Shown here in pieces: positions 1 through 64,000 of a DNA stretch of 64,000 nucleotides. A program made the position numbers and the translations under genes. Origin of the DNA: Zygnema circumcarinatum SAG 698-1b. Lineage: Eukaryota > Plantae > Zygnematophyceae. A model generated the notes under the pieces. That model was given only the letters and a program-made list of their open reading frames with translations. It did no database searches and was not told where the DNA came from. The stretch's first letter is position 1; each line of letters begins with the position of its first letter. Location of the stretch: assembly GCA_037447605.1 (NCBI GenBank), contig CM074812.1, forward strand, positions 558,001 to 622,000, given 5' to 3'.

Positions 1-497
1 CATCGCCTTTCCTTTCTTACAGTTCAAACTCTGCTGCTCTTTAAAAATAAGCTTCCACAACACTCCTCTTATGAGGTATCAGGAACGCGCACTCTGAATA
101 GTTTCGCATTCCTGCACATGAACCACGAAAGCAATCAGATAAGAGCCTATGTTATGCTACAAGCAGCCACTTGCAGAAATATTGTTAAGGATGTCCCTTA
201 TCATCGCACCACGGCAGTTTGTAAGAACCGCTGAACAGAATCAAGCTATCTTTAACCAACTTAATCGGCCACATTAGACCAATTAAAACCAAACAAAATA
301 AGCCCTTGTTCAGCTGCAACCTAATAAGTCAGACCAACATCACCTCCCTCTGCATCGCCGCATCCAGCCCTATTTAAACTCACTCACGCTCAGAGGGTTT
401 GCCAGAAGTTACTTCCTGGCCGCCTCCTTTCAGCATGCATGCATCTGATTGGCAAGGACAAGACATGCCAGTTCTAAGACCTTAAACTTAAGTTCAG

Positions 498-890
498 GCG
501 TGAGTTTGAAGAAGCGCACGAGCTGCAGCAACAGTTGCAGGATTTGCAAGAGATGAACTTCAGGCCCTCTTCACGCCGTCAAAAATCATCAACTTAAGCC
601 ATTACTTACCGCTTCCAAATACTTCAGATATTCCAGAAAACTTGGAAACGAATCTTGAATTGTGAGCTTTCACATACATACACACGTCCTCCTCCTGCAG
701 GCTATGCAGGTGCGGAAGTGTTCCAAGACCGACTGGCTGCCTCCGTTGCAGGGCTGCACTGCATTCTGGCAAAATCAGAAAAAGGGATGGGAAGCTCCAG
801 AAAAAGGAAGGCGCCAGTTTTGGACCAAGGGTTGGATCGACGGTCCGCGTTGCAGATCGCAAACCCGGACGGTTCAGATTTAGTCACGCC
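498..890 (+). CDS. Possible exon fragments of an unidentified gene (may begin left of the window)
   Basis: AG-preceded open segments at ~498-597 (REFEEAHELQQQLQDLQEMNFRPSSRRQKSST*) and from ~702 (GYAGAEVFQDRLAASVAGLHCILAKSEKGMGSSRKRK...). No family recognised and no consistent splice model built. Confidence 0.2.
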
Positions 891-2980
891 CGACCAATAT
901 AGCTTTTGTGAAAGGACTGGGATCCACTTTCCCTTTTCGTTTTTATTTACTGGGATCAAGGGAGCACATTTGCAACGCCAGATTTCAGAAGCGTGTAATC
1001 GACGGCTGATATTGCAGTTTTGAGAATCGGACGGACGTACAATTGACGCGTCAAATCGGATTTTTAGACTAATGGGCAAAGATCCACTTTGCCACGGAAA
1101 TGGATGTGGAGGTGGACCTTGACGGTTGAGATTCGTCAAGGTGGGGGACTCACGATATTGGAGAACCATGTTTTTGAACTATCCAATGCTTATTCGACAC
1201 GTGTAATAGTTTATGCACGTTTCGTAATACTATTGGTGGAAATTTGAGAGGTTGACCCTCGGGCCTGGCCAACCGAGGGACTTGGACTTTCAGTTGATCT
1301 GATCCATTTCTTAAGTTTCGTATATCGGAGGGTCCAAAATGCACTTGGCGTTTTCCCATTGGTTTAATTCACTACCGTAACTTGGAGTGGCCCCTGGGTG
1401 CTGTACAGAGGGATACAAAACTGTACGGTATTGTACAATTCTGTGCGCAAAAATTGTTTTTTTCCAAACACGCCAAAAATGTGTCCCGCTAACGACGCAC
1501 GATTGGTCGGCCGCACATGCGACGCATTTAAATTTTAGCCCAACCGAAAAAGTCAAACAAGGAGGCTCATCTGATTGGCCCAAAATGCAGTTACACTTGT
1601 CGTTTTGAAAGAAATCGGTGCACTAGCAGCCAGAATGCATTTAATCCATATTTTTTGTCGTTTCTTGAATCTAGACGAAAAGTATCTGTGAGGAACTTTC
1701 AAACAAACTTGGGGCCGCGGCACCGTACGGACCGCTATAGACAATCGTGTGGCTGAGAGCAGTCAAAAACGACAAATAAAATTTCTATCGGTGTCGGCAG
1801 ATACGTCCAAATCGTAATCAGATACGATCTCCAAAAATCCGGCCTTTCGATACTTCCAAATCTTGAATCATGCTTATTGCCGTACTATAGTACGGTCTGA
1901 CTCCTGTAGGAATCGGTCCGATGAAATACAGCGGGACAGTGGGACTCCTTCACGGTCCAGATTTCCGCCAATTAGAGCGTACCACGTCAGATACGTACAC
2001 CGTGTCATACTGCCATTGGATCCCGCTTAGCGCGAAAGCTCCGACTGTACATGCATAAAATCAAATTAAAATCGCGAGTTCAATGAAATTTTCCACTCTC
2101 ATAATATGAGGAACCACGAAGAACTTTTGAACACAGCCACTGCCACGTTGGCAAGCATCTGACGTGACATGCGCTGATAGACCGAGATTCCCGTCATGTC
2201 TCGCCCAATGAAATGTTGCCTTTTTCCATGAACGAGTGAACGGCATCATGACACATGGCACTTTGACACGTGGCGCAATCTAGGCCTCAAATTTCACTGA
2301 ACGCGCCTGCGCGGGCAGCCGAGGTGCCCTGAAATTTGCTGACTTCTTTTAGTCATGGGGCTGGCCTGTGCCTTTAGTCAACCTTTGAGGGACACTCCTG
2401 TAACACCACCCGAGGTGTACCATACACTAAACGACAAAGGCATTCTCGACCTTACCGTACGGACACTGACTGGAGCTGGATTTGCGGACGTTGTCCGAAT
2501 CGACTACAGTTCTGTAATGTACGGTATGGTACGGTACATACGGTCATGGTCAAGATTTTCAGAAGTTGTACGAACGTTCCCGATTGGCTACCATAAGCAC
2601 CGACTGTACACGTGGGCCAATCCTGACGGTCCGCTGCCAGCCCCAAAAAAAAAAAATCAAAAAACAAGAAACTAGAAACCCGAAAACCGCGAAACCCCTA
2701 AAACCCGAAATCGTTTTTTCCACCTCCACGAATTGTTCTAGTTTTTGACGGCGGCAATTTTGGCCGGCAACGGCAGAGGCCCAAGACTTGCCGGTCGGTC
2801 GGTTATTGCCAGTTTACAAAACGACAGAACAGTTCAACCGACAAACGTTCTGACACCCGATCCAGCTGGCCGACTAACAGTAAAACTGAACAGGTTGAAA
2901 AAAAAAGAAACTCAAGATTTTTGGCTATTGAAAAAAACTTTCAAAACCAGTTTCTCTAAAGAAAACCTTACATTATTGTA

Positions 2981-3926
2981 GGGTAGTGATATTTCCACCC
3001 CTTTTTTGGATCCAAACACCCCTTCCCGGCCGGGCAGATTTCAAAAGGGATTAAAAACAGAAAATGCTTTTTTCACACCTTTTTGGAATCGATACCCACC
3101 TTCTTCCGTCGGCTGATTTTATTTTTGCTAACCAAGGAAAATGATACTCCGTCACCGCATTTTGAATACTGTATCCCGCCTCCCTGAATTTTTTTTTTGA
3201 GGGAAAGAAATATCTGCCTGCCCGAATCCGCTCGGAGCGGAAGATCCGTCCGCCACGAGATCGTTCGCGGGTGTCCATCCTTCACACGTGTGTGTCAATC
3301 GCAGCTGTCGATTCCCTCGCAGATCACACCACTGCAGATCACCGTTCGATCTGCAGCCGGGCTCGATTTAAGCGAATGGAAAGCGCCCACGAGTCCTGTC
3401 AAAGCCAAATCGCACGTGCGAGTGTGAGCGTCTTTCGGCCCGAGATCTCGTCATTGTTAGCTCCCAGCCAATAAACATCTGCCACGTGTTACATTTTTGA
3501 CGTGGAAATTTTTGATTGGTCTAAGATCTCAATGTACAAAATTTTGGGTTTCTCAAGTTGCGACCGTACGACATTTGTACGAACAAACTTTTGAGTGGAC
3601 TTTGGCGGGATACGTGGGCACGTGCCATGCGCTGTGACCGAGCCCGGATGCCGATCAAATAGTGATCTGCCGTGTTGCGATCTGTGAGGGAATCGACGGC
3701 TGCGATTGACCGCACGCGTGAAAAAAAATTCAGGTAGGCGGGACATTCAAATGGGGTGACGGGTTATCATTTTCCTTGTTTCGCAGAAATAAAATCTGCC
3801 GATGGAGGGTGGTATCGATTCCAAACAGGTGTGAAAAAAGCATTTTCCGTTTTTAATCCTTTTTGAAATCTGCCCGGCCGGGAAGGGGTGTTTGGATCCA
3901 AAAAAGGGGTGGAAATATCACTACCC
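2981..3926. mobile_element. Non-autonomous foldback/MITE with long TIRs (Mutator-like or hAT-like)
   Basis: Starts GGGTAGTGATATTTCCACCCC (2981) and ends GGGGTGGAAATATCACTACCC (3926). The inverted match extends ~200 bp with inward decay, plus a second internal inverted pair (~3290-3365 / ~3640-3715). Flanked by the exact 8-bp direct repeat TTATTGTA (2973-2980, 3927-3934). Confidence 0.9.
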
Positions 3927-4658
3927 TTATTGTAAACACGATTCATTTTAAGAAATGAGAAATGATTTCTAGTTTTTTCTCAATACAATTTTTATTGAGA
4001 GCCAATTGAACTTTGAACAATTGATTATCATTCGTGTTCAATTTGAGTTTACCTTGGGTCTACTGATCAACAATGCAATCTTAGCGGATCGCAAAGCGTG
4101 TGGACCTGGTTGTTTGTTCATTAATTGTTGATCAGAAAAGAGTCGTAATGCCCGGGTTAACTGGATCCCTCGAATCGCTCGGAGCCACCGTGGCAAAAAC
4201 TGGACTCCAGCACCTGCGATCGAACCAATTGAGTCTTTAAAATTTTCTTTGAAACTTTTCGTTTTCTTAAACTGAAAATTTTTCGACATCGAGTGTTCAA
4301 AGTTCAACCTTATTCACGAAGATTGAGAATTGAGAAAATAAGTAAAGTCGTTTCTCAATTTCTCAACCTGTTCGGTTTTACGGGTATCAGTCGGTCAATG
4401 CCGTTCTATTGCGCTAAACGACAAATACGCCTAAACGACAAGATATCCAGCTGGCTGAGTTGCCAGTCGGTTGATGCAGGTTAAACGACAAACTTGCTGA
4501 CGCGTCCTTCAGCCGGCCATGATGTACGGCAGCCGGCCGGCCAAGGCACGGCCGCTCCTCGCCGGCCGGCCGGTTTGCCCCCTTTTGCCGCTGTACGGAC
4601 CTGCACATTTGCTCTCCTTCCGGCCGGCCTTGAGGGAAGCGGGTCGCGGCCCGCAGCC

Positions 4659-7600
4659 ATGGCGTCCTCGTCCATGAAACCTAACCCTAAATCTAACCCT
4701 AAGTCTACCGCCATCCCTAATCCTAACCCTAACCCTCATCCGAATTCCAACCCTCACCCGAACCCTAACTTCCACAGTAACCCTCCTAACCCTAACTCTA
4801 ATTTCAACCCTAACCCTAACATCAACACCAACCCTAACCCTAACCCTAACCCTATTTTCAACCCGTACCCTAACTTGAACACCAACCCCAACCCTAACCC
4901 TAATCCCAATTTCAGCCTTTACCCTAATCCTAACCCTAACCCTAACTCCAACCCTAACTCCAACCCTAACCCCAACCTCAACCCTAACCCTAACCCTAAC
5001 TTCAACACCAACCCTACCCCTAACCCTAATCCTAATTTCAGCCTTTACCCTAACCCTAACTCCAACCCTAACCCTAACCCTAACCCTAACTCCAACCCGA
5101 ACTCCAACCCTAACCCTAACCCTAACCCTAATCCTAACCCTAACCCTAACCCTAACTCTGACCCTCCCCCTTCTGCCCCTGCCCCCCCTCCGTTCTCCTA
5201 CCGCGAGGCTGCCGGCGCCCTCGCCCTCGCCAGCGGGGCGCTGCGGCACTGCCCGGAGGACGTGGCGCTGTGCGTGGACGTGGACGCGGAGGTCGCGGGC
5301 GAGATGAAGGCCGGGGGGGGCGGGGGCGGCGCCACGCGGCTGGACGCGGTTCGCCAGGCGCTGCTGCTCTTCGCGCACGCCAAACAGACCGTCGGCGCGC
5401 GCCACCGCTTCGCGCTGCTCTCGCTCGCGGACACGCCCGCCTGGGTGGGTGGGGGCAGGGCCTAGGGCCTAGGGTGTAGGTGTAGGGTGTAGGGTGTAGG
5501 GTTTACGGTTTAGGGTTTGGGGTGTAGGGTTTAGGGTTTCGGGTTTAGGATTTATGGTTAGGGTTTCGGGTTTAGGGTTTAGGGCGCAGGCTGTAGGGTT
5601 GTAAGGATTAGGGCGCAGGGTGTAGGGTTTAGGGTGTAGGTATAGGGTATAGAGCTCCTTCTCCCTCCCTCTCTCTTTCCCTTCCTCTCCCTCTCTCCCT
5701 CCTCCCCCTTTCTCTTCTCCTTTCCCCTTTCCCCCCCTTTTCCTTTAGCGCTGATTGTTAACGCCGGAACGTAAATGCAATTTTCTTTTGCCTAGGCAGT
5801 CATTTTAGGGTTTTTAGCCTGTGTAGTCTTTTTAGCCCACTTAATCGTTTTAGCCATCACTTCCCCTCCCTCCCTCTCTCACCTCTTCCCTCTCCCGCAG
5901 ATCTTCCCTGCCTCTCCCTCCCCCTCCGCCTCCTTCAGCGCGGACCTCCCCGCCCTGAGCCGCGCCATCCGCAGCCTCCGGCCGGCGGGCGCCGTCCCGC
6001 GGTGCGACCTCTCGCCGCTGCTCGCGGACCTCGCGGTCAGGGCCAGACACAGCATCGCCCAGGGACGCCTCCTGCGGATGGTACGCCTTACCTGCCTCCC
6101 TGCCTCCCTTGTGAGAGAGGAAGAGAGAGGGGAGGAGAGGGAGGGAGAGGGAGGGAGAGGGAGGGAGGGAGAGGGAGGGAGAGAGAGAGAGAGGGGGAGG
6201 GAGGGAGAGGGAGAGGGAGGGAGAGGGAGAGGGAGGGAGAGAGGGTGAGAGGGAGAGAGAGGGAGGGAGAGGGAGGGCGAGGGAGGGAGAGAGGGAGAGT
6301 GAGGGTGAAAGAGGGAGGGAGAGGGAGAGAGAGAGAGAGGGAGGGAGGGGGAGAGAGGGAAAAAGGGGGAGAGAGGGGGAGAGGGAGAGAGAGGGGGGGA
6401 GAGGGAGTGGGAGGGGAGAGAGAGAGGGGGAGAGAGAGGGGGAAGAGGGAGAGAGAGGGAGAGGGGAGAGAGGGGCAGAGGGGGGGAGAGAGGGAGAGAG
6501 GGAGAGAGAGGGACAGAGAGAGAGAGGGGGAGAGAGGGGAGAGAGGGGAGAGAGAGGGAGGGGGAGTGAGCGAGAGAGAGGGGGTGAGCGAGAGAGGGGG
6601 TGAGCGAGAGAGAGGGAGAAAGCGGGGGCCGGAAGCAGGCTCCTATTGAAAAAACAAGGGAAAAACGAGGGGAATTACAATGAAGAAGAATGAAGTAGAA
6701 TGAGAAGGAATGAGAAAGGATAGAAAACCCACTGAGTTGCAGGTTTCAGAAAACGAATGGACAATGGTCGATTCCCAGTTTGGACGGAAACTCCCGCGTT
6801 CATTCCTGCTCTCCCCTCTGTTCTCTTCTCTCTTCTCTCTTCTCTCTTCTCTCTTCTCTCTTCTCTCTGCTCTCCCCTCTCTTCTCTCTTTCTCTCTTCT
6901 CTCTTCTCTCTTCTCTCTTCCCTCTTCCTGTTCCATGTGATGCAAGCACACCACTAGGTGTTGATCTACAGTCGGTCCAATGTAATTCCGGAGCTCTCTC
7001 AGCCCCTTCCCTTTGAGTCGCGCCGCCTTTTTACGGCCGATGTAATCTATTTACACGACCGCCCCTCCGAGGCGAACCGCCCGCAAGCAATTTACGACTT
7101 TCTCGTGAATGCATTGGAGGCAGCAAGTGCATATGAGAGCTATATTTTCGAAAGCAGCAGGTATTGAAAGCTCGGCTCGAACTCCATACTATTGGGAGGG
7201 CAGTTGCTTTTTTTTTTTTGCTCGTTTTTTGTATATTATCAGTATACATAATTCGCGCTCGTAGCCTTTCTTCTTCCTTTTTTTTCTTTTTTCTAAATTT
7301 GTACTCGGATATGGTGTTTTTATTTTGAGTTTTCGCTAACAATTTAAAAGGGTGTCCGCGAAAATTTCTATGGGACTCGTGAAGTAGTGCAACCTTACAA
7401 AGCTGATGCATTGTTGGGAGAAGGGGAGAAGCGGGGATGGTGGGCGCAATGGCGGGGGGCAGAGAGAGAGAGAGAGAAAAAGATTAGAGCGGGGTGACAA
7501 GGGGGAGAGAGCAGAATGAGACGGAGGGTAGGAGAGAGCGAGAGAAGGGAGATAGGGGAAGCGGAGGAGAGGCAGATAGAGGGGCAGCATACAAACAGAC

Positions 7601-7960
7601 AAATTGAGAGATGGAAGTGAAAACGAGGGGGGGGGGGGTTTAGTTGCTTCCCACATCCACCAGCCTTCCAAATGATGACGTGGCGCCCTCTAATTGGTTG
7701 GACTCTCCTTTTGGCGCAGCGGATTGGCTCGCGTCCTCTTCCGCAACATGTGCTGTTTGTTGGCCCATCCCTTGCAGCGCTGCGAACAAGACCTTTTTGA
7801 TGTCCCAAAAGATATTACAAAACTGGGCCCTCCCCCTGCCCCCCCCCTTGCGCCCTCCAGCGGATCCGGAGGCACGGCCTCTAAAAAAGGGGGGTCCTCC
7901 TCGGGGTATAATATCAATGATGAGGATAGGAACAGCCCCTATTCTCTGCATTCAGGATGA
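4659..7960 (+). CDS. BABAM1: BRISC and BRCA1-A complex member 1 (BABAM1/MERIT40/NBA1), vWA-like, with an N-terminal Asn-Pro repeat extension
   Basis: Exons 4659-5444, 5901-6080, 6958-7160, 7720-7960 (GT-AG, phases consistent, ~469 aa). The motifs [22 protein letters not shown]....[24 protein letters not shown]....[38 protein letters not shown] match plant BABAM1 as I recall it. Confidence 0.9.
4677..5157 (+). repeat. Degenerate (CCCTAA)n telomere-like hexamer array inside BABAM1 exon 1
   Basis: ~480 bp of AACCCT variants, read in frame as (NP)n with no stop. Confidence 0.9.
5461..5645 (+). repeat. Degenerate (TTTAGGG)n plant-type telomere-like heptamers at the 5' end of BABAM1 intron 1
   Basis: Runs such as tagggtt-tagggtt-tcgggtt-taggatt and tagggtg-tagggtg. 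Confidence 0.8.
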
Positions 7961-10565
7961 AGTAGGGGAGGGAGAGAGAGGGGGAGGGGAGAGGGAGGGG
8001 GAGGGGGAGAAGGGGTGTAGATAGTGAAATGAGAAGGGGTGTAGATAGGGAGGAGTTGGCAGTAATGTTGGGTGGGTCTCTCTTTGTTTTCTGTTTTCTT
8101 CCTCTCCCTCTCCCTTATCCTTTTCCCACTCCTCCTTCCTCGCTCTTCTCCCTTTCCCTCTCACTCCCCCTCTCCTTTCCCTCTCACCCCCCCTCTCCTT
8201 TCCCTCTCACTCCCCCTCTCCTTTCCCTCTCCCTCCCCCTCTCCTTTCCCTCTCACCCCCCCTCTCCTTTCCCTCTCACTCCCCCTCTCCTTTCCCTCTC
8301 CCTCCCCCTCTCCTTTCCCTCTCTTTCGCCCTCTCCCTCCACACTCTTCCTCTCTCTTTCCCCCTCACTCTCCCTCTCCCCCTCTTTCGCCCTCTCCCTC
8401 CCCCCCCCCCTCACTCTCCCTTCCCCCATTCCCGTTCCGCTCTCCCTCTTCTCCATGTGCGCCGCCTTTCCTCCGCCCCCCCCTCCCTCCCTTTTCTTGT
8501 CTTTATTTTGTGTACCAAAGGACTAGACGATGTGTATTTGTATCGCGCTGTTGGAGGTGTGAGAGGAGAGAGGAGAGTGAGGCTCTCCATGTTCTCTATT
8601 CGTTTGTATCAAATCTTTTTCTTTTAGAAAACATGTCTCCTTTCGCTGCAGTTGAATGCATTGTGTGGCTGATGCCATCCATGTGTCATGGCGCATTATC
8701 ATGCACCATGCGCCATGCGCCATGCTCCATAGAAAATAACCGAACTGGGACTGGAACTGAGACTGAAACAAAACGAAAACTGGAACTAAATCCCAAAACC
8801 GTTGTCTTATTATGGCCCACTGGTCACAGTCCTCAGCATGGACCCGTTGACGTGGCAAACCGTGATTGGCGGTGGCGTTTACGGAATTGTGCCGACCACG
8901 GAAACTCATCCAAACAAAACAGCTTTTAGAAAAACTTCCAATGGCGGTTCGCCACGTCTGTAACATTGTACACGTGGCAGCTTCTCGTTGGATGTGGCTC
9001 CATTGATACAACGGTCCTAAAAGTGTCACGTCCAGTTTTTTTGTGGACCTAACGGCTCTTTGACCTTGCCCAAACGTTTTTGGAAAAAAAACTTTTTATC
9101 TCCCCTAAAATCTTTTTGAAAGTACAAAATAAAATTATACACGGTAATGAACTGTTGGCCGCAAATTTAAGCCAGAAAAAAAAAACATTCTGCCCGAAAT
9201 CGGTTCCGTGGGCAGGAAAAAAATAATTTTCTTTCCTCAGAAATTTTTTTCCTTGGCGGCGCATTTTTGCTTGGCCCCGCGAGCCGTTTTGAACTTGCTA
9301 AAACGTATTTCAAAATGGTCCTTCAGAACATTTTGGAACATTTTGGTCGTCCAAATATATGGGCTGCTCCCCTGCTCCCTGCTCAAGTGTAGCTTTCTGC
9401 GCTGTTGCAGCTGCACTTTGAAAATTACATTCAGATTGAGGTTAAGATTAGGGTAACGATTAGGGTTGCTGGTGACTGAAGCCACCTCGGCATCGTTTGG
9501 AAGATCGTCGAGATTTTCTCCGAACGCGGGAGGAGGATTGCATTGCCTTGTCCATTGCAAAGGGCTGAACCTTCTTGACGAAGGAAGGAGATAGGTACTT
9601 GGAAGATTTGAAGACGAGGATTCTTGGTAAGGAGGCTTTGCATGTTCCTTGCAGCAACAGAAACAGAATTTGAAACTGAACTGAAACTGAGGCTCCAAAA
9701 ACTGAACTTGAGATCGAAACTGGTGTGTCTCTGGCTAACTTAGAAGTGTCAACAACCTTCCTTTTGCAAGATGATGAAATGAGATTGAGAGAATTTGGAA
9801 CCTTCGTTTCTGGATCCGTTTGAAAATGAAAATGATTGAGTCACTGATGCAAGTGTGGAAGTGATGACTGGCAGGAAGAGAAAGCAGGCTGATTTCTGGA
9901 GTTTTTTTTTTTTCCTTTTCCCGTTAACTAGCATCAGTAAACGGAAGGATCAGTTATTTTATGTAATTGTTCATCAAAGAAATAAAATTCAAATCTGCTT
10001 GTCTCGCCAATTCAGAAATTGGCTGGCAAGAATGGTGGTGGTGGGTGGGGAGGGGGAGGGGAGAGGGAGAGAGAGAGAGAGAGAGAGAGAGATAGATTTC
10101 AAATGCTTCACTTTTACTATTTGCTTGGAGCACTGGTGTGAAGTCTTTCAATAAGGTTTATCATGCAGCAGTTGTAATATCTAGTCATGAAGAAGCTGAA
10201 GTCCAAACTTGCTTTGACATCGTCTATCTTTCACCCGAATTTGGTTGTGCCTCTCCTTTACTTGCAAGTGTTCCCGCCTGAGAAATAATCTCTGAGTGAA
10301 AGCAATGAAAAAACCCGAAAAACCCTTGAAAACAACGGAAAGCCCTAGAAACCATAGAAACCCTGCAAACGGATCACCTCATGAATCATTCATTCCTCTC
10401 TCTATGATGTTCAGATCGTTACTTTGTCCTGCTCCACAGGTGAATCAGAATTTCCAAGCCGAAAATGTGCACTTTGTAAGCTGCCTAATTACCCTAATTT
10501 CTGGTCTTCCTTTGCTATCAGATAATTGTTTTCCAAGAAACAGATTGAAGCCAGTCTCTCGCGTG

Positions 10566-10967
10566 ATGGCGGGTGAAGAGGTTGACACCGGAGCTGTGAT
10601 TGTTGAATACGAGTACATACAAACTGCAGATCTTAAGGATGTGGAGTCACCGGAAGCCTGCATGAAGGTGAGCTGCATGATCCAAAGTCGATGTATATCA
10701 GTCGGGGTATATCCATCGATTCTCGCTCTCTCTGCATCATTCTAGAATTTGGAGATTCACATGGACTGCTGCCTACAAAGCACGACACGTGAGAAACACG
10801 AATTGGTTCCATTGGAGTGTCAATAAAATTGAGTTCTTATGTTTGTTGTGTTCTCTTTACACAGTGAGAGTTTCAATGAAAGGTATGAGATTCTGAACGT
10901 GTACGAGAGATTAGGTTGTTTCGCGTACAATCGATGTCGTACAACTGCACTAGTCTTATCTGTCCCA

Positions 10968-11004
<37 letters not shown>

Positions 11005-11042
11005 TCTCTCTCTCTCCCCCCCCCTCTCTCTCCCCCCCCCTC

Positions 11043-11091
<49 letters not shown>

Positions 11092-12629
11092 TTCAGACTC
11101 TGGTGTCGAGGTTGGATTCAAAGGACTGGCTTGTGATCTGTGAAGCTCTCAACAATGTGAGACAAATGTCTCTGTTCCATCCAAGGCAATTGGCCCCGAA
11201 ATTGTGAGTACCTTTGCTTTTTGTTAAAGATGTCGGATTTTTGTATGTTGTTATGGCAGAATACAAAAAAAGGTGACTTATCAATGCACTTTTCCGGATA
11301 AAAAAGTTGATGTTCTTTACATTGAGAGGCCTTATCCTTTCCTCTTGTTCACTTCCACGAGGGGCTAGAGGGGATATTGCAAAGCTATGAGTGATTTGAA
11401 AATCACGAACGGACTTTTACTTTTTATTTCCTGTTTGATACAGGGGTGCTGTGGTAGGAGCAATTCTGAATGCTCTGAAGAACCCTCGGAGTGCATTGGT
11501 GAAGACATGCCTCATGGCTACGTGTGATATTTTCACCGCTTTTGGGGACGCGATGTTGCAGCACTTGGATGCTATGGTAAGGAATTCACTGCAATTTTCC
11601 TCTCTCTCTCTCTTTCTCTCTCCCTTCCCCCCCTCTCCTCTCCCTCCCGCTCCCCCTCTACCTCTCCCTCTACCTCTCCCTCTCCCTTTCTCTCTCCCTC
11701 TCCCTCGCTCGTCCTCGGCCTCCCGTTGTTTACTTTTACTCGGTCGCCTTACTCTCGCTCTCTCTCTCCTCTTTCAGGATGTGGATGACAATTCCTGTAT
11801 TGCAGATTCTACCCCTTTTAAGCTTGCAGAGTTCTCTCGCTTTCCCTATTTTCATTCCATTCTCTGTTTGTTCTATTCTCTTTATTTGGTTGCCGCAGCT
11901 TCTGCAGTTGCTGCTGAAAGCGTCGGAAGATAAGCGGTTTGTTGCAGGGGAAGCCGAGAAAGCTCTGGCAGTCATGGCCTCCCACCTCTCTCCTCGTCCT
12001 CTCCTGCACAAGCTGCAGCCCTATTCCGCTCATAAGAGCCCCAAAGTACGAGCTAAAGCTGCAGTAGTTATCCGCGATTGTGCCGCTAAACTGGTGAGTT
12101 TTCCAAACTGCCCTTTCCCCCTCTCTCTCTTCCTCGCCCTCTCCCTCTCCCTCTCCATCTCCATCTCCATCTCCCTCTCCCTCTCCCTCTCCCTCTCCCT
12201 TTCTCGTCCTCGGCATCCCTTATCTACGCTTAAGCCCCTCTTAAGCTTGTGCAAAAACAATTTAAAGCTTAAAATGGCGAATACAACATTTACAAAACAA
12301 AAAATAGAAAAAAAAATCAGGTGGAGAGGCAAGCAACTCAGTTTTCTTTCGCCGTCCTGTTCTGCTCTGCATGAGAGCAGGATACTGCAGACTTTGAAGT
12401 GATTGGATTTGCTTCCCTTATTCGATTGGCGGGAGGGCAAGTGAGTGACCAACTCCCAGAGGCACGAGACGCAGGAAAGAAGACTGCCCTCTTATTGCAT
12501 GCTGCCTTTGAGGAGAGTGAGGGGAGACAGGGGGGGTCCCCGGAGGACCTCAAGAGCAGGTGGCAAAGACTCTGTCAGAGTCAACTCTCAGTCAGCTCCA
12601 CCAACTCCATCCTCCGTATTACATCATAG
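10566..12629 (+). CDS. TOG/CLASP-N (ARM/HEAT repeat) domain protein, plant single-TOG family
   Basis: Exons 10566-10667, 11097-11203, 11444-11576, 11899-12093, 12381-12629 (~261 aa). Motifs: EYIQTADLKDVESPE, LDSKDWLVICEALNNVRQ, ALKNPRSALVKTCLMATCDIF, LLLKASEDKRFVAGEAEKAL, PKVRAKAA, SDQLPEARDA. An additional upstream exon (~10440) is possible. Confidence 0.85.
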
Positions 12630-12967
12630 AGGTCGAGGGCCCATGAACTGTGTTTGGGCCATTCTACTTCATAAAACTTGAATCATACTCTTTGTAATTC
12701 TTGGGTCCATTGGGAAGCTGGGGAAGGAGGCAGGGGAGGTGAGGAGAGGCAGGGTGGGAGGGAGGAAGGAGGAGTGTTCTGCAAAACTAGTGGGAGGTTT
12801 ATTATGGTCTTTGGGAGCCTTTGGAAAGTTTTGAGTTTCAAGAGGGAGGGGTTGTTCAAGGAGGGCCGCACAGTCCAACGCCATGTTGGGGTTCTGTACT
12901 TTGTGTATCATGGGAGAGCCTTGAAGAGGCCCTCAATGTAACGGACAGAAAGAGAGAGAAGACAGAG

Positions 12968-13000
<33 letters not shown>

Positions 13001-14117
13001 NNNNNNNNNNAGAGAGAGAGAGAGAGAGAGAGAGAAAGTGAGATAGGGAGGGGGGAGGGGTGGTTCTAGGGAGAGAAGCTGCTCACGAGTGAGTGTATTC
13101 AGTGGTGAGGTTCGGAGTATGTACTTGTGCAACAATGTAAGCTTTTGGTTCGGAAATGTCGTGGTTTCTCTTATGCTCTGTGGTTTGTGCAGGGGAGTTT
13201 GGGCCTTGGCATGCATGCGACGATGAAGTGGATGCATGCCATGTCATGTGATGCCATGTGACATCCCTGATCATATGTAATGGCATGCCATGCCATGCGC
13301 ACAGACCTGTCATGTCGTGCCATGCCATGCATGCTGCTGCGCAGTGCTGGCAAATTCGCGATCATGTCGATCGTTCTCGGCCAAAACGAAACAATTATTG
13401 CTTTCTTAATGACTAAGTTTCCGGCGAAGGATGTGGCATCGATCTCACGCATGGCGATGATGCTATCAAATGTGCATGGACAAAATCGACATGAGGAACC
13501 ACGAGGAACTGGGCGCAAAGGACCCAACCACAATGGAAAAAAAGGCGAACTACAGTACTGTAGTCGTAGCTTATGGCAAACCAACAGAGTGGACGTACAT
13601 ATATCGCGATATGGCGCCTCTGAGATATCCACGATATGTTCCGCGTCAGTATGTGGCGATAAATCGGTTAAACCAGATACGGTACATAACGACACCGACA
13701 AAATAACCGTATCGGTGTACATCATATCGTATCGTTACTGTATTGTATCGTATTGTATAATCGTATCGTATCGATATCCTCAGCCCATACAAGCCGCCGC
13801 ACAGCCTGAACCCTCTGCCCATAAAGTCAAAAAACATCGTTCCTTGGCGGCACTCTCGCTCTCTCTATCTCACTTTCTCCCCCCACTCTCTTTTTCGCCC
13901 GCCCCGCCCCACTCTCCCTCTCCCTCTCCCTCTCCCTCTCCCTCTCCCCCTCCCAACGCCTTTAGAGCCTCCTCCGCCTCCCTCACATCGCTCGATCGCG
14001 TTCTGAAAAACAGAAAAAAAATTCAAAGAATTTTAATAATTCTGAAAATTGGGCACCTCGGACCCAAAACCCAAAACCCCAAATTTTAGTTTTGAATTCT
14101 CTTTTTGCTTTGTGGCC

Positions 14118-17100
14118 ATGGCGGCCCCGCAAGGCGAGGCTGCAGGTGTGACAGCTGTCGAGGCTCCCTCGACGCCAGGTGGCGGTCAGGGAGAGGCTGC
14201 GGACCCGTCCGTACAGCCTGTGGCCGCTGCTTCGGCGGAAGCAGCTGCGAAGGTTCCTGAGACAGCTGAAGTGGCAGAGGGGTCGGGAGCTGCTGAGGTG
14301 GCAGTCGAGGTGGCAGCTGAGGTGGCAGCTGACATGGTAGCTGATGTGGCAGAGGCTGATGGGGCGGAGGAGGTCTTCGATGAAGAGAAGAGAGCGAAAA
14401 TTTTGAGACAGGTACTTACTTTTCTGGGATAGTGGAGGTTGATCTTTTTTTTATTTTAACTTTATGTATTTCGTTTTGTTGTGTTAGCTGTATTTCCTAC
14501 TATTTTCTTTTGGGGAGGGAGAGAATCGTACTCTCTCACTCTGCCCCTCTCCCTCTCCCCCACCCTCTCTCCCCCTCCCCCCTCCCTCTCTCCCTCTCTC
14601 GCTCTGCCCCTCTCCCTCTCCCCCACTTTCTCTCCCCCTCCCCCCCTCCCTCTCTCTCTCTCGCTCGGCTCCTCTCCCTCTCTCCCACTCTCTCTCCCCC
14701 TCCCCTCCCCCCTCCCTCCCGCCCTCTCCTTCGGCTTTGATTCGGCGTCACTCGGACATCTCCTTTGTTTGTTTCACAGTAAGCCGAAGGCAGGGGCCAG
14801 GAAAGAAATATATTTTATAATTCTGCATTCATTCACGGAAGCCATAATCTCAACCTCCCTCTCTTGCAGGTGGAGTTTTATTTCAGCGATAGCAACATGC
14901 CGCGTGACAAATTTTTGAAAGAGAAAATGCAGGAGGGGAACGGCTGTATCCCTTTTTTCAATTTTTTTAATCCATTTTACGTTTCTACGGACTGTCATTA
15001 TAAAAACACATATTTTTTTTTTGAAGTGGAAAGGCTAAGTTCAACAGTGAGAGCTTAATTCCTTTCTCTGTAACTGTTCATCTTCCGCAAAAATATATAT
15101 ATTGTTTTAAACTTGAGACGAGTTCACGCACCCGGTTTATCCTTGACCCCACATTTTCAAAAAAAAAAAACGTATTTTTTTGTCCAGTGGTCTCCCTCGC
15201 CCTCGTGTGCACATTTCCGCGAATGCGAACACATTTGGGCCTCTCCGAAAAGGAAGAGGCTCCGCCAGATACCGTGAAAGCTGTTTTCAACGTTCTCAAA
15301 AAGTCAACAGTGCTTCGAATTTCGGAAGATGGTACGGCTCTCTCTCTCTCTCTCTCCCCCTCTCCCTCACTCTTTCTCTCTCTCTCGTTCTCACACTCTT
15401 TCCCTCCCTCTCTCTTTCTCTCTTTCTTTCTCAAACTCCCTCTCTCCCTCTCCCTCACTCTTTCTCTCTCTTTCTTTCTCACACCTCTCTCCCTCTCTCT
15501 TTATCTCTCTTTTTCAAACTCTTTCTCTCCCTCTCTCTGTGTCTCTCTCTCTCTCACTATTTCCCGCACACAATCTCTCCCTCTCCCTCTCTCTCTCTGT
15601 CTGTCTTGCTGCCTCTCGGAGAAGAGGCGTATGTCGGAGGACCGAATCCCATTTTCTCAGATCTCAAACGATAGTGGTAGAATTAGAGTTGAAAAATTGA
15701 GACAACGAAAAATTAAACGTATCAAAGACTTGAAATGTATCGAAAGCCAAAAACTCACCAAATCCCCAAAACCTTTAAATTCATTTTTTTTTTTTAGGTT
15801 TTCTGGTTGGGAGAAAGGACGAACTCCCTTTAACGGAGGAGGCGAAACGAGAGCTCGACGAACGGAGTCTCCATGCAGCTCCGTTTCCGTGGGACTCAAC
15901 CATAGAGAGCGTGCAGGAAGTTTTCTCAAAATACGGAGAGGTACATATGAAATAATTTGGAATCTATAGTAACGTTTAAACCTTCTTTAATGATGGAACT
16001 CTCCTCCCCACTCTCTATCTCTCCCTCTCTCCCCTTCACTCTCCTTCCCTCCGCTTCTCTTTCCCTTTCGCTTTCTCCCTCCCTCCCCTGCTCTCTCCCG
16101 CTCTCCCCTTCTCACTCCCTCCTTGTCCCTCTCCCTCCCCTCTCTCTCCCCTTCCCTTTCACTCCCCCTTCTCTCTCTTCCCCCCTTTCTCTCTCCCCCC
16201 CCCCTCTCTCCCTCCTTTTTACCCTTTCTTTTCCATATCTCCCTCAGGTGAAGAGTGTGCGTCTCCGGCGGTTCCCTGCGACCAAACTTTTCAAAGGGTC
16301 CGTTTTTGTCGAATTCGCGAGTGCGGAGGAGATGGAGAGAGTGCTCTCTCTCACTGTGGTAGCCAATGGGGTCACACTCCGTATGCAGGCGCGGTTAGTC
16401 ACTCTCTCTCTCTCTCACTCTCCTCTCTCCCTCCGTACCCCGTAACTCCGTCTCTCCCCTTCTCGTTCTCTCTCCCTCTCTCGCTCTCTCCCTTCCTATC
16501 TCCTCCCTCCCCTCCCCTCCACTCCCTTTCACTCTCTCGTCCCCTTTCTCATCCCTACCCCCTCCCTTCGTTTCACCTCCACTATCTCTTCCCCTCTCGT
16601 TCTCTCTCCCCCCCTCCCTCACTACCCCCTCCCTCTCTCCCCTTCTCTCTCTCCATCCCTCTTTTTCTCTCCCCGGTTGGCCAACTTTGTAAATTTTTTA
16701 TTTACTCTCTTTTTTTTCATTTTGCAGGAAAATTTTCGAGGAGGGTTTGGAGCAGTCTCGCGAGGACGGAGTCTTGCCCGAAGACAGGTCCGCCCAATTT
16801 ATACCCCATTTGTACCCATCGTTTTAGCCCTATTTATACCCCCTTAGATACCGCATTTTCCTTCCTCCTACACCCTTTTAAGACCCTTTTTGACATTCTA
16901 ACTCTTCCATTTACTTTCTTTCTTCCCCCCCCCCCCCCCCCCNNNNNNNNNNCCCCCCCCCCCCCCCCCTTATTTATACCCCCTTTACACCCCCTCTCAA
17001 GCCTCGTCCCCTATACCCCTTTTGTACCCTATTGGCAATTCAAAGTACTATTGGATCCGTTTTTAGAGTTATAGGCCATGCAGTTTTTGCTCGTGAGTTT

Positions 17101-18990
17101 TTAGTTTTTCTTTTGTTGTTTCATTTGGAAATTTCTAAGTTTGCTGATGGGTATAAATGGGGCATACTGTGTATTCAGACAAGACTTCACTCTTAAAGGA
17201 GGGGGAAGAGGAGGGAGAGGAGGGAGAGGAGGGGGAGGAGTGAAGCGCGGGAGAGAAGAGAGAGGAGAGGGGGAGAGAGGGGAGGAGGAGGAGGAGGCTT
17301 CAATGGAGTATCCGAAAGGCACAATTGTTGGGTTCGATTTAAAGCAAAAAATGGGGTCGAGTGAGGGGGAGGGAGGGAAGGCAAAGGAGGGAGACGGAGC
17401 AGGGAAGGAGGAGAAGAAGAAGGAAGAAAAAGTGAAGGAGAATGGAGATGAGAAGATGGGAGGGGAGGGAGCGGGAGAGGGAGAGGGAGGGGGAGAGGGA
17501 GGGGGAGGGGGAGAGGGAGAGGGAGGGGGAGGGGGAGAGGGAGAGGGAGAGGGAAGCAAGAGAGGAGCGATTCACAGGGATCATTTGAAGGAGGCTTTTC
17601 AAGAATTCGGAATGGTTCGGGTAAGAGCAAAAACTCAAGCCAAGTCAATCCGAGTCGTACCAAATCAAAGTCAAGTCAAATCAAGTCAAGTCAAGTCAAG
17701 TCAAACCGAGTCAAGTCAAGTCGAGTCAAGTCGAGTCAACCCGGGTCAAGTCGAGTCGAGTCAAGCCAAACTGGGTCAAGTCAAACCGAGTCAAGTCAAG
17801 TCAAGTCGAACCGAGTCAAGTCAAGTCAGCCCGGGTCAAGTCGAGTCGAGTCTAGTCAAGTCAAGTCAGCCGGTCTGTCTTATTCCATGTCCGTTTTTTG
17901 GCAGTTTGTGGAGTTCAACAGCGGGGACTCGTCCGGATTCATTCGTTTTGAAAATTCGATCGAAGCGAAAAAAGCGATTGACGGGTCGGCGGGTGGCCGG
18001 CCAATAGGAGAGTGCCACGTGGCAATTGTGAGGGCTGTGGAGGGTAAGCGAGTTACCGGGATTGGGGTACAAATGGGGTTTAAGATGCAGATGACGTCAT
18101 TTGAAGTTTAGTTTTACTGACGGTTCATCCGGTTTAAAGAGAAAAGGAATGTTAGTTTTTCGGTTAATATGCTTTTAAGGTTGATTTGGGAAAGTAAGCT
18201 TAATTTTTCTGGCATCATCCAAAACCAAAAAAGACTAAAGTGATATCCGAAAACCCAACAACCCGAAATCTCAAAAACGGAAAAAAACGGAAAACCGAAT
18301 CGGGAAAACCCAAAAAGGAAAGAAAGTTCCATCTTCAACCATGAATTCTTTTTCTTTTTCTTTTTCTATTTTTTCGAAGTTTAAAACTTTTCAATGAAAT
18401 TTCGATATTGGGCTGCAGGGGATGAGGAGGAGGGCTATTGGATGGAGCTGAGGGCGGCGCAAGGACGGAAGAGAGGCCGGGGGGGAGGGAGAGGGGGAGG
18501 GAGAGGGAGGTGAGTAACAGAGAGAGAGAGAGAGAGAGGTGTGGCTTGTTCGCTCGTATGTGTGTGTGTGTGTCTCTCTCTCTCTCTTTCCCTCCCTCAC
18601 TCCCCTTGATTGCACCCCTCCTCTTTGCCTCTCTCCCACTTCCTCCCTCTCCCCTCTCTGTCTCTCCTTCCTCTCCCTCCTTCCCCCTCTCTCCCCCTCT
18701 GTCCATCCTCTCTCCCTCCTTCCCCCCCTCCCTCTCTCTCGCTCTCCCCCTCTCTCGTCCCCTCCCTCCCTCTCTCTCCCCCTCTCTCCCCCCCTCTCTC
18801 TCTCTCCCTCTCGTTCTGAGGACGTGATGGTGGGCCGGCTTGCAGGGGATGGGGCCGTGGGAGGGGAGACGGCGGTCGTTATGGAGGTGGAGGAAGAGGG
18901 AGGGGAGGGAGGGGAGGAGGGAGAGGAGGGAGAGGGAGAGGAGGAGGAGGAGAGGGGAGAGGGGGCGGCCATAGACGCTTTGATGACTGA
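14118..18990 (+). CDS. La1: La protein (La motif + RRM1 + RRM2 + RGG tail)
   Basis: Ten exons: 14118-14411, 14870-14945, 15188-15331, 15798-15940, 16248-16393, 16728-16787, 17179-17620, 17905-18043, 18419-18509, 18846-18990 (~559 aa). Motifs: RQVEFYFSDSNMPRDKFL, VSLALVCTFPRMR, VKSVRLRR....FKGSVFVEFAS, YPKGTIVGF, RDHLKEAFQEFGMVRFVEF, C-terminal GR-rich ...HRRFDD*. The last exon junction is less certain because an in-frame TGA at 18511-18513 is an alternative end. Confidence 0.92.
17640..17870 (+). repeat. (AGTCA)n pentamer microsatellite in La intron 7
   Basis: caagt-caagt-cgagt repeats over ~230 bp. Confidence 0.85.
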
Positions 18991-19404
18991 GGCTTTTTTC
19001 GGACCTGGTCTTCTGTAAAGCTTTCTCAGAAAATTTGAAATTTTGAGAAAAATTGAACGGAATTGTTGAGGCTCCATGTGGCCCAACTGCAGTTTTGGCT
19101 CTAAAGCGTTGCACGGAACTGAGAGGGTTCAGCGTTTGTGAACTGTTTTTGAGGTTTTGGTGAAGAAAGGGATGATCTGGACAACCAAGTTTTGGTTTGT
19201 TGGGGCTAAAATGAAGAAAAAAAAATGCTGAACTTATGATTTTCTCCCCCTTCCGCCTCCCTTCTCTCTGCTTGTTTAAATTGTTTGCTTCTTCAGACTT
19301 TTCCCTTTCCGTTTCGTCTTTTCTTATTTTAGACCTTTTTTTGTGTCGTTGTGAGCATGATGGGGTTGGACTCACATTTTAGTACGAAATGAGCCCTCTC
19401 ATTA

Positions 19405-19537
19405 GGGGGTGTCAGACTTAAACATTGTTCGTAAGTTTGAGACCAGAACGAGTACTTCGGTGACATCGCAATCCTGGTGCGGCGGAGTACTTACAAAACG
19501 TTTTTGTTCGTAAGATTTCGTTAAGTCTGACACCCCC
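19405..19537. mobile_element. 133-bp mini-MITE with TA target duplication
   Basis: 17-bp perfect TIR GGGGGTGTCAGACTTAA ... TTAAGTCTGACACCCCC, flanked by TA on both sides. Confidence 0.75.
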
Positions 19538-21197
19538 TAGGTTGGGAAAAGGACTGGAGGTGAGGGAGAAAGGATAGAAAGGAAATTGGTGGGAGGGGGG
19601 GGGGGGAGGGGGACAGGGAGAGGGAGAGCGAAAGAGAGGGAGAGGGACAAAAGGGAGTGGGGAAGAGGGAGATGGAGATGGAGAGGGAGAGGGGGAGAGG
19701 GGCAAAAGGGAGAGTGAGGGGGAAAGGGAGAGGGAGAGGGTAAAGAGAGAGGGAGGGAGAGAGGGAGAGGGGGAAAGGAAGAGGGAGGAGAGAGGGAGAG
19801 GAGGGCAAAAAGGGTAGAGAGTGAGGGAGAGGGGGAGAGAGAGAGACCAGGGAGAGCTAGAGGAGAAAGGGAGAGGGAGCGAGGGAGAGGGAGAGAGTGG
19901 GAGAGGGACAAAAGGGAGAGGGAGAGGGACACGAGGGAGTGGGAGAGAACAAGCCAGACTCGTCAATCTCAAACGGAGAAACAAACGAACATTGCGATTT
20001 CACGCACACACTAAAAAGGGATAAAAAGTGCACTCGCGAACTCCAACTGACGAGTCTCAGTGTCGAATCGGGCCAAAAAAGTCAACGATCAAAGTTTATA
20101 AGAAAAACATATATAAAAAAACAAGGAAAATTCAAGGCCTTTCTCTTGCTCCTATTCCTCCTACTCGTTAAAGTCTATTTCGAGGATCCAAATGATCTCC
20201 GCCTCCCTTCTTAAAAAAACTGTAAACTGGTTTTTTGCAATAAACCAGGTGTTTCCAAAATAAGTGCGATAACCCCAAGAGGGGACAAATTCACTTTTGT
20301 TGTAAAGAATGGAAACATAAGAGACCGCTGTCAGCAAAACTTTCAAGAGTGACGTGTCAAATCTTTGAGCTGGACCAATCTTAAGATGCCACGTGTCGTC
20401 GCCGCAATCGCTGACATGGCAAGAGGGAGTTGCGCCAGCTCAGCCAATTTATAAGGGGGGCACTGCTCAGCCTGCCACGTGTCTAGTCGACACGTCAGCG
20501 CAAAAAAAGGATTCCTAATTTCAAAACGGCGCTTCTGCTGAGCTGTCAAGTGTAGCTCGTGCCAGTTGGCAGCCTAATAGACCGCCACGTGGCAGCATTC
20601 TGTGCCCTCAGCAGGTCAAAAAGTCTCCGTCAAGCCAATCACGGCGACGCTTTTTATAAGCAAAGCAGTTTCAATGTTGCAGCTGTCTCTATGTACAGTT
20701 GTAACTGAATCCGTCGGCCGGAGCATTCCCAGATGCGTCTCTATGTGTTGTGTCGAACTCCGTTACCCCCAACGGCCAAACGGCGTTCCATGCAGGCAGA
20801 GATCCCTCCATCCCTACGCTTTGCAAAAAGTGAACAAGTCGATCCAAGTATACGAAGAAAGCGGAAACGCGATGCGGCTCGGTATATATAAGAGAGCTCG
20901 CGGGGGGGTCCAGGGAGGGAGAGAGAGGGAGGGAGTGGGAGAAGGAGGGAGGGGGGGAGGGAAGAGGGATGGGCAGGCAGGGGGAGGGAGGGAGAGGGAG
21001 GGAGGGAGGGAGGAGGAGGGAGAGGGAGGGGCAGGCAGAGGGAGGGAGGGAGAGGGAGGGAGAGGGAGGGAGGGAGGGAGGGAGGGAGGGAGGGAGGAGG
21101 GAGAGGGAGGGGCAGGCAGGGGGAGGGAGGGACAGGGAGAAAGGGAGATGGGTCTTAAAGAACCCCTTCATTTTCTGAATTGGGCCTCTCTCAAAGC

Positions 21198-21767
21198 TCA
21201 AGATATGGCGAGCCACGCCTTCTGCATCTGCAGCAGTCTGAGCCCTTCACAGGAGTCCTCCTCCAATATGGGCTCCATCTGATGAAGGTGAAAGCCGCAG
21301 CGGGGAGGGAGAGCTTTAAGTTGCGGCTCTCCGCCAGAAGAAGGAGAGGGAGGCAAGGAGCAAGTGACACCTGGCAGCGGCTGGAGGGGCTTCCACGTCC
21401 TCCCCCACACGGTAGCTCCCCCCGCCGCCATGGATTCCAAGAGGGAGTCTGAAGGGCGGGGAGTGAAGGCCATGGCGTCCTCGTCTTCGTCTTCTTCCTC
21501 GGCAGCCTCTCCTTGGGCTTCAGTGGAGGGGAAGGTGGGGATAACGAGGGCGAAGGAGGAGGTGACACGTGGCGCGGCGGAGGGGGAGGGAGAGGGAGGG
21601 GGCCGCCATAGAGAGGGGAAGCGGCCGGAGAGGAGCGGGAGGAACGTCTTTGGGCGCGAAGAGGTCACGGGTTCGAACCCTGGCGGCGGCTGTTGGTGCA
21701 CTTTTGCTGCAGAAAGCTTGCGGTGGCGGCGGGGGCGGGCTTTGAATACGGAGGAGAGGAGCTCCAT
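21198..21767 (-). CDS. Hypothetical single-exon protein (189 aa), unrecognised
   Basis: ATG-initiated, not low-complexity. Preceded on the sense strand by a CT-rich tract like other genes here. Contains an acidic EEEDEDED stretch and C-terminal RCGFHLHQMEPILEED. Confidence 0.5.
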   Translation of the reverse strand: MELLSSVFKARPRRHRKLSAAKVHQQPPPGFEPVTSSRPKTFLPLLSGRFPSLWRPPPSPSPSAAPRVTSSFALVIPTFPSTEAQGEAAEEEDEDEDAMAFTPRPSDSLLESMAAGGATVWGRTWKPLQPLPGVTCSLPPSPSSGGEPQLKALPPRCGFHLHQMEPILEEDSCEGLRLLQMQKAWLAIS

Positions 21768-24563
21768 TGTGAGGGGGGGAGGGAGGGAGAGTCGGGGTGA
21801 GGGAGAGAGGGAGGGAGGTAGGGAAGGGAGAGGGAGGGAGAGTGTAGGAGAGGGAGTGAGAGAGAGAGAGAGGGAGAGCGTGTCGGAGAGGAAGGAGAGG
21901 GAGAGAGGGAGGGAGAGAGAGAGAGGGAGAGCGGGAGAGAGGGAGCGAACGGGAGTGCGCGGCAGGCGGGCACGAGCGCGCGCGCTATAGCATCGGGCGG
22001 GTCGCCGTTGGACTCAGAGGGGTGGACACGTGGCGGGCAGCGCAGAGGGACCGCCGGGGGGGGGGGGGTGTCGGTTCACACGTGTCACATGCCCTGGTGG
22101 CCTCCCAACCGTCCGATCTCTCCACGTTCTAATCGGACGGCAGCGATGCTGCCGCATCCAGAAAGGATGACCGTACGATTAGGGCTGGCGGGAATGTGTA
22201 CGAACGCACTATGCGACAAAGTGGCCGGCGGGCGGCCGGCAGGCGGGACTGCGGCTTAGGACGGCAGGGCGGCCGGCTGAATCGACACGTGGCGCAAATC
22301 GGGAGGTCGATATAGCGAATGGATTGGAATCGGACGGTGGATAGTGTCGGAGAGATGATCGGACGGCGTAGAGGAGACAACGTGGAACCGTCAGTTGGGT
22401 CAATGACGAGCGGGCTCACACGCGGCGCCGCGGATCGCGGAAAGTGGGGACATGTTGGGCGGATGGATCTGGGGTGGATTTTCTGGGTTTGGGATCATCA
22501 TCGATGGTGGATCCTGAAACCATCTGAATGTGGATCACATTTACAGTGGACGGGGTCGGGGGATTTGTACGAGGATGGTCTAGAGATCATGCGTGGAATC
22601 GCGAGCAGTGCATTTGAACTTACAAAGTTGGATCCAATCAGGTGGATCTTCAAGGTCAACTGCCAGCCCATGTTGATCTTGAACCTATTTTGAACTTTGC
22701 CGAAAAGTTTCGACAGTCAACATGTCCGGCAACGAGCACCGACATTTGGCCGTGAAACGCGGAAGCCTCGGGAAGCCGACACCGACATATGGACTCTTTG
22801 TCATTTTGAATACCGAACTTTTAATGTATTTGTCGTTTCAAGGTTGCGACCTGATCGAAAATTTGTCGTATAGCGCGGGAAAGCGGAAAATGTATATTTG
22901 ACCGTTTAACAGAACAGACCGGCGCGGCGATCCATTTGTCGGTGATAGCACAAGACGTCAAAGTTTGATTGTGATTTGTCCACAGCGATGCCGACTGCTT
23001 TTGTACGCATCCGTAATCTTTGTTCTCTTGTGGAGTACAAAAAAATTGTCGTTTCCACTGTTGTTCCATGTATGGTACGGACGGGGTAAATTCGAATCGA
23101 TGAACTGCAACGGGAACTTTCTGCAGCTGATGTTACAAAGAAATGGTCAGAAAGGACGGATGGAACCGGATGCTAGTATTAAAGGCGGGAGCTATCGTGT
23201 AAGATACGACAAAACAAGTTTGTCCTCTTTTGCCGACAGGTGGCGGGCCCGAATCTGTCACGTCATGCGATGGCAAAGGACTAGGAGCTTTAATCTAAAT
23301 CTGTGTACATTGGACCAATAAGAATATGCCATGTCATATTATAATGAACACATGACAATCCGTGATTGGTATATATTTAACGGAGTATCTCGCATAGGAC
23401 ATGTCATTTCAAACAAGTCTGCAGTTCTACTGGCGAAAGAACCTCTGTTGGATTTCTGCGACCGGGACTGCCCTCATGGAGAGAGAGAGCAACTCTGCTA
23501 AGCAGGCCAATGGCTGCTTGCCACGTGTGCATGTTTTTTGTGACGTTGTGATTGGTGCATTCTGGACAGAGTGGTTTTTTAACATGGGACCCCCATGGAG
23601 TTCCTCGGCCTTGAAAGGAAATAGAGAGATGAGATGGATCATAAAAGAAAATATTTCCTTCATCGTTTTTTTGCCGTTTTTTAGCCCTTGAGTAAAAGCC
23701 TCCCCCCATCCCCCACATGGGCTGCATCGCGAAAGCCCATTTCCATGTGATTCAGAAACTGTTCAGAGTTCTACTGACATTTTTCCAGTGCGCACATAGA
23801 AACTGTTGGAGATTGAGCAACTGGAAGCTGCAGTTCTCCGTTCAGTTCCCTGTTTCCAGAGACGTGGACTGGGGCCAATAAGATCACGCCACGTGGATTA
23901 ACCTTAGTGGTGGCAAGCTCCAAAAAGCAACCCCCCACGTGGCACTTGCGACAGTTGAAGTGGTTTTTGAACAGTCCTTAAAATGGGCTCTAAGTGAATT
24001 TTAGAAGTAATTTCAGTTGTGGACATAGAGCAGCACATCAGTACAAACTGGTAAGGAAGAAAAGAACCAAACAACTGCCCGCGATAAAAACTCATATAAA
24101 GGAACTATCGAAATAAACGAAATTCCCATAAAAAAAGATAAAAAAATCTTGTTCCAATGTCTTATACCAAGATAAGCAGAAACGAAAGGTGCCTTTTCTC
24201 TTTTTTATTAACTTGTTCCTGAAAGGAAAGCGCACCATGCGCTCGTGGATCCAGATTCCACTTCGGGTCAACTTCGGGTTAACTTCGTTTATACCCGTTT
24301 GTTTGCACATCGTTATTCCACGGCTCTGATTGACCTAAAATTCCAAAACACGTGAGTTTCTTCCCCTCAATTCGTTGGAGAAGCACAAGTTTCCTACGGA
24401 ATTAATGGACCACTATTGAAAAAAAACAAGAAAAATGAGTCAAATGAGTAACATGGACCCTAAAAACACATGGATTCAAAGGAACCCTAAAAAAAACTGT
24501 CAACCCTAAAAACTCTAAAAACCCTAAAAAGCCAAAAGGAACCTTCGACAACATGGAACCCCA

Positions 24564-25427
24564 TCATAACCAAGAAGGCCATTTGAGGATGGCAGCTCGA
24601 TCCTGCTCTGCCACTTTCTCGTTCATTTTCTTCACCTTCTCGAGCGCTTCTGTCTGCATTCTGTCGAGAGATTCGTGCCAGCTCTGACCGCTACTCCTCC
24701 TCCTCTCCTCCTGCCTACTCAACGACCGCTCTCCTCTCCCCAACTCCCTCTCTCCTCTCCTCTCCTCCTCCCTCTTCTCCGATCCCTCCCTCCCCCCTCC
24801 CCGCCTCTCTCGTTCCACTCTCTCCCGTCCACCCGTCTCTCCTCCCCTCCCCTCCCCCTTCTCGCCTCCCGTTCCCTCGCAGCCCTCACTGTCCCGTTCC
24901 CCTCTCTCCCCTGCCCCTCTCTCTTCACGCCCCACTTTCTCCCTTCTCCCGCCCTCTCCCACTCTCCTATCTCCTTCTACATCTCTCACCCTCGTCGACA
25001 TGGCTCGCATCCTCGTCTGCACCGCCAGCTGAGCCCTCCTCTTCTCCGCCTCCCTGACCTCTCGCTCTGACTGAGACTTCCTCTCCTTCACTTCCAAAGC
25101 CTCCAACGCCTCCAACGCCTTCATGGCCAAAATGGCTCTCTTGCTCTTTTCCCCCACTGCCCCACTCGCTTCCTTTTTCTCCTCTCCCCCTCCCTCTCTC
25201 CATCCCTCTCGCTCTCCCTCTTCCTTCTTCGCCCCCATAGCCCCGAGCTTTAGCAGCTCCTTAGCCTGCCACGCGTCAAGCTCGATTCGCTCCTCCGCGT
25301 ACACCCGTCCTTTTTCGCCACCTGGCAGCGCGCCATTGGCTGTCAGAGCCTCTCCTACGCTCTTCAAGAGGCAGCACACGCCAAGCTTCTCCATGACATA
25401 GTCGCTGCAGGCGGGGAGGCCCGCCAT
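24564..25427 (-). CDS. Hypothetical single-exon protein (287 aa), coiled-coil/charged, unrecognised
   Basis: CCATGGC start context. Complex N- and C-terminal segments (EERIELDAWQAKELLKLG; SWHESLDRMQTEALEKVKKMNEKV...WPSWL) flank a GA-tract-derived E/R/G-rich middle. Confidence 0.5.
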   Translation of the reverse strand: MAGLPACSDYVMEKLGVCCLLKSVGEALTANGALPGGEKGRVYAEERIELDAWQAKELLKLGAMGAKKEEGEREGWREGGGEEKKEASGAVGEKSKRAILAMKALEALEALEVKERKSQSEREVREAEKRRAQLAVQTRMRAMSTRVRDVEGDRRVGEGGRREKVGREERGAGERGERDSEGCEGTGGEKGEGRGGETGGRERVERERRGGGREGSEKREEERRGERELGRGERSLSRQEERRRSSGQSWHESLDRMQTEALEKVKKMNEKVAEQDRAAILKWPSWL

Positions 25428-26558
25428 GGACTGCGCGAAACCCTACAAACTCGAAGCACACAAAAACCCAAAACCATAAATCTCAAAACTCAAAAGTAAC
25501 AACGACCCAAATCATTTAACCCTAAATTAGAATGGCCCAAATAAAGGATTAAAGATTTTCAAGTGTTAAAAAACTTGGAATTTTTTTAAAAGGCTGTGCA
25601 GGCGGACAGAGGGAACCCTAATAGTTTCCAAAGGTCTCCAATTTAAGTGGAAGGGAGAGATTGGGCCGAGAGGAAAAAATGGAATCACGCTTTGGAAACC
25701 AACGAGGTATCAACTTTTGCATGACGTGGACAAAAAAACGAATCGGATTGGTCAGCTATATTGTCAAGAGCGAGTTCAAAAGTGAAGGTCAACAGTTCCA
25801 GACGGGATCACGATCCGATTCAATGTACCGGAACTCATACGATCCACTCAATCGTCAATCGGATCCATTTTCGTGGACCTTTTTTGGCATGATGCTGACA
25901 TGGAAACGTGGCACACTTCTGACACAAAGCGCCAACTTTTTCTTGTCAGGGAATCTCCACTTTTGTACGTATCTGTGTAATGTTCGAGCTGGAAAGTACG
26001 GAAGTCGTGTCCTTTCGATGATTTTATTTGTCGCTTTTAGAAAGTGCAATCTTTCGCTGGCACACGACACGTAAAAACGACAAAAGCTGTTGACTCGGGA
26101 TTCTTTTTTGTATGGTAGCGGGAAGAGCCGTACGAAGGAGGCGTCAACAGGTAAAGCGTCCAAGGTAGGAGCCCCGTGGCACTCAACTATTTGCCGGTGA
26201 CAAAAATATTCTGACGCATTGGGATTGCAATTTTGTCGTTTTTGGGAGTGACTTTAAGGCACTTGCCACCTGTGCCAGCCTGCTAACTGCAACGTACAAA
26301 ACTGAACACGGGCAGATCGGCGCGTTGTGTTGAAAAACGGAACTGCGAGCACATATATCGGTTCTACGACGTGGATTGCGTGACGGCAAGGTTGCTCGCA
26401 TGCCTCCTCTAGTCATGTCACGCCACGTCAACATAGTCTCTAAATTTGCTCAGATTCAGGGTTTAAGAAAAAATGGGTCACAAGTCACGCGAACACACGC
26501 CAACAAATTTTGCTTCCGAAGCGTAAATCCAAAATTCCAAAATACAAAATGACGACTC

Positions 26559-29101
26559 TCACATGAACTCCATCGGTCTCCGAGAGTCACTCTCCCTCCC
26601 TCTCTCTCTTCCCTCCCTCCTCCCGCTCTCCTCTCTCCCTCTCTCTCCTTTCTCCTCCCTCTCTCTCTCCTCTCTCCCTCTCTCTCCTCCCTCCTCCCTC
26701 CCTCTCTCTCTTCCCTCCACCCTCCCTTGCAACGCTCGCGTGCCCTTCGTTAAGCCCAACTTCCCTCCTCCGTTTCTAGGGTTTCCAAAATTAGGGTTGT
26801 CGAAATTCCCCTCATTTTCCACCCCTCTCTTGCGCGCTTCGTCCCCATAAAATCGACTTCCTGAAGTGGAATTTTCCGGCAACCCTAAAAACTCAGTCGG
26901 GTTTTTTGCTGCAAACCAGTTCGGAGGTTCCACTTCTTCCGCCGTCACGTCCACAAAAGGAGATGCCTTCTTCTTCTTGATCTCTATCCCTCCTCCTCTC
27001 TCTCTCCCATAGTCAAAACCCTCTCCCTCTATCCTACCCCTCGGCTCCCTGAACCCTAATCCCTCTTCACCAAAAGCCGGAGGTTCTAATACTGCAAACT
27101 CCGCCACAGATTCGTGGTTTCCCTGGTCGACTAAAAACTCATCACTTAGTTTTTTTAGCTTCGTTTCAAACCTAAGTAAGGGCTCCTTCTCCACCTTGAA
27201 TCTCTCATAATCAACGGTTCCCCCGAGCCTTGCACCCCTCCCTCTCTCTCCCTCTCTCTCCGTCTCTACCATTCCTCTCTCACTCCTGCGCACAGCCACC
27301 CTCTCCCACCCTCTCTCTACCTCTCCCCCTCTCCCTCCCACCACTCTCTCCCTCTCACTCTCAAGCTTCCGAGCCCCCCCTCTCCATAGCTCCCTCTCTT
27401 CCGAAACCCTCCCGAAAGCCCCACCTTCTTTTTCAAAACTCTGTAACTTGCTACCACTGTCTACACTCGAATTATATGCAGTATTTACATTGTTTAATGA
27501 AGGATTATTTATGTTTAATGGAGGCCCTTTTTGATTAAAATCTGACCTATTCCTCCGCTGCCTTCCTCTGTAAGGGGGAGGCTGCCCTCCTTCGGAGTTT
27601 CGGCCAAAAGTTAGGTCATTGAAAAGAAGCTGCTCCACAAGGCCCTGTGAAGGGAGCAGTAGGAGGCGAGTGAGGGAGAGGGCAGAGAGAGAGAGAGAGG
27701 GAGGGAGAGAGAGAGAGGAAGGGATGGGAGGGTGAGGTAGAGAGAGAGATGCGAAGGGAGGAGCGGGGGAGGAGAAAGGAAGTGGGAGAAAGAGGAGAGA
27801 CGGGAGAGGGAGAGGAGGGTTGGAAGAACCCTCCTAAAAAGACAGGGAGAGAGAGAGAAGAAAGAGGGAGAGAGAGAGGAGGGAGAGTTACAGAGAGAGA
27901 GAGAGAGAAATAGAGAGGGAGAGGCCACCTTTGTCAATTGGCACCATTGTCGATCAAAATCCTCTCGAACGGTGATTTGTCCGGGCAGGGAGGAAAGGAT
28001 TGCTGTTATAGGGAGGGAGAACGTGCTCATCTGACCGGAAAAAAAAAAGTCGAAGAGGGGAGCGAGGACGGAGAGGAGGGAGAGAAAGGGCGGAACCAAT
28101 CAGATTTCTCCAAATTAGGTTTAATTTCAAACACCCAAGTTGTATGCTTTATTATGACTATTTTTTTCTGAAAAACCCCTTTGTCATCTCCAACCCCATA
28201 CCCTTTCCACATAGAGTTTAGAACTCAGTGAGGGGAGAATGGAGGAAAGACAAAACAAACATAAGGGGAATTCCGGGCAGACCCAAAAAACAAAAAAAAC
28301 ATTTCTCTTACCAAAGCTGCAGGAATGATCGGAATTCCAAATTCATCCAGTACTAAAGATGCGATTTTTCCGTCTTCCGGGCAGAAAGAAAAGTCCCGGA
28401 CCTGCCCCAACCCCCTTATTTTGTTCGTTTAGGGTTTGAACAAGACCAAGAAATGTAAAGAATGAAAGAGTGGAAAAAAATGAACAAGAATTCTGCACAT
28501 ATTTCAAGTGGATGATTGGATGCTGTTGCTCGGAGTGCTGGTGGAGAGAGAGAACACTTGAGAGAGGGAAGGGGAGAGAGAGGAGAGAGAGAGAGAGAGA
28601 GAGAGAGGGAGGCGGGGGGAGAGGAGGTAGAGAGAGAGAGGGGAGAGGGAAGCGAGGGAGAGAGAGAGAGAGAGAGAGAGCTCTACTCTACCTTCCCCAG
28701 ATAGCGACCGCTTTTGGTTACGATATCAGAGCCCACCTGTACCCATCATATCCCATGATGCCATGTGACGTGACGTGACGTGACAAGACGTGACAGTTGC
28801 AGAGACAGGCAAAAGTGCACAGACGGAAAATCCTGAATCTTTTAAAATCGATAAAAAAGCCTCAAATGCGGGATTTTCATGGCTAATAAAGTAATGTTAC
28901 TCACTGAATTGAAGCTTCTTCTTTTGCTTTCTTATCCAATATGTGACTGCATGCGACATTTCTTGAAAAAGGGAGAGAGAATATTCCTACCAAGACATCC
29001 AGGGCGATAAGATTTGTCCTTTCTGCAATAGCTGCCTCCGACTCGACGAGGAGAACATCACCGATCTGCGGGAGACCAGAGAGATGAGGGGGAGAGGGGG
29101 G

Positions 29102-29151
<50 letters not shown>

Positions 29152-30029
29152 AGAGAGAGAGAGGGAGGAAGAGAGAGGGAGAGAGGGAGAGTGGGAGAGA
29201 GAGAGAGAGGGAGTGATAGGGAGGGAGAAAGAGAGGGAGGGCGAGAGAGGGAGAGATAGGGAGAGAAAAAGCGAGTGAGAGCGGAGAGAGAGTGTTCCAG
29301 TGGCAGCAGTTCCTAGCAGCCATGTGGCCATGAATGCCAAAACCAATAAAATCCTAAAAGCCGCTGACTGTACTCCCCCATATCGTGTTTTTTTATTTTT
29401 ATTTTTGGAATTTTCCATATCGACTTTTTTTTTTTAAGGAGAAGGGTTGACCTGCGCGATGCTGGGGAGGAGAATGACCTCCTTTGGGCCAATCAGGAGG
29501 CTTTGTCTCACGTGTAAAGCCACCACCTCCCACTGCCACATGGCACGCTTGAGAACAAAATCAGCCACTAACGCAACGCACAAACTTGCCCGCAACCCTG
29601 AACCCGAAACCCTAAACCCTAAAATTTCAAAACCCTAAATCCTCGGCTCACCTTGCCGACGTCCACCCAGAGCTGCGTGACGAGTCCCAGCACGCTGCCA
29701 CGTGTCCTCGTGACCACTTGTCGGGCCACCAGCGCCGACCGGAGGAGCTCCACGCGGGGGGGCCAGTGAGGGGACGCGCTCGCACGTGTGACGAATGGGG
29801 ACGCACCACGTGGCGCGAGGAAGGGGGGGCTGACGAGGCGCTTCCCGGCGCCATTACCGGCGGTGAGGGAGAAGGTTCCAGGAAGCAGCACGAAGGAGCG
29901 GGAGAGAGGGGAGAGGGGAGAGGGAGAGGAAAGGAAGCGAGAGGGGAGAGAGAAGGAGGGCTCAGAGCGCTCAGAATGGTGGAAGGGAAGGACAAGCTGC
30001 CACGTGGCGCAAGGGCTGGACGACGCCAT
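26559..30029 (-). CDS. Plastid-targeted PRC-barrel domain protein (cyanobacterial-type tandem PRC barrels)
   Basis: Exons 30029-29652, 29532-29452, 29065-28991, 28736-28692, 28401-28312, 28030-27929, 27644-26559, all phase 0. Spliced: LLRSALVARQVVTRTRGSVLGLVTQLWVDVGK-WEVVALHVRQSLL...SIAQ-IGDVLLVESE...-VGSDIVTKSGRYLGK-VRDFSFCPEDGKIASLVLDEFGIPIIP. Ser-rich transit-peptide-like N-terminus. The long last exon could hide an intron. Confidence 0.85.
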
Positions 30030-30109
30030 GGCTGTTCTCTCGAGGGAGCGGGACTATGGAGTGAATTGTTTACAGTACATTATGCTTACAAAACTGGGTC
30101 ATGTCACAA

Positions 30110-30191
30110 GCGTTCATGCCGGAGTGGTTAACGGGACAGACTCGAAATCTGTTGGGCTCTGCCCGCGCAGGTTCGAATCCTGCTGAACGCG
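30110..30191 (+). tRNA. trnS-CGA: tRNA-Ser(CGA)
   Basis: Acceptor stem GCGTTCA/TGAACGC plus discriminator G. D-loop GGAGTGGTTAAC. Anticodon stem ACAGA/TCTGT with loop CT-CGA-AA. Long variable arm GGGC-TCT-GCCC. T-arm GCAGG-TTCGAAT-CCTGC. TTTT terminator at +4. Confidence 0.97.
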
Positions 30192-30247
30192 CTCTTTTGC
30201 TTCCCTCGTTAGTCTTTCAGCGGCTCTGCCACGTTTTGTGTACGCGG

Positions 30248-30570
30248 CGACTTCCGATTGGGCCATGCACTTTCGCGCTGGACATCGACCATACATAACA
30301 TACATGCATATATGAATGCATGACGCACACTTTCTCTAATGGCACTTCTTTTTCGTAATCACATTAGTAAGGTTTTAAACAATTGAAACCCGAAAAAAAT
30401 TATCGTCTTGGACCTTACATGTAGAATGGGACCACCCATGACATGTGTTGCCTTCTCAACATTGGCCCTTTTGTTCAGTGCCTGCCTTATGCATAAACAT
30501 TGTTCCACAAGGGGGACCATGGGACCGCCAACCATTGGATGGCCAATGATGGGACACTCCAATGGTTCGA
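30248..30570 (+). repeat. ~320-bp dispersed direct repeat, copy A (copy B at ~31719-32035)
   Basis: Shared blocks include CGACTTCCGATTGGGCCATG, TTTAAACAATTGAAACCCGA, AATGGGACCACCCATGACATGTGTTGCCTT and GGGGGACCATGGGA.CGCCAACCATTGGATGGC. Confidence 0.85.
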
Positions 30571-31335
30571 ACGGTCAAACTGTCTGGTCACAATCTGATT
30601 TAGTCACCTGGCATTAGTCAGAAGGCCTCCCTCAGAACATGGCATGGTTGGCGCTCTGTTGCTGCGTGCCAATGGTTGGCTCACACTCCAGATGGTTCCC
30701 ACATGTTGTGGTCTTGGCCCTCATGTGCATTTCATGGCCATGCCTATCTGAGACCAATGCCAATCTAGTCTTCTTTTTCCAATGCTCACCTGTCAATTGA
30801 AGCGCTGTATTTTCTTCTCTGTCAGCTGCAACTCGACCACTGTAACAAGCCGTGAGCCCAAATGCTCCCAGCTTGCTAGTGGAAACCACTTGAGTATTGT
30901 AATGCTGGTTTCTAGAGCGTATGCAAGTACCACCTCCCCCACATCCCTTTGGTGCCCTAATAGCGATGGTGCGTGCATGAGTCCTCCCGCCCTAGCGGAG
31001 GATGGCCCCTTGCGGCTCCCCCAGGTCGCAGGAGCCTCCTTACAATCGGCGAGCCATGAGGTTGGCATGTACCAACTTGTTGTTGTGAACTTGGGCAAGG
31101 AATGGTCTATGAGAAAAAAAGGAGAGCAAAAATTGAAGTCGATGTGTGGCACAGTAAGGAGCGTAGAGGCGAGGACGGCAACGCTAGAAATAGAGAGGTT
31201 GGGAGTGACACGTAGTTTCTAGAAACAACTTATACATGAATAAAAAGTAATAACTTTTTACTTAAGGACAAAAGCTGAAGAATAAAAAAACTTATTAAAA
31301 ACGAAACAGTAAACGTTCGTGTTGCGATTATACCT

Positions 31336-31453
31336 AGGTGCGATCATACCTAGGTTACTACGCCGGATCCCATCAAAACTCCGCAGATAAGCGCCTGTGG
31401 GCCGGAATAGTACTGGGATGGGTGACCTCCCGGGAAGTCCCGGTGTCGCACCC
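31336..31453 (+). rRNA. rrn5: 5S rRNA (single dispersed copy)
   Basis: 118 nt: AGGTGCGATCATACC...CCGGATCCCATCA.AACTCCGCAG.TAAGCG...AGTACTGGGATGGGTGACCTCCCGGGAAGTCCCGGTGTCGCACCC. Helix I (GGTGCGA/TCGCACC) pairs. T-rich terminator follows. Confidence 0.93.
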
Positions 31454-31480
31454 ACCGTTCTTTTTCTTTCGTGTATTTCT

Positions 31481-31627
31481 GCGTTGGTTGGTGGTGACAC
31501 GAGTCCCACTAAACACCCATTTGTTGTACCCATGTTACCCACCATTTTTTTTTCTTTTGTGTTATTTCTACGTTGGTTGGTGGTGGCACGAGACCCACTA
31601 AACACCCATTTGTTGTACCCATGTTAG
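31481..31627 (+). repeat. Two copies of a ~55-bp unit (period ~88 bp) downstream of the 5S gene
   Basis: CGTTGGTTGGTGGTG.CACGAG.CCCACTAAACACCCATTTGTTGTACCCATGTTA occurs twice. Confidence 0.8.
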
Positions 31628-32220
31628 CTCGCCTCTACGTATTTTGGTTTTCATTCCAATAGCGCCTGCCTAAAGAAAGCTGCAGTGGAGCAGTATGCTC
31701 ATGTTCAACAACAACAGACGACTTCCGATTGGGCCATGTTCTTCTCGCGCTGAACACCGACCATACATACATGTATGTATGTATGACGCACTCTTTCTCT
31801 TATGGCACTTCTTGTTCGTAAACACATTTGTAAGTTTTTAAACAATTGAAACCCGATTTAATTACTGTCCTGGACTTTTCATTGTACAATGGGACCACCC
31901 ATGACATGTGTTGCCTTTTCAACATTGGCACTTTGTTCAGTGCCCGTCCTATGCATGAACATTGTTCCACAGGGGGGACCATGGGATCGCCAACCATTGG
32001 ATGGCAATGGTTGGACGCTCCAATGGTTCGGAGCCATTGGCAATGGTTGGCATCCAATGGTTCCGACCATTGGCAATGGTTGTCTGGATCATGAAACAAT
32101 GGTTGGCAACCATTGAATCCAATGGTTGGTCCCATGCCCACCATTGAATCCAACGGTTGATCCCATGCTCCGGCCTGCGCATTGTTCAGCTCTTCTGAAA
32201 GGGAGAGATCTCCACGTCGT

Positions 32221-32450
32221 TCTATGTTCCTCCAGAACCAGTGCAGTTCTTGTTCAACTGTGATAGAACGGCGAGTTTCCGTGTTACGGTCAACTGTACG
32301 AAACGAGCCGAGTCCCAGGCCCCCATCTCGAATCGTCTATGTTCCTCCAGAACCAGTGCAGTTCTTGTTCAACTGTGATAGAACGGCGAGTTTCCGTGTT
32401 ACGGTCAACTGTACGAAACGAGCCGAGTCCCAGGCCCCCATCTCGAATCG
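32221..32450 (+). repeat. Perfect 115-bp tandem duplication
   Basis: 32221-32335 is identical by eye to 32336-32450 (TCTATGTTCCTCCAGAACC...CCCATCTCGAATCG). Confidence 0.9.
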
Positions 32451-32544
32451 GCGCGGGTCACGTGTCCAACTCAGCTCTCAACAAGTCATCACTTCTTGGA
32501 ATCGCGCCAAGTGGCAGGGAGACTGCTGGCAGTGCTTTCTACTT

Positions 32545-32742
32545 GCCACGTGGCAAAATATTAGAGGCTGCGGTGTCTCACGTGGCAAATAGCCATAGTC
32601 CTTGGCAGCTACGTGGCAAATAGCCAGCGACTTTAGCAACCACGTGGCACATGACCTGCGACATTGGCCGCCACGTGGCAAATAACCAGCGATTTTGGCG
32701 GCCACGTGGCAAACAAACAGAGGCTTTGACTGCGACGTGGCA
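32545..32742 (+). promoter_or_regulatory. Array of seven ACGTGGCA (ABRE/G-box) cores at a 31-bp period
   Basis: Cores start at 32548, 32580, 32611, 32642, 32673, 32704 and 32735; five are full CACGTG. They lie 265-450 bp upstream of the ATG at 33000. Confidence 0.7.
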
Positions 32743-32999
32743 GGGTCTGAGTTTTCCATCGTTCGGTCTTGGAAGCCTCCAAGAATTTGGAGCTTGTTCA
32801 TGTTCGGTTTAAATTTTCATACTAATTTCTGAAAAATAATCTCAATTTTGGTCCGAGGACCAACATAAAGGGCCACCTCCTCTCTTGCAGGTCTTGCACT
32901 TAAAGCTCTGCAGTTTGGCTGACTCTTCGATCAAGAATTTCATTTCTTGAAAATCCTTTTCTGCTTTTTGAGGAGAAAGCAGCAGCACAGCTTCTTGCA

Positions 33000-33885
33000 A
33001 TGGCAGCCATGGCGGTCCAGGCCATGAACATGCGTCTTGCAGGGTCGCCGCTTAGCGCTCCTCGTTCCCTCGCAAGCACAGGCTGCTCTTGCAAGCGCTC
33101 TCCAGCAGCAAGGCTGCCTCCTGTCAGATGCAGCGCAAATGAGGTGAGGAAAGACGAGCATCCTTGAATATAAAATCATTATTTTTGACGTGTTCTCGCT
33201 ATAAAGAGTTTTGTTCTTGTTTTACTCATTCATTCATCGAGATTTTTTCTGCCAATGTTTGAATTCATCCGTAGCTTCACGCTGGAAGCCGACCTGCAAC
33301 CCTACATTCCTTGGCAGGATGGATGCAGGTTCCGTGTTCTTGAATACTATGAAAGCTCACAAATGAAAGCAAATGATTTGCAAAATGTTCTCCTTTTGTC
33401 TGCAGTTTTTTTTTTCTTTTTTGCCTTCGGATTCAGATCTCACTCCCTTGGTAGCTTCTGTGTTAAGCCTGCTCCTAACAAAACCCCTCTAAATTTGATA
33501 TTCTTGGCAGGATGAGGCCTCCAACCGACCAGTGAAACTGGCTGTTGCAGCTGCTTTTGCAGCTTTAGCAGTCGGCAATGCGCAGGCCGCATCCATCGCC
33601 GACATCGCCGGTCTTCCTGAAGCCATTCAACAAAAGAAAGAAGAAATCAAGAGCAACAGTTCCCAATATGCGGATGTTGGCAAGCGTTTCAGTGATGGAA
33701 TTGCTGCGAAGGTTGGATACGGCGAGTCTTCAAAGGGCGAGAGAGACGACCAAGTTGAAGCCCTTGAGAACGCGCCGGAGGGAGCATTCAACCTTGGAGC
33801 GAGACCGAGTCAGTCTAATAGTACCAACTTTGGGCAAACCGGCGATGTTGAAGGCGAGTTTGGTACGCAGAATGTTGGAAGGTAA
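33000..33885 (+). CDS. Unknown protein with bipartite plastid + thylakoid-lumen targeting signal
   Basis: Exons 33000-33143 and 33511-33885 (phase 0, ~172 aa). Ser/Arg/Ala-rich transit peptide ending VRCSA, then K-LAVAAAFAALAVG-NAQA|A (hydrophobic core plus A-X-A site), then a hydrophilic mature region. The AG|GTAA at 33882 could be a donor, so the C-terminus may extend further. Confidence 0.75.
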
Positions 33886-35200
33886 AATGTCCGAGCGTTA
33901 AAAAGAAAAGAATGCTGAAAATGTGCTGTAGTTTATAATCTTTTGTGAATGTTTTTGCAAGCAAATCGCAGTTCTTGCAGGGGATAGAAGGCGCAGTTTT
34001 GCCGCAGAACTATTCACCGATATGGTCTGCTGTTTTGGGGCGGAGTAGAACTGGCAAGACAATTTCAAATGTAACTGCTTAGCTCCTTTTTTCGCCTTCA
34101 TTTCCCTTGCCTTCGTTGTTTCTTTTTTCTTCCTTTCAGTAAATATCTGTTCACTTTCCTTTTTGTTTTTTTGTAACCATCGCTGAGGCTTTGATTTCAT
34201 CCGTGAAATTGAGAGAATGATGCTTTCCTGTTTCTGCATGCCTCCTCTCATTGTCGAGAAGGCAGGGCACGTGTCCGTACAGCCCTGGTTCCTGCTTGAG
34301 AGGTTGAGTTGTGCCAGCCGCTGCCCTCTTTATTTCAGCTCGTGAGAGAGAGCAAAGCTGAGAGAGGCGAAGGGCTCGCATGGCGATAGAATGCTTGATG
34401 AGGTCGTGTGTGAGTCGACTGGGCTTATGATGCCAGTCGTTTTTTAGGTTTTCATCCCTCGTAATCGCAAATGAATGAATGCAGTGAATCTTCTTGTGCT
34501 CCTATCGCTCTCCCACTCCCCATCCCCTTTCTCCAACTCTCTCCCTTCCTTGTCCTCGCCCCCTCCTTAGCAGCATTCCTCCACTCTCGACTACTCAAGT
34601 TCATATTATATCAAAGCACTGAAATCTCTCGATCTTAAGTAAAGGAGAAACGAGTGCAAAATCAGCAAGTTATTACTTGTGGTAATTTTACCCAAAAATG
34701 AAGAGTTAGCATATGTTCACACAATCAAAATTCAAGACTTCAAAAATTTTTGAACTCTTATTCTCGTTGTTCTAAATATGAAGAATTCTTGAGAGCAAGA
34801 TGGCGGAGGCTTCAACTTGACCTTGTGCAACCGTCCTCACGTACGAGCCGGTTCGCATATGACGTCAGTGTCGAAGGAGGGCGCCATGGCGGACTGAAAA
34901 GATTCATCCTCCCCTTGAAAAGGACGCGGGGGCGACCTGCAGCCTTTGAAAAGGCCTCGCCGCCGAAACCCTAAACTTGGTAAATACCTCTTTGGTCGCC
35001 ATTGGCTGAGGGTTTGGCAGACACCGAGAGAAGAGCAGTCAGCAGACGAGTTTTTAAGCTGCGGAGGGAGAGAGAGGGGGGACTCCATCCCCTCAAATTG
35101 CCCCCATGGAAACCCTAAAACCCCTTCAAATCCGTACACAAGCCTGTGATATCATGAACCCTCTAAACCCTAATTTCCCTTCAACCCTAAAAGAAAACCG

Positions 35201-38200
35201 CTACAGTTGCGCTCTGCATGACTTCCAGATGAATCTGAGTACTGCTCTAAACCCTAACCCTATCGCTACAAGCACTAAAAGCCCCAAAAGCATCACTACC
35301 ACTCTCCGGAGGGGCCTCCTTCCGCCGCTCTCCTTTCCAAGTTTCAAAACCGTTCTGGCCATTTCCTGCGCAGCATTTGGCGTTGCAGCCTTCTTTGCAT
35401 TTCTTCTCATTTCTTCCAGTTTTGCCTTGTCATCTGCTCCACCATTCAAAAAGTAAAACGACTTAAGGAAAATAGAAAATGGCATTCCTGGCCCAATTTT
35501 TGAGGAAATTTAACAATACGCACCTCTGGAAAACTCTAAAGCAGAAAAAGCTCTGACAACAATCATCCCTGCAGGCTGTGCCAACTGTGAATCCAAATAT
35601 AATGCAGATCAACAGTGGATCCAAATCAACCCTTGCTATGGATCAACAGTGGAACCAAATCAACCCTTGCTATGGATCAACTTTGCTATGGATCAACAGT
35701 GGATCCAAATCAACCCTTGCTATGCATCAACAGTGGATCCAAATCAACCCTTGCTATGGATCAACTTTGCTATGGATCAACAGTGGATCCAAATTAACCC
35801 TTGCTATTCATCAACAGTGGATCCAAATCAACCCTTGCTATGGATCAACTTTGCTATGGATCAACAGTGGATCCAAATCAACCCTTGCTATGCATCAACT
35901 GTGGATCCAAATCAACCCTTGCTATGGATCAACAGTGGATCCAAATCAACCCTTGCTATGCATCAATTGTGGATCCAAATAAACCCTTGCTATGGATCAA
36001 CTGTGGATCCAAACCAAGTGATGACTGCAGCCATGGTCAGAATGAAGACTCACAGAGTAGTTGGTTCACAGCTTCACAAAGAGATTCCCCCGAGAGGCAA
36101 TCTTCCAATAGCACCTCCGCCGCTCCGGCCGCCGCCATGGCTTCAGCGTTCTTCCTCTGATGATCCTCCGTCACATTCTTGGACGGAATCTGAAAGTACG
36201 GAAATAGACAAACACTGAGAAATTTGGACCCTTGGAACTCTCCTTCACTCCAATCTCTGATTTAAGTGTTTTTTTTTTTTCTGATTTAGTTGGGTTCTTT
36301 CGAAGCCATCCAAACATAGCATCATCTTAAGGAGGTTTCAAAGCTTCCTTCCGGCTGACCAGAATTGAGGGTCTCCCTGTGACAAGCAGCTCGCTGCATG
36401 TGATGGCGCCCGAGCGCGCGATGACGACATCAGCGGCGGCATACATCACATCCATGCGGTCAACATACCTGAACATGATGTGATGTCGGCCAGGAGCAAC
36501 ATCACTACAAAGGTTCAGGTTCAGGTTCAGGTTCAGGTTCAGGTCTGGTATAGGCCCAAGGCCTGGAAATAGCGATGAATTTGGTACATGGAATGGCTCC
36601 AACAAAAAGTTTGGAAATTTCAACAAAATTGAGATTTTCAAGCTTTTATGTTGAGTTATACAGTATCCCTGAACTCACTTTCAGTAAACTTTAAGAAAAA
36701 TTATAAGAAATTTGGCGAAGTTTTGGTATGGAGGTTGCATCTTACTTACGGCATTATGTGAAGGCGAGGATGAGGCGCTACTCGGCGCTTAAATTCTGCG
36801 TAGTATTGCCGACCTGTTTGCCAAAAAATGTGTCGCCGATCGCTTGGTTTTAAAAGCTCACACGCCGTTTCAGCAATGGCTTCATTGATGATTTTGGCTC
36901 CGAGAGAACCTCCAAGCACCACAATCACTTCGGCCTCCTCAGAAAGACCATTATTCCCTGTATTCCCAAAAACCCTGAAATCTTTAGCCTACGTTCTTCA
37001 GCTTCATTTACAAAGACCAAGATCTCTCTGAGCTCCCTAAACTCCCCCACCCTCTCTCCCCCCCTTCTCTATTTCACTCTCTCTCCCACACTCGCTACGC
37101 TCTCTCAACTACTCAAATCGCACATCACTTCAAGGCATAAGTGTGTGGGACTAAGGGAGAGGGGAAGAAGGGGTGCGGGAGAGTGAGAGAAGGGGAGAGA
37201 GTGGGAATGAGAGGAAGAGAAGAGAGAGAGAGAGAAAGAGAGAGGGGGAGAGAGAGAGATAGAGAGTGAGTGAGAGAGAGTGACTCGCCTTTTTCCACCT
37301 TCTCGGCAGAAATGCTCTCAGTTTCCGCGTGAGGGCCCTCCCTTACGTTATCCAGCCCTTCACTCCCAAAGGCTTCTGTACTGCCCTCGCTTGCTTCAGC
37401 CTCGAGCAACCACTTTAGAGCACACTCCTTACTCGAAAAATTCTGCAGCGCTTCCCTTGTAGGAATTCCTACATTCCTACATTTTCCCTTTGGAAAAAAT
37501 GTAGCAGCTTCATCAAACCCTAAAAATATCACACTTGCAAAACGCCCCAAAATTTGATTGGCCAATCCTGGGTAAGCGTTTGGCTCACAGAGTGCCACGG
37601 GGTATCCCCACAGCCATGACATGATGCATGCTGGAGCTGCCACGTAGCCACCTGTTCCTACTACCACATTAGGGTTAAAGCTTACAATAAGACGGAGGCT
37701 CACTAACAGAGCTGCTATGAGCTTAAATGGCAGAAATAGGTTTGAAACTGACACTATCGGTCGCCGCAAAGAAACAGCTTTTATGGGTGCTATGGTGTAG
37801 CCTGCAGCTGGAACAGCATTCCATTCCATTCTCTCCTTAGTTCCGGCAAAAAGAATGGAAGCCATGGAGTCAATGGAGCGGAGAGCATCTGCGATCGCGA
37901 TTGCTGGATAGACATGGCCTCCAGTTCCGCCTGCTGCAAACAGAATGTTGAGTCTTGAAACTTTTTTAGGGTTAGAAGTCCCTTCAAGGTTTTCAGTGCC
38001 ATTTGCATTAAGTTTCGCATGTGTATGTGGAAATCTTGAAAAGCGTGTTGGCTTTAAAGCCCTACTGGAATCTAACCCTGACCCTAACCCTAACCCTAAC
38101 CCCAACCCTAACCCTAACCCTAACCCAAACCCTAACCCTGACCCTAACCCTAACCCTAACCCTAATCTCGGAAGGAGGCGCTCCTTTGAAGGTTGACGTC

Positions 38201-38345
38201 TCAGGGAGCGGGAGGAGCTCAGACGCAAGGGAAAGGGGAATCCATGGCGGAGAGAGCTTTGGGATGAATGAGTGAAAGGAGGATGTTGCGAGAAGCCGCG
38301 GATCGAACTTGGATGAGGGTACGGAGAAAGAGCACCTTCTATCAT
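35201..38345 (-). CDS. MurG: Plastid MurG (UDP-GlcNAc:lipid I N-acetylglucosaminyl transferase, peptidoglycan synthesis)
   Basis: Exons 38345-37289, 36957-36750, 36468-36360, 36189-36054, 35433-35201 (~580 aa). Motifs: ILFAAGGTGGHVYPAIA, PNVVVGTGGYVAAP, EPNAYPGLANQIL, IVVLGGSLGAKIINE, IFWQTG, RMDVMYAAADVVIARSGAITCSEL, IPSKNVTEDHQRKNAEAM, AATPNAAQEMA. Intron 1 is modelled with a GC donor. Confidence 0.95.
35607..36015 (+). repeat. 34-bp minisatellite in MurG intron 4
   Basis: Unit GATCAACAGTGGATCCAAATCAACCCTTGCTATG, roughly 11 copies, with interspersed 16-bp partial units GATCAACTTTGCTATG. Confidence 0.9.
38074..38167 (-). repeat. (TTAGGG)n telomere-like hexamers in the MurG N-terminal extension
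   Basis: About 15 hexamers, translated as [10 protein letters not shown]... in the same ORF as the MurG domain. Confidence 0.9.
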
Positions 38346-38774
38346 TCTAAAAAAACTGGTCTTGGGATTGGTTGAATGTGATAAAGGGAGAGGGAGATGG
38401 GGAGAGAGAGAGAGGGAGAGGAAGCGGGATAGAGAGCGGCGATAGGGGAGCGTGGGAAGGGGGGGGCAGGCTCTTCCCTTTTTTTCCTTTCTTTTTATAA
38501 AGACGAGCCTGTTTTTGCTCGATTTAAATGCCGTTTCTGACGCAGTGTACTGAGCACGTGCTTGAACCTGTTTGTAAATTTGCTCTGCTCATATCTTGGA
38601 ACATAAAACGCAATGTGTGCAAGCATGTGATGTGATGTGATGATGGATGGGAGAGTCAGGGAGGTATGAATCTGAACACGGGTCTTTTTTCCAATAAGAA
38701 CTACATAGGTAGTCAAGCGGTCTTTTTTCCATTGAGAACTACATAGATAGTTGAAAGAGAGAGAGTTGAAGATG

Positions 38775-38854
38775 CTCAAGCATCTTCCAATGGCGGCTCG
38801 CCACGTGTGCAATTCTGTGTACGTGGCAAATCGCCATTGGAGGATATGCTTGAG
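38775..38854. other. ~80-bp imperfect palindrome carrying CCAAT and inverted ACGTGGC halves (dispersed family)
   Basis: CTCAAGCAT-CTTCCAATGGCG-GCTC-GCCACGT ... ACGTGGC-AAAT-CGCCATTGGAGG-AT-ATGCTTGAG. Relatives at 8938-8991 and half copies at ~41514-41555 and ~50873-50910. Confidence 0.7.
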
Positions 38855-39363
38855 TACAGCTCAAAATGGAGGAACGCCCCAAAGCAACATTAGGGCTTAC
38901 AAATGTCTCACTTTATGAGCGTGTTAAATTTCTTTTCAAGCCCAAAAACCCTAGAAAGCGCAAAATCTAGGATTCGCTAACAAGATAGTTTCATTCATTC
39001 ATTTTCATTAAAAAAAAAAAAAACCCCACCACAAAAAACACCTTCGATTACATTTCTTAGAAGCCCCTTCTGCAGGCCTTCACATGAGCAGGTCCTTCCG
39101 TGATTCAGTCATTTCTTCCGCTTAACCGAGGACAAAGAACCACCGTTAGAATCGCAGCCCCTGACGCTTAAAACCCACCTTCTAAAAAAACAATAAAGTC
39201 AACCTTCGTTGACGCCCCATCACCTAACTCAAAACCCTAAAAAGAAACCCTCAAAAAAGGGCCAAAAAAAAAAACCGACTTCCCGACTTACCACATCCTT
39301 CAACATTCTCAAACTTCTCCATTTTTCCTCATTTTTTTTTTCTTTTTTTCCTATAAATGTCTA

Positions 39364-40633
39364 CTACTCCTTCTTGCCCGCAAAGCGCTCCCCGATGTCG
39401 AGATCATCCGCCCTCCCCTTCCTCCCAAATGCCACCTCATCAAGGCTCTGTCCCGCCCGCCTGTACTTCCCCCCTGCCTGCACGAGGGAGGGGCAGGGCC
39501 GGTACGCTTTGATGGGCCACCACGAGAACAGGGAGATGGCCGCAAGGCCGCCCTGCTCACTCGTAAAAACAAAGAGAAAAGAAAAAAAAGAAGGATGAAG
39601 GGAGTGTCTAAGAGAGCAATTGGCTTGTGTATCCAGTAAATGGGTGCTTTTTATTGGGATATGTTTTAGGGTTTCAGATGAAGAAACAGTCGTCGAAAAG
39701 GGATACGCCGCAACTCCATGACTAACTAAGTAACTATGCTGGAGGGGAGGGGAGGGAGGGAGNNNNNNNNNNGGAGGGAGGTAGGGAGGGAGGGAGGGAG
39801 GGAGGGACCCAACAACCCAAAAACTGAACATCCCAAGACTCTGTGAAGTAAAGTAACCATTACAGTTTTTTTTTTTTTTCCTTGTAGGAGGGGTGGGGGG
39901 TTGGATGAAGTACAGAAATGCAATAAATACATAGAATGAAATTTATCCAATGCAGAAAATTTTAGGGTTTCTTAGAGTTTTTAGGATTTTACCTGAATCC
40001 TCCCCTCTCCGTCGCAGCCTCCCTGCACGCTCTCCCTCCCGCACGCCGAGCAGCCGCCAGCTGGCACCGCCTTCACAGACTCTGTGAAGGCACCACGTGT
40101 CCACACACAGAGAGAAAAGCAGGGTTTAGGGTTTTGGATCAGAGGGAAGTCAGTCGTCTGAATATGAGCAAAATTAGGGTTTTGAATATCCTGGTAACGT
40201 TTCACTACAGGACAAAAACCCAAACCCTGAAAAACCCCAAAAAACACAAAAAACAAACCTAAACCCTCAACCCCAAAAAATTCTAAGCCCCCAAAACCAC
40301 TAAATCCCAACACACCAAGAACACGCAAATTCTCAAAACCCTAAAACCTTAAACCCAAAACCCTAACCCCTAAACCCTAAGCCCTAAACCCGACGCTCGC
40401 TCACCTTTCTCCTCCACGGAAGCCGAAGCCTCCTCTCCCGCCGCCATGGCCCTCCATGGAATCCTTCCCCGTGCAGACCTGCTCTCCCCCCTGCCCCCGT
40501 TCACACTGGACTCGGTTCCGTTGCTCGGACCTGACCCCGAAATGCGAACCCTGTTCACACCAGCGCGGCTCGGCAGGGGGGCGGAGAGGGAGAGGAGGGG
40601 GGCGGGGGAGGAGGAGAGCAGAGCGACCGCCAT
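39364..40633 (-). CDS. Small plastid-targeted Cys-rich protein (DnaJ-type zinc-finger-like motifs)
   Basis: Exons 40633-40405, 40081-39993, 39552-39364 (~168 aa). Transit-like N-terminus, then CSACG..CDGEGRIQGG...WWPIKAYRPCP...GGKYRRAGQSLDEVAFG, a motif I recognise from conserved green-lineage uncharacterised proteins. Confidence 0.8.
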
Positions 40634-41599
40634 GGCTGGGGCTTCAGAGAGCTGGAGTTTAGGGTTTAGGTTTAGGGTTTCGACAGTGAAGAAAGCTAAA
40701 GGGTTTATGGTCATCCTGTCGCGTACGGAAATACTACGGAACCCTGGTAGGCTTCCGTACTATTTCCGTACGCTCGCCGATCGGCGGTACAGTACGGTCA
40801 TCTGGATCGTCCGTACATGTAAGTGATACTTCTCACATACGGGGAAGCTATTTACACACCTTTATTGGCTAGATACACACCTTTTCCAACGGTAAGTTTT
40901 TAGGGTTTTTATTAAACCAAAAAGGTGTGTCTAGCAAAAAAAGTGTCTAAATAGTAAATTCCTATCAACATTCTCAACATTTCCTTTCAACATCGCAGAT
41001 ATCTCCATATCGTCCATTTTCTCAATATCGCCAATATTCTTAAAATTGTCATGGCATCATATTAACAATATCAATATATCGTCCATATCGTTAATATCGC
41101 CATAGTCGAACTTGCGTTCTCCCGAGGAGCAAGAGCCAACAGTCGCGTTCACACTCCAAAGCGGGCGGACAACGACGGCAGATTCGTTCGTATGGAAGTT
41201 GGTCCTGTCCCGGCCTGCGCCATGGGATGATGTGCGCCCACGCTTGCGGGGGCATGCGCGCATGGGCGCGCGTAGTTGAGTTGTGGGACAATGCCGTGCA
41301 ATGTGCGAGTGCCATGTGCTAGAGCTTGTTAAACCACCGTGGGTCCACATGTCCTGCCTGGCACATTGCGTTTGTGTTTGAGCCAGCCATTGGCAACCGA
41401 GTACGCGATTCATGGCCTATGAGAGTCAATACGAACTTGCACTTTGGGCCGCCATCCATTGCGAAGTACTGTTGAGAATCTGAGAGAATCCTCCATTTAC
41501 TCGATTTTGTATACGTGGCGAATTGCCAATGGAGAATGCCCGACAACAGCTCACAACGGAGACAGGCCGTTGAACTTGCCTTCGCTCGACTCACACACT

Positions 41600-41706
41600 G
41601 TACAATGTTCCGTGCCATACATGTTTGTACAGTAGTCTCATGGACGGCACGGGTACTTGTACTGCAGCCATGATCGTACAGTTCGTACATGTTGTACAGG
41701 CCGTAC
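41600..41706 (+). promoter_or_regulatory. GTAC cluster (8 copies) upstream of FRO copy 1
   Basis: GTAC at 41600, 41627, 41653, 41659, 41676, 41685, 41694 and 41703, about 630-730 bp upstream of the ATG. Confidence 0.5.
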
Positions 41707-42333
41707 GGAATTTACCTCTCCGGGCACGCGCCAAAAGAGGATCGCACGCACACTCACGCATGTCCCGCACACTCGCACGTGCGCGAGGCTCGCGGCCAAT
41801 GTCAAGTTACCACGTGCGCATGGCGGCTCGTTCCGTGCGCTCAGCGGCCACGTGGCCAGTTCTTAGGATCTATGAAGCCGAAATTGTAGCCAATAGCCAG
41901 ATGCCACGTCATATATATAGATACGGATGCGACGTACTTGTGACATCGTCACGAGCCATTTTGAGCAAGTCGAATCGTTTCACTCAAAAGAGGCCGAGGC
42001 TCAACATTGCTCACTCTCACCAAACATGACTCACCCTGTTACCGAACAACGCAAAATGTCAACTCAGGTTCACTCAATCCACCCATGCAAACTTGACTCG
42101 CCACATATCAATCCTCAAATTAACTCAACGTGCCATATTTCCAAATGTCGGTGTCGACATTTGTTGCTGCTAGCTCCGGCGGGCGGCGGACGGCTTCAAA
42201 AGGGAGGGAGGCGCCGCCCTTTCAAGCAGAGCCTCCCTCCCTCCCTCCCTCCCTTCCTCCCTCCCTCCCTCCCTCCCGCCCTCCCTCGGCCTCAGTAAGA
42301 GAGGCTTCCTGCTTTCGGTCCGCCATTTCAGCC

Positions 42334-45300
42334 ATGGCTACAGGGGAGGAGAGACCCCGCGCTTCCTTCTTAACAGTGGGGTGAGTGAGTGCGTGCATGC
42401 GTGTGTGGGGGAGGGGGGTCTGCTTCCTTCCTTCTTCTGCTGCTGCTGCTGCTGCTGGGCATGCTGGGGCTGCTCAGCATTGTGACGCGTGGCAGAGTGA
42501 CACTGCTTCTCCCCAGTGTGAGTAGCACAGTCAGTAGAAGGGAGAAATTTTGATCTAACGGTTCAAAGGGGGCGAGGAGGGGGGGGGGCGCAGATGGGCG
42601 TACGCGCTGCTGGCCACAATGTGGGGCGCGTGGCTTCTTTGGATCGCCGAAATGTGGGGCCCACATACATGCCTTGATATCCTTCACTTGCAGGGAAGCT
42701 GGAGATATCGCAGCCTTAGTTTAACATTTGAAAGTGAATGAATTGCAGGTATTTCAAGCCGTTGTCTTGGTGGGGGGACTGGCCCAAGAAGATTGGTCGA
42801 TCGGAATATCTCGACAGAACAGGTAGAGCCCCCACCTCTTTCCCTATCCTCTCCCTCTCTCTCTCTCTTTCGCTCTCTTTCTCTCTCTCGCGCCGCCCCC
42901 TCTCTCTCGCTTTCTCCCTCGCCCTCACCCCACCCCCTTCCCCCAACCCCTCGCTTCTCCATACTCTACTAAAGCCGCTTCCTGTTTGCTGCAGACGGCT
43001 ACTGGGTGTTCATGATTGTTCCCCAGCTTCTGGTCACAGTGTTGGCGTATCTCTACCTCAAGATCGACCGCCGCCAATTCCCCAACAGGTCTGCAACTCT
43101 CTTATCGATCGCTATGCCACGTGTCCCCCATGCATGTATGCATGCATGCTCCACCATGCGCTGTGCTTCAATGGACCCATAGACACAGTCCGATTGATTG
43201 ATTGATTATTTGAATGATTGAATGCCGAGCCCCAATCTGACCAACGCCGCCGCCGCGTGCCACGTGGCAGGAGCCTCCCGGGCGGCAAGGCCCCCGCGCG
43301 GTGGGCGCGGACCGTCGTTGTGGCGCAGCGCTCTTTGGGAGTGCTCTCACTCAGCGAACTCTTCTGGATCGCTGTCACAGTCGCCCTCCTCGCATGGTAC
43401 ATCGGCCGCACTACATGGAAAGGCTGGCGCGTATTGGAGGCACGGCTGGCGCGTTCAGCTCACATGCAAGGGGCGGTGCATGTGTCCTTCAACATGTGCG
43501 TCTATCCACGCCTACTCCCCAGCGCTCTCTCGCGCGTTGGGAGGGAGGGAGGGAGGGAGAGAGGGGGAGGGGACGGAGGGAAGGGAGGGAGGGCGGGAGG
43601 ACCAGAAACGGAAATCTTTAATTGGTGAATGATCACGTATATCGTTGTTAGAGCGGGGCGCGCAGGTGGCAGAAGAAGGTGGACAAGCTTTTCCAGAACG
43701 TGGGATGGGGGTCGAGGATCCTTCTCTTTGTCATGTTCTTCCCGGTCAGTCGGAGCTCCCCTCTGCTGCGCGCCACTGGAATTCCGTACGAGAAGGCGCT
43801 AACGTACCACCGCTGGATGGCACACGGCATGCTCTTTCTGGGGACCGTCCATGGCGTGGGATACTGCATTCTGTGGCTACTCGAGGGGAAGTTCGATGAG
43901 AACGTGAGATTATCAAAGCCACCTTCTTACGTTTTGGGTTGCTATCCTTTCTTCATTGTCTGAAAGGATTTTGGCCCTATGATTCTTTGAAGTTGGTTCT
44001 TGTGCTTTGCATTGTGGTCTCACGTCGAGTCTAGTATTCAAGACATCATTGTTGTCTTTTGCATTATCGTATCAGATTGTTTGGCGTGACTAAGGATGAC
44101 TAACCATGTTGGTTTCTATTGCGGATGGGTTTGGCAGGTGTCGCTGTGGCAGGAGCACGACATCAACTATTTGGCTGGCGAGATTTGTCTCATCTCAGGA
44201 CTCGTGATTTGGGTCACATCCATCGGGCCCGTTCGCCGCCGAATGTTTGAATTCTTCGTCAGAACTCATCAGGTGCAAGGCAACCATCACCTGTGAGCAG
44301 TGTATAGAAGTTGCATGCTATAAGTAGCACGGTATTCACTGATGCCCGTTGCAATGTGCTATCGTGATTTTTGCAGATTGTCTATCTCATCTTCATAGTC
44401 TTCTTCATGATGCACGTTTACGACAAGTGGATTCACGTGATGTTCCCTTCGATCCTACTGTATGGCATCGACCGCATTCTGCGTATAGCACAGGGCATGC
44501 ATCTCGTGCAGGCGCAGTGTGTTGCCATTCTCAAGGATGGCAGCGTTGAGCTTACTTTGCCCATAGCCGAAGGTTTGTCAAACTCTTGCTCACCCCCCAA
44601 TCTCACTCTCTCGTTCCCACTCTCTCCTTCTCTTTCTCTCTTTCTCTCTCTGCCTCTCTCCCTCTCTCCCTCTCTCCCGCTCTCCCTCTCTCCCTCTCTC
44701 CCTCTCTCCCTCTCTCCCTCTCTCCCTCTCTCCCTCTCTTCCTCGCTCCTTCTCCCTCTCTCCCTCTCTCCCTCGCTCCCTCTCTCCCTCTCTCCCTCTC
44801 TCCCTCTCCCCCTCTCTCCCTCTCTCCCTCTCTCCCTCTCTCCCTCTCTCCCTCTCTCCCTCTCTCCCTCTCTTCCTCGCTCCTTCTCTCCCTCTCTCCC
44901 TCTCTCCCTCTCTCCCTCGCTCCCTCTCTCCTTCTCTCCCTCTCTCCCTCTCTCCCTCTCTCCCTCTCTCCCTCTCTCCCTCTCCCTCTCTCCCTCTCTC
45001 CCTCTCTCCTCTCTCCCTCTCTCCCTCTCTCCCTCTCTCCCTCTCACCCTCTCTCTCTCTCCCTCTTTCCCTCTCTCCCTCTCTCCCTCTCTCCCTCTCC
45101 CTCCTCTCCCTCTCTCCCTCTCTCCCTCTCCCTCCTCTCTCCCTCTCTCCCTCTCTCCCTCTCTCCCCCTCTCCCCCTCTCCCCCTCTCCCCCTCTCCCT
45201 CTCCCCTTTCCCTCTCTCCCTCTCCCCCTCCCCCTCCCCCTCCTCCGCCCCCTCCCCCTCCCATTGCCAATCCCTCTCTCTCCCGCGGGTCGCAGACGTG

Positions 45301-47173
45301 GCGTACAAGGCCCTAGACTCGGTGTTCGTGAACGTGCCCCTCCTCTCGCAGGCGCAGTGGCACCCCTTCAGCGTCTGCTCGAGTCCGCTCGACGGCCGCC
45401 GCAGCCTCCGCCTCGTGGTCAGGCCCTCGGGCCATTGGTCCTGCGCGCTGCGCCGCCTGGCGGCCGCCAAAGAGCCCCTCCTGCTCCGCGTCGAGGGGCC
45501 GTACGGCCAAGAACAGGACTACTTTGCAAAGTGCGTAAGAATAGTACGGATCTTGTTCTTGTCGTTGTTTTTTCTTTGAGAATGAAGATGGGTATTGACC
45601 AGATGTTAAGGAAGAGGGGATTGACGAAGGAGGAGGCTCCGTTTGTGCAGGTACGACTCGCTCGTTTTGATCGCCGGCGGCAGCGGAATCTCCCCGTTGA
45701 TGTCTTTGTTGCGGGACTTGCTTCACCGATGTCACAACAGGCAGCAGAGGTTGATTTCTATCCAATTTGTGACTTTTTAGGGTTCAGTTGTGATACGCTA
45801 TGTATTATCTGCAGTGTTTCTTACTCATCACTCCATTCTTGGCGGCTCCATTGCAGGTTGCCTTCCAGCATCACTCTCGTGTGGTCCGTGAAGACCTCCT
45901 CCTCGCTGCACCTTTTGGAGGGTATCCAGGCGGCCTCCATCTGTCCGGACTACGACCAATTCGTGAACGTCAACATCGATCTCTATGTGACTGAAGAGGC
46001 CTCCGCCGGCGAAGAGCAGGACAAGCCCCTCCTGGAAATGACTCGACAGACATGGAAACCCATGTACCCCATGGTTCCCCAAGTCGCCGCAGGTGCCTTT
46101 TTTCTTGTCAACATTGAGAAAGCAAATCTCGTTGAGAATAAGGACCTTGGCCTGTCCTTGCATGTCTTCTACAGCTTAATCTGAGGCTTCTAATCTAATC
46201 TAATCTAATTTAATCTTAATCTTTGAATAATATAAACTGGTTGTGATTCCATGTCTGTGTGCAGGCCGAGACCTCGCATCACTTCTCGTATACATGTTTA
46301 TTGGTGGGGGCACATTGTTTTCTATCGTCATGTTCTCCCGGTTCCTCGTGGTTCCTCTTAATGGGCAGTCGTTCGCAGTCATCCCCTTGTGGGTGCGCAG
46401 CCTCATATACATTGCCGCCTTCTTGCTTGGCCTCTTCGTCCTCGCGGGAATAGCGGTGGGGGGGTGGTACCTTATTCGACCCCTACTTCTTCTTCGTCGT
46501 GATACTTCCGATGTGAGCATCTTCACTAACCTTTAAGTAAGGCTTGAACATTAGAAACAATCTTAGAAACACGTGAGCTATCTCTTGACACGCTATTTCT
46601 TGGTCGCAGTATTTCGCAATCACTGAATGCTATCTCATGAGTATAAGCATGTGCAGAATGTCAAACTCGGAGAGGCTACTACGGAGCTGATTGAGCGGGA
46701 GTCTTCGATTCCCAAGGGGGAAACCCTCTCATTTTTGCAGCAGCCAAGCATCACTTACGGCTCTCGCCCCAACATTGCCGGTATGCGTTGCTTGGCGACA
46801 ACAACGAAAAGCAATCTAGACACATATAACGACATCCTCACTTCACGATTTGCCCCACCATGGACCCGAACTAATAGTGCTACTCTGAGAGCTTTGTTAA
46901 GGGTTGTAGGATTCTTGATTCATTAGAAGCTCATTGAAATGTTTTGCACATGCCCATGCCAATGCCCCATGGTGTGATCTTGCAGACGTGCTCTCCAAAG
47001 TTATGGAGAATTCCATGGTGCGGGATGTCGGCGTGCTGGTGTGCGGGCCGTACGGAATGGAGGTCGACGTGGCGGAGCAGTGCAGGCGGCGCAGCGCCGG
47101 ACCGCTCTCCCTCCCCTTCTCGTGCGGGAAGCGGCCCGTCCTCAACTTCCACAGCCTCTCCTTCACTATGTGA
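42334..47173 (+). CDS. FRO: Ferric/cupric reduction oxidase (FRO family), copy 1
   Basis: 13 exons: 42334-42380, 42749-42822, 42995-43088, 43271-43495, 43666-43903, 44138-44272, 44377-44572, 45296-45530, 45651-45749, 45857-46092, 46265-46512, 46657-46780, 46986-47173 (~712 aa). Motifs: FFPVSRSS..L...[13 protein letters not shown] (heme His), [31 protein letters not shown] (FAD), [20 protein letters not shown] (NADPH), [16 protein letters not shown]. Confidence 0.95.
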
Positions 47174-48031
47174 AAGGATGAGAAGCATGTTTTTGTTGTG
47201 TGTTATAAGGGACGAACCAGAAAGTAGAGTGAAAGGAAGGGGAAGTGTGAAAGGCTGCCGCCTTTTGACGAGTTTGTTTTGGGTAGAGGAGGTTCATCTG
47301 TATGGGAGAATGGGATGTTGGAGGGGATGAAGTGAGCTGTAGGGATGTAGGCCTTTCAGTTGCCGTGAAAGGTGTTTGCACGAAACTTATCGTGATGGCC
47401 AAAAAAATAATACAGAAGGCATGTTTTTCCTTGTTCATGTGCTCATCTCGCTCTCCCTCTCTCTCTCTCCCTCTTTCTCTCTCTCACTCTCTCTCTCTCC
47501 CCCCCTCTTTCTCTCACACTCTCTCTCTTACTCACCTTTCCCTCGTTACCACAGCACTGCATTCCCTCTTCTATATCGGCCCGTATCCACTCTCTCTCTC
47601 ACTCAAAATATAAACATAACCATTTGTATTGATATGAAACACGGCCATAGCATGAAACTACCTAATGTTACATGTTAAACACAACCAACTCCACTTTGAA
47701 CTTGGAACCCAATGTTCCGCAGCCTCCACATGTCAGCTCATATCTTGCTCACTCCCTCTTCCTGCTCTAACGCGTGGACCAACCACAACTGTCCACGTTA
47801 GTGACGAGCATAGCTGGATTATTCAGATCGGCAAGTGCGATGGTACAATGATGCAATGGGACCCCACCCCATGATCCAAGCAACAACTTATACGAAAAGT
47901 TACCAAGACTACAAGTGTTGTGTTCAACAAAAATGTCAGTCGAATGGAATGGAATGGATTTCATGACCCATGGAGTTTGGGGGACTTGTTGTTCGTGCAA
48001 TACAATTTCAACACAATATCGATAAATATAG

Positions 48032-49355
48032 GGAGAACTATATACCGCCCCCCTTTTTTGGTTATCCCGCCACTGTTTTTTTGAAATCCGACCCTCCCAT
48101 TTCGGCTATTCTGCCCCCCTCCCCCATTTTGGATATTTCGGGAGGAGATCGCCCCCCTGTTTTGAATATTTCTTTCCCGCCCCTCCCGTCCTCTCCCCGC
48201 CCCTCCCCTGCCCTCCCCCTCCCCTTCCCTTCCCTTCCTTTCCTCTTTCGCAGAAAGAAAGTGAAAGAGAGTGAGAGAGAGAGAGAGCAGAGTGAGAGCA
48301 GAGGAGAGAGACTACAGGAGAGAGCAAAGGAGAGAGAAGAGAGAGAGAGAGCAAAGGAGCGAGAGCCGAGTGAGAGCAGAGGAGAGAGAGACTAGAGGAG
48401 AGAGCAAAGGAGAGAGCAAAGGAGAGAGAGAATGAGCAGAGGAGAGAGCAAAGGAGAGAGAGAATGAGCAGAGGAGAGAGCAAAGGAGAGAGAGAGAGAG
48501 AGTGAGTAGAGTAAGAGCAAAGGAGAGAGAGACTAGAGGAGAGAGCACAGGAGAGAGCAAAGGCGAAAGAGAGAATGAGCAGAGGAGAGAGAAGAGGAGA
48601 GAGAAAGACTAGAGGAGAGAGAGCAGAGGGGAGAGAGAGAGAGAAAGAGAGAGAGAGAGAAGACAGAGCAAGCAAGCAAGCCAACCATTACATCATGACA
48701 GAGCTTCACACTCACCAAAAGAAAAAGGATAAAAAGAGAATAAAAAGTTCCTAAATATAGAAAAAAATCGCAAACCGAGAGGAAGAAGGGAAGGGGAGGG
48801 GTGGGCAGGGGAGGGGAGGGAGGAGGGAGGGAGGGAGGGGAGGGGTGGGCAGGGGAGGGAGGGAGGGAGGAGGGAGGGGAGGGGTGGGCAGGGGAGGGAG
48901 GGAGGGGAGGAGGAGGGAGGGAGGGAGGGAGGGAGGGAGGGAGGGCGGAGGGAGGGAGGGAGGGGAGGGGAGGGAGGGAGGAGGGAGGGAGGGAGGTGGG
49001 CAGGGGAGGGAGGGAGGAGGAGGAGGAGGAGGGAGGGAGGGAGGGAGGAGGGAGGGAGGGAGGGAGGGAGGGAGGGAGGGAGGAGGGAGGGAGGGAGGGA
49101 GGAGGGAGGGAGGGAGGGAGGGGAGGGGAGGGAGGGAGGGAGGGAGGGAGGGAGGGAGGGGAGGGAAGGGGAGGGAGGGGAGGGGAGGGAGGGAGGGAGG
49201 AGGGGAGGGGCGGGAAAGAAATATTCAAAACAGGGGGGCGATCTCCCGAAATATCCAAAATGGGGGAGGGGGGCAGAATAGCCGAAATGGGAGGGTCGGA
49301 TTTCGAAAAAACAGTGGCGGGATAACCAAAAAAGGGGGGCGGTATATAGTTCTCC
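48032..49355. mobile_element. Non-autonomous Mutator-like element (MULE), 1324 bp
   Basis: ~150-bp near-perfect TIRs GGAGAACTATATACCGCCCCCC... / ...GGGGGGCGGTATATAGTTCTCC. Exact 9-bp TSD TAAATATAG (48023-48031, 49356-49364). Interior is mostly GA tracts. Confidence 0.92.
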
Positions 49356-49766
49356 TAAATATAGTCGTAAATTTCGTCAATATAGTCAATATAGTCAATA
49401 TAGTCAATATAGTCAATATTGTCGTGAATATCGTCAATATCGTCGTCAATGCCGTCAATATCGTCACCAATATCGCCAATATCGGCCTACTCTAACTTGC
49501 GTACTCCGAGCACGAGCCAACAGTCACGTTCACACTCCAAAGCTGGCAGACAATGCCGGCAGATTTCTCGTACGGAAGTCAGTCCTGCCGCGGCCTGCGC
49601 CATGCGAGGATGTGCGCCCGCCCCGCACAGTTGAGTTGTTGTTGAGTTGGTTGGCGCGCGCAGTTGAGTTGTGGCACAATCCCGCGCAATGTGCAAGAGC
49701 TTGTTGACCCACCGCGGGTCCACATGTCGAGCACATTGCGCTTTAGTTTGAGCCAGCCATTGGCAA

Positions 49767-50862
49767 GGAAAATGATACTTCGCCCCCCCCCCTTTGGGTT
49801 ATCCCGCCCCATTCATTTTTTGAAAACCCGCCCTCTCATTTTGACTATTCCATCCCCCCCCCCTCCTCTCCCCATTTTGGATATGTCGGGAGGAGATAAC
49901 TCTTCCCCTTTCCACCCCTACACCTGCCCTCCCCTCCGGTCCTCTCCCTTCCCCCCCTCCCCTCCCCTCCCTCTTCTCCCCTGCTCTCCCCTCCCGTCCT
50001 CTCCCCTCCCCTCGCCTTCATTCCCCTCCTCTTCTCGGTTTGCAATTTCCAAAGAAATGACTGAGTAAAAGACTCGCGATGAGTTTGTACAAGTCATGAC
50101 CGAGCACTACAAGCACGAAGGATTTCACATCAATATCGGCAAGCATAGCGACAGCCGCTGACTCTACCTGCAATGCTACTCTCCTCTAACTGCTCTCTCC
50201 CCTCTAGTCTCTCCTCTTCTCTCTCCTATGCTCTCTCCTCTGCTCTATCTCTCTCTCTCCTCTGCTCTCTCTCTCTCTCGCTCTCCTCTTCTCTCCCTCT
50301 CTCTCCTCTGCACTCCTTTACTCTCTCTCTCGCTCTCTCCTTTACTCACTCTCCTCACTCCTTTACTGCTCTATCTCTCTCTCTCCTCTACTCTATCTCT
50401 CCTATACTCTCTCTCTCCTTTGCTCTGTCTCCTCTAGTCTCTCTCTCCTCTGCTCTCTCTTTTCTGCCCCCTCTCCGCTAGTCTCTCCTCTGTTCTCTCT
50501 CTCTCTCGTCTGCTCTCTCTCTGTTTTCTCTCCTCTGCCCTCTCCTCTGCCCTCTCTCACTCTCCTCTGCTCTCTCTCTCTCCTCTGCTCTCTCTCTCCT
50601 CTGCTCTCTCTCTCCTCTGCTCTCTCCTCTGCTCGCTCTCCTCGCCTCTCTCTCCTCTGCTCTGCTCTCTCAGCGAATGTGTCGTTACGGACGTTGCGCT
50701 GATGTGTGACAAGGAGAAAACAGGGGGGTGAATGTCCAAAATGGGGAAGGGCTGGATAATCGAAAACAGAGGGCGGAATAGCCAAAATGGGAGGGCGGGA
50801 TTTAAAAAAAAACGGGGCGGGATAATCCAAGGGGGGTTGGGGAGGGGGCGAAGTATCATTTT
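49767..50862. mobile_element. Related MULE-like element in the FRO copy 2 upstream region
   Basis: TIRs AAAATGATACTTCGCCCCC / GGGGGCGAAGTATCATTTT, continuing ~100 bp with TTATCCCGCC and CCCATTTTGG motifs shared with the 48032 element. Internal (CTCTCCTCTG)n is the reverse complement of that element's GA repeat. Absent from the homologous copy-1 promoter. No TSD found. Confidence 0.7.
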
Positions 50863-50955
50863 GAAACGAATCGTGGCGAATCGCGAATCGCGATTGGAGG
50901 ATGCTCGACAACAAGGTGGCCGTTGTGGAACTTCCCTTCGCTCGACTCACACACT

Positions 50956-51248
50956 GTACAATGTTCCGGGCCGTACAGGTTTGTAGTACCGTACAAACAT
51001 GGACGCACGAGTGCTTGTACTGTACAGTACTGTAGCCATGATCGTACAGATCGTACAGAAGATACAAATTTTGCATGCCGTACATAATGTACATGTGACT
51101 GGATTGTACAAATTTTACAGGCCTTACAGATCGTACATGCCATCGATCGTGCACAATTTACAGATTGTACAAATTGTACATATCCAGTACAGTACTGTAC
51201 AGTACTGTAATCAGATTGTACAAATCGTACAGGCCGTTCGGACCGTAC
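50956..51248 (+). promoter_or_regulatory. Dense GTAC array (22 copies) upstream of FRO copy 2
   Basis: 22 GTAC counted by hand in 293 bp, many in CGTAC/CCGTAC/TTGTACA contexts, about 680-970 bp upstream of the ATG. Confidence 0.65.
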
Positions 51249-51924
51249 ATGGTGCTGTCCCCTCTGAGGGCACGCGCCAAACGAGAATCGCACGCACTCT
51301 CGCACGTCACACGCACACTCGCACGTGCGAGAGGTTCTTGTCCAATAGAAAAGTGTCACGTGAGCATTGTGGCTCGTTCCGTGCCCTGAGCGGCTACGTG
51401 GCCAATCCTACGCTCTGTGGTGCTGACATTTTAACCAATAGCCAACTGCCACGACAATTATTTTTAGTACGGATATGACGTACTTCATGACACCGTATCG
51501 AGCCATTTTTGAGCAAGTCGAATTCGTTTCACTCAAAAATAGTTCAAGGCTCAACATTGCTCCCCCTCGCCAAACATGGTTCACCGTTTACGGAACAATG
51601 CAAAATGTCAACTCAGGCTCACTCAATCCAATCATGAAATCTTGACTCGCCTCATATCAACTCAGCTCAAATTAACTCAGCCTGACTGTCGGTGCCGTAT
51701 TTCCAAATGTCGGTGCCGTATTTCCAAATGTCGGTGCCGACATTTATTTTTGCTAGCTCCGGCGGGGGACGGGCGTCTTCAAAAGGGAGGGAGGCGCCGC
51801 CCCTTCGAGCAGAGCCGTCCTCCCTCCCTCCCTCCCTCCCTCCCTGCCTCCCTCCCTCCCTTCCTCCTTCCCTCCCTCGAACTGAGGGTGAGAAAATTCT
51901 TGCTTTCGGTCCACCATGCCAGCC

Positions 51925-54900
51925 ATGGCGGCGGGGGAGGAGAGACCCCGCACTTCCTTCTTGGCAGTGGGGTGAGTGAGTGAGTGTGTGCGTGTGAGGG
52001 AGGGTGAGGGATCTGCTTCCTTCCTTCTGCTGCTGCTGCTACTGCTGCTGCTGGGGCTGCTCAGCATTATTGAAACTGATTCTCCTCGGTGTGAGTAGAA
52101 CAGTCAGTAGAAAGGAGAGCTATTTTGATCTAACGGATTCAACGGGGGGGGAGCGGGTGGGGGGTGGGGGCGCAGATGGGCGTACGCGCTACTGGCCACA
52201 ATGTGGGGCGCGTGGATCCTTTGGATCGCCGAATGGTGGGGCCTACATGCATGCCTTGAGTTCCTTCACGTGCAGGGAAGCTGGAGATATCGCAGCTTTC
52301 ATTTAACATTTCAAAGTAAATGAATTGCAGGTATTTCAAGCCGTTGTCGTGGTGGGACTGGCCAAAGAAGATTGGTCGATCGGGATACCTCGACTGGGCA
52401 GGTGGAAACCCCGCCACTTTCTCTATCCTCTCTTTCTCTCTATCACTCTCTTTCCCTCTCTCTCGCTTTCTCCCTCGCCCTCACCCCACCCCTCCCCCCA
52501 ACCCTTCGTTTCTCCACACTCAATAAAGCCTTTTCCTGTTTGCTGCAGACGGCTACTGGGTGTTCATGGTGGTTCCCCAGCTTCTGGTCACAGTGTTGGC
52601 GTATCTCTACCTCAAGATCGATCGCCGCCAATTCCCCAACAGGTCAGCAACTCTGTCGTCGATCGCGGTGGCACGTGTCCCCCATGAATGTATACATGCA
52701 TGTGTATATACATACATGCAGGCATGCATGCACCACCATGCGCTGTACTTCAAATGACCCATAGTCACAGTCGGACTGATTGATTGATTGATTGATTGGC
52801 GAGCCCCAATCTGACCGACGTCACCGCCGCGTGCCACGTGTCAGGAGCCTCCCCGGCGGCAAGGCCCCCGCGCGGTGGGCACGGACCGTCGTTGTGGCGC
52901 AGCGCTCGTTGGGAGTGCTCTCACTCAGCGAACTCTTCTGGATCGCTGTTACAGTCGCGCTCCTCACATGGTACATCGGCCGCACTACATGGAAATCCTG
53001 GCGCGTATTGGAGAGACCGCCGGCGCATTCAGGTCACATGCATGGGGCGGTGGATATGTCCTTAAAGATGTACGTCTATCCTCGCCTACTCCCCAGCAGC
53101 CCACCAGAAACGAAAATCCTTAATTGTTCAATGGTCACGTCTATCGTTGTTAGGGCGGGGCGCGCAGGTGGCAGAAGAAGATAGACAAGTTTTGCCATAA
53201 CTTCGGATGGGGGTCAAGTATCCTTCTCTTTGTCATGTTCTTCCCGGTCAGTCGGAGCTCCCCTCTGCTGCGCGCCACTGGAATTCCGTACGAGAAGGCG
53301 CTCACGTACCACCGTTGGATGGCACACGGCATGCTCTTTCTAGGCTCTGTCCATGGCGTGGGATACTGGATTCTGTGGCTACTCGAGGGGAAGTTCGATG
53401 AGAACGTGCGGTTATCACCATCACCTCTACCGTTGTTGCCACCTTCGTCACGTTTTGTGTTGTTATCCTTTCCTCGTTGTATTAAAGGATTTTGGGCATA
53501 TAATTCTTTGAAGTTGGTTCTTGTTCTTTGCATTGTGGTCTCACGTCGTCTCTAATATTCAAGACATTCCTTGTTGCCTTTTGCACTATCGTTTCAGATT
53601 ATTCAGCGTGTTTAAGGATGACTAACCATGTTGGCTTCTATGGCGGGTGGGTTTGGCAGGTGTCGCTGTGGCAGGAGCATGGAATCAACTATTTGGCTGG
53701 CGAGATCTGCCTCATCGCAGGGTTTGTGATATGGGTCACATCCATCGGGCCCGTTCGCCGCCGAATGTTTGAATTCTTCGTCAGAACTCATCAGGTGCAA
53801 GGCCACCATCATCTATGAGCAGTGCATAAGAGATGCATGCTACCTATCAGTGGCTCGTTATTCAATAATGTCCGCTGCTATGTGCTATCGTCTTTGTTGC
53901 AGATTGTCTATCTCATCTTCATAGTCTTCTTCATGATGCACCTTTTCGACTTGTGGCTTCACGTGATGTTCCCTTCGATCCTACTGTATGGCATCGACCG
54001 CATTCTGCGTATAGCACAGGGCATGCATCTCGTGCAGGCGCAGAGTGTTGCCATTCTCAAGGATGGCAGCGTTGAACTAACTTTGCCCATAGCTGAAGGT
54101 TCGTCAAACCCACCCCCCCCCCTCTCACTCTCTCGCACCCACTATCTCATTCTCTTTCCTTATGTCTCTTTATCTCTCTCCCTCTCTCCCTCTCTCCCTC
54201 TTCCCCCCCCTCTCCCTCCTCCCTCCCATTGCCAATCCCTCTCTCTCCCGCGGGTCGCAGACGTGGCGTACAAGGCCCTAGACTCGGTGTTCGTGAACGT
54301 GCCCCTCCTCTCGCAGGCGCAGTGGCACCCCTTCAGCGTCTGCTCGAGTCCGCTCGACGGCCGCCGCAGCCTCCGCCTCGTGGTCAGGCCCTCGGGCCAT
54401 TGGTCCTGCGCGCTGCGCCGCCTGGCGGCCGCCAAAGAGCCCCTCCTGCTCCGCGTCGAGGGGCCGTACGGCCAAGAGCAGGACTACTTTGCAAAGTGCG
54501 TTAGAATAGTACGGATCTTGTTCTTGTCGTTGTTTTTTCTTTGAGAATGAAGATGGGTATTGACCAGATGTTAAGGAAGAGGGGATTGACGAAGGAGGAG
54601 GCTCCGTTTGTGCAGGTATGACTCGCTCGTTTTGATCGCCGGCGGCAGCGGAATCTCCCCGTTGATGTCTTTGTTGCGGGACTTGCTTCACCGATGTCAC
54701 AACAGGCAGCAGAGGTTGATTTCTATCCAATTTGTGACTTTTTAGGGTTCAGTTGTGATACGCTATGTATTATCTGCAGTGTTTCTTACTCATCACTCCA
54801 TTCTTGGCGGCTCCATTGCAGGTTGCCTTCCAGCATCACTCTCGTGTGGTCCGTGAAGACCTCCTCCTCGCTGCACCTTTTGGAGGGTATCCAGGCGGCC

Positions 54901-56156
54901 TCCATCTGTCCGGACTACGACCAATTCGTGAACGTCAACATCGATCTCTATGTGACTGAAGAGGCCTCAGCCGGCGAAGAGCAGGGCAAGCCCCTCCTGG
55001 AAATGACTCGACAGACATGGAAACCCATGTACCCCATGGTTCCCCAAGTCGCCGCAGGTGCCCTTCTTCTTGTCAACATTGAGAAAACAAATCTCGTTGA
55101 GAATAAGGACCTTGGCCTGTCCTTGCATGTCTTCTACAGCTTAATCTGAGGCTTCTAATCATGTCATGAGGCTTCTATCGTGTATATCCTACAGCTTAAT
55201 CCTTGAACAATGTAAACTGGTTCTGATGCTGTGTCTGTGTGCAGGCCGAGACCTCGCATCACTTCTCGTATACATGTTTATTGGTGGGGGCACATTTTCT
55301 TCTATCGTCGTGTTCTCCCGGTTCCTCGTGGGTCCTATTGACGGGCAGTCGTTCGCAGTCATCCCCTTGTGGGTGCGCAGCCTCATATACATTGCCGCCT
55401 TCTTGCTTGGCCTCTTCGTCTTCGCGGGAATAGCGGTGGGGGGGTGGTACCTTATTCGACCCCTACTTCTTCGTCGTGATACTTCCAATGTGAGCCTCTT
55501 CACCAACCTAAAGTAAGGCTTGAACATTAGAAACAATCTTAGAAACACGTGAGCCCTCTCTTGATACGCTATCTCTTGGTCGCTGTATTTCGCAAACTTT
55601 GAAGGCTATGTCATGAGTATGAGCATGTGCAGGATGTCAAACTCGGAGATGCTACTACGGAGCTGATTGAGCGGGAGTCTTCGATTCCCAAGGGGGAAAC
55701 CCTCTCATTTTTGCAGCAGCCAAGCATCACTTACGGCTCTCGCCCCAACATTGCCGGTATGCGTTGCTTGGCGACAACACATACACATAACACACAACAC
55801 ATATAACGACATCCTCTCTTCACGAGTTGCCCCACCATGGACCCGAACTAACAGTGCTGCTTTGAGAGCTTTGTTAAGGGTTGTAGGATTCTTGATTCAT
55901 TGGAAGCTCATTGAAATGTTTTACCGATGCCCATGCCCACGTCCATGCCCCACGGTGTGATATTGCAGATGTGCTCTCCAAAGTTATGGAGAATTCCATG
56001 GTGCGGGATGTCGGCGTGCTGGTGTGCGGGCCGTACGGAATGGAGGTCGACGTGGCGGAGCAGTGCAGGCGGCGCAGCGCCGGACCGCTCTCCCTTCCCT
56101 TCTCGTGCGGGAAACGACCAGTCCTCAACTTCCACAGCCTCTCCTTCACTATGTGA
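51925..56156 (+). CDS. FRO: Ferric/cupric reduction oxidase (FRO family), copy 2
   Basis: Same exon series as copy 1 with no disabling change seen. The FAD and NADPH exons are nearly identical, while TM-region residues differ (e.g. KIDKFCHNFGWGSS vs [14 protein letters not shown]; MHLFDLWLH vs MHVYDKWIH). An in-frame upstream ATG lies at 51916. Confidence 0.93.
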
Positions 56157-57553
56157 AAGGATGAGAAGCATGTTTTTGTGATGTGTTATAAGGGACGAAC
56201 CAGAAAGTAGACTGAAAGGAAGGGGAAGTGTTAAAGGCTGCCGCCTTTTGGCGAGTTGTTTTGGGTAGAAGAGTTTCATTTGTATGGGAGTATGGGAGCT
56301 TGGAGGGGATGAACTGGGTGTGAAAAGCTGTAGGGATGAAGGCCTTTCAGTTGCCGTGGAAGGGCTTTTCACGGGAATTATCGTGATGGCGAAAACTATA
56401 ATACAAAAGGCATGTTTTTTCTTATTCATGTGCGCACATCTCTTCCTCTCTCTCACACATTCTCTCCCCCACTTTCTCTCTCTCACTCTCTCTCTCTCCC
56501 TCTTTCTCTCTCTCACTCTCACTGTCTCCCCCTCTTTCTCTCGCTCACTCTCACTCTCTCTCTCTCACTCTCACTCTCTCCCCCTCTTTCTCTCTCTCAC
56601 TCTCACTCTCACTCTCTCCCCCTCTTTCTCTCTTACCCACCTTTCCCTCGTCACCACACCAATGCCTCCCCTCTATATCGGCCAGCATCCACTCCCTCTC
56701 TCACACAAAATACAAACGTCCTCTTGTATTGATATGAAACACGGCCATAGCATGAAACTACGTAATGTTACTTGTTAAGCACAGCCAACTCCACTTTGAC
56801 GTTGGAACCCAACGTTCCGCAGCCTCCACATGTCAGCTCACACCTTGCTCACTCCCTCTTCCTAAACTATGACGGGGGGACCAATCACAACTGTCCACGT
56901 TAGTGACGAGCATACTTGGAACATTCAGATCGGCACATGCGATGGTACAATGATGTGATGAGAACCCACCCCATGATCCAAACAACAACTGTTACGAAAA
57001 GGTGTGAATACTACAAGTGTTGCCTTCAGCCAAAACGTCAGTCTCATGGATTTCATGACCCATGGACTTTGGGGGACTTGTGGTTTGTGCAGCGTCAAAT
57101 GTAGAGCACTCCCCTTAATGTTGTATGGCAATATAATCCGAACGTTGGCATTGAGGCTTTGCATTTGTGGTCATTGTTCTTTGACCTCTAACAAAATAAG
57201 AACCAAAATTTGGAACAACACATGAATGAAACAATGACAACAAAAGTCCATGTGCTTCTTCAATATTGAAAACACCAATCACTGCCTACCACGTGTCCAC
57301 CTCGGCCCACAACAACAGTTTCATTCGCGTTCACACTCAGATCCGCCCAAGTTCCGAGTCAACAAAACGACAAAAAAATGTGACAGCGCGTGACGCCCTC
57401 GCTCCTGAACCCCCTCAAACCCTAAATCGCTTCGAACCACGTGGCGCCTTTCTGCCCTGCCACGTGGAGTCGTGCCCTCTCCCATCACACGTGCCTACCC
57501 ACGTCCTGCCGCCACGTGGACATCTCTCCGCCTGCCACGTTTCAGCTTCCGCC

Positions 57554-58725
57554 ATGCTGAAGTACCTGCTCATTGCCAACAGCGCGGGAAACGTCCTCCT
57601 CGAGCGGTCGGTCCCTTAGCCCTAGACCCCCTCCTATCCTCGGGCCCTGAACCCTAGCGGCAATTTTCTGTCATGAGGTTCAAGGGTTTGGAAACAGGAC
57701 CGGGCGGGTTTAGGGTTGAGAAGTGGGCGGATGGTTTTAGGGTTCAGAAGTGGCCGGATGGTTTTAGGGTTCCGAAGTCGGCGGATCGTTTTAGGGTTCA
57801 GGAGTGAGCGGACGGTTTTAGGGTTCAGAAGTGGGCGGATGGTTTTAGGGTTCAGAAGTGGCGGATGGTTTTAGGGTTCAGGTTCCACGCGGTTCCTTTG
57901 GAGGAGCGCGCGCAGCTCCGCGCGCATCTTGTCAAGCTCGGCGCGGAGGCGCGCGACGAGCAGCACTGCGTGGCCGTCATAAGGTGCAAAATGGGCTTAG
58001 GGTTCAGGGCGCTGAACCCTAGGGGGGGGGGGGGAGGGTTCCTTGTGGATCCTGAATTTTGTTGTTCAACTTTGACATTTGAGATCGATTTTGTTGAACC
58101 TTGAACTTCTGCCGTGAGCTTTGGAACTCTCTTGAGTCCGGAATCCTGTGGATCCTGGATCCTGAGACTTGAACCATGAACCCTGGATAGGACTTTAAGC
58201 TTTAAAACTCTGAACCCTGAATCTTGGAACGCTTATATCATGAACCCTGATTCTTGAACTTTGAAACCTTGAATTTAAACTCTAGTCCTGAACTTTGAAA
58301 CACTCCTGAACCCTGAATCTCGACCCTGCATACTAAACCGCAATAATTCGAACTTTGGAACCCTAAACCCTGAATTCTGAACCCTGAAATCCGAGTATTT
58401 CAACCCTAAAATCCTGAATCCTACTTGTTCAACTCAGCCCGTCCAACCCTGCCCTTAACAGGTTGCATTAGTTTTTATTTCTGTATTGCCGGCCAAAAAG
58501 TTCACAAAAGGTTCTAGGATATAAAATCGAAATATGTGAATGCTTTTAGATTTTATTGGAGTTTTGGGATGACTGTTGACAAGGGTTTTGGGGTTGAGGG
58601 TCGGAGCCAGACAGGACTTTGTCGTGTACTGCGCAGTGCAGGACATCATCATCTATGTTGTCGGCAACAAGGAGTATGACGATCTCGGGTGTAAGTTCTC
58701 TCGCTCTCTCTCTCTCTCTCCCTCC

Positions 58726-58756
<31 letters not shown>

Positions 58757-59701
58757 CCCCTTGCCCCCTTCTCCTCCCCCCCCCACTCTCTCCCCTCATG
58801 GCGCGAGTTTTCAGGGTCTATTTGCTGCCCAGGGTATTTCTACTATGTTTGACACAGCAGAGATTATGTGACAAATGTTCCACCCTTGTTCATTGCCTTG
58901 TTCCATGTGCTTGTTCAACATCAATAGCCGTTTTTCTTCTGATTGGAGTCTTATGAGAAAATTCCGAACAGACGCATCCTGATCACCCCATGCATGCATG
59001 CATGCATGCATGCCTGCATCCCCTTGACCCCATGCATGGATGCTGATGCATGCCGATGCATGCATGCATGCATGCAGTATCGGAGGTGCTGGCCGCGGTG
59101 GTGGCCTCTCTGAAGGACCTCTGCCGCAGCAACCTCCGCGAGGTGCACCTACTCGACCGCTACGGGCGCGCCTGCCTCATGCTCGACGAGATCTGGGCGC
59201 AGGTAGGGGCACACCCGTCCGTCCGTCCAGCAGACACAAAGGGAGGGATAGACACACACAGAGAGAGGGGGCGAGGGGGGGGGGGGAAGAGGGAGAGGGG
59301 GGGAGAGAGAGAGGGAGAGAGAGAGGGGGCGGGGGGGGGGGGGAAGAGGGAGAGGGAGGGAGTGAGAGAGGGAGAGANNNNNNNNNNAGAGGGAGGGAGT
59401 GAGAGAGGGAGAGAGAGAGGGGGGGGGGAGGGGGAAGGCGGAAGGCGGAAGGCGGAAGGCGGAAGGGGGGAGGGGAAGGGGGAGGGGGGACGAGGGGGGA
59501 GTGGGAATGGGCAAGGGCGAGGGCGAGGGGGAGAGGGTGACCTTGTTAGTTAGTTGCCATGAATGGATAGCATGTGTTAGTCACCATTGGCCGTACTAAG
59601 AGAGTTGCGGCTGTTTGGGGTCCTCGCAGGGCATCTTTGAACATACGGACAAAGACCGCATTCGGCGACTGACCCGGCTCAAGCCGATGCCTGACTTTTA
59701 G
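57554..59701 (+). CDS. LOLITA: LOLITA, longin-like small subunit of the TPLATE/TSET adaptor complex
   Basis: Exons 57554-57606, 57882-57983, 58611-58690, 59078-59202, 59630-59701 (~143 aa): MLKYLLIANSAGNVLLERFHAVPLEERAQLRAHLVKLGA...VGNKEYDDLGLSE...LLDRYGRACLMLDEIWAQGIFEHTDKDRIRRLTRLKP, closely matching Arabidopsis LOLITA as I recall it. Confidence 0.9.
57707..57881 (+). repeat. 27-bp tandem repeat with a telobox core in LOLITA intron 1
   Basis: TAGGGTT at 57711, 57738, 57765, 57792, 57819, 57846 and 57872. Unit GGTTTTAGGGTTCAGAAGTGGGCGGAT. Confidence 0.88.
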
Positions 59702-60273
59702 CCAAGTTTTGACTAAGAATGGGGCCAAGTTCGCAATGCAGTGTTAACTATTATAGCTTTTACTTAGTTCAGTTTTGTTCCTTTTTCTTTTTTTTCTTCT
59801 TGCTTAATTAACTAGTGAAGTGCGGCTTTTCAGCGCATTGTATAAATCAACATTGGGAAGTATTTTTTTTTTTTCATCGTATTGCTGAATTAAAGAGGGA
59901 GGTACAACGGTTGAAATGATTCTACTTTTCAAAATCTCCACAAGAGAATGCCCTGTGCGTGGATGAATTCTCTTCATCCCAAACATAAACAGAAATTCTA
60001 CGAATGTCCTGCATCATTTGATTCCTTCAAAAAAGCTGAATAGGATTTCCACAAAATCAAAACAACTTCAAGAAAGAAATTATGCTCTCTTGCAAGCCCA
60101 AAATTCCTAAATTTCAAATTTTCCACAAGAGCCCTAGAAACCATGAACCCTGAAACCCTAACCCCAACCCTAACTTTCAGTGGTCAAGACCTCATAGCCC
60201 ATAACAGGTGCGGTACATTTAGGGTTTTTAGGGTTTTCAGGTCGACATCGGTCCCGTTTCAGAGGCGGCTCTG

Positions 60274-60316
<43 letters not shown>

Positions 60317-61121
60317 GGACTGCAACCTTCCAACAAGGGGTCTAGGAGATGAACGATGTGAGAGATTTCGGGTTGAAGACAATCCGTACTACTTGTACGG
60401 ACAATTGTTCCAAAGTTCCGGACGAGTGTACACTACATTACTTGGCAGAGTTTCGTACATTGTCTACTACTTGACAGGCTTTCTTTGACGTACGATTTGT
60501 ACAATTCTTGCGGTCCGTACGCAATTGACGGAAAAGCCGAACGGCGCCATTTGGCATGCAAAGAGAGCTCCTTGTGTCCTTCACGAGGTCTGTAACCCGA
60601 CCAATGAGGGACGTCCAAGTGGCCAAAATGTATACATGGCAGACGTCCATTGGCCGGATTTTATAAGGACCACGTGGCGTCCTTCCTTCGCTCCGCGCAG
60701 CCATGGCGGCCGGCGGCCTCTGCATGGCGGGGAGGGGAGGGCATGCAGAGGGGGAAGGAGGGCGCGGGGAGGGGGCAGGTGGAGGCTCCGGAAGCTTCGA
60801 AATACAGATATATTTTTCATTTTTTAAGTCCTGCGTTTTTGAAGTGTGTGTGAGAGAGTGGGAGATTGGAACGGCAACTTCAGCATCTGATTCAGGAGGT
60901 TTTTGCTTGAAGCTTTTTCTTTTTCAGATTTTTTATCCGGCTGCTGGTAGGTACCGCATCAATATCGTATTCAGACGACGGCGGAGATATTACAGCAGCA
61001 GAGAGAGGACAGTATTGGAAGATTACTCTGAAAAGAAGAAACCGTGGAATCAGGCTTGCGTTGAGTGTGAGACAGAAGACCTGCCCTTGTATTCAGAGCA
61101 GCAGCAGCAGCAGCCGCCGCC

Positions 61122-61337
61122 ATGGCTCCTCCCTCTCCAACCCTAGCCAACATCATCATTCCGACTGCTCTCTTCGTCCTGCTCGCTCCCGGCTTCCTCC
61201 TTGAAATTCCCGGGGAAAAAAACGCGGTGGAGGTGGGCAAGCAGAAGGTGGGGCTGCCGCCCGTTTTGACGCATGCGGCCGTGTTCGCGGCAGCTCAATA
61301 CGGAATTTCAAATTTTCTGCGCAACGTACCGAAGTGA
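61122..61337 (+). CDS. DUF3339 family small membrane protein (71 aa)
   Basis: LFVLLAPGFLLEIPG....VEVG.......VLTHAAVF matches the DUF3339 pattern LF.LL.PG.L..lPG....veFG......i.vHa.iF. GCCATGG start context. Confidence 0.75.
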   Translation: MAPPSPTLANIIIPTALFVLLAPGFLLEIPGEKNAVEVGKQKVGLPPVLTHAAVFAAAQYGISNFLRNVPK

Positions 61338-62235
61338 AGTTAAATAGAAAATACCGGTAAGGTGAGAGCTGCGTGGTATTTCTTAGTTTGGTTTCAGTCC
61401 CTTCTGGTTAGCTGGGTATTTTTTAAAGGGAAGAGAGTGAGAGAGAGAGAGAGAGAGAGAGTGTGTTTCCAGTTTTTTTAAGTGTTAAGACTTTTGTAAA
61501 AGTTGGTGGTCGAACAAATTTTCAAATTTCATGCAGGATGGTGTCCTTGATAGATTCATGTGCTGTAGTTGCAAATAAAATCCAACTCCAAGCCTTTTGA
61601 ATCTTGGATTTCTCTCTTTCATCAGGCAGAAAACGCGTCCTGGCTGCCCTTTATGCCTTTATATTTCGAAAGTTTTTGCAGACTTTGAAGCGACCCCATT
61701 GCTGACAAATTTTGTTTTCCAGGTTTTGGCGTTTGCAGGAAGCTTCTCAGAGTACGATGGCTTTCAGAGGTCGTCTGTTTCCACGTTTCAACATGGAGTT
61801 GCACATCGGCTTAGACCATCAAATAGATTACAGCGATGAATAATAATAATAGGATGGTGTACAGGGGGGGCACTATTGGGGCTTGGGATGCAGTCCGTCT
61901 GCAAAAGGACACAAGTATTTTCTTTTCTGGACCTCCTAAGGTTGCCACACTGTAAATAGATAGGGACGAGCGGGGCTGAATGAGGGTCCTTGCTGATGGT
62001 GAAATGAGGATTGGGCTGTTCTTGAATTGAAACCCTAAAAGCCACATTTTGAGTGAAGTATCCGCCTTCAGAACTCTCATAACAAACATCAAAGCGTCAA
62101 AGCAAGCAAAGTCAATTGAGGCTGCTTTGGGAGAAGAAAAATAGTCTTGACACAATGGCCGATTGGAAACTGTAGACGACGTAAAATTTACGAAAAATTA
62201 GAATAATTAGAATCATCCTGTGAAGAATACACTGT

Positions 62236-63346
62236 TTAACTTCCCGTGAAGTCTTGTGAAGCGAACTTTCGAATCGCCTTCACAAGCTCTCCGCAGGCCT
62301 CCACATGCACTGCGTGGCCCACCCCCTCCACTTCCAACACTTCGACCATCTCGCTCACTCTCTCTCTTCCTCTCTCACTTCCGCTACCTCTCTCGTCCGC
62401 TTCCTTCACACGATCCGCCGGCGAGGCAACCCCTGCACAAAACAAAAAACCAGTTAATTACCAAAAACTCGTAGAACCCAAAACCAATGAAAGCCCCTTT
62501 TTCCCTGACAGCAACAGACCCAGCCACACCTGTCTCGGCCTCGAGCACATCCATCAGTTGAAACCGCTTCATTTCGCGCTCGAAAAATGCCTCCCAACTT
62601 GCGCTCTCCTCCACGACCCCTCCAAAGAGAGAGCCCTCATTGGAAAAAATGTCAAAGTCAAACTCTTGCTGAGAGGTTAAGCTCGGCTGCTTAGCCGCAG
62701 AAGCCCCTGGGAGGTCCCCCGGCCTCCACGCGTCCCTCATTTCCGCCGCCAACCTTATAAACTTTCGGTCGAGGGCTCCGGCGACGAGGAGGAGGCGGGG
62801 GGGGCGGGAGGGGAGGGCATCCCACAGCGACCTGAAGGGGGGGGAAGGGGAGGGTGATGTAAGGCCATGTCTGACATGCATGGGAGGAGGACGGTGCGTG
62901 TGTGGGAGAGGGAAAGGGAGGGAGGGGGAGGGAGGGGGAGGGGGAGGGGGAGGGGGAGGGGGCGAGAGGGAGAGGGATAGGAGCGGGAAAAGGAGCAGGA
63001 GTGAGAGGGAGAAGGAGGGAGAGGTGTGAGAGGGAGTGAGTGGAGGGAGGGGGAGAAGAGGGAGGCGAGAAGGGGAGGAAATAGGGAAGGGGAGGGAAAG
63101 AGGACGGGGAAGGGGGAGGGCGAGAGGAAGGGGGAGGGGGAGGGCGGGAGGGAGGGTGGGTGGGAGGAGGGAGGGAGGGAGAGGAGAGAGGAGAGTGAGA
63201 GAGTGGGAGAAAGGGAGAGAAATTACGGTTGTCTGCCAGTACTGAGTGCAGAGAGAACATCTGCAGCCTCATGTGCAAGTGAATCGCTGTTCTTCCGGTC
63301 GCTCCGCCGAGCCTTGATGGAACTAAACTTGGGATGATTCCGTAAA
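62236..63346 (-). CDS. PHYLLO: 3' end of PHYLLO (MenH/SHCHC synthase alpha/beta-hydrolase domain), phylloquinone synthesis; gene continues past the window end
   Basis: Exons 63346-63227, 62831-62530, 62432-62236: SLRNHPKF...LSALSTGRQPSLWDAL...LLVAGALDRKF (catalytic Asp region) ... VEVLEVEGVGHAVHVEA (catalytic His). A stand-alone MenH gene cannot be excluded from this window. Confidence 0.82.
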
Positions 63347-63950
63347 CTGAAATCCGTCGAACCGGATTCAATGTAGTTAGGAAAAAAAACTAGACGGTTT
63401 CTTGGTTTTTTAGGGTTTTCAGGGGATATAGGCTTTTTTCGGGTGTGTTTGGGAGAGGTTTTTAGGGTCTTTAGCTCTTTTTTAGGGTTTTGAGTTTTTT
63501 CCTTATACAATATTGAGCCTTCCTTTGTACATTCACGGCCGTGAGCATTAACATAAATATAAACAGCACCTCAAATTCAAACAGATGGAACATTTAACGA
63601 AACCTTGATTCATATTTCAAACAGATGCTGGATTCCTATATTGCAGTCTGCCTCCTTGGAAGGACAGAGAGAGCGAGAGGAAGAGGGAGGGAGAGGGAGG
63701 GAAGGAGGGAGAGAGGGAGAGGGGGAGAGAGAGAAAAAGAGAGAGAGAGAGAACGCGAGAGAGAGAGAAAGGGAAGGAGGAAGGGAGCGAGGAAGGGAGG
63801 GGGAGAGGGGCAGGGAGGAAAAAAATAGAGGGAGAGGGGGAGAGAGAGTGAGAAGCGAGAGAGGGAGGAAGGGAGGGAGAAATTCGGAGGGAGGGATGGA
63901 GGGAGGGAGGGAGGGAGGACGAGTGAAGGAGGGAGAGAAGGAGAGGAAGG

Positions 63951-63981
<31 letters not shown>

Positions 63982-64000
63982 GAAGAAGTCAAAAGAGGGT

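Follow-up and report, generated by a model that had tools for sequence, protein, structure and literature searches.

A dense GTAC minisatellite upstream of one of two tandem, conditionally expressed FRO genes in the alga Zygnema circumcarinatum

Upstream of FRO2, the second of two tandem genes predicted to encode plant-type ferric-chelate reductases in Zygnema circumcarinatum SAG 698-1b, 22 copies of the word GTAC lie within 293 bp (positions 50956-51248; copy number as assembled), making this array a clear outlier for GTAC density within the window, by which we mean the whole 64,000-nucleotide stretch of DNA that was analysed. GTAC is the essential core of the sites bound by SBP-domain transcription factors (consensus TNCGTACAA; PMC10796333). 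Judging from its sequence and setting, we think it probable, if only modestly so, that the array is an over-grown form of an SBP-box promoter module, common in this genome, upstream of an inducible FRO gene.

The FRO pair and the GTAC array upstream of FRO2

The two genes and the regulatory regions of FRO2 are placed as follows (evidence in brackets).

42334..47173, plus strand: FRO1 coding region, 14 exons, 732 aa, introns all GT-AG (homology to the FRO2 model)
50956..51248, no strand assigned: GTAC array of FRO2, 22 cores, untranscribed in the RNA runs mapped
51250..51781, plus strand: proximal FRO2 promoter, conserved with FRO1 (alignment, motif search)
51782..51915, plus strand: main transcript 5'-end zone and 5'UTR of FRO2, including a (CCCT)n tract at 51811-51880 (RNA depth jump)
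51916..56156, plus strand: FRO2 coding region, 14 exons, 733 aa (RNA splice joints, gene model, Pfam)

GTAC occurs 186 times in the 64-kb window, against 81.4 +/- 8.2 in dinucleotide-preserving shuffles, none of 100 of which reached 186, so that the word is 2.3-fold over-represented throughout. The expectation per 293 bp is 0.37 from the shuffles, 0.85 at the window's own rate and 1.1 at uniform base composition, the last agreeing with the figure of about one in an earlier note on this DNA, whose counts of 22 cores at FRO2 and eight in the corresponding region of FRO1 are both exact. When GTAC was counted in a sliding 300-bp segment, FRO2 reached 22 and FRO1 nine, followed by clusters of 7, 7, 6 and 5, which upholds the same note's statement that the FRO2 array alone is clearly exceptional. 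Twenty of its 22 cores read GTACA.

The FRO2 model was built from 13 GT-AG splice joints in RNA contigs (runs X1-X3) and extends from an ATG at 51916 to a stop at 56156, with the transcript ending near 56420; FRO1 was modelled by homology. Both genes are intact and their proteins are 92.8% identical. Pfam searches of the exon translations returned the domains Ferric_reduct, FAD_binding_8 and NAD_binding_6, and the FRO2 model contains two His-x13-His heme-ligand pairs, an HPFS FAD motif and the nucleotide motifs GPYG, GGSGISP and CGP, its 733 residues aligning over their full length with plant FROs (28-48% identity). The domains and motifs confirm the identity of the proposed FRO pair, as predicted plant-type ferric-chelate reductases, and a duplicated unit of about 7-8 kb (from ~41004 to 48000 and from ~49377 to 57090) confirms its tandem arrangement. 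The pair was absent from the two protein libraries searched, where the best representative was 46-53% identical.

Identity between the two genes is unevenly distributed. Exons 9-14 (54261-56156 compared with 45296-47173) are mostly 98-99.6% identical, with exon 12 at 95%, whereas exons 1-8 (51916-54098 compared with 42334-44572) are 89-97% identical, with a difference of 5-8% in exons 5-8; at the protein level the C-terminal half reaches 96.7% and the N-terminal half 88.8%. This pattern suggests gene conversion in the 3' half of the pair, or faster change in the 5' half. Intron 8 of FRO1 (44573-45295) measures 723 bp, nearly all of it CT-rich microsatellite that reads in frame as long Leu/Ser/Pro pseudo-ORFs, compared with 162 bp for the FRO2 intron. 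Between the FRO copies (48000-50880) and elsewhere in the window (e.g. 6116-6580, 10972-11096 and 28544-29235) there are dozens of repeat units of ~100 nt, 75-87% alike and partly inside GA/CT-rich tracts.

Anatomy and growth of the array

Several repeated elements make up the array and its surroundings, and a smaller homologous cluster lies upstream of FRO1.

41600..41706, no strand assigned: unexpanded homologous cluster of FRO1, 8 GTAC, with four 9-bp units at 41672-41707
49767..50882, no strand assigned: repeat- and microsatellite-rich stretch of ~1.1 kb, directly 5' of the array and found upstream of FRO2 only (alignment)
51017..51034, no strand assigned: first (GTACW)n run, 5-bp period, self-complementary (TRF, repeat search)
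51040..51249, no strand assigned: degenerate minisatellite, 9-bp period, unit GAT[C/T]GTACA (TRF, repeat search, autocorrelation)
51187..51209, no strand assigned: second (GTACW)n run, perfectly repeating the first in inverted orientation (TRF, repeat search)

The regions upstream of FRO1 and FRO2 align as homologues (41004-41396 with 49377-49766, and 41518-41612 with 50883-50968), as the earlier note had claimed for the arrays themselves, and FRO2 has the FRO1 cluster plus ~165 bp of extra GTAC units. Growth by local duplication, also proposed there, is borne out by autocorrelation peaks at lags of 9 and 18, by the periods of 5, 9 and 10 of the pieces that TRF found in the array, and by a block of four to five units (~38-44 nt), present once at FRO1, which occurs three times in the FRO2 array (starts 51058, 51102 and 51214) at 63-84% identity. 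The array is thus a minisatellite in the usual sense of a tandem repeat of fixed period. Because the block copies are only 63-84% alike, its duplications are not recent.

Seventeen head-to-tail units fit the 9-bp register. GTAC is kept in 12 of them, while decay has turned the remaining five into, for example, GATACA, TTTACA and CTTACA. Sites have also turned over between the paralogues: CCATACA in FRO1 stands opposite CCGTACA in FRO2, while GTGC and CCGTTCGG in FRO2 stand opposite GTAC and CCGTACGG in FRO1, and each paralogue lacks some GTAC sites that the other keeps. As five of 17 units have decayed and sites have been lost in each paralogue, constraint on individual sites is weak, and part of the FRO2 array may be neutral repeat.

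A stronger form of this idea is that all the excess sites at FRO2 reflect neutral minisatellite expansion, through slippage or unequal exchange of the GTAC-containing 9-bp unit, and that 22 sites do no more than eight. We consider this unlikely, though far from negligible. The clear 9-bp periodicity and the block duplications are what such a process would leave, and the decayed units, the site turnover and an expression of FRO1 comparable to that of FRO2 (below) point the same way, in a genome where microsatellites are rampant (e.g. the CT-rich FRO1 intron and the 1.1-kb insertion beside the array). However, conservation within the unit is far from even: the TACA positions hold 1.4-2.0 bits and the G before them ~1.0 bit, compared with 0.45-1.0 bit at the four spacer positions, and this better-kept core hints at selection or gene conversion. 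The persistence of 22 cores through an expansion that is not recent also argues against neutrality.

FRO transcription and the promoter words of the window

Up to 51781, RNA contig depth stays at or below 17; it then jumps to 1,400-6,900 in the next bin, 51782-51978, whose end falls in exon 1. This puts the main 5' end of FRO2 between 51782 and ~51880, inside or beside the (CCCT)n tract. The array is therefore situated some 535-925 bp upstream of that end, and its depth is 0 (bin 50994-51190) in all four RNA runs mapped, so that it consists of multiple GTAC cores in untranscribed DNA upstream of a start, as expected of an SBP-box/CuRE cluster. The proximal promoter downstream of it contains CGCACG repeats (51289-51325), CACGTG at 51322 and 51357, ACGTG at 51396 and CCAAT boxes at 51342, 51402 and 51435; both FRO promoters keep three ACGTG elements along with four to seven CGCACG-type repeats. 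A TATA-like motif at ~51455 (41912 in FRO1) was rejected as the core promoter, since high-depth RNA begins only after 51781. Run X1 also has a single unspliced contig, of depth ~10, over 51305-51716, in the proximal promoter immediately 3' of the array; it may reflect a minor upstream start, nascent RNA or carry-over of DNA.

Expression of the FRO pair is very high in runs X1-X6 (at least six runs) and almost off in run X7. In runs X1-X3, from two studies, 262-890 contigs fell on FRO2 and their word depths summed to 1e4-3e5, contig word depth being a crude measure of expression. In X7, from a third study, FRO2 depth is 0-5, yet a correctly spliced joint was seen. Because X7 is nearly without FRO although the neighbouring gene (57300-59300) is well covered, with 66% of its sampled words present compared with 4% of those of FRO2, we conclude that the FRO pair is conditionally expressed. 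Runs X8-X10 contain words of neither FRO2 nor the neighbouring gene and say nothing on FRO expression, and absence from the run lists was rejected as evidence of no expression, since each list gives a lower bound of six runs.

The relative output of the two genes can be read from the only two exonic alternative letters reported (54969 A>C and 56096 T>C), both of which are the FRO1 state. These letters make up 17-63% of the depth where a FRO1-type contig was assembled and are absent in the remaining runs; FRO1 is therefore co-expressed with FRO2, within the same order of magnitude. The earlier note had expected the paralogues to be tuned by copy number (8 and 22 sites), with FRO2 above FRO1, an expectation that does not agree with these proportions: the extra FRO2 sites bring no visible large expression advantage over FRO1.

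Across the window, the most over-represented non-repeat hexamers (dinucleotide model) were CACGTG (9.5x), CGTACG (8x), CCGTAC (6.3x), CGTACA (6x) and TGTACA (5.7x), with CCGTAC alone found 53 times against 8.5 in shuffles, and G-box and SBP-box words are its two dominant non-repeat motifs. The presence of SBP-type words among the two most over-represented promoter motifs suggests that SBP factors have a much broader role in this lineage than in Arabidopsis. Words of the ATGCAT/GCATGC type are also enriched (4.5-4.9-fold), and AACCCTA-type hexamers are over-represented window-wide. The ORF/codon-usage gene map of the window is too noisy, its exons being short, for more than the six gene starts that were placed. 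Clusters of six or seven GTAC copies, reported previously at three further places, are all present:

2417..2609, no strand assigned: seven-site GTAC cluster, directly 5' of the CCAAT, G-box, A-run and telo-box of a plus-strand promoter (motif count)
36330-40714, minus strand: glycosyltransferase family 28 (MurG-like) gene, head-to-head with FRO1 and encoding a transit-peptide-like N-terminus (Pfam)
40723..40816, no strand assigned: six GTAC sites of CCGTAC type, clustered at the 5' end of the MurG-like gene (motif count, Pfam)
60386..60520, no strand assigned: cluster of seven GTAC sites lying 600-740 bp before the ATG (at 61122) of a DUF3339 gene; CCAAT boxes and a G-box come next

The three share a layout of GTAC cluster, then CCAAT/G-box, then start. 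They have in common with the FRO arrays the core word and a position 5' of CCAAT/G-box promoter regions, but are mainly of the CCGTAC/CGTACG type, have six or seven sites and lie closer to the gene, whereas the FRO arrays exceed them in size, show periodicity and abound in TGTACA/AGTACW. Sites of the form WGTACW account for 13 of 22 cores at FRO2 and four of eight at FRO1 (17/30), compared with 6/29 in the other clusters (Fisher p=0.007, or p=0.09 with duplicated units collapsed). A confinement of GTAC clusters to metal genes, as implied by the earlier proposal, does not hold: clusters also stand at the MurG-like gene, at the single-exon DUF3339 gene and at a third promoter, with GTAC and CCGTAC enriched window-wide, and within the window they are not restricted to copper-economy or copper-uptake genes. 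Pfam searches of the ORFs flanking the cluster at 1400-2600 gave no matches. The MurG-like gene product is probably plastid-targeted, pointing to plastid peptidoglycan synthesis.

G-box clusters occur at nine islands (e.g. six words at 32401-32800 and five at 57201-57600), among which only the two FRO promoters pair a G-box cluster with a GTAC cluster; the G-box-only promoters near 57560 and 32975 have 1-2 GTAC per kb. Since several promoters with G-box clusters are without a GTAC cluster, a promoter does not require the GTAC module simply to be active.

Possible readers of the array, and other features of the window

The array grew out of an eight-site cluster, still seen at FRO1, through duplication of 9-bp units (GAT[C/T]GTACA) and ~44-bp blocks that later partly decayed. 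If it is an SBP-box module, SBP-domain transcription factors would bind its many sites; those spaced by 9 bp could be occupied together, while those spaced by 5 bp would probably compete. Together with the G-box/CCAAT/CGCACG region, the array would drive a very strong, conditional transcription of FRO2, for which the most likely trigger would be metal shortage, of either copper or iron.

Both FRO genes might instead belong to an iron-deficiency regulon (or one responding to pH or another stress) that acts via the proximal G-box/CGCACG/CCAAT region, the GTAC cluster being a generic module that carries no metal signal. We regard this as doubtful but as a serious contender. It would account for the ACGTG and CGCACG-type elements conserved between the two promoters, although we know of no link between CGCACG repeats and iron in streptophytes, and G-box clusters are themselves generic in the window. 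The GTAC clusters at genes with no known metal link are as expected of a generic module, but the FRO arrays are by far the densest of the window and differ from the others in flank flavour. Ferric reductases are, moreover, classic iron-deficiency genes both in Chlamydomonas, where the ferrireductase FRE1 is such a gene and is not described as a CRR1 target (PMC3759009), and in plants, where FRO2 and FRO3 are (PMC3968747).

Copper control of the FRO pair is possible, and the next reading to weigh is that of a CuRE super-array read specifically by a CRR1/SPL7 orthologue, FRO1 and FRO2 being copper-starvation-induced cell-surface Cu(II) reductases whose 8 and 22 sites set their outputs. GTAC is the core of the copper-response element (CuRE), and in Chlamydomonas the CuREs of CYC6, CPX1 and CRD1 are read by CRR1, whose targets respond to copper, nickel or hypoxia. 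The likeness to these elements lies in a GTAC core upstream of a nutritionally regulated gene and in an expected SBP-domain reader (predicted in the alga); the difference lies in number and position, the Chlamydomonas promoters having one or two sites, close to the start, compared with 22 in the algal array.

The closest parallel is Arabidopsis, where FRO4 and FRO5 are tandem, SPL7-dependent genes with several GTAC boxes (PMC3968747), and where SPL7, through GTAC, and the bHLH factor CITF1, through the E-box, both bind the FRO4, FRO5 and COPT2 promoters (PMC9266912). The algal genes share with them the tandem arrangement, the multiple GTAC and E/G-boxes upstream and a strongly conditional expression, switched on and off between RNA runs, and the pairing of GTAC and G-box clusters only at FRO promoters is like that of SPL7 and CITF1 targets, even if G-boxes are generic in the window. 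The sites preferred by Arabidopsis SPL7 are (A/T)GTAC(T/A), AGTACA/TGTACT and GTACTRC (PMC9516184), as against the CCGTAC of developmental SPLs, and the excess of WGTACW in the FRO arrays would fit this preference, albeit at a significance that weakens (p=0.09) once duplicated units are collapsed. In density, the array exceeds known SPL7 targets: eight GTAC are found in the SPL7-bound ChIP peak of FSD1 and eight in the CITF1 promoter (PMC9516184, PMC9266912). Like these, the FRO2 array is a homotypic GTAC cluster with several W-GTAC-W sites, but it has ~3x as many cores, is a periodic minisatellite and lies 0.5-0.9 kb from the start. It differs from FRO4/FRO5 too in its far higher density, with 22 boxes in 293 bp rather than 'several', and a response to copper and binding by SPL7, both demonstrated in Arabidopsis, are hypothetical for the algal genes.

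In a maximum-likelihood tree, the algal FRO falls in a well-supported four-row clade with P0001, P0002 and P0003, the last a protein with a EukProt 'SM...' identifier, presumably from Spirogloea muscicola; exact-product searches for P0002, P0003 and the DUF3339 protein returned no match. This clade lies outside the branch that holds the FRO8-type and FRO1/2/3-type land-plant proteins of the sampled set, in which AtFRO4/5 are not included. The algal pair thus appears to be a lineage-specific duplication, independent of and not orthologous to AtFRO4/5; as it stands outside all sampled land-plant FRO clades, its likeness to the AtFRO4/FRO5 tandem would be convergent, as would any SPL7-FRO parallel with these genes. 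In the 1.5 kb upstream of one FRO paralogue per species there are two GTAC in the liverwort Marchantia polymorpha and none in Riccia fluitans, which speaks weakly against an ancestral GTAC-FRO link. The tree and the liverwort loci together tell against the earlier suggestion that an SPL7-FRO circuit might be ancestral. Literature searches on a general CCGTAC promoter motif in algae, and on FRO or copper in zygnematophytes, found nothing useful.

Taken with this lack of orthology and the absence of a cluster at the two liverwort loci, the GTAC clusters at genes without a known metal link, the iron response of Chlamydomonas FRE1 (PMC3759009) and the share of FRO1 letters, which is a poor fit to strong tuning by copy number, make the copper reading rather improbable as a whole, and we would judge copper specificity of the array, taken by itself, in the same way. 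Distinctly unlikely, in our view, is a more ambitious scheme in which a CRR1/SPL7-type sensor would drive a lineage-specific pair of Cu(II)/Fe(III) cell-surface reductases via the densest natural CuRE array yet seen (22 cores/293 bp) and bHLH G-boxes, wired independently of the Arabidopsis SPL7-CITF1-FRO4/5 system. In that scheme, other SBP paralogues would read the CCGTAC-flavoured clusters of most remaining promoters, and flavour would set a metal regulon apart from a more general code of SBP promoter sites. An origin of the FRO2-specific segment from a GTAC-bearing transposable element (MITE or LTR) is so improbable that we reject it, for although there is an 18-nt perfect inverted repeat (51017-51034 and 51188-51205) and a repeat-rich insertion right beside the array, the inverted repeat is self-complementary (GTACW)n whose left arm is already in FRO1, the additional DNA keeps the 9-bp register of the ancestral units, its 38-nt blocks copy a block shared with FRO1, and neither a target-site duplication at the array nor a second copy within the window was seen.

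This kind of cis-regulatory cluster is already known, and the main value of the FRO2 array is as a test bed and a possible switchable promoter. If it is a working platform for SBP factors, it would be an extreme natural homotypic cluster of binding sites made by minisatellite growth, and the eight-site FRO1 beside the 22-site FRO2 offers a natural experiment on site number and output. Should the pair prove responsive to copper (or to nickel or hypoxia), FRO genes in the algae that are sister to land plants would have come under an SBP copper sensor by convergence, and the promoter could serve zygnematophyte genetics as a strong switchable one, as the CYC6 promoter does in Chlamydomonas. The wide enrichment of SBP words may matter more than the FRO2 array itself.

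Other features of the window include telo-box-like AAACCCTAA words at 40640-40700 and 2670-2700, in the presumed 5'UTR/core promoter of the MurG-like gene and of the promoter at ~2700, and 21 CATGCA/TGCATG words in the 400 bp of 58801-59200, a (GCATGCAT)-like microsatellite within the gene that neighbours FRO2. Rfam and tRNA scans returned nothing near any GTAC cluster. They placed a 5S rRNA gene at 31336-31454 (Rfam 92.8 bits), in a gene-poor stretch, and near it a tRNA-Ser(CGA) at 30110-30192 and an 87-nt tRNA-Pro(CGG)-like ARAGORN call at 31994-32080. Four assembly gaps of 10 N each are located at 13001-13010, 16943-16952, 39763-39772 and 59378-59387.
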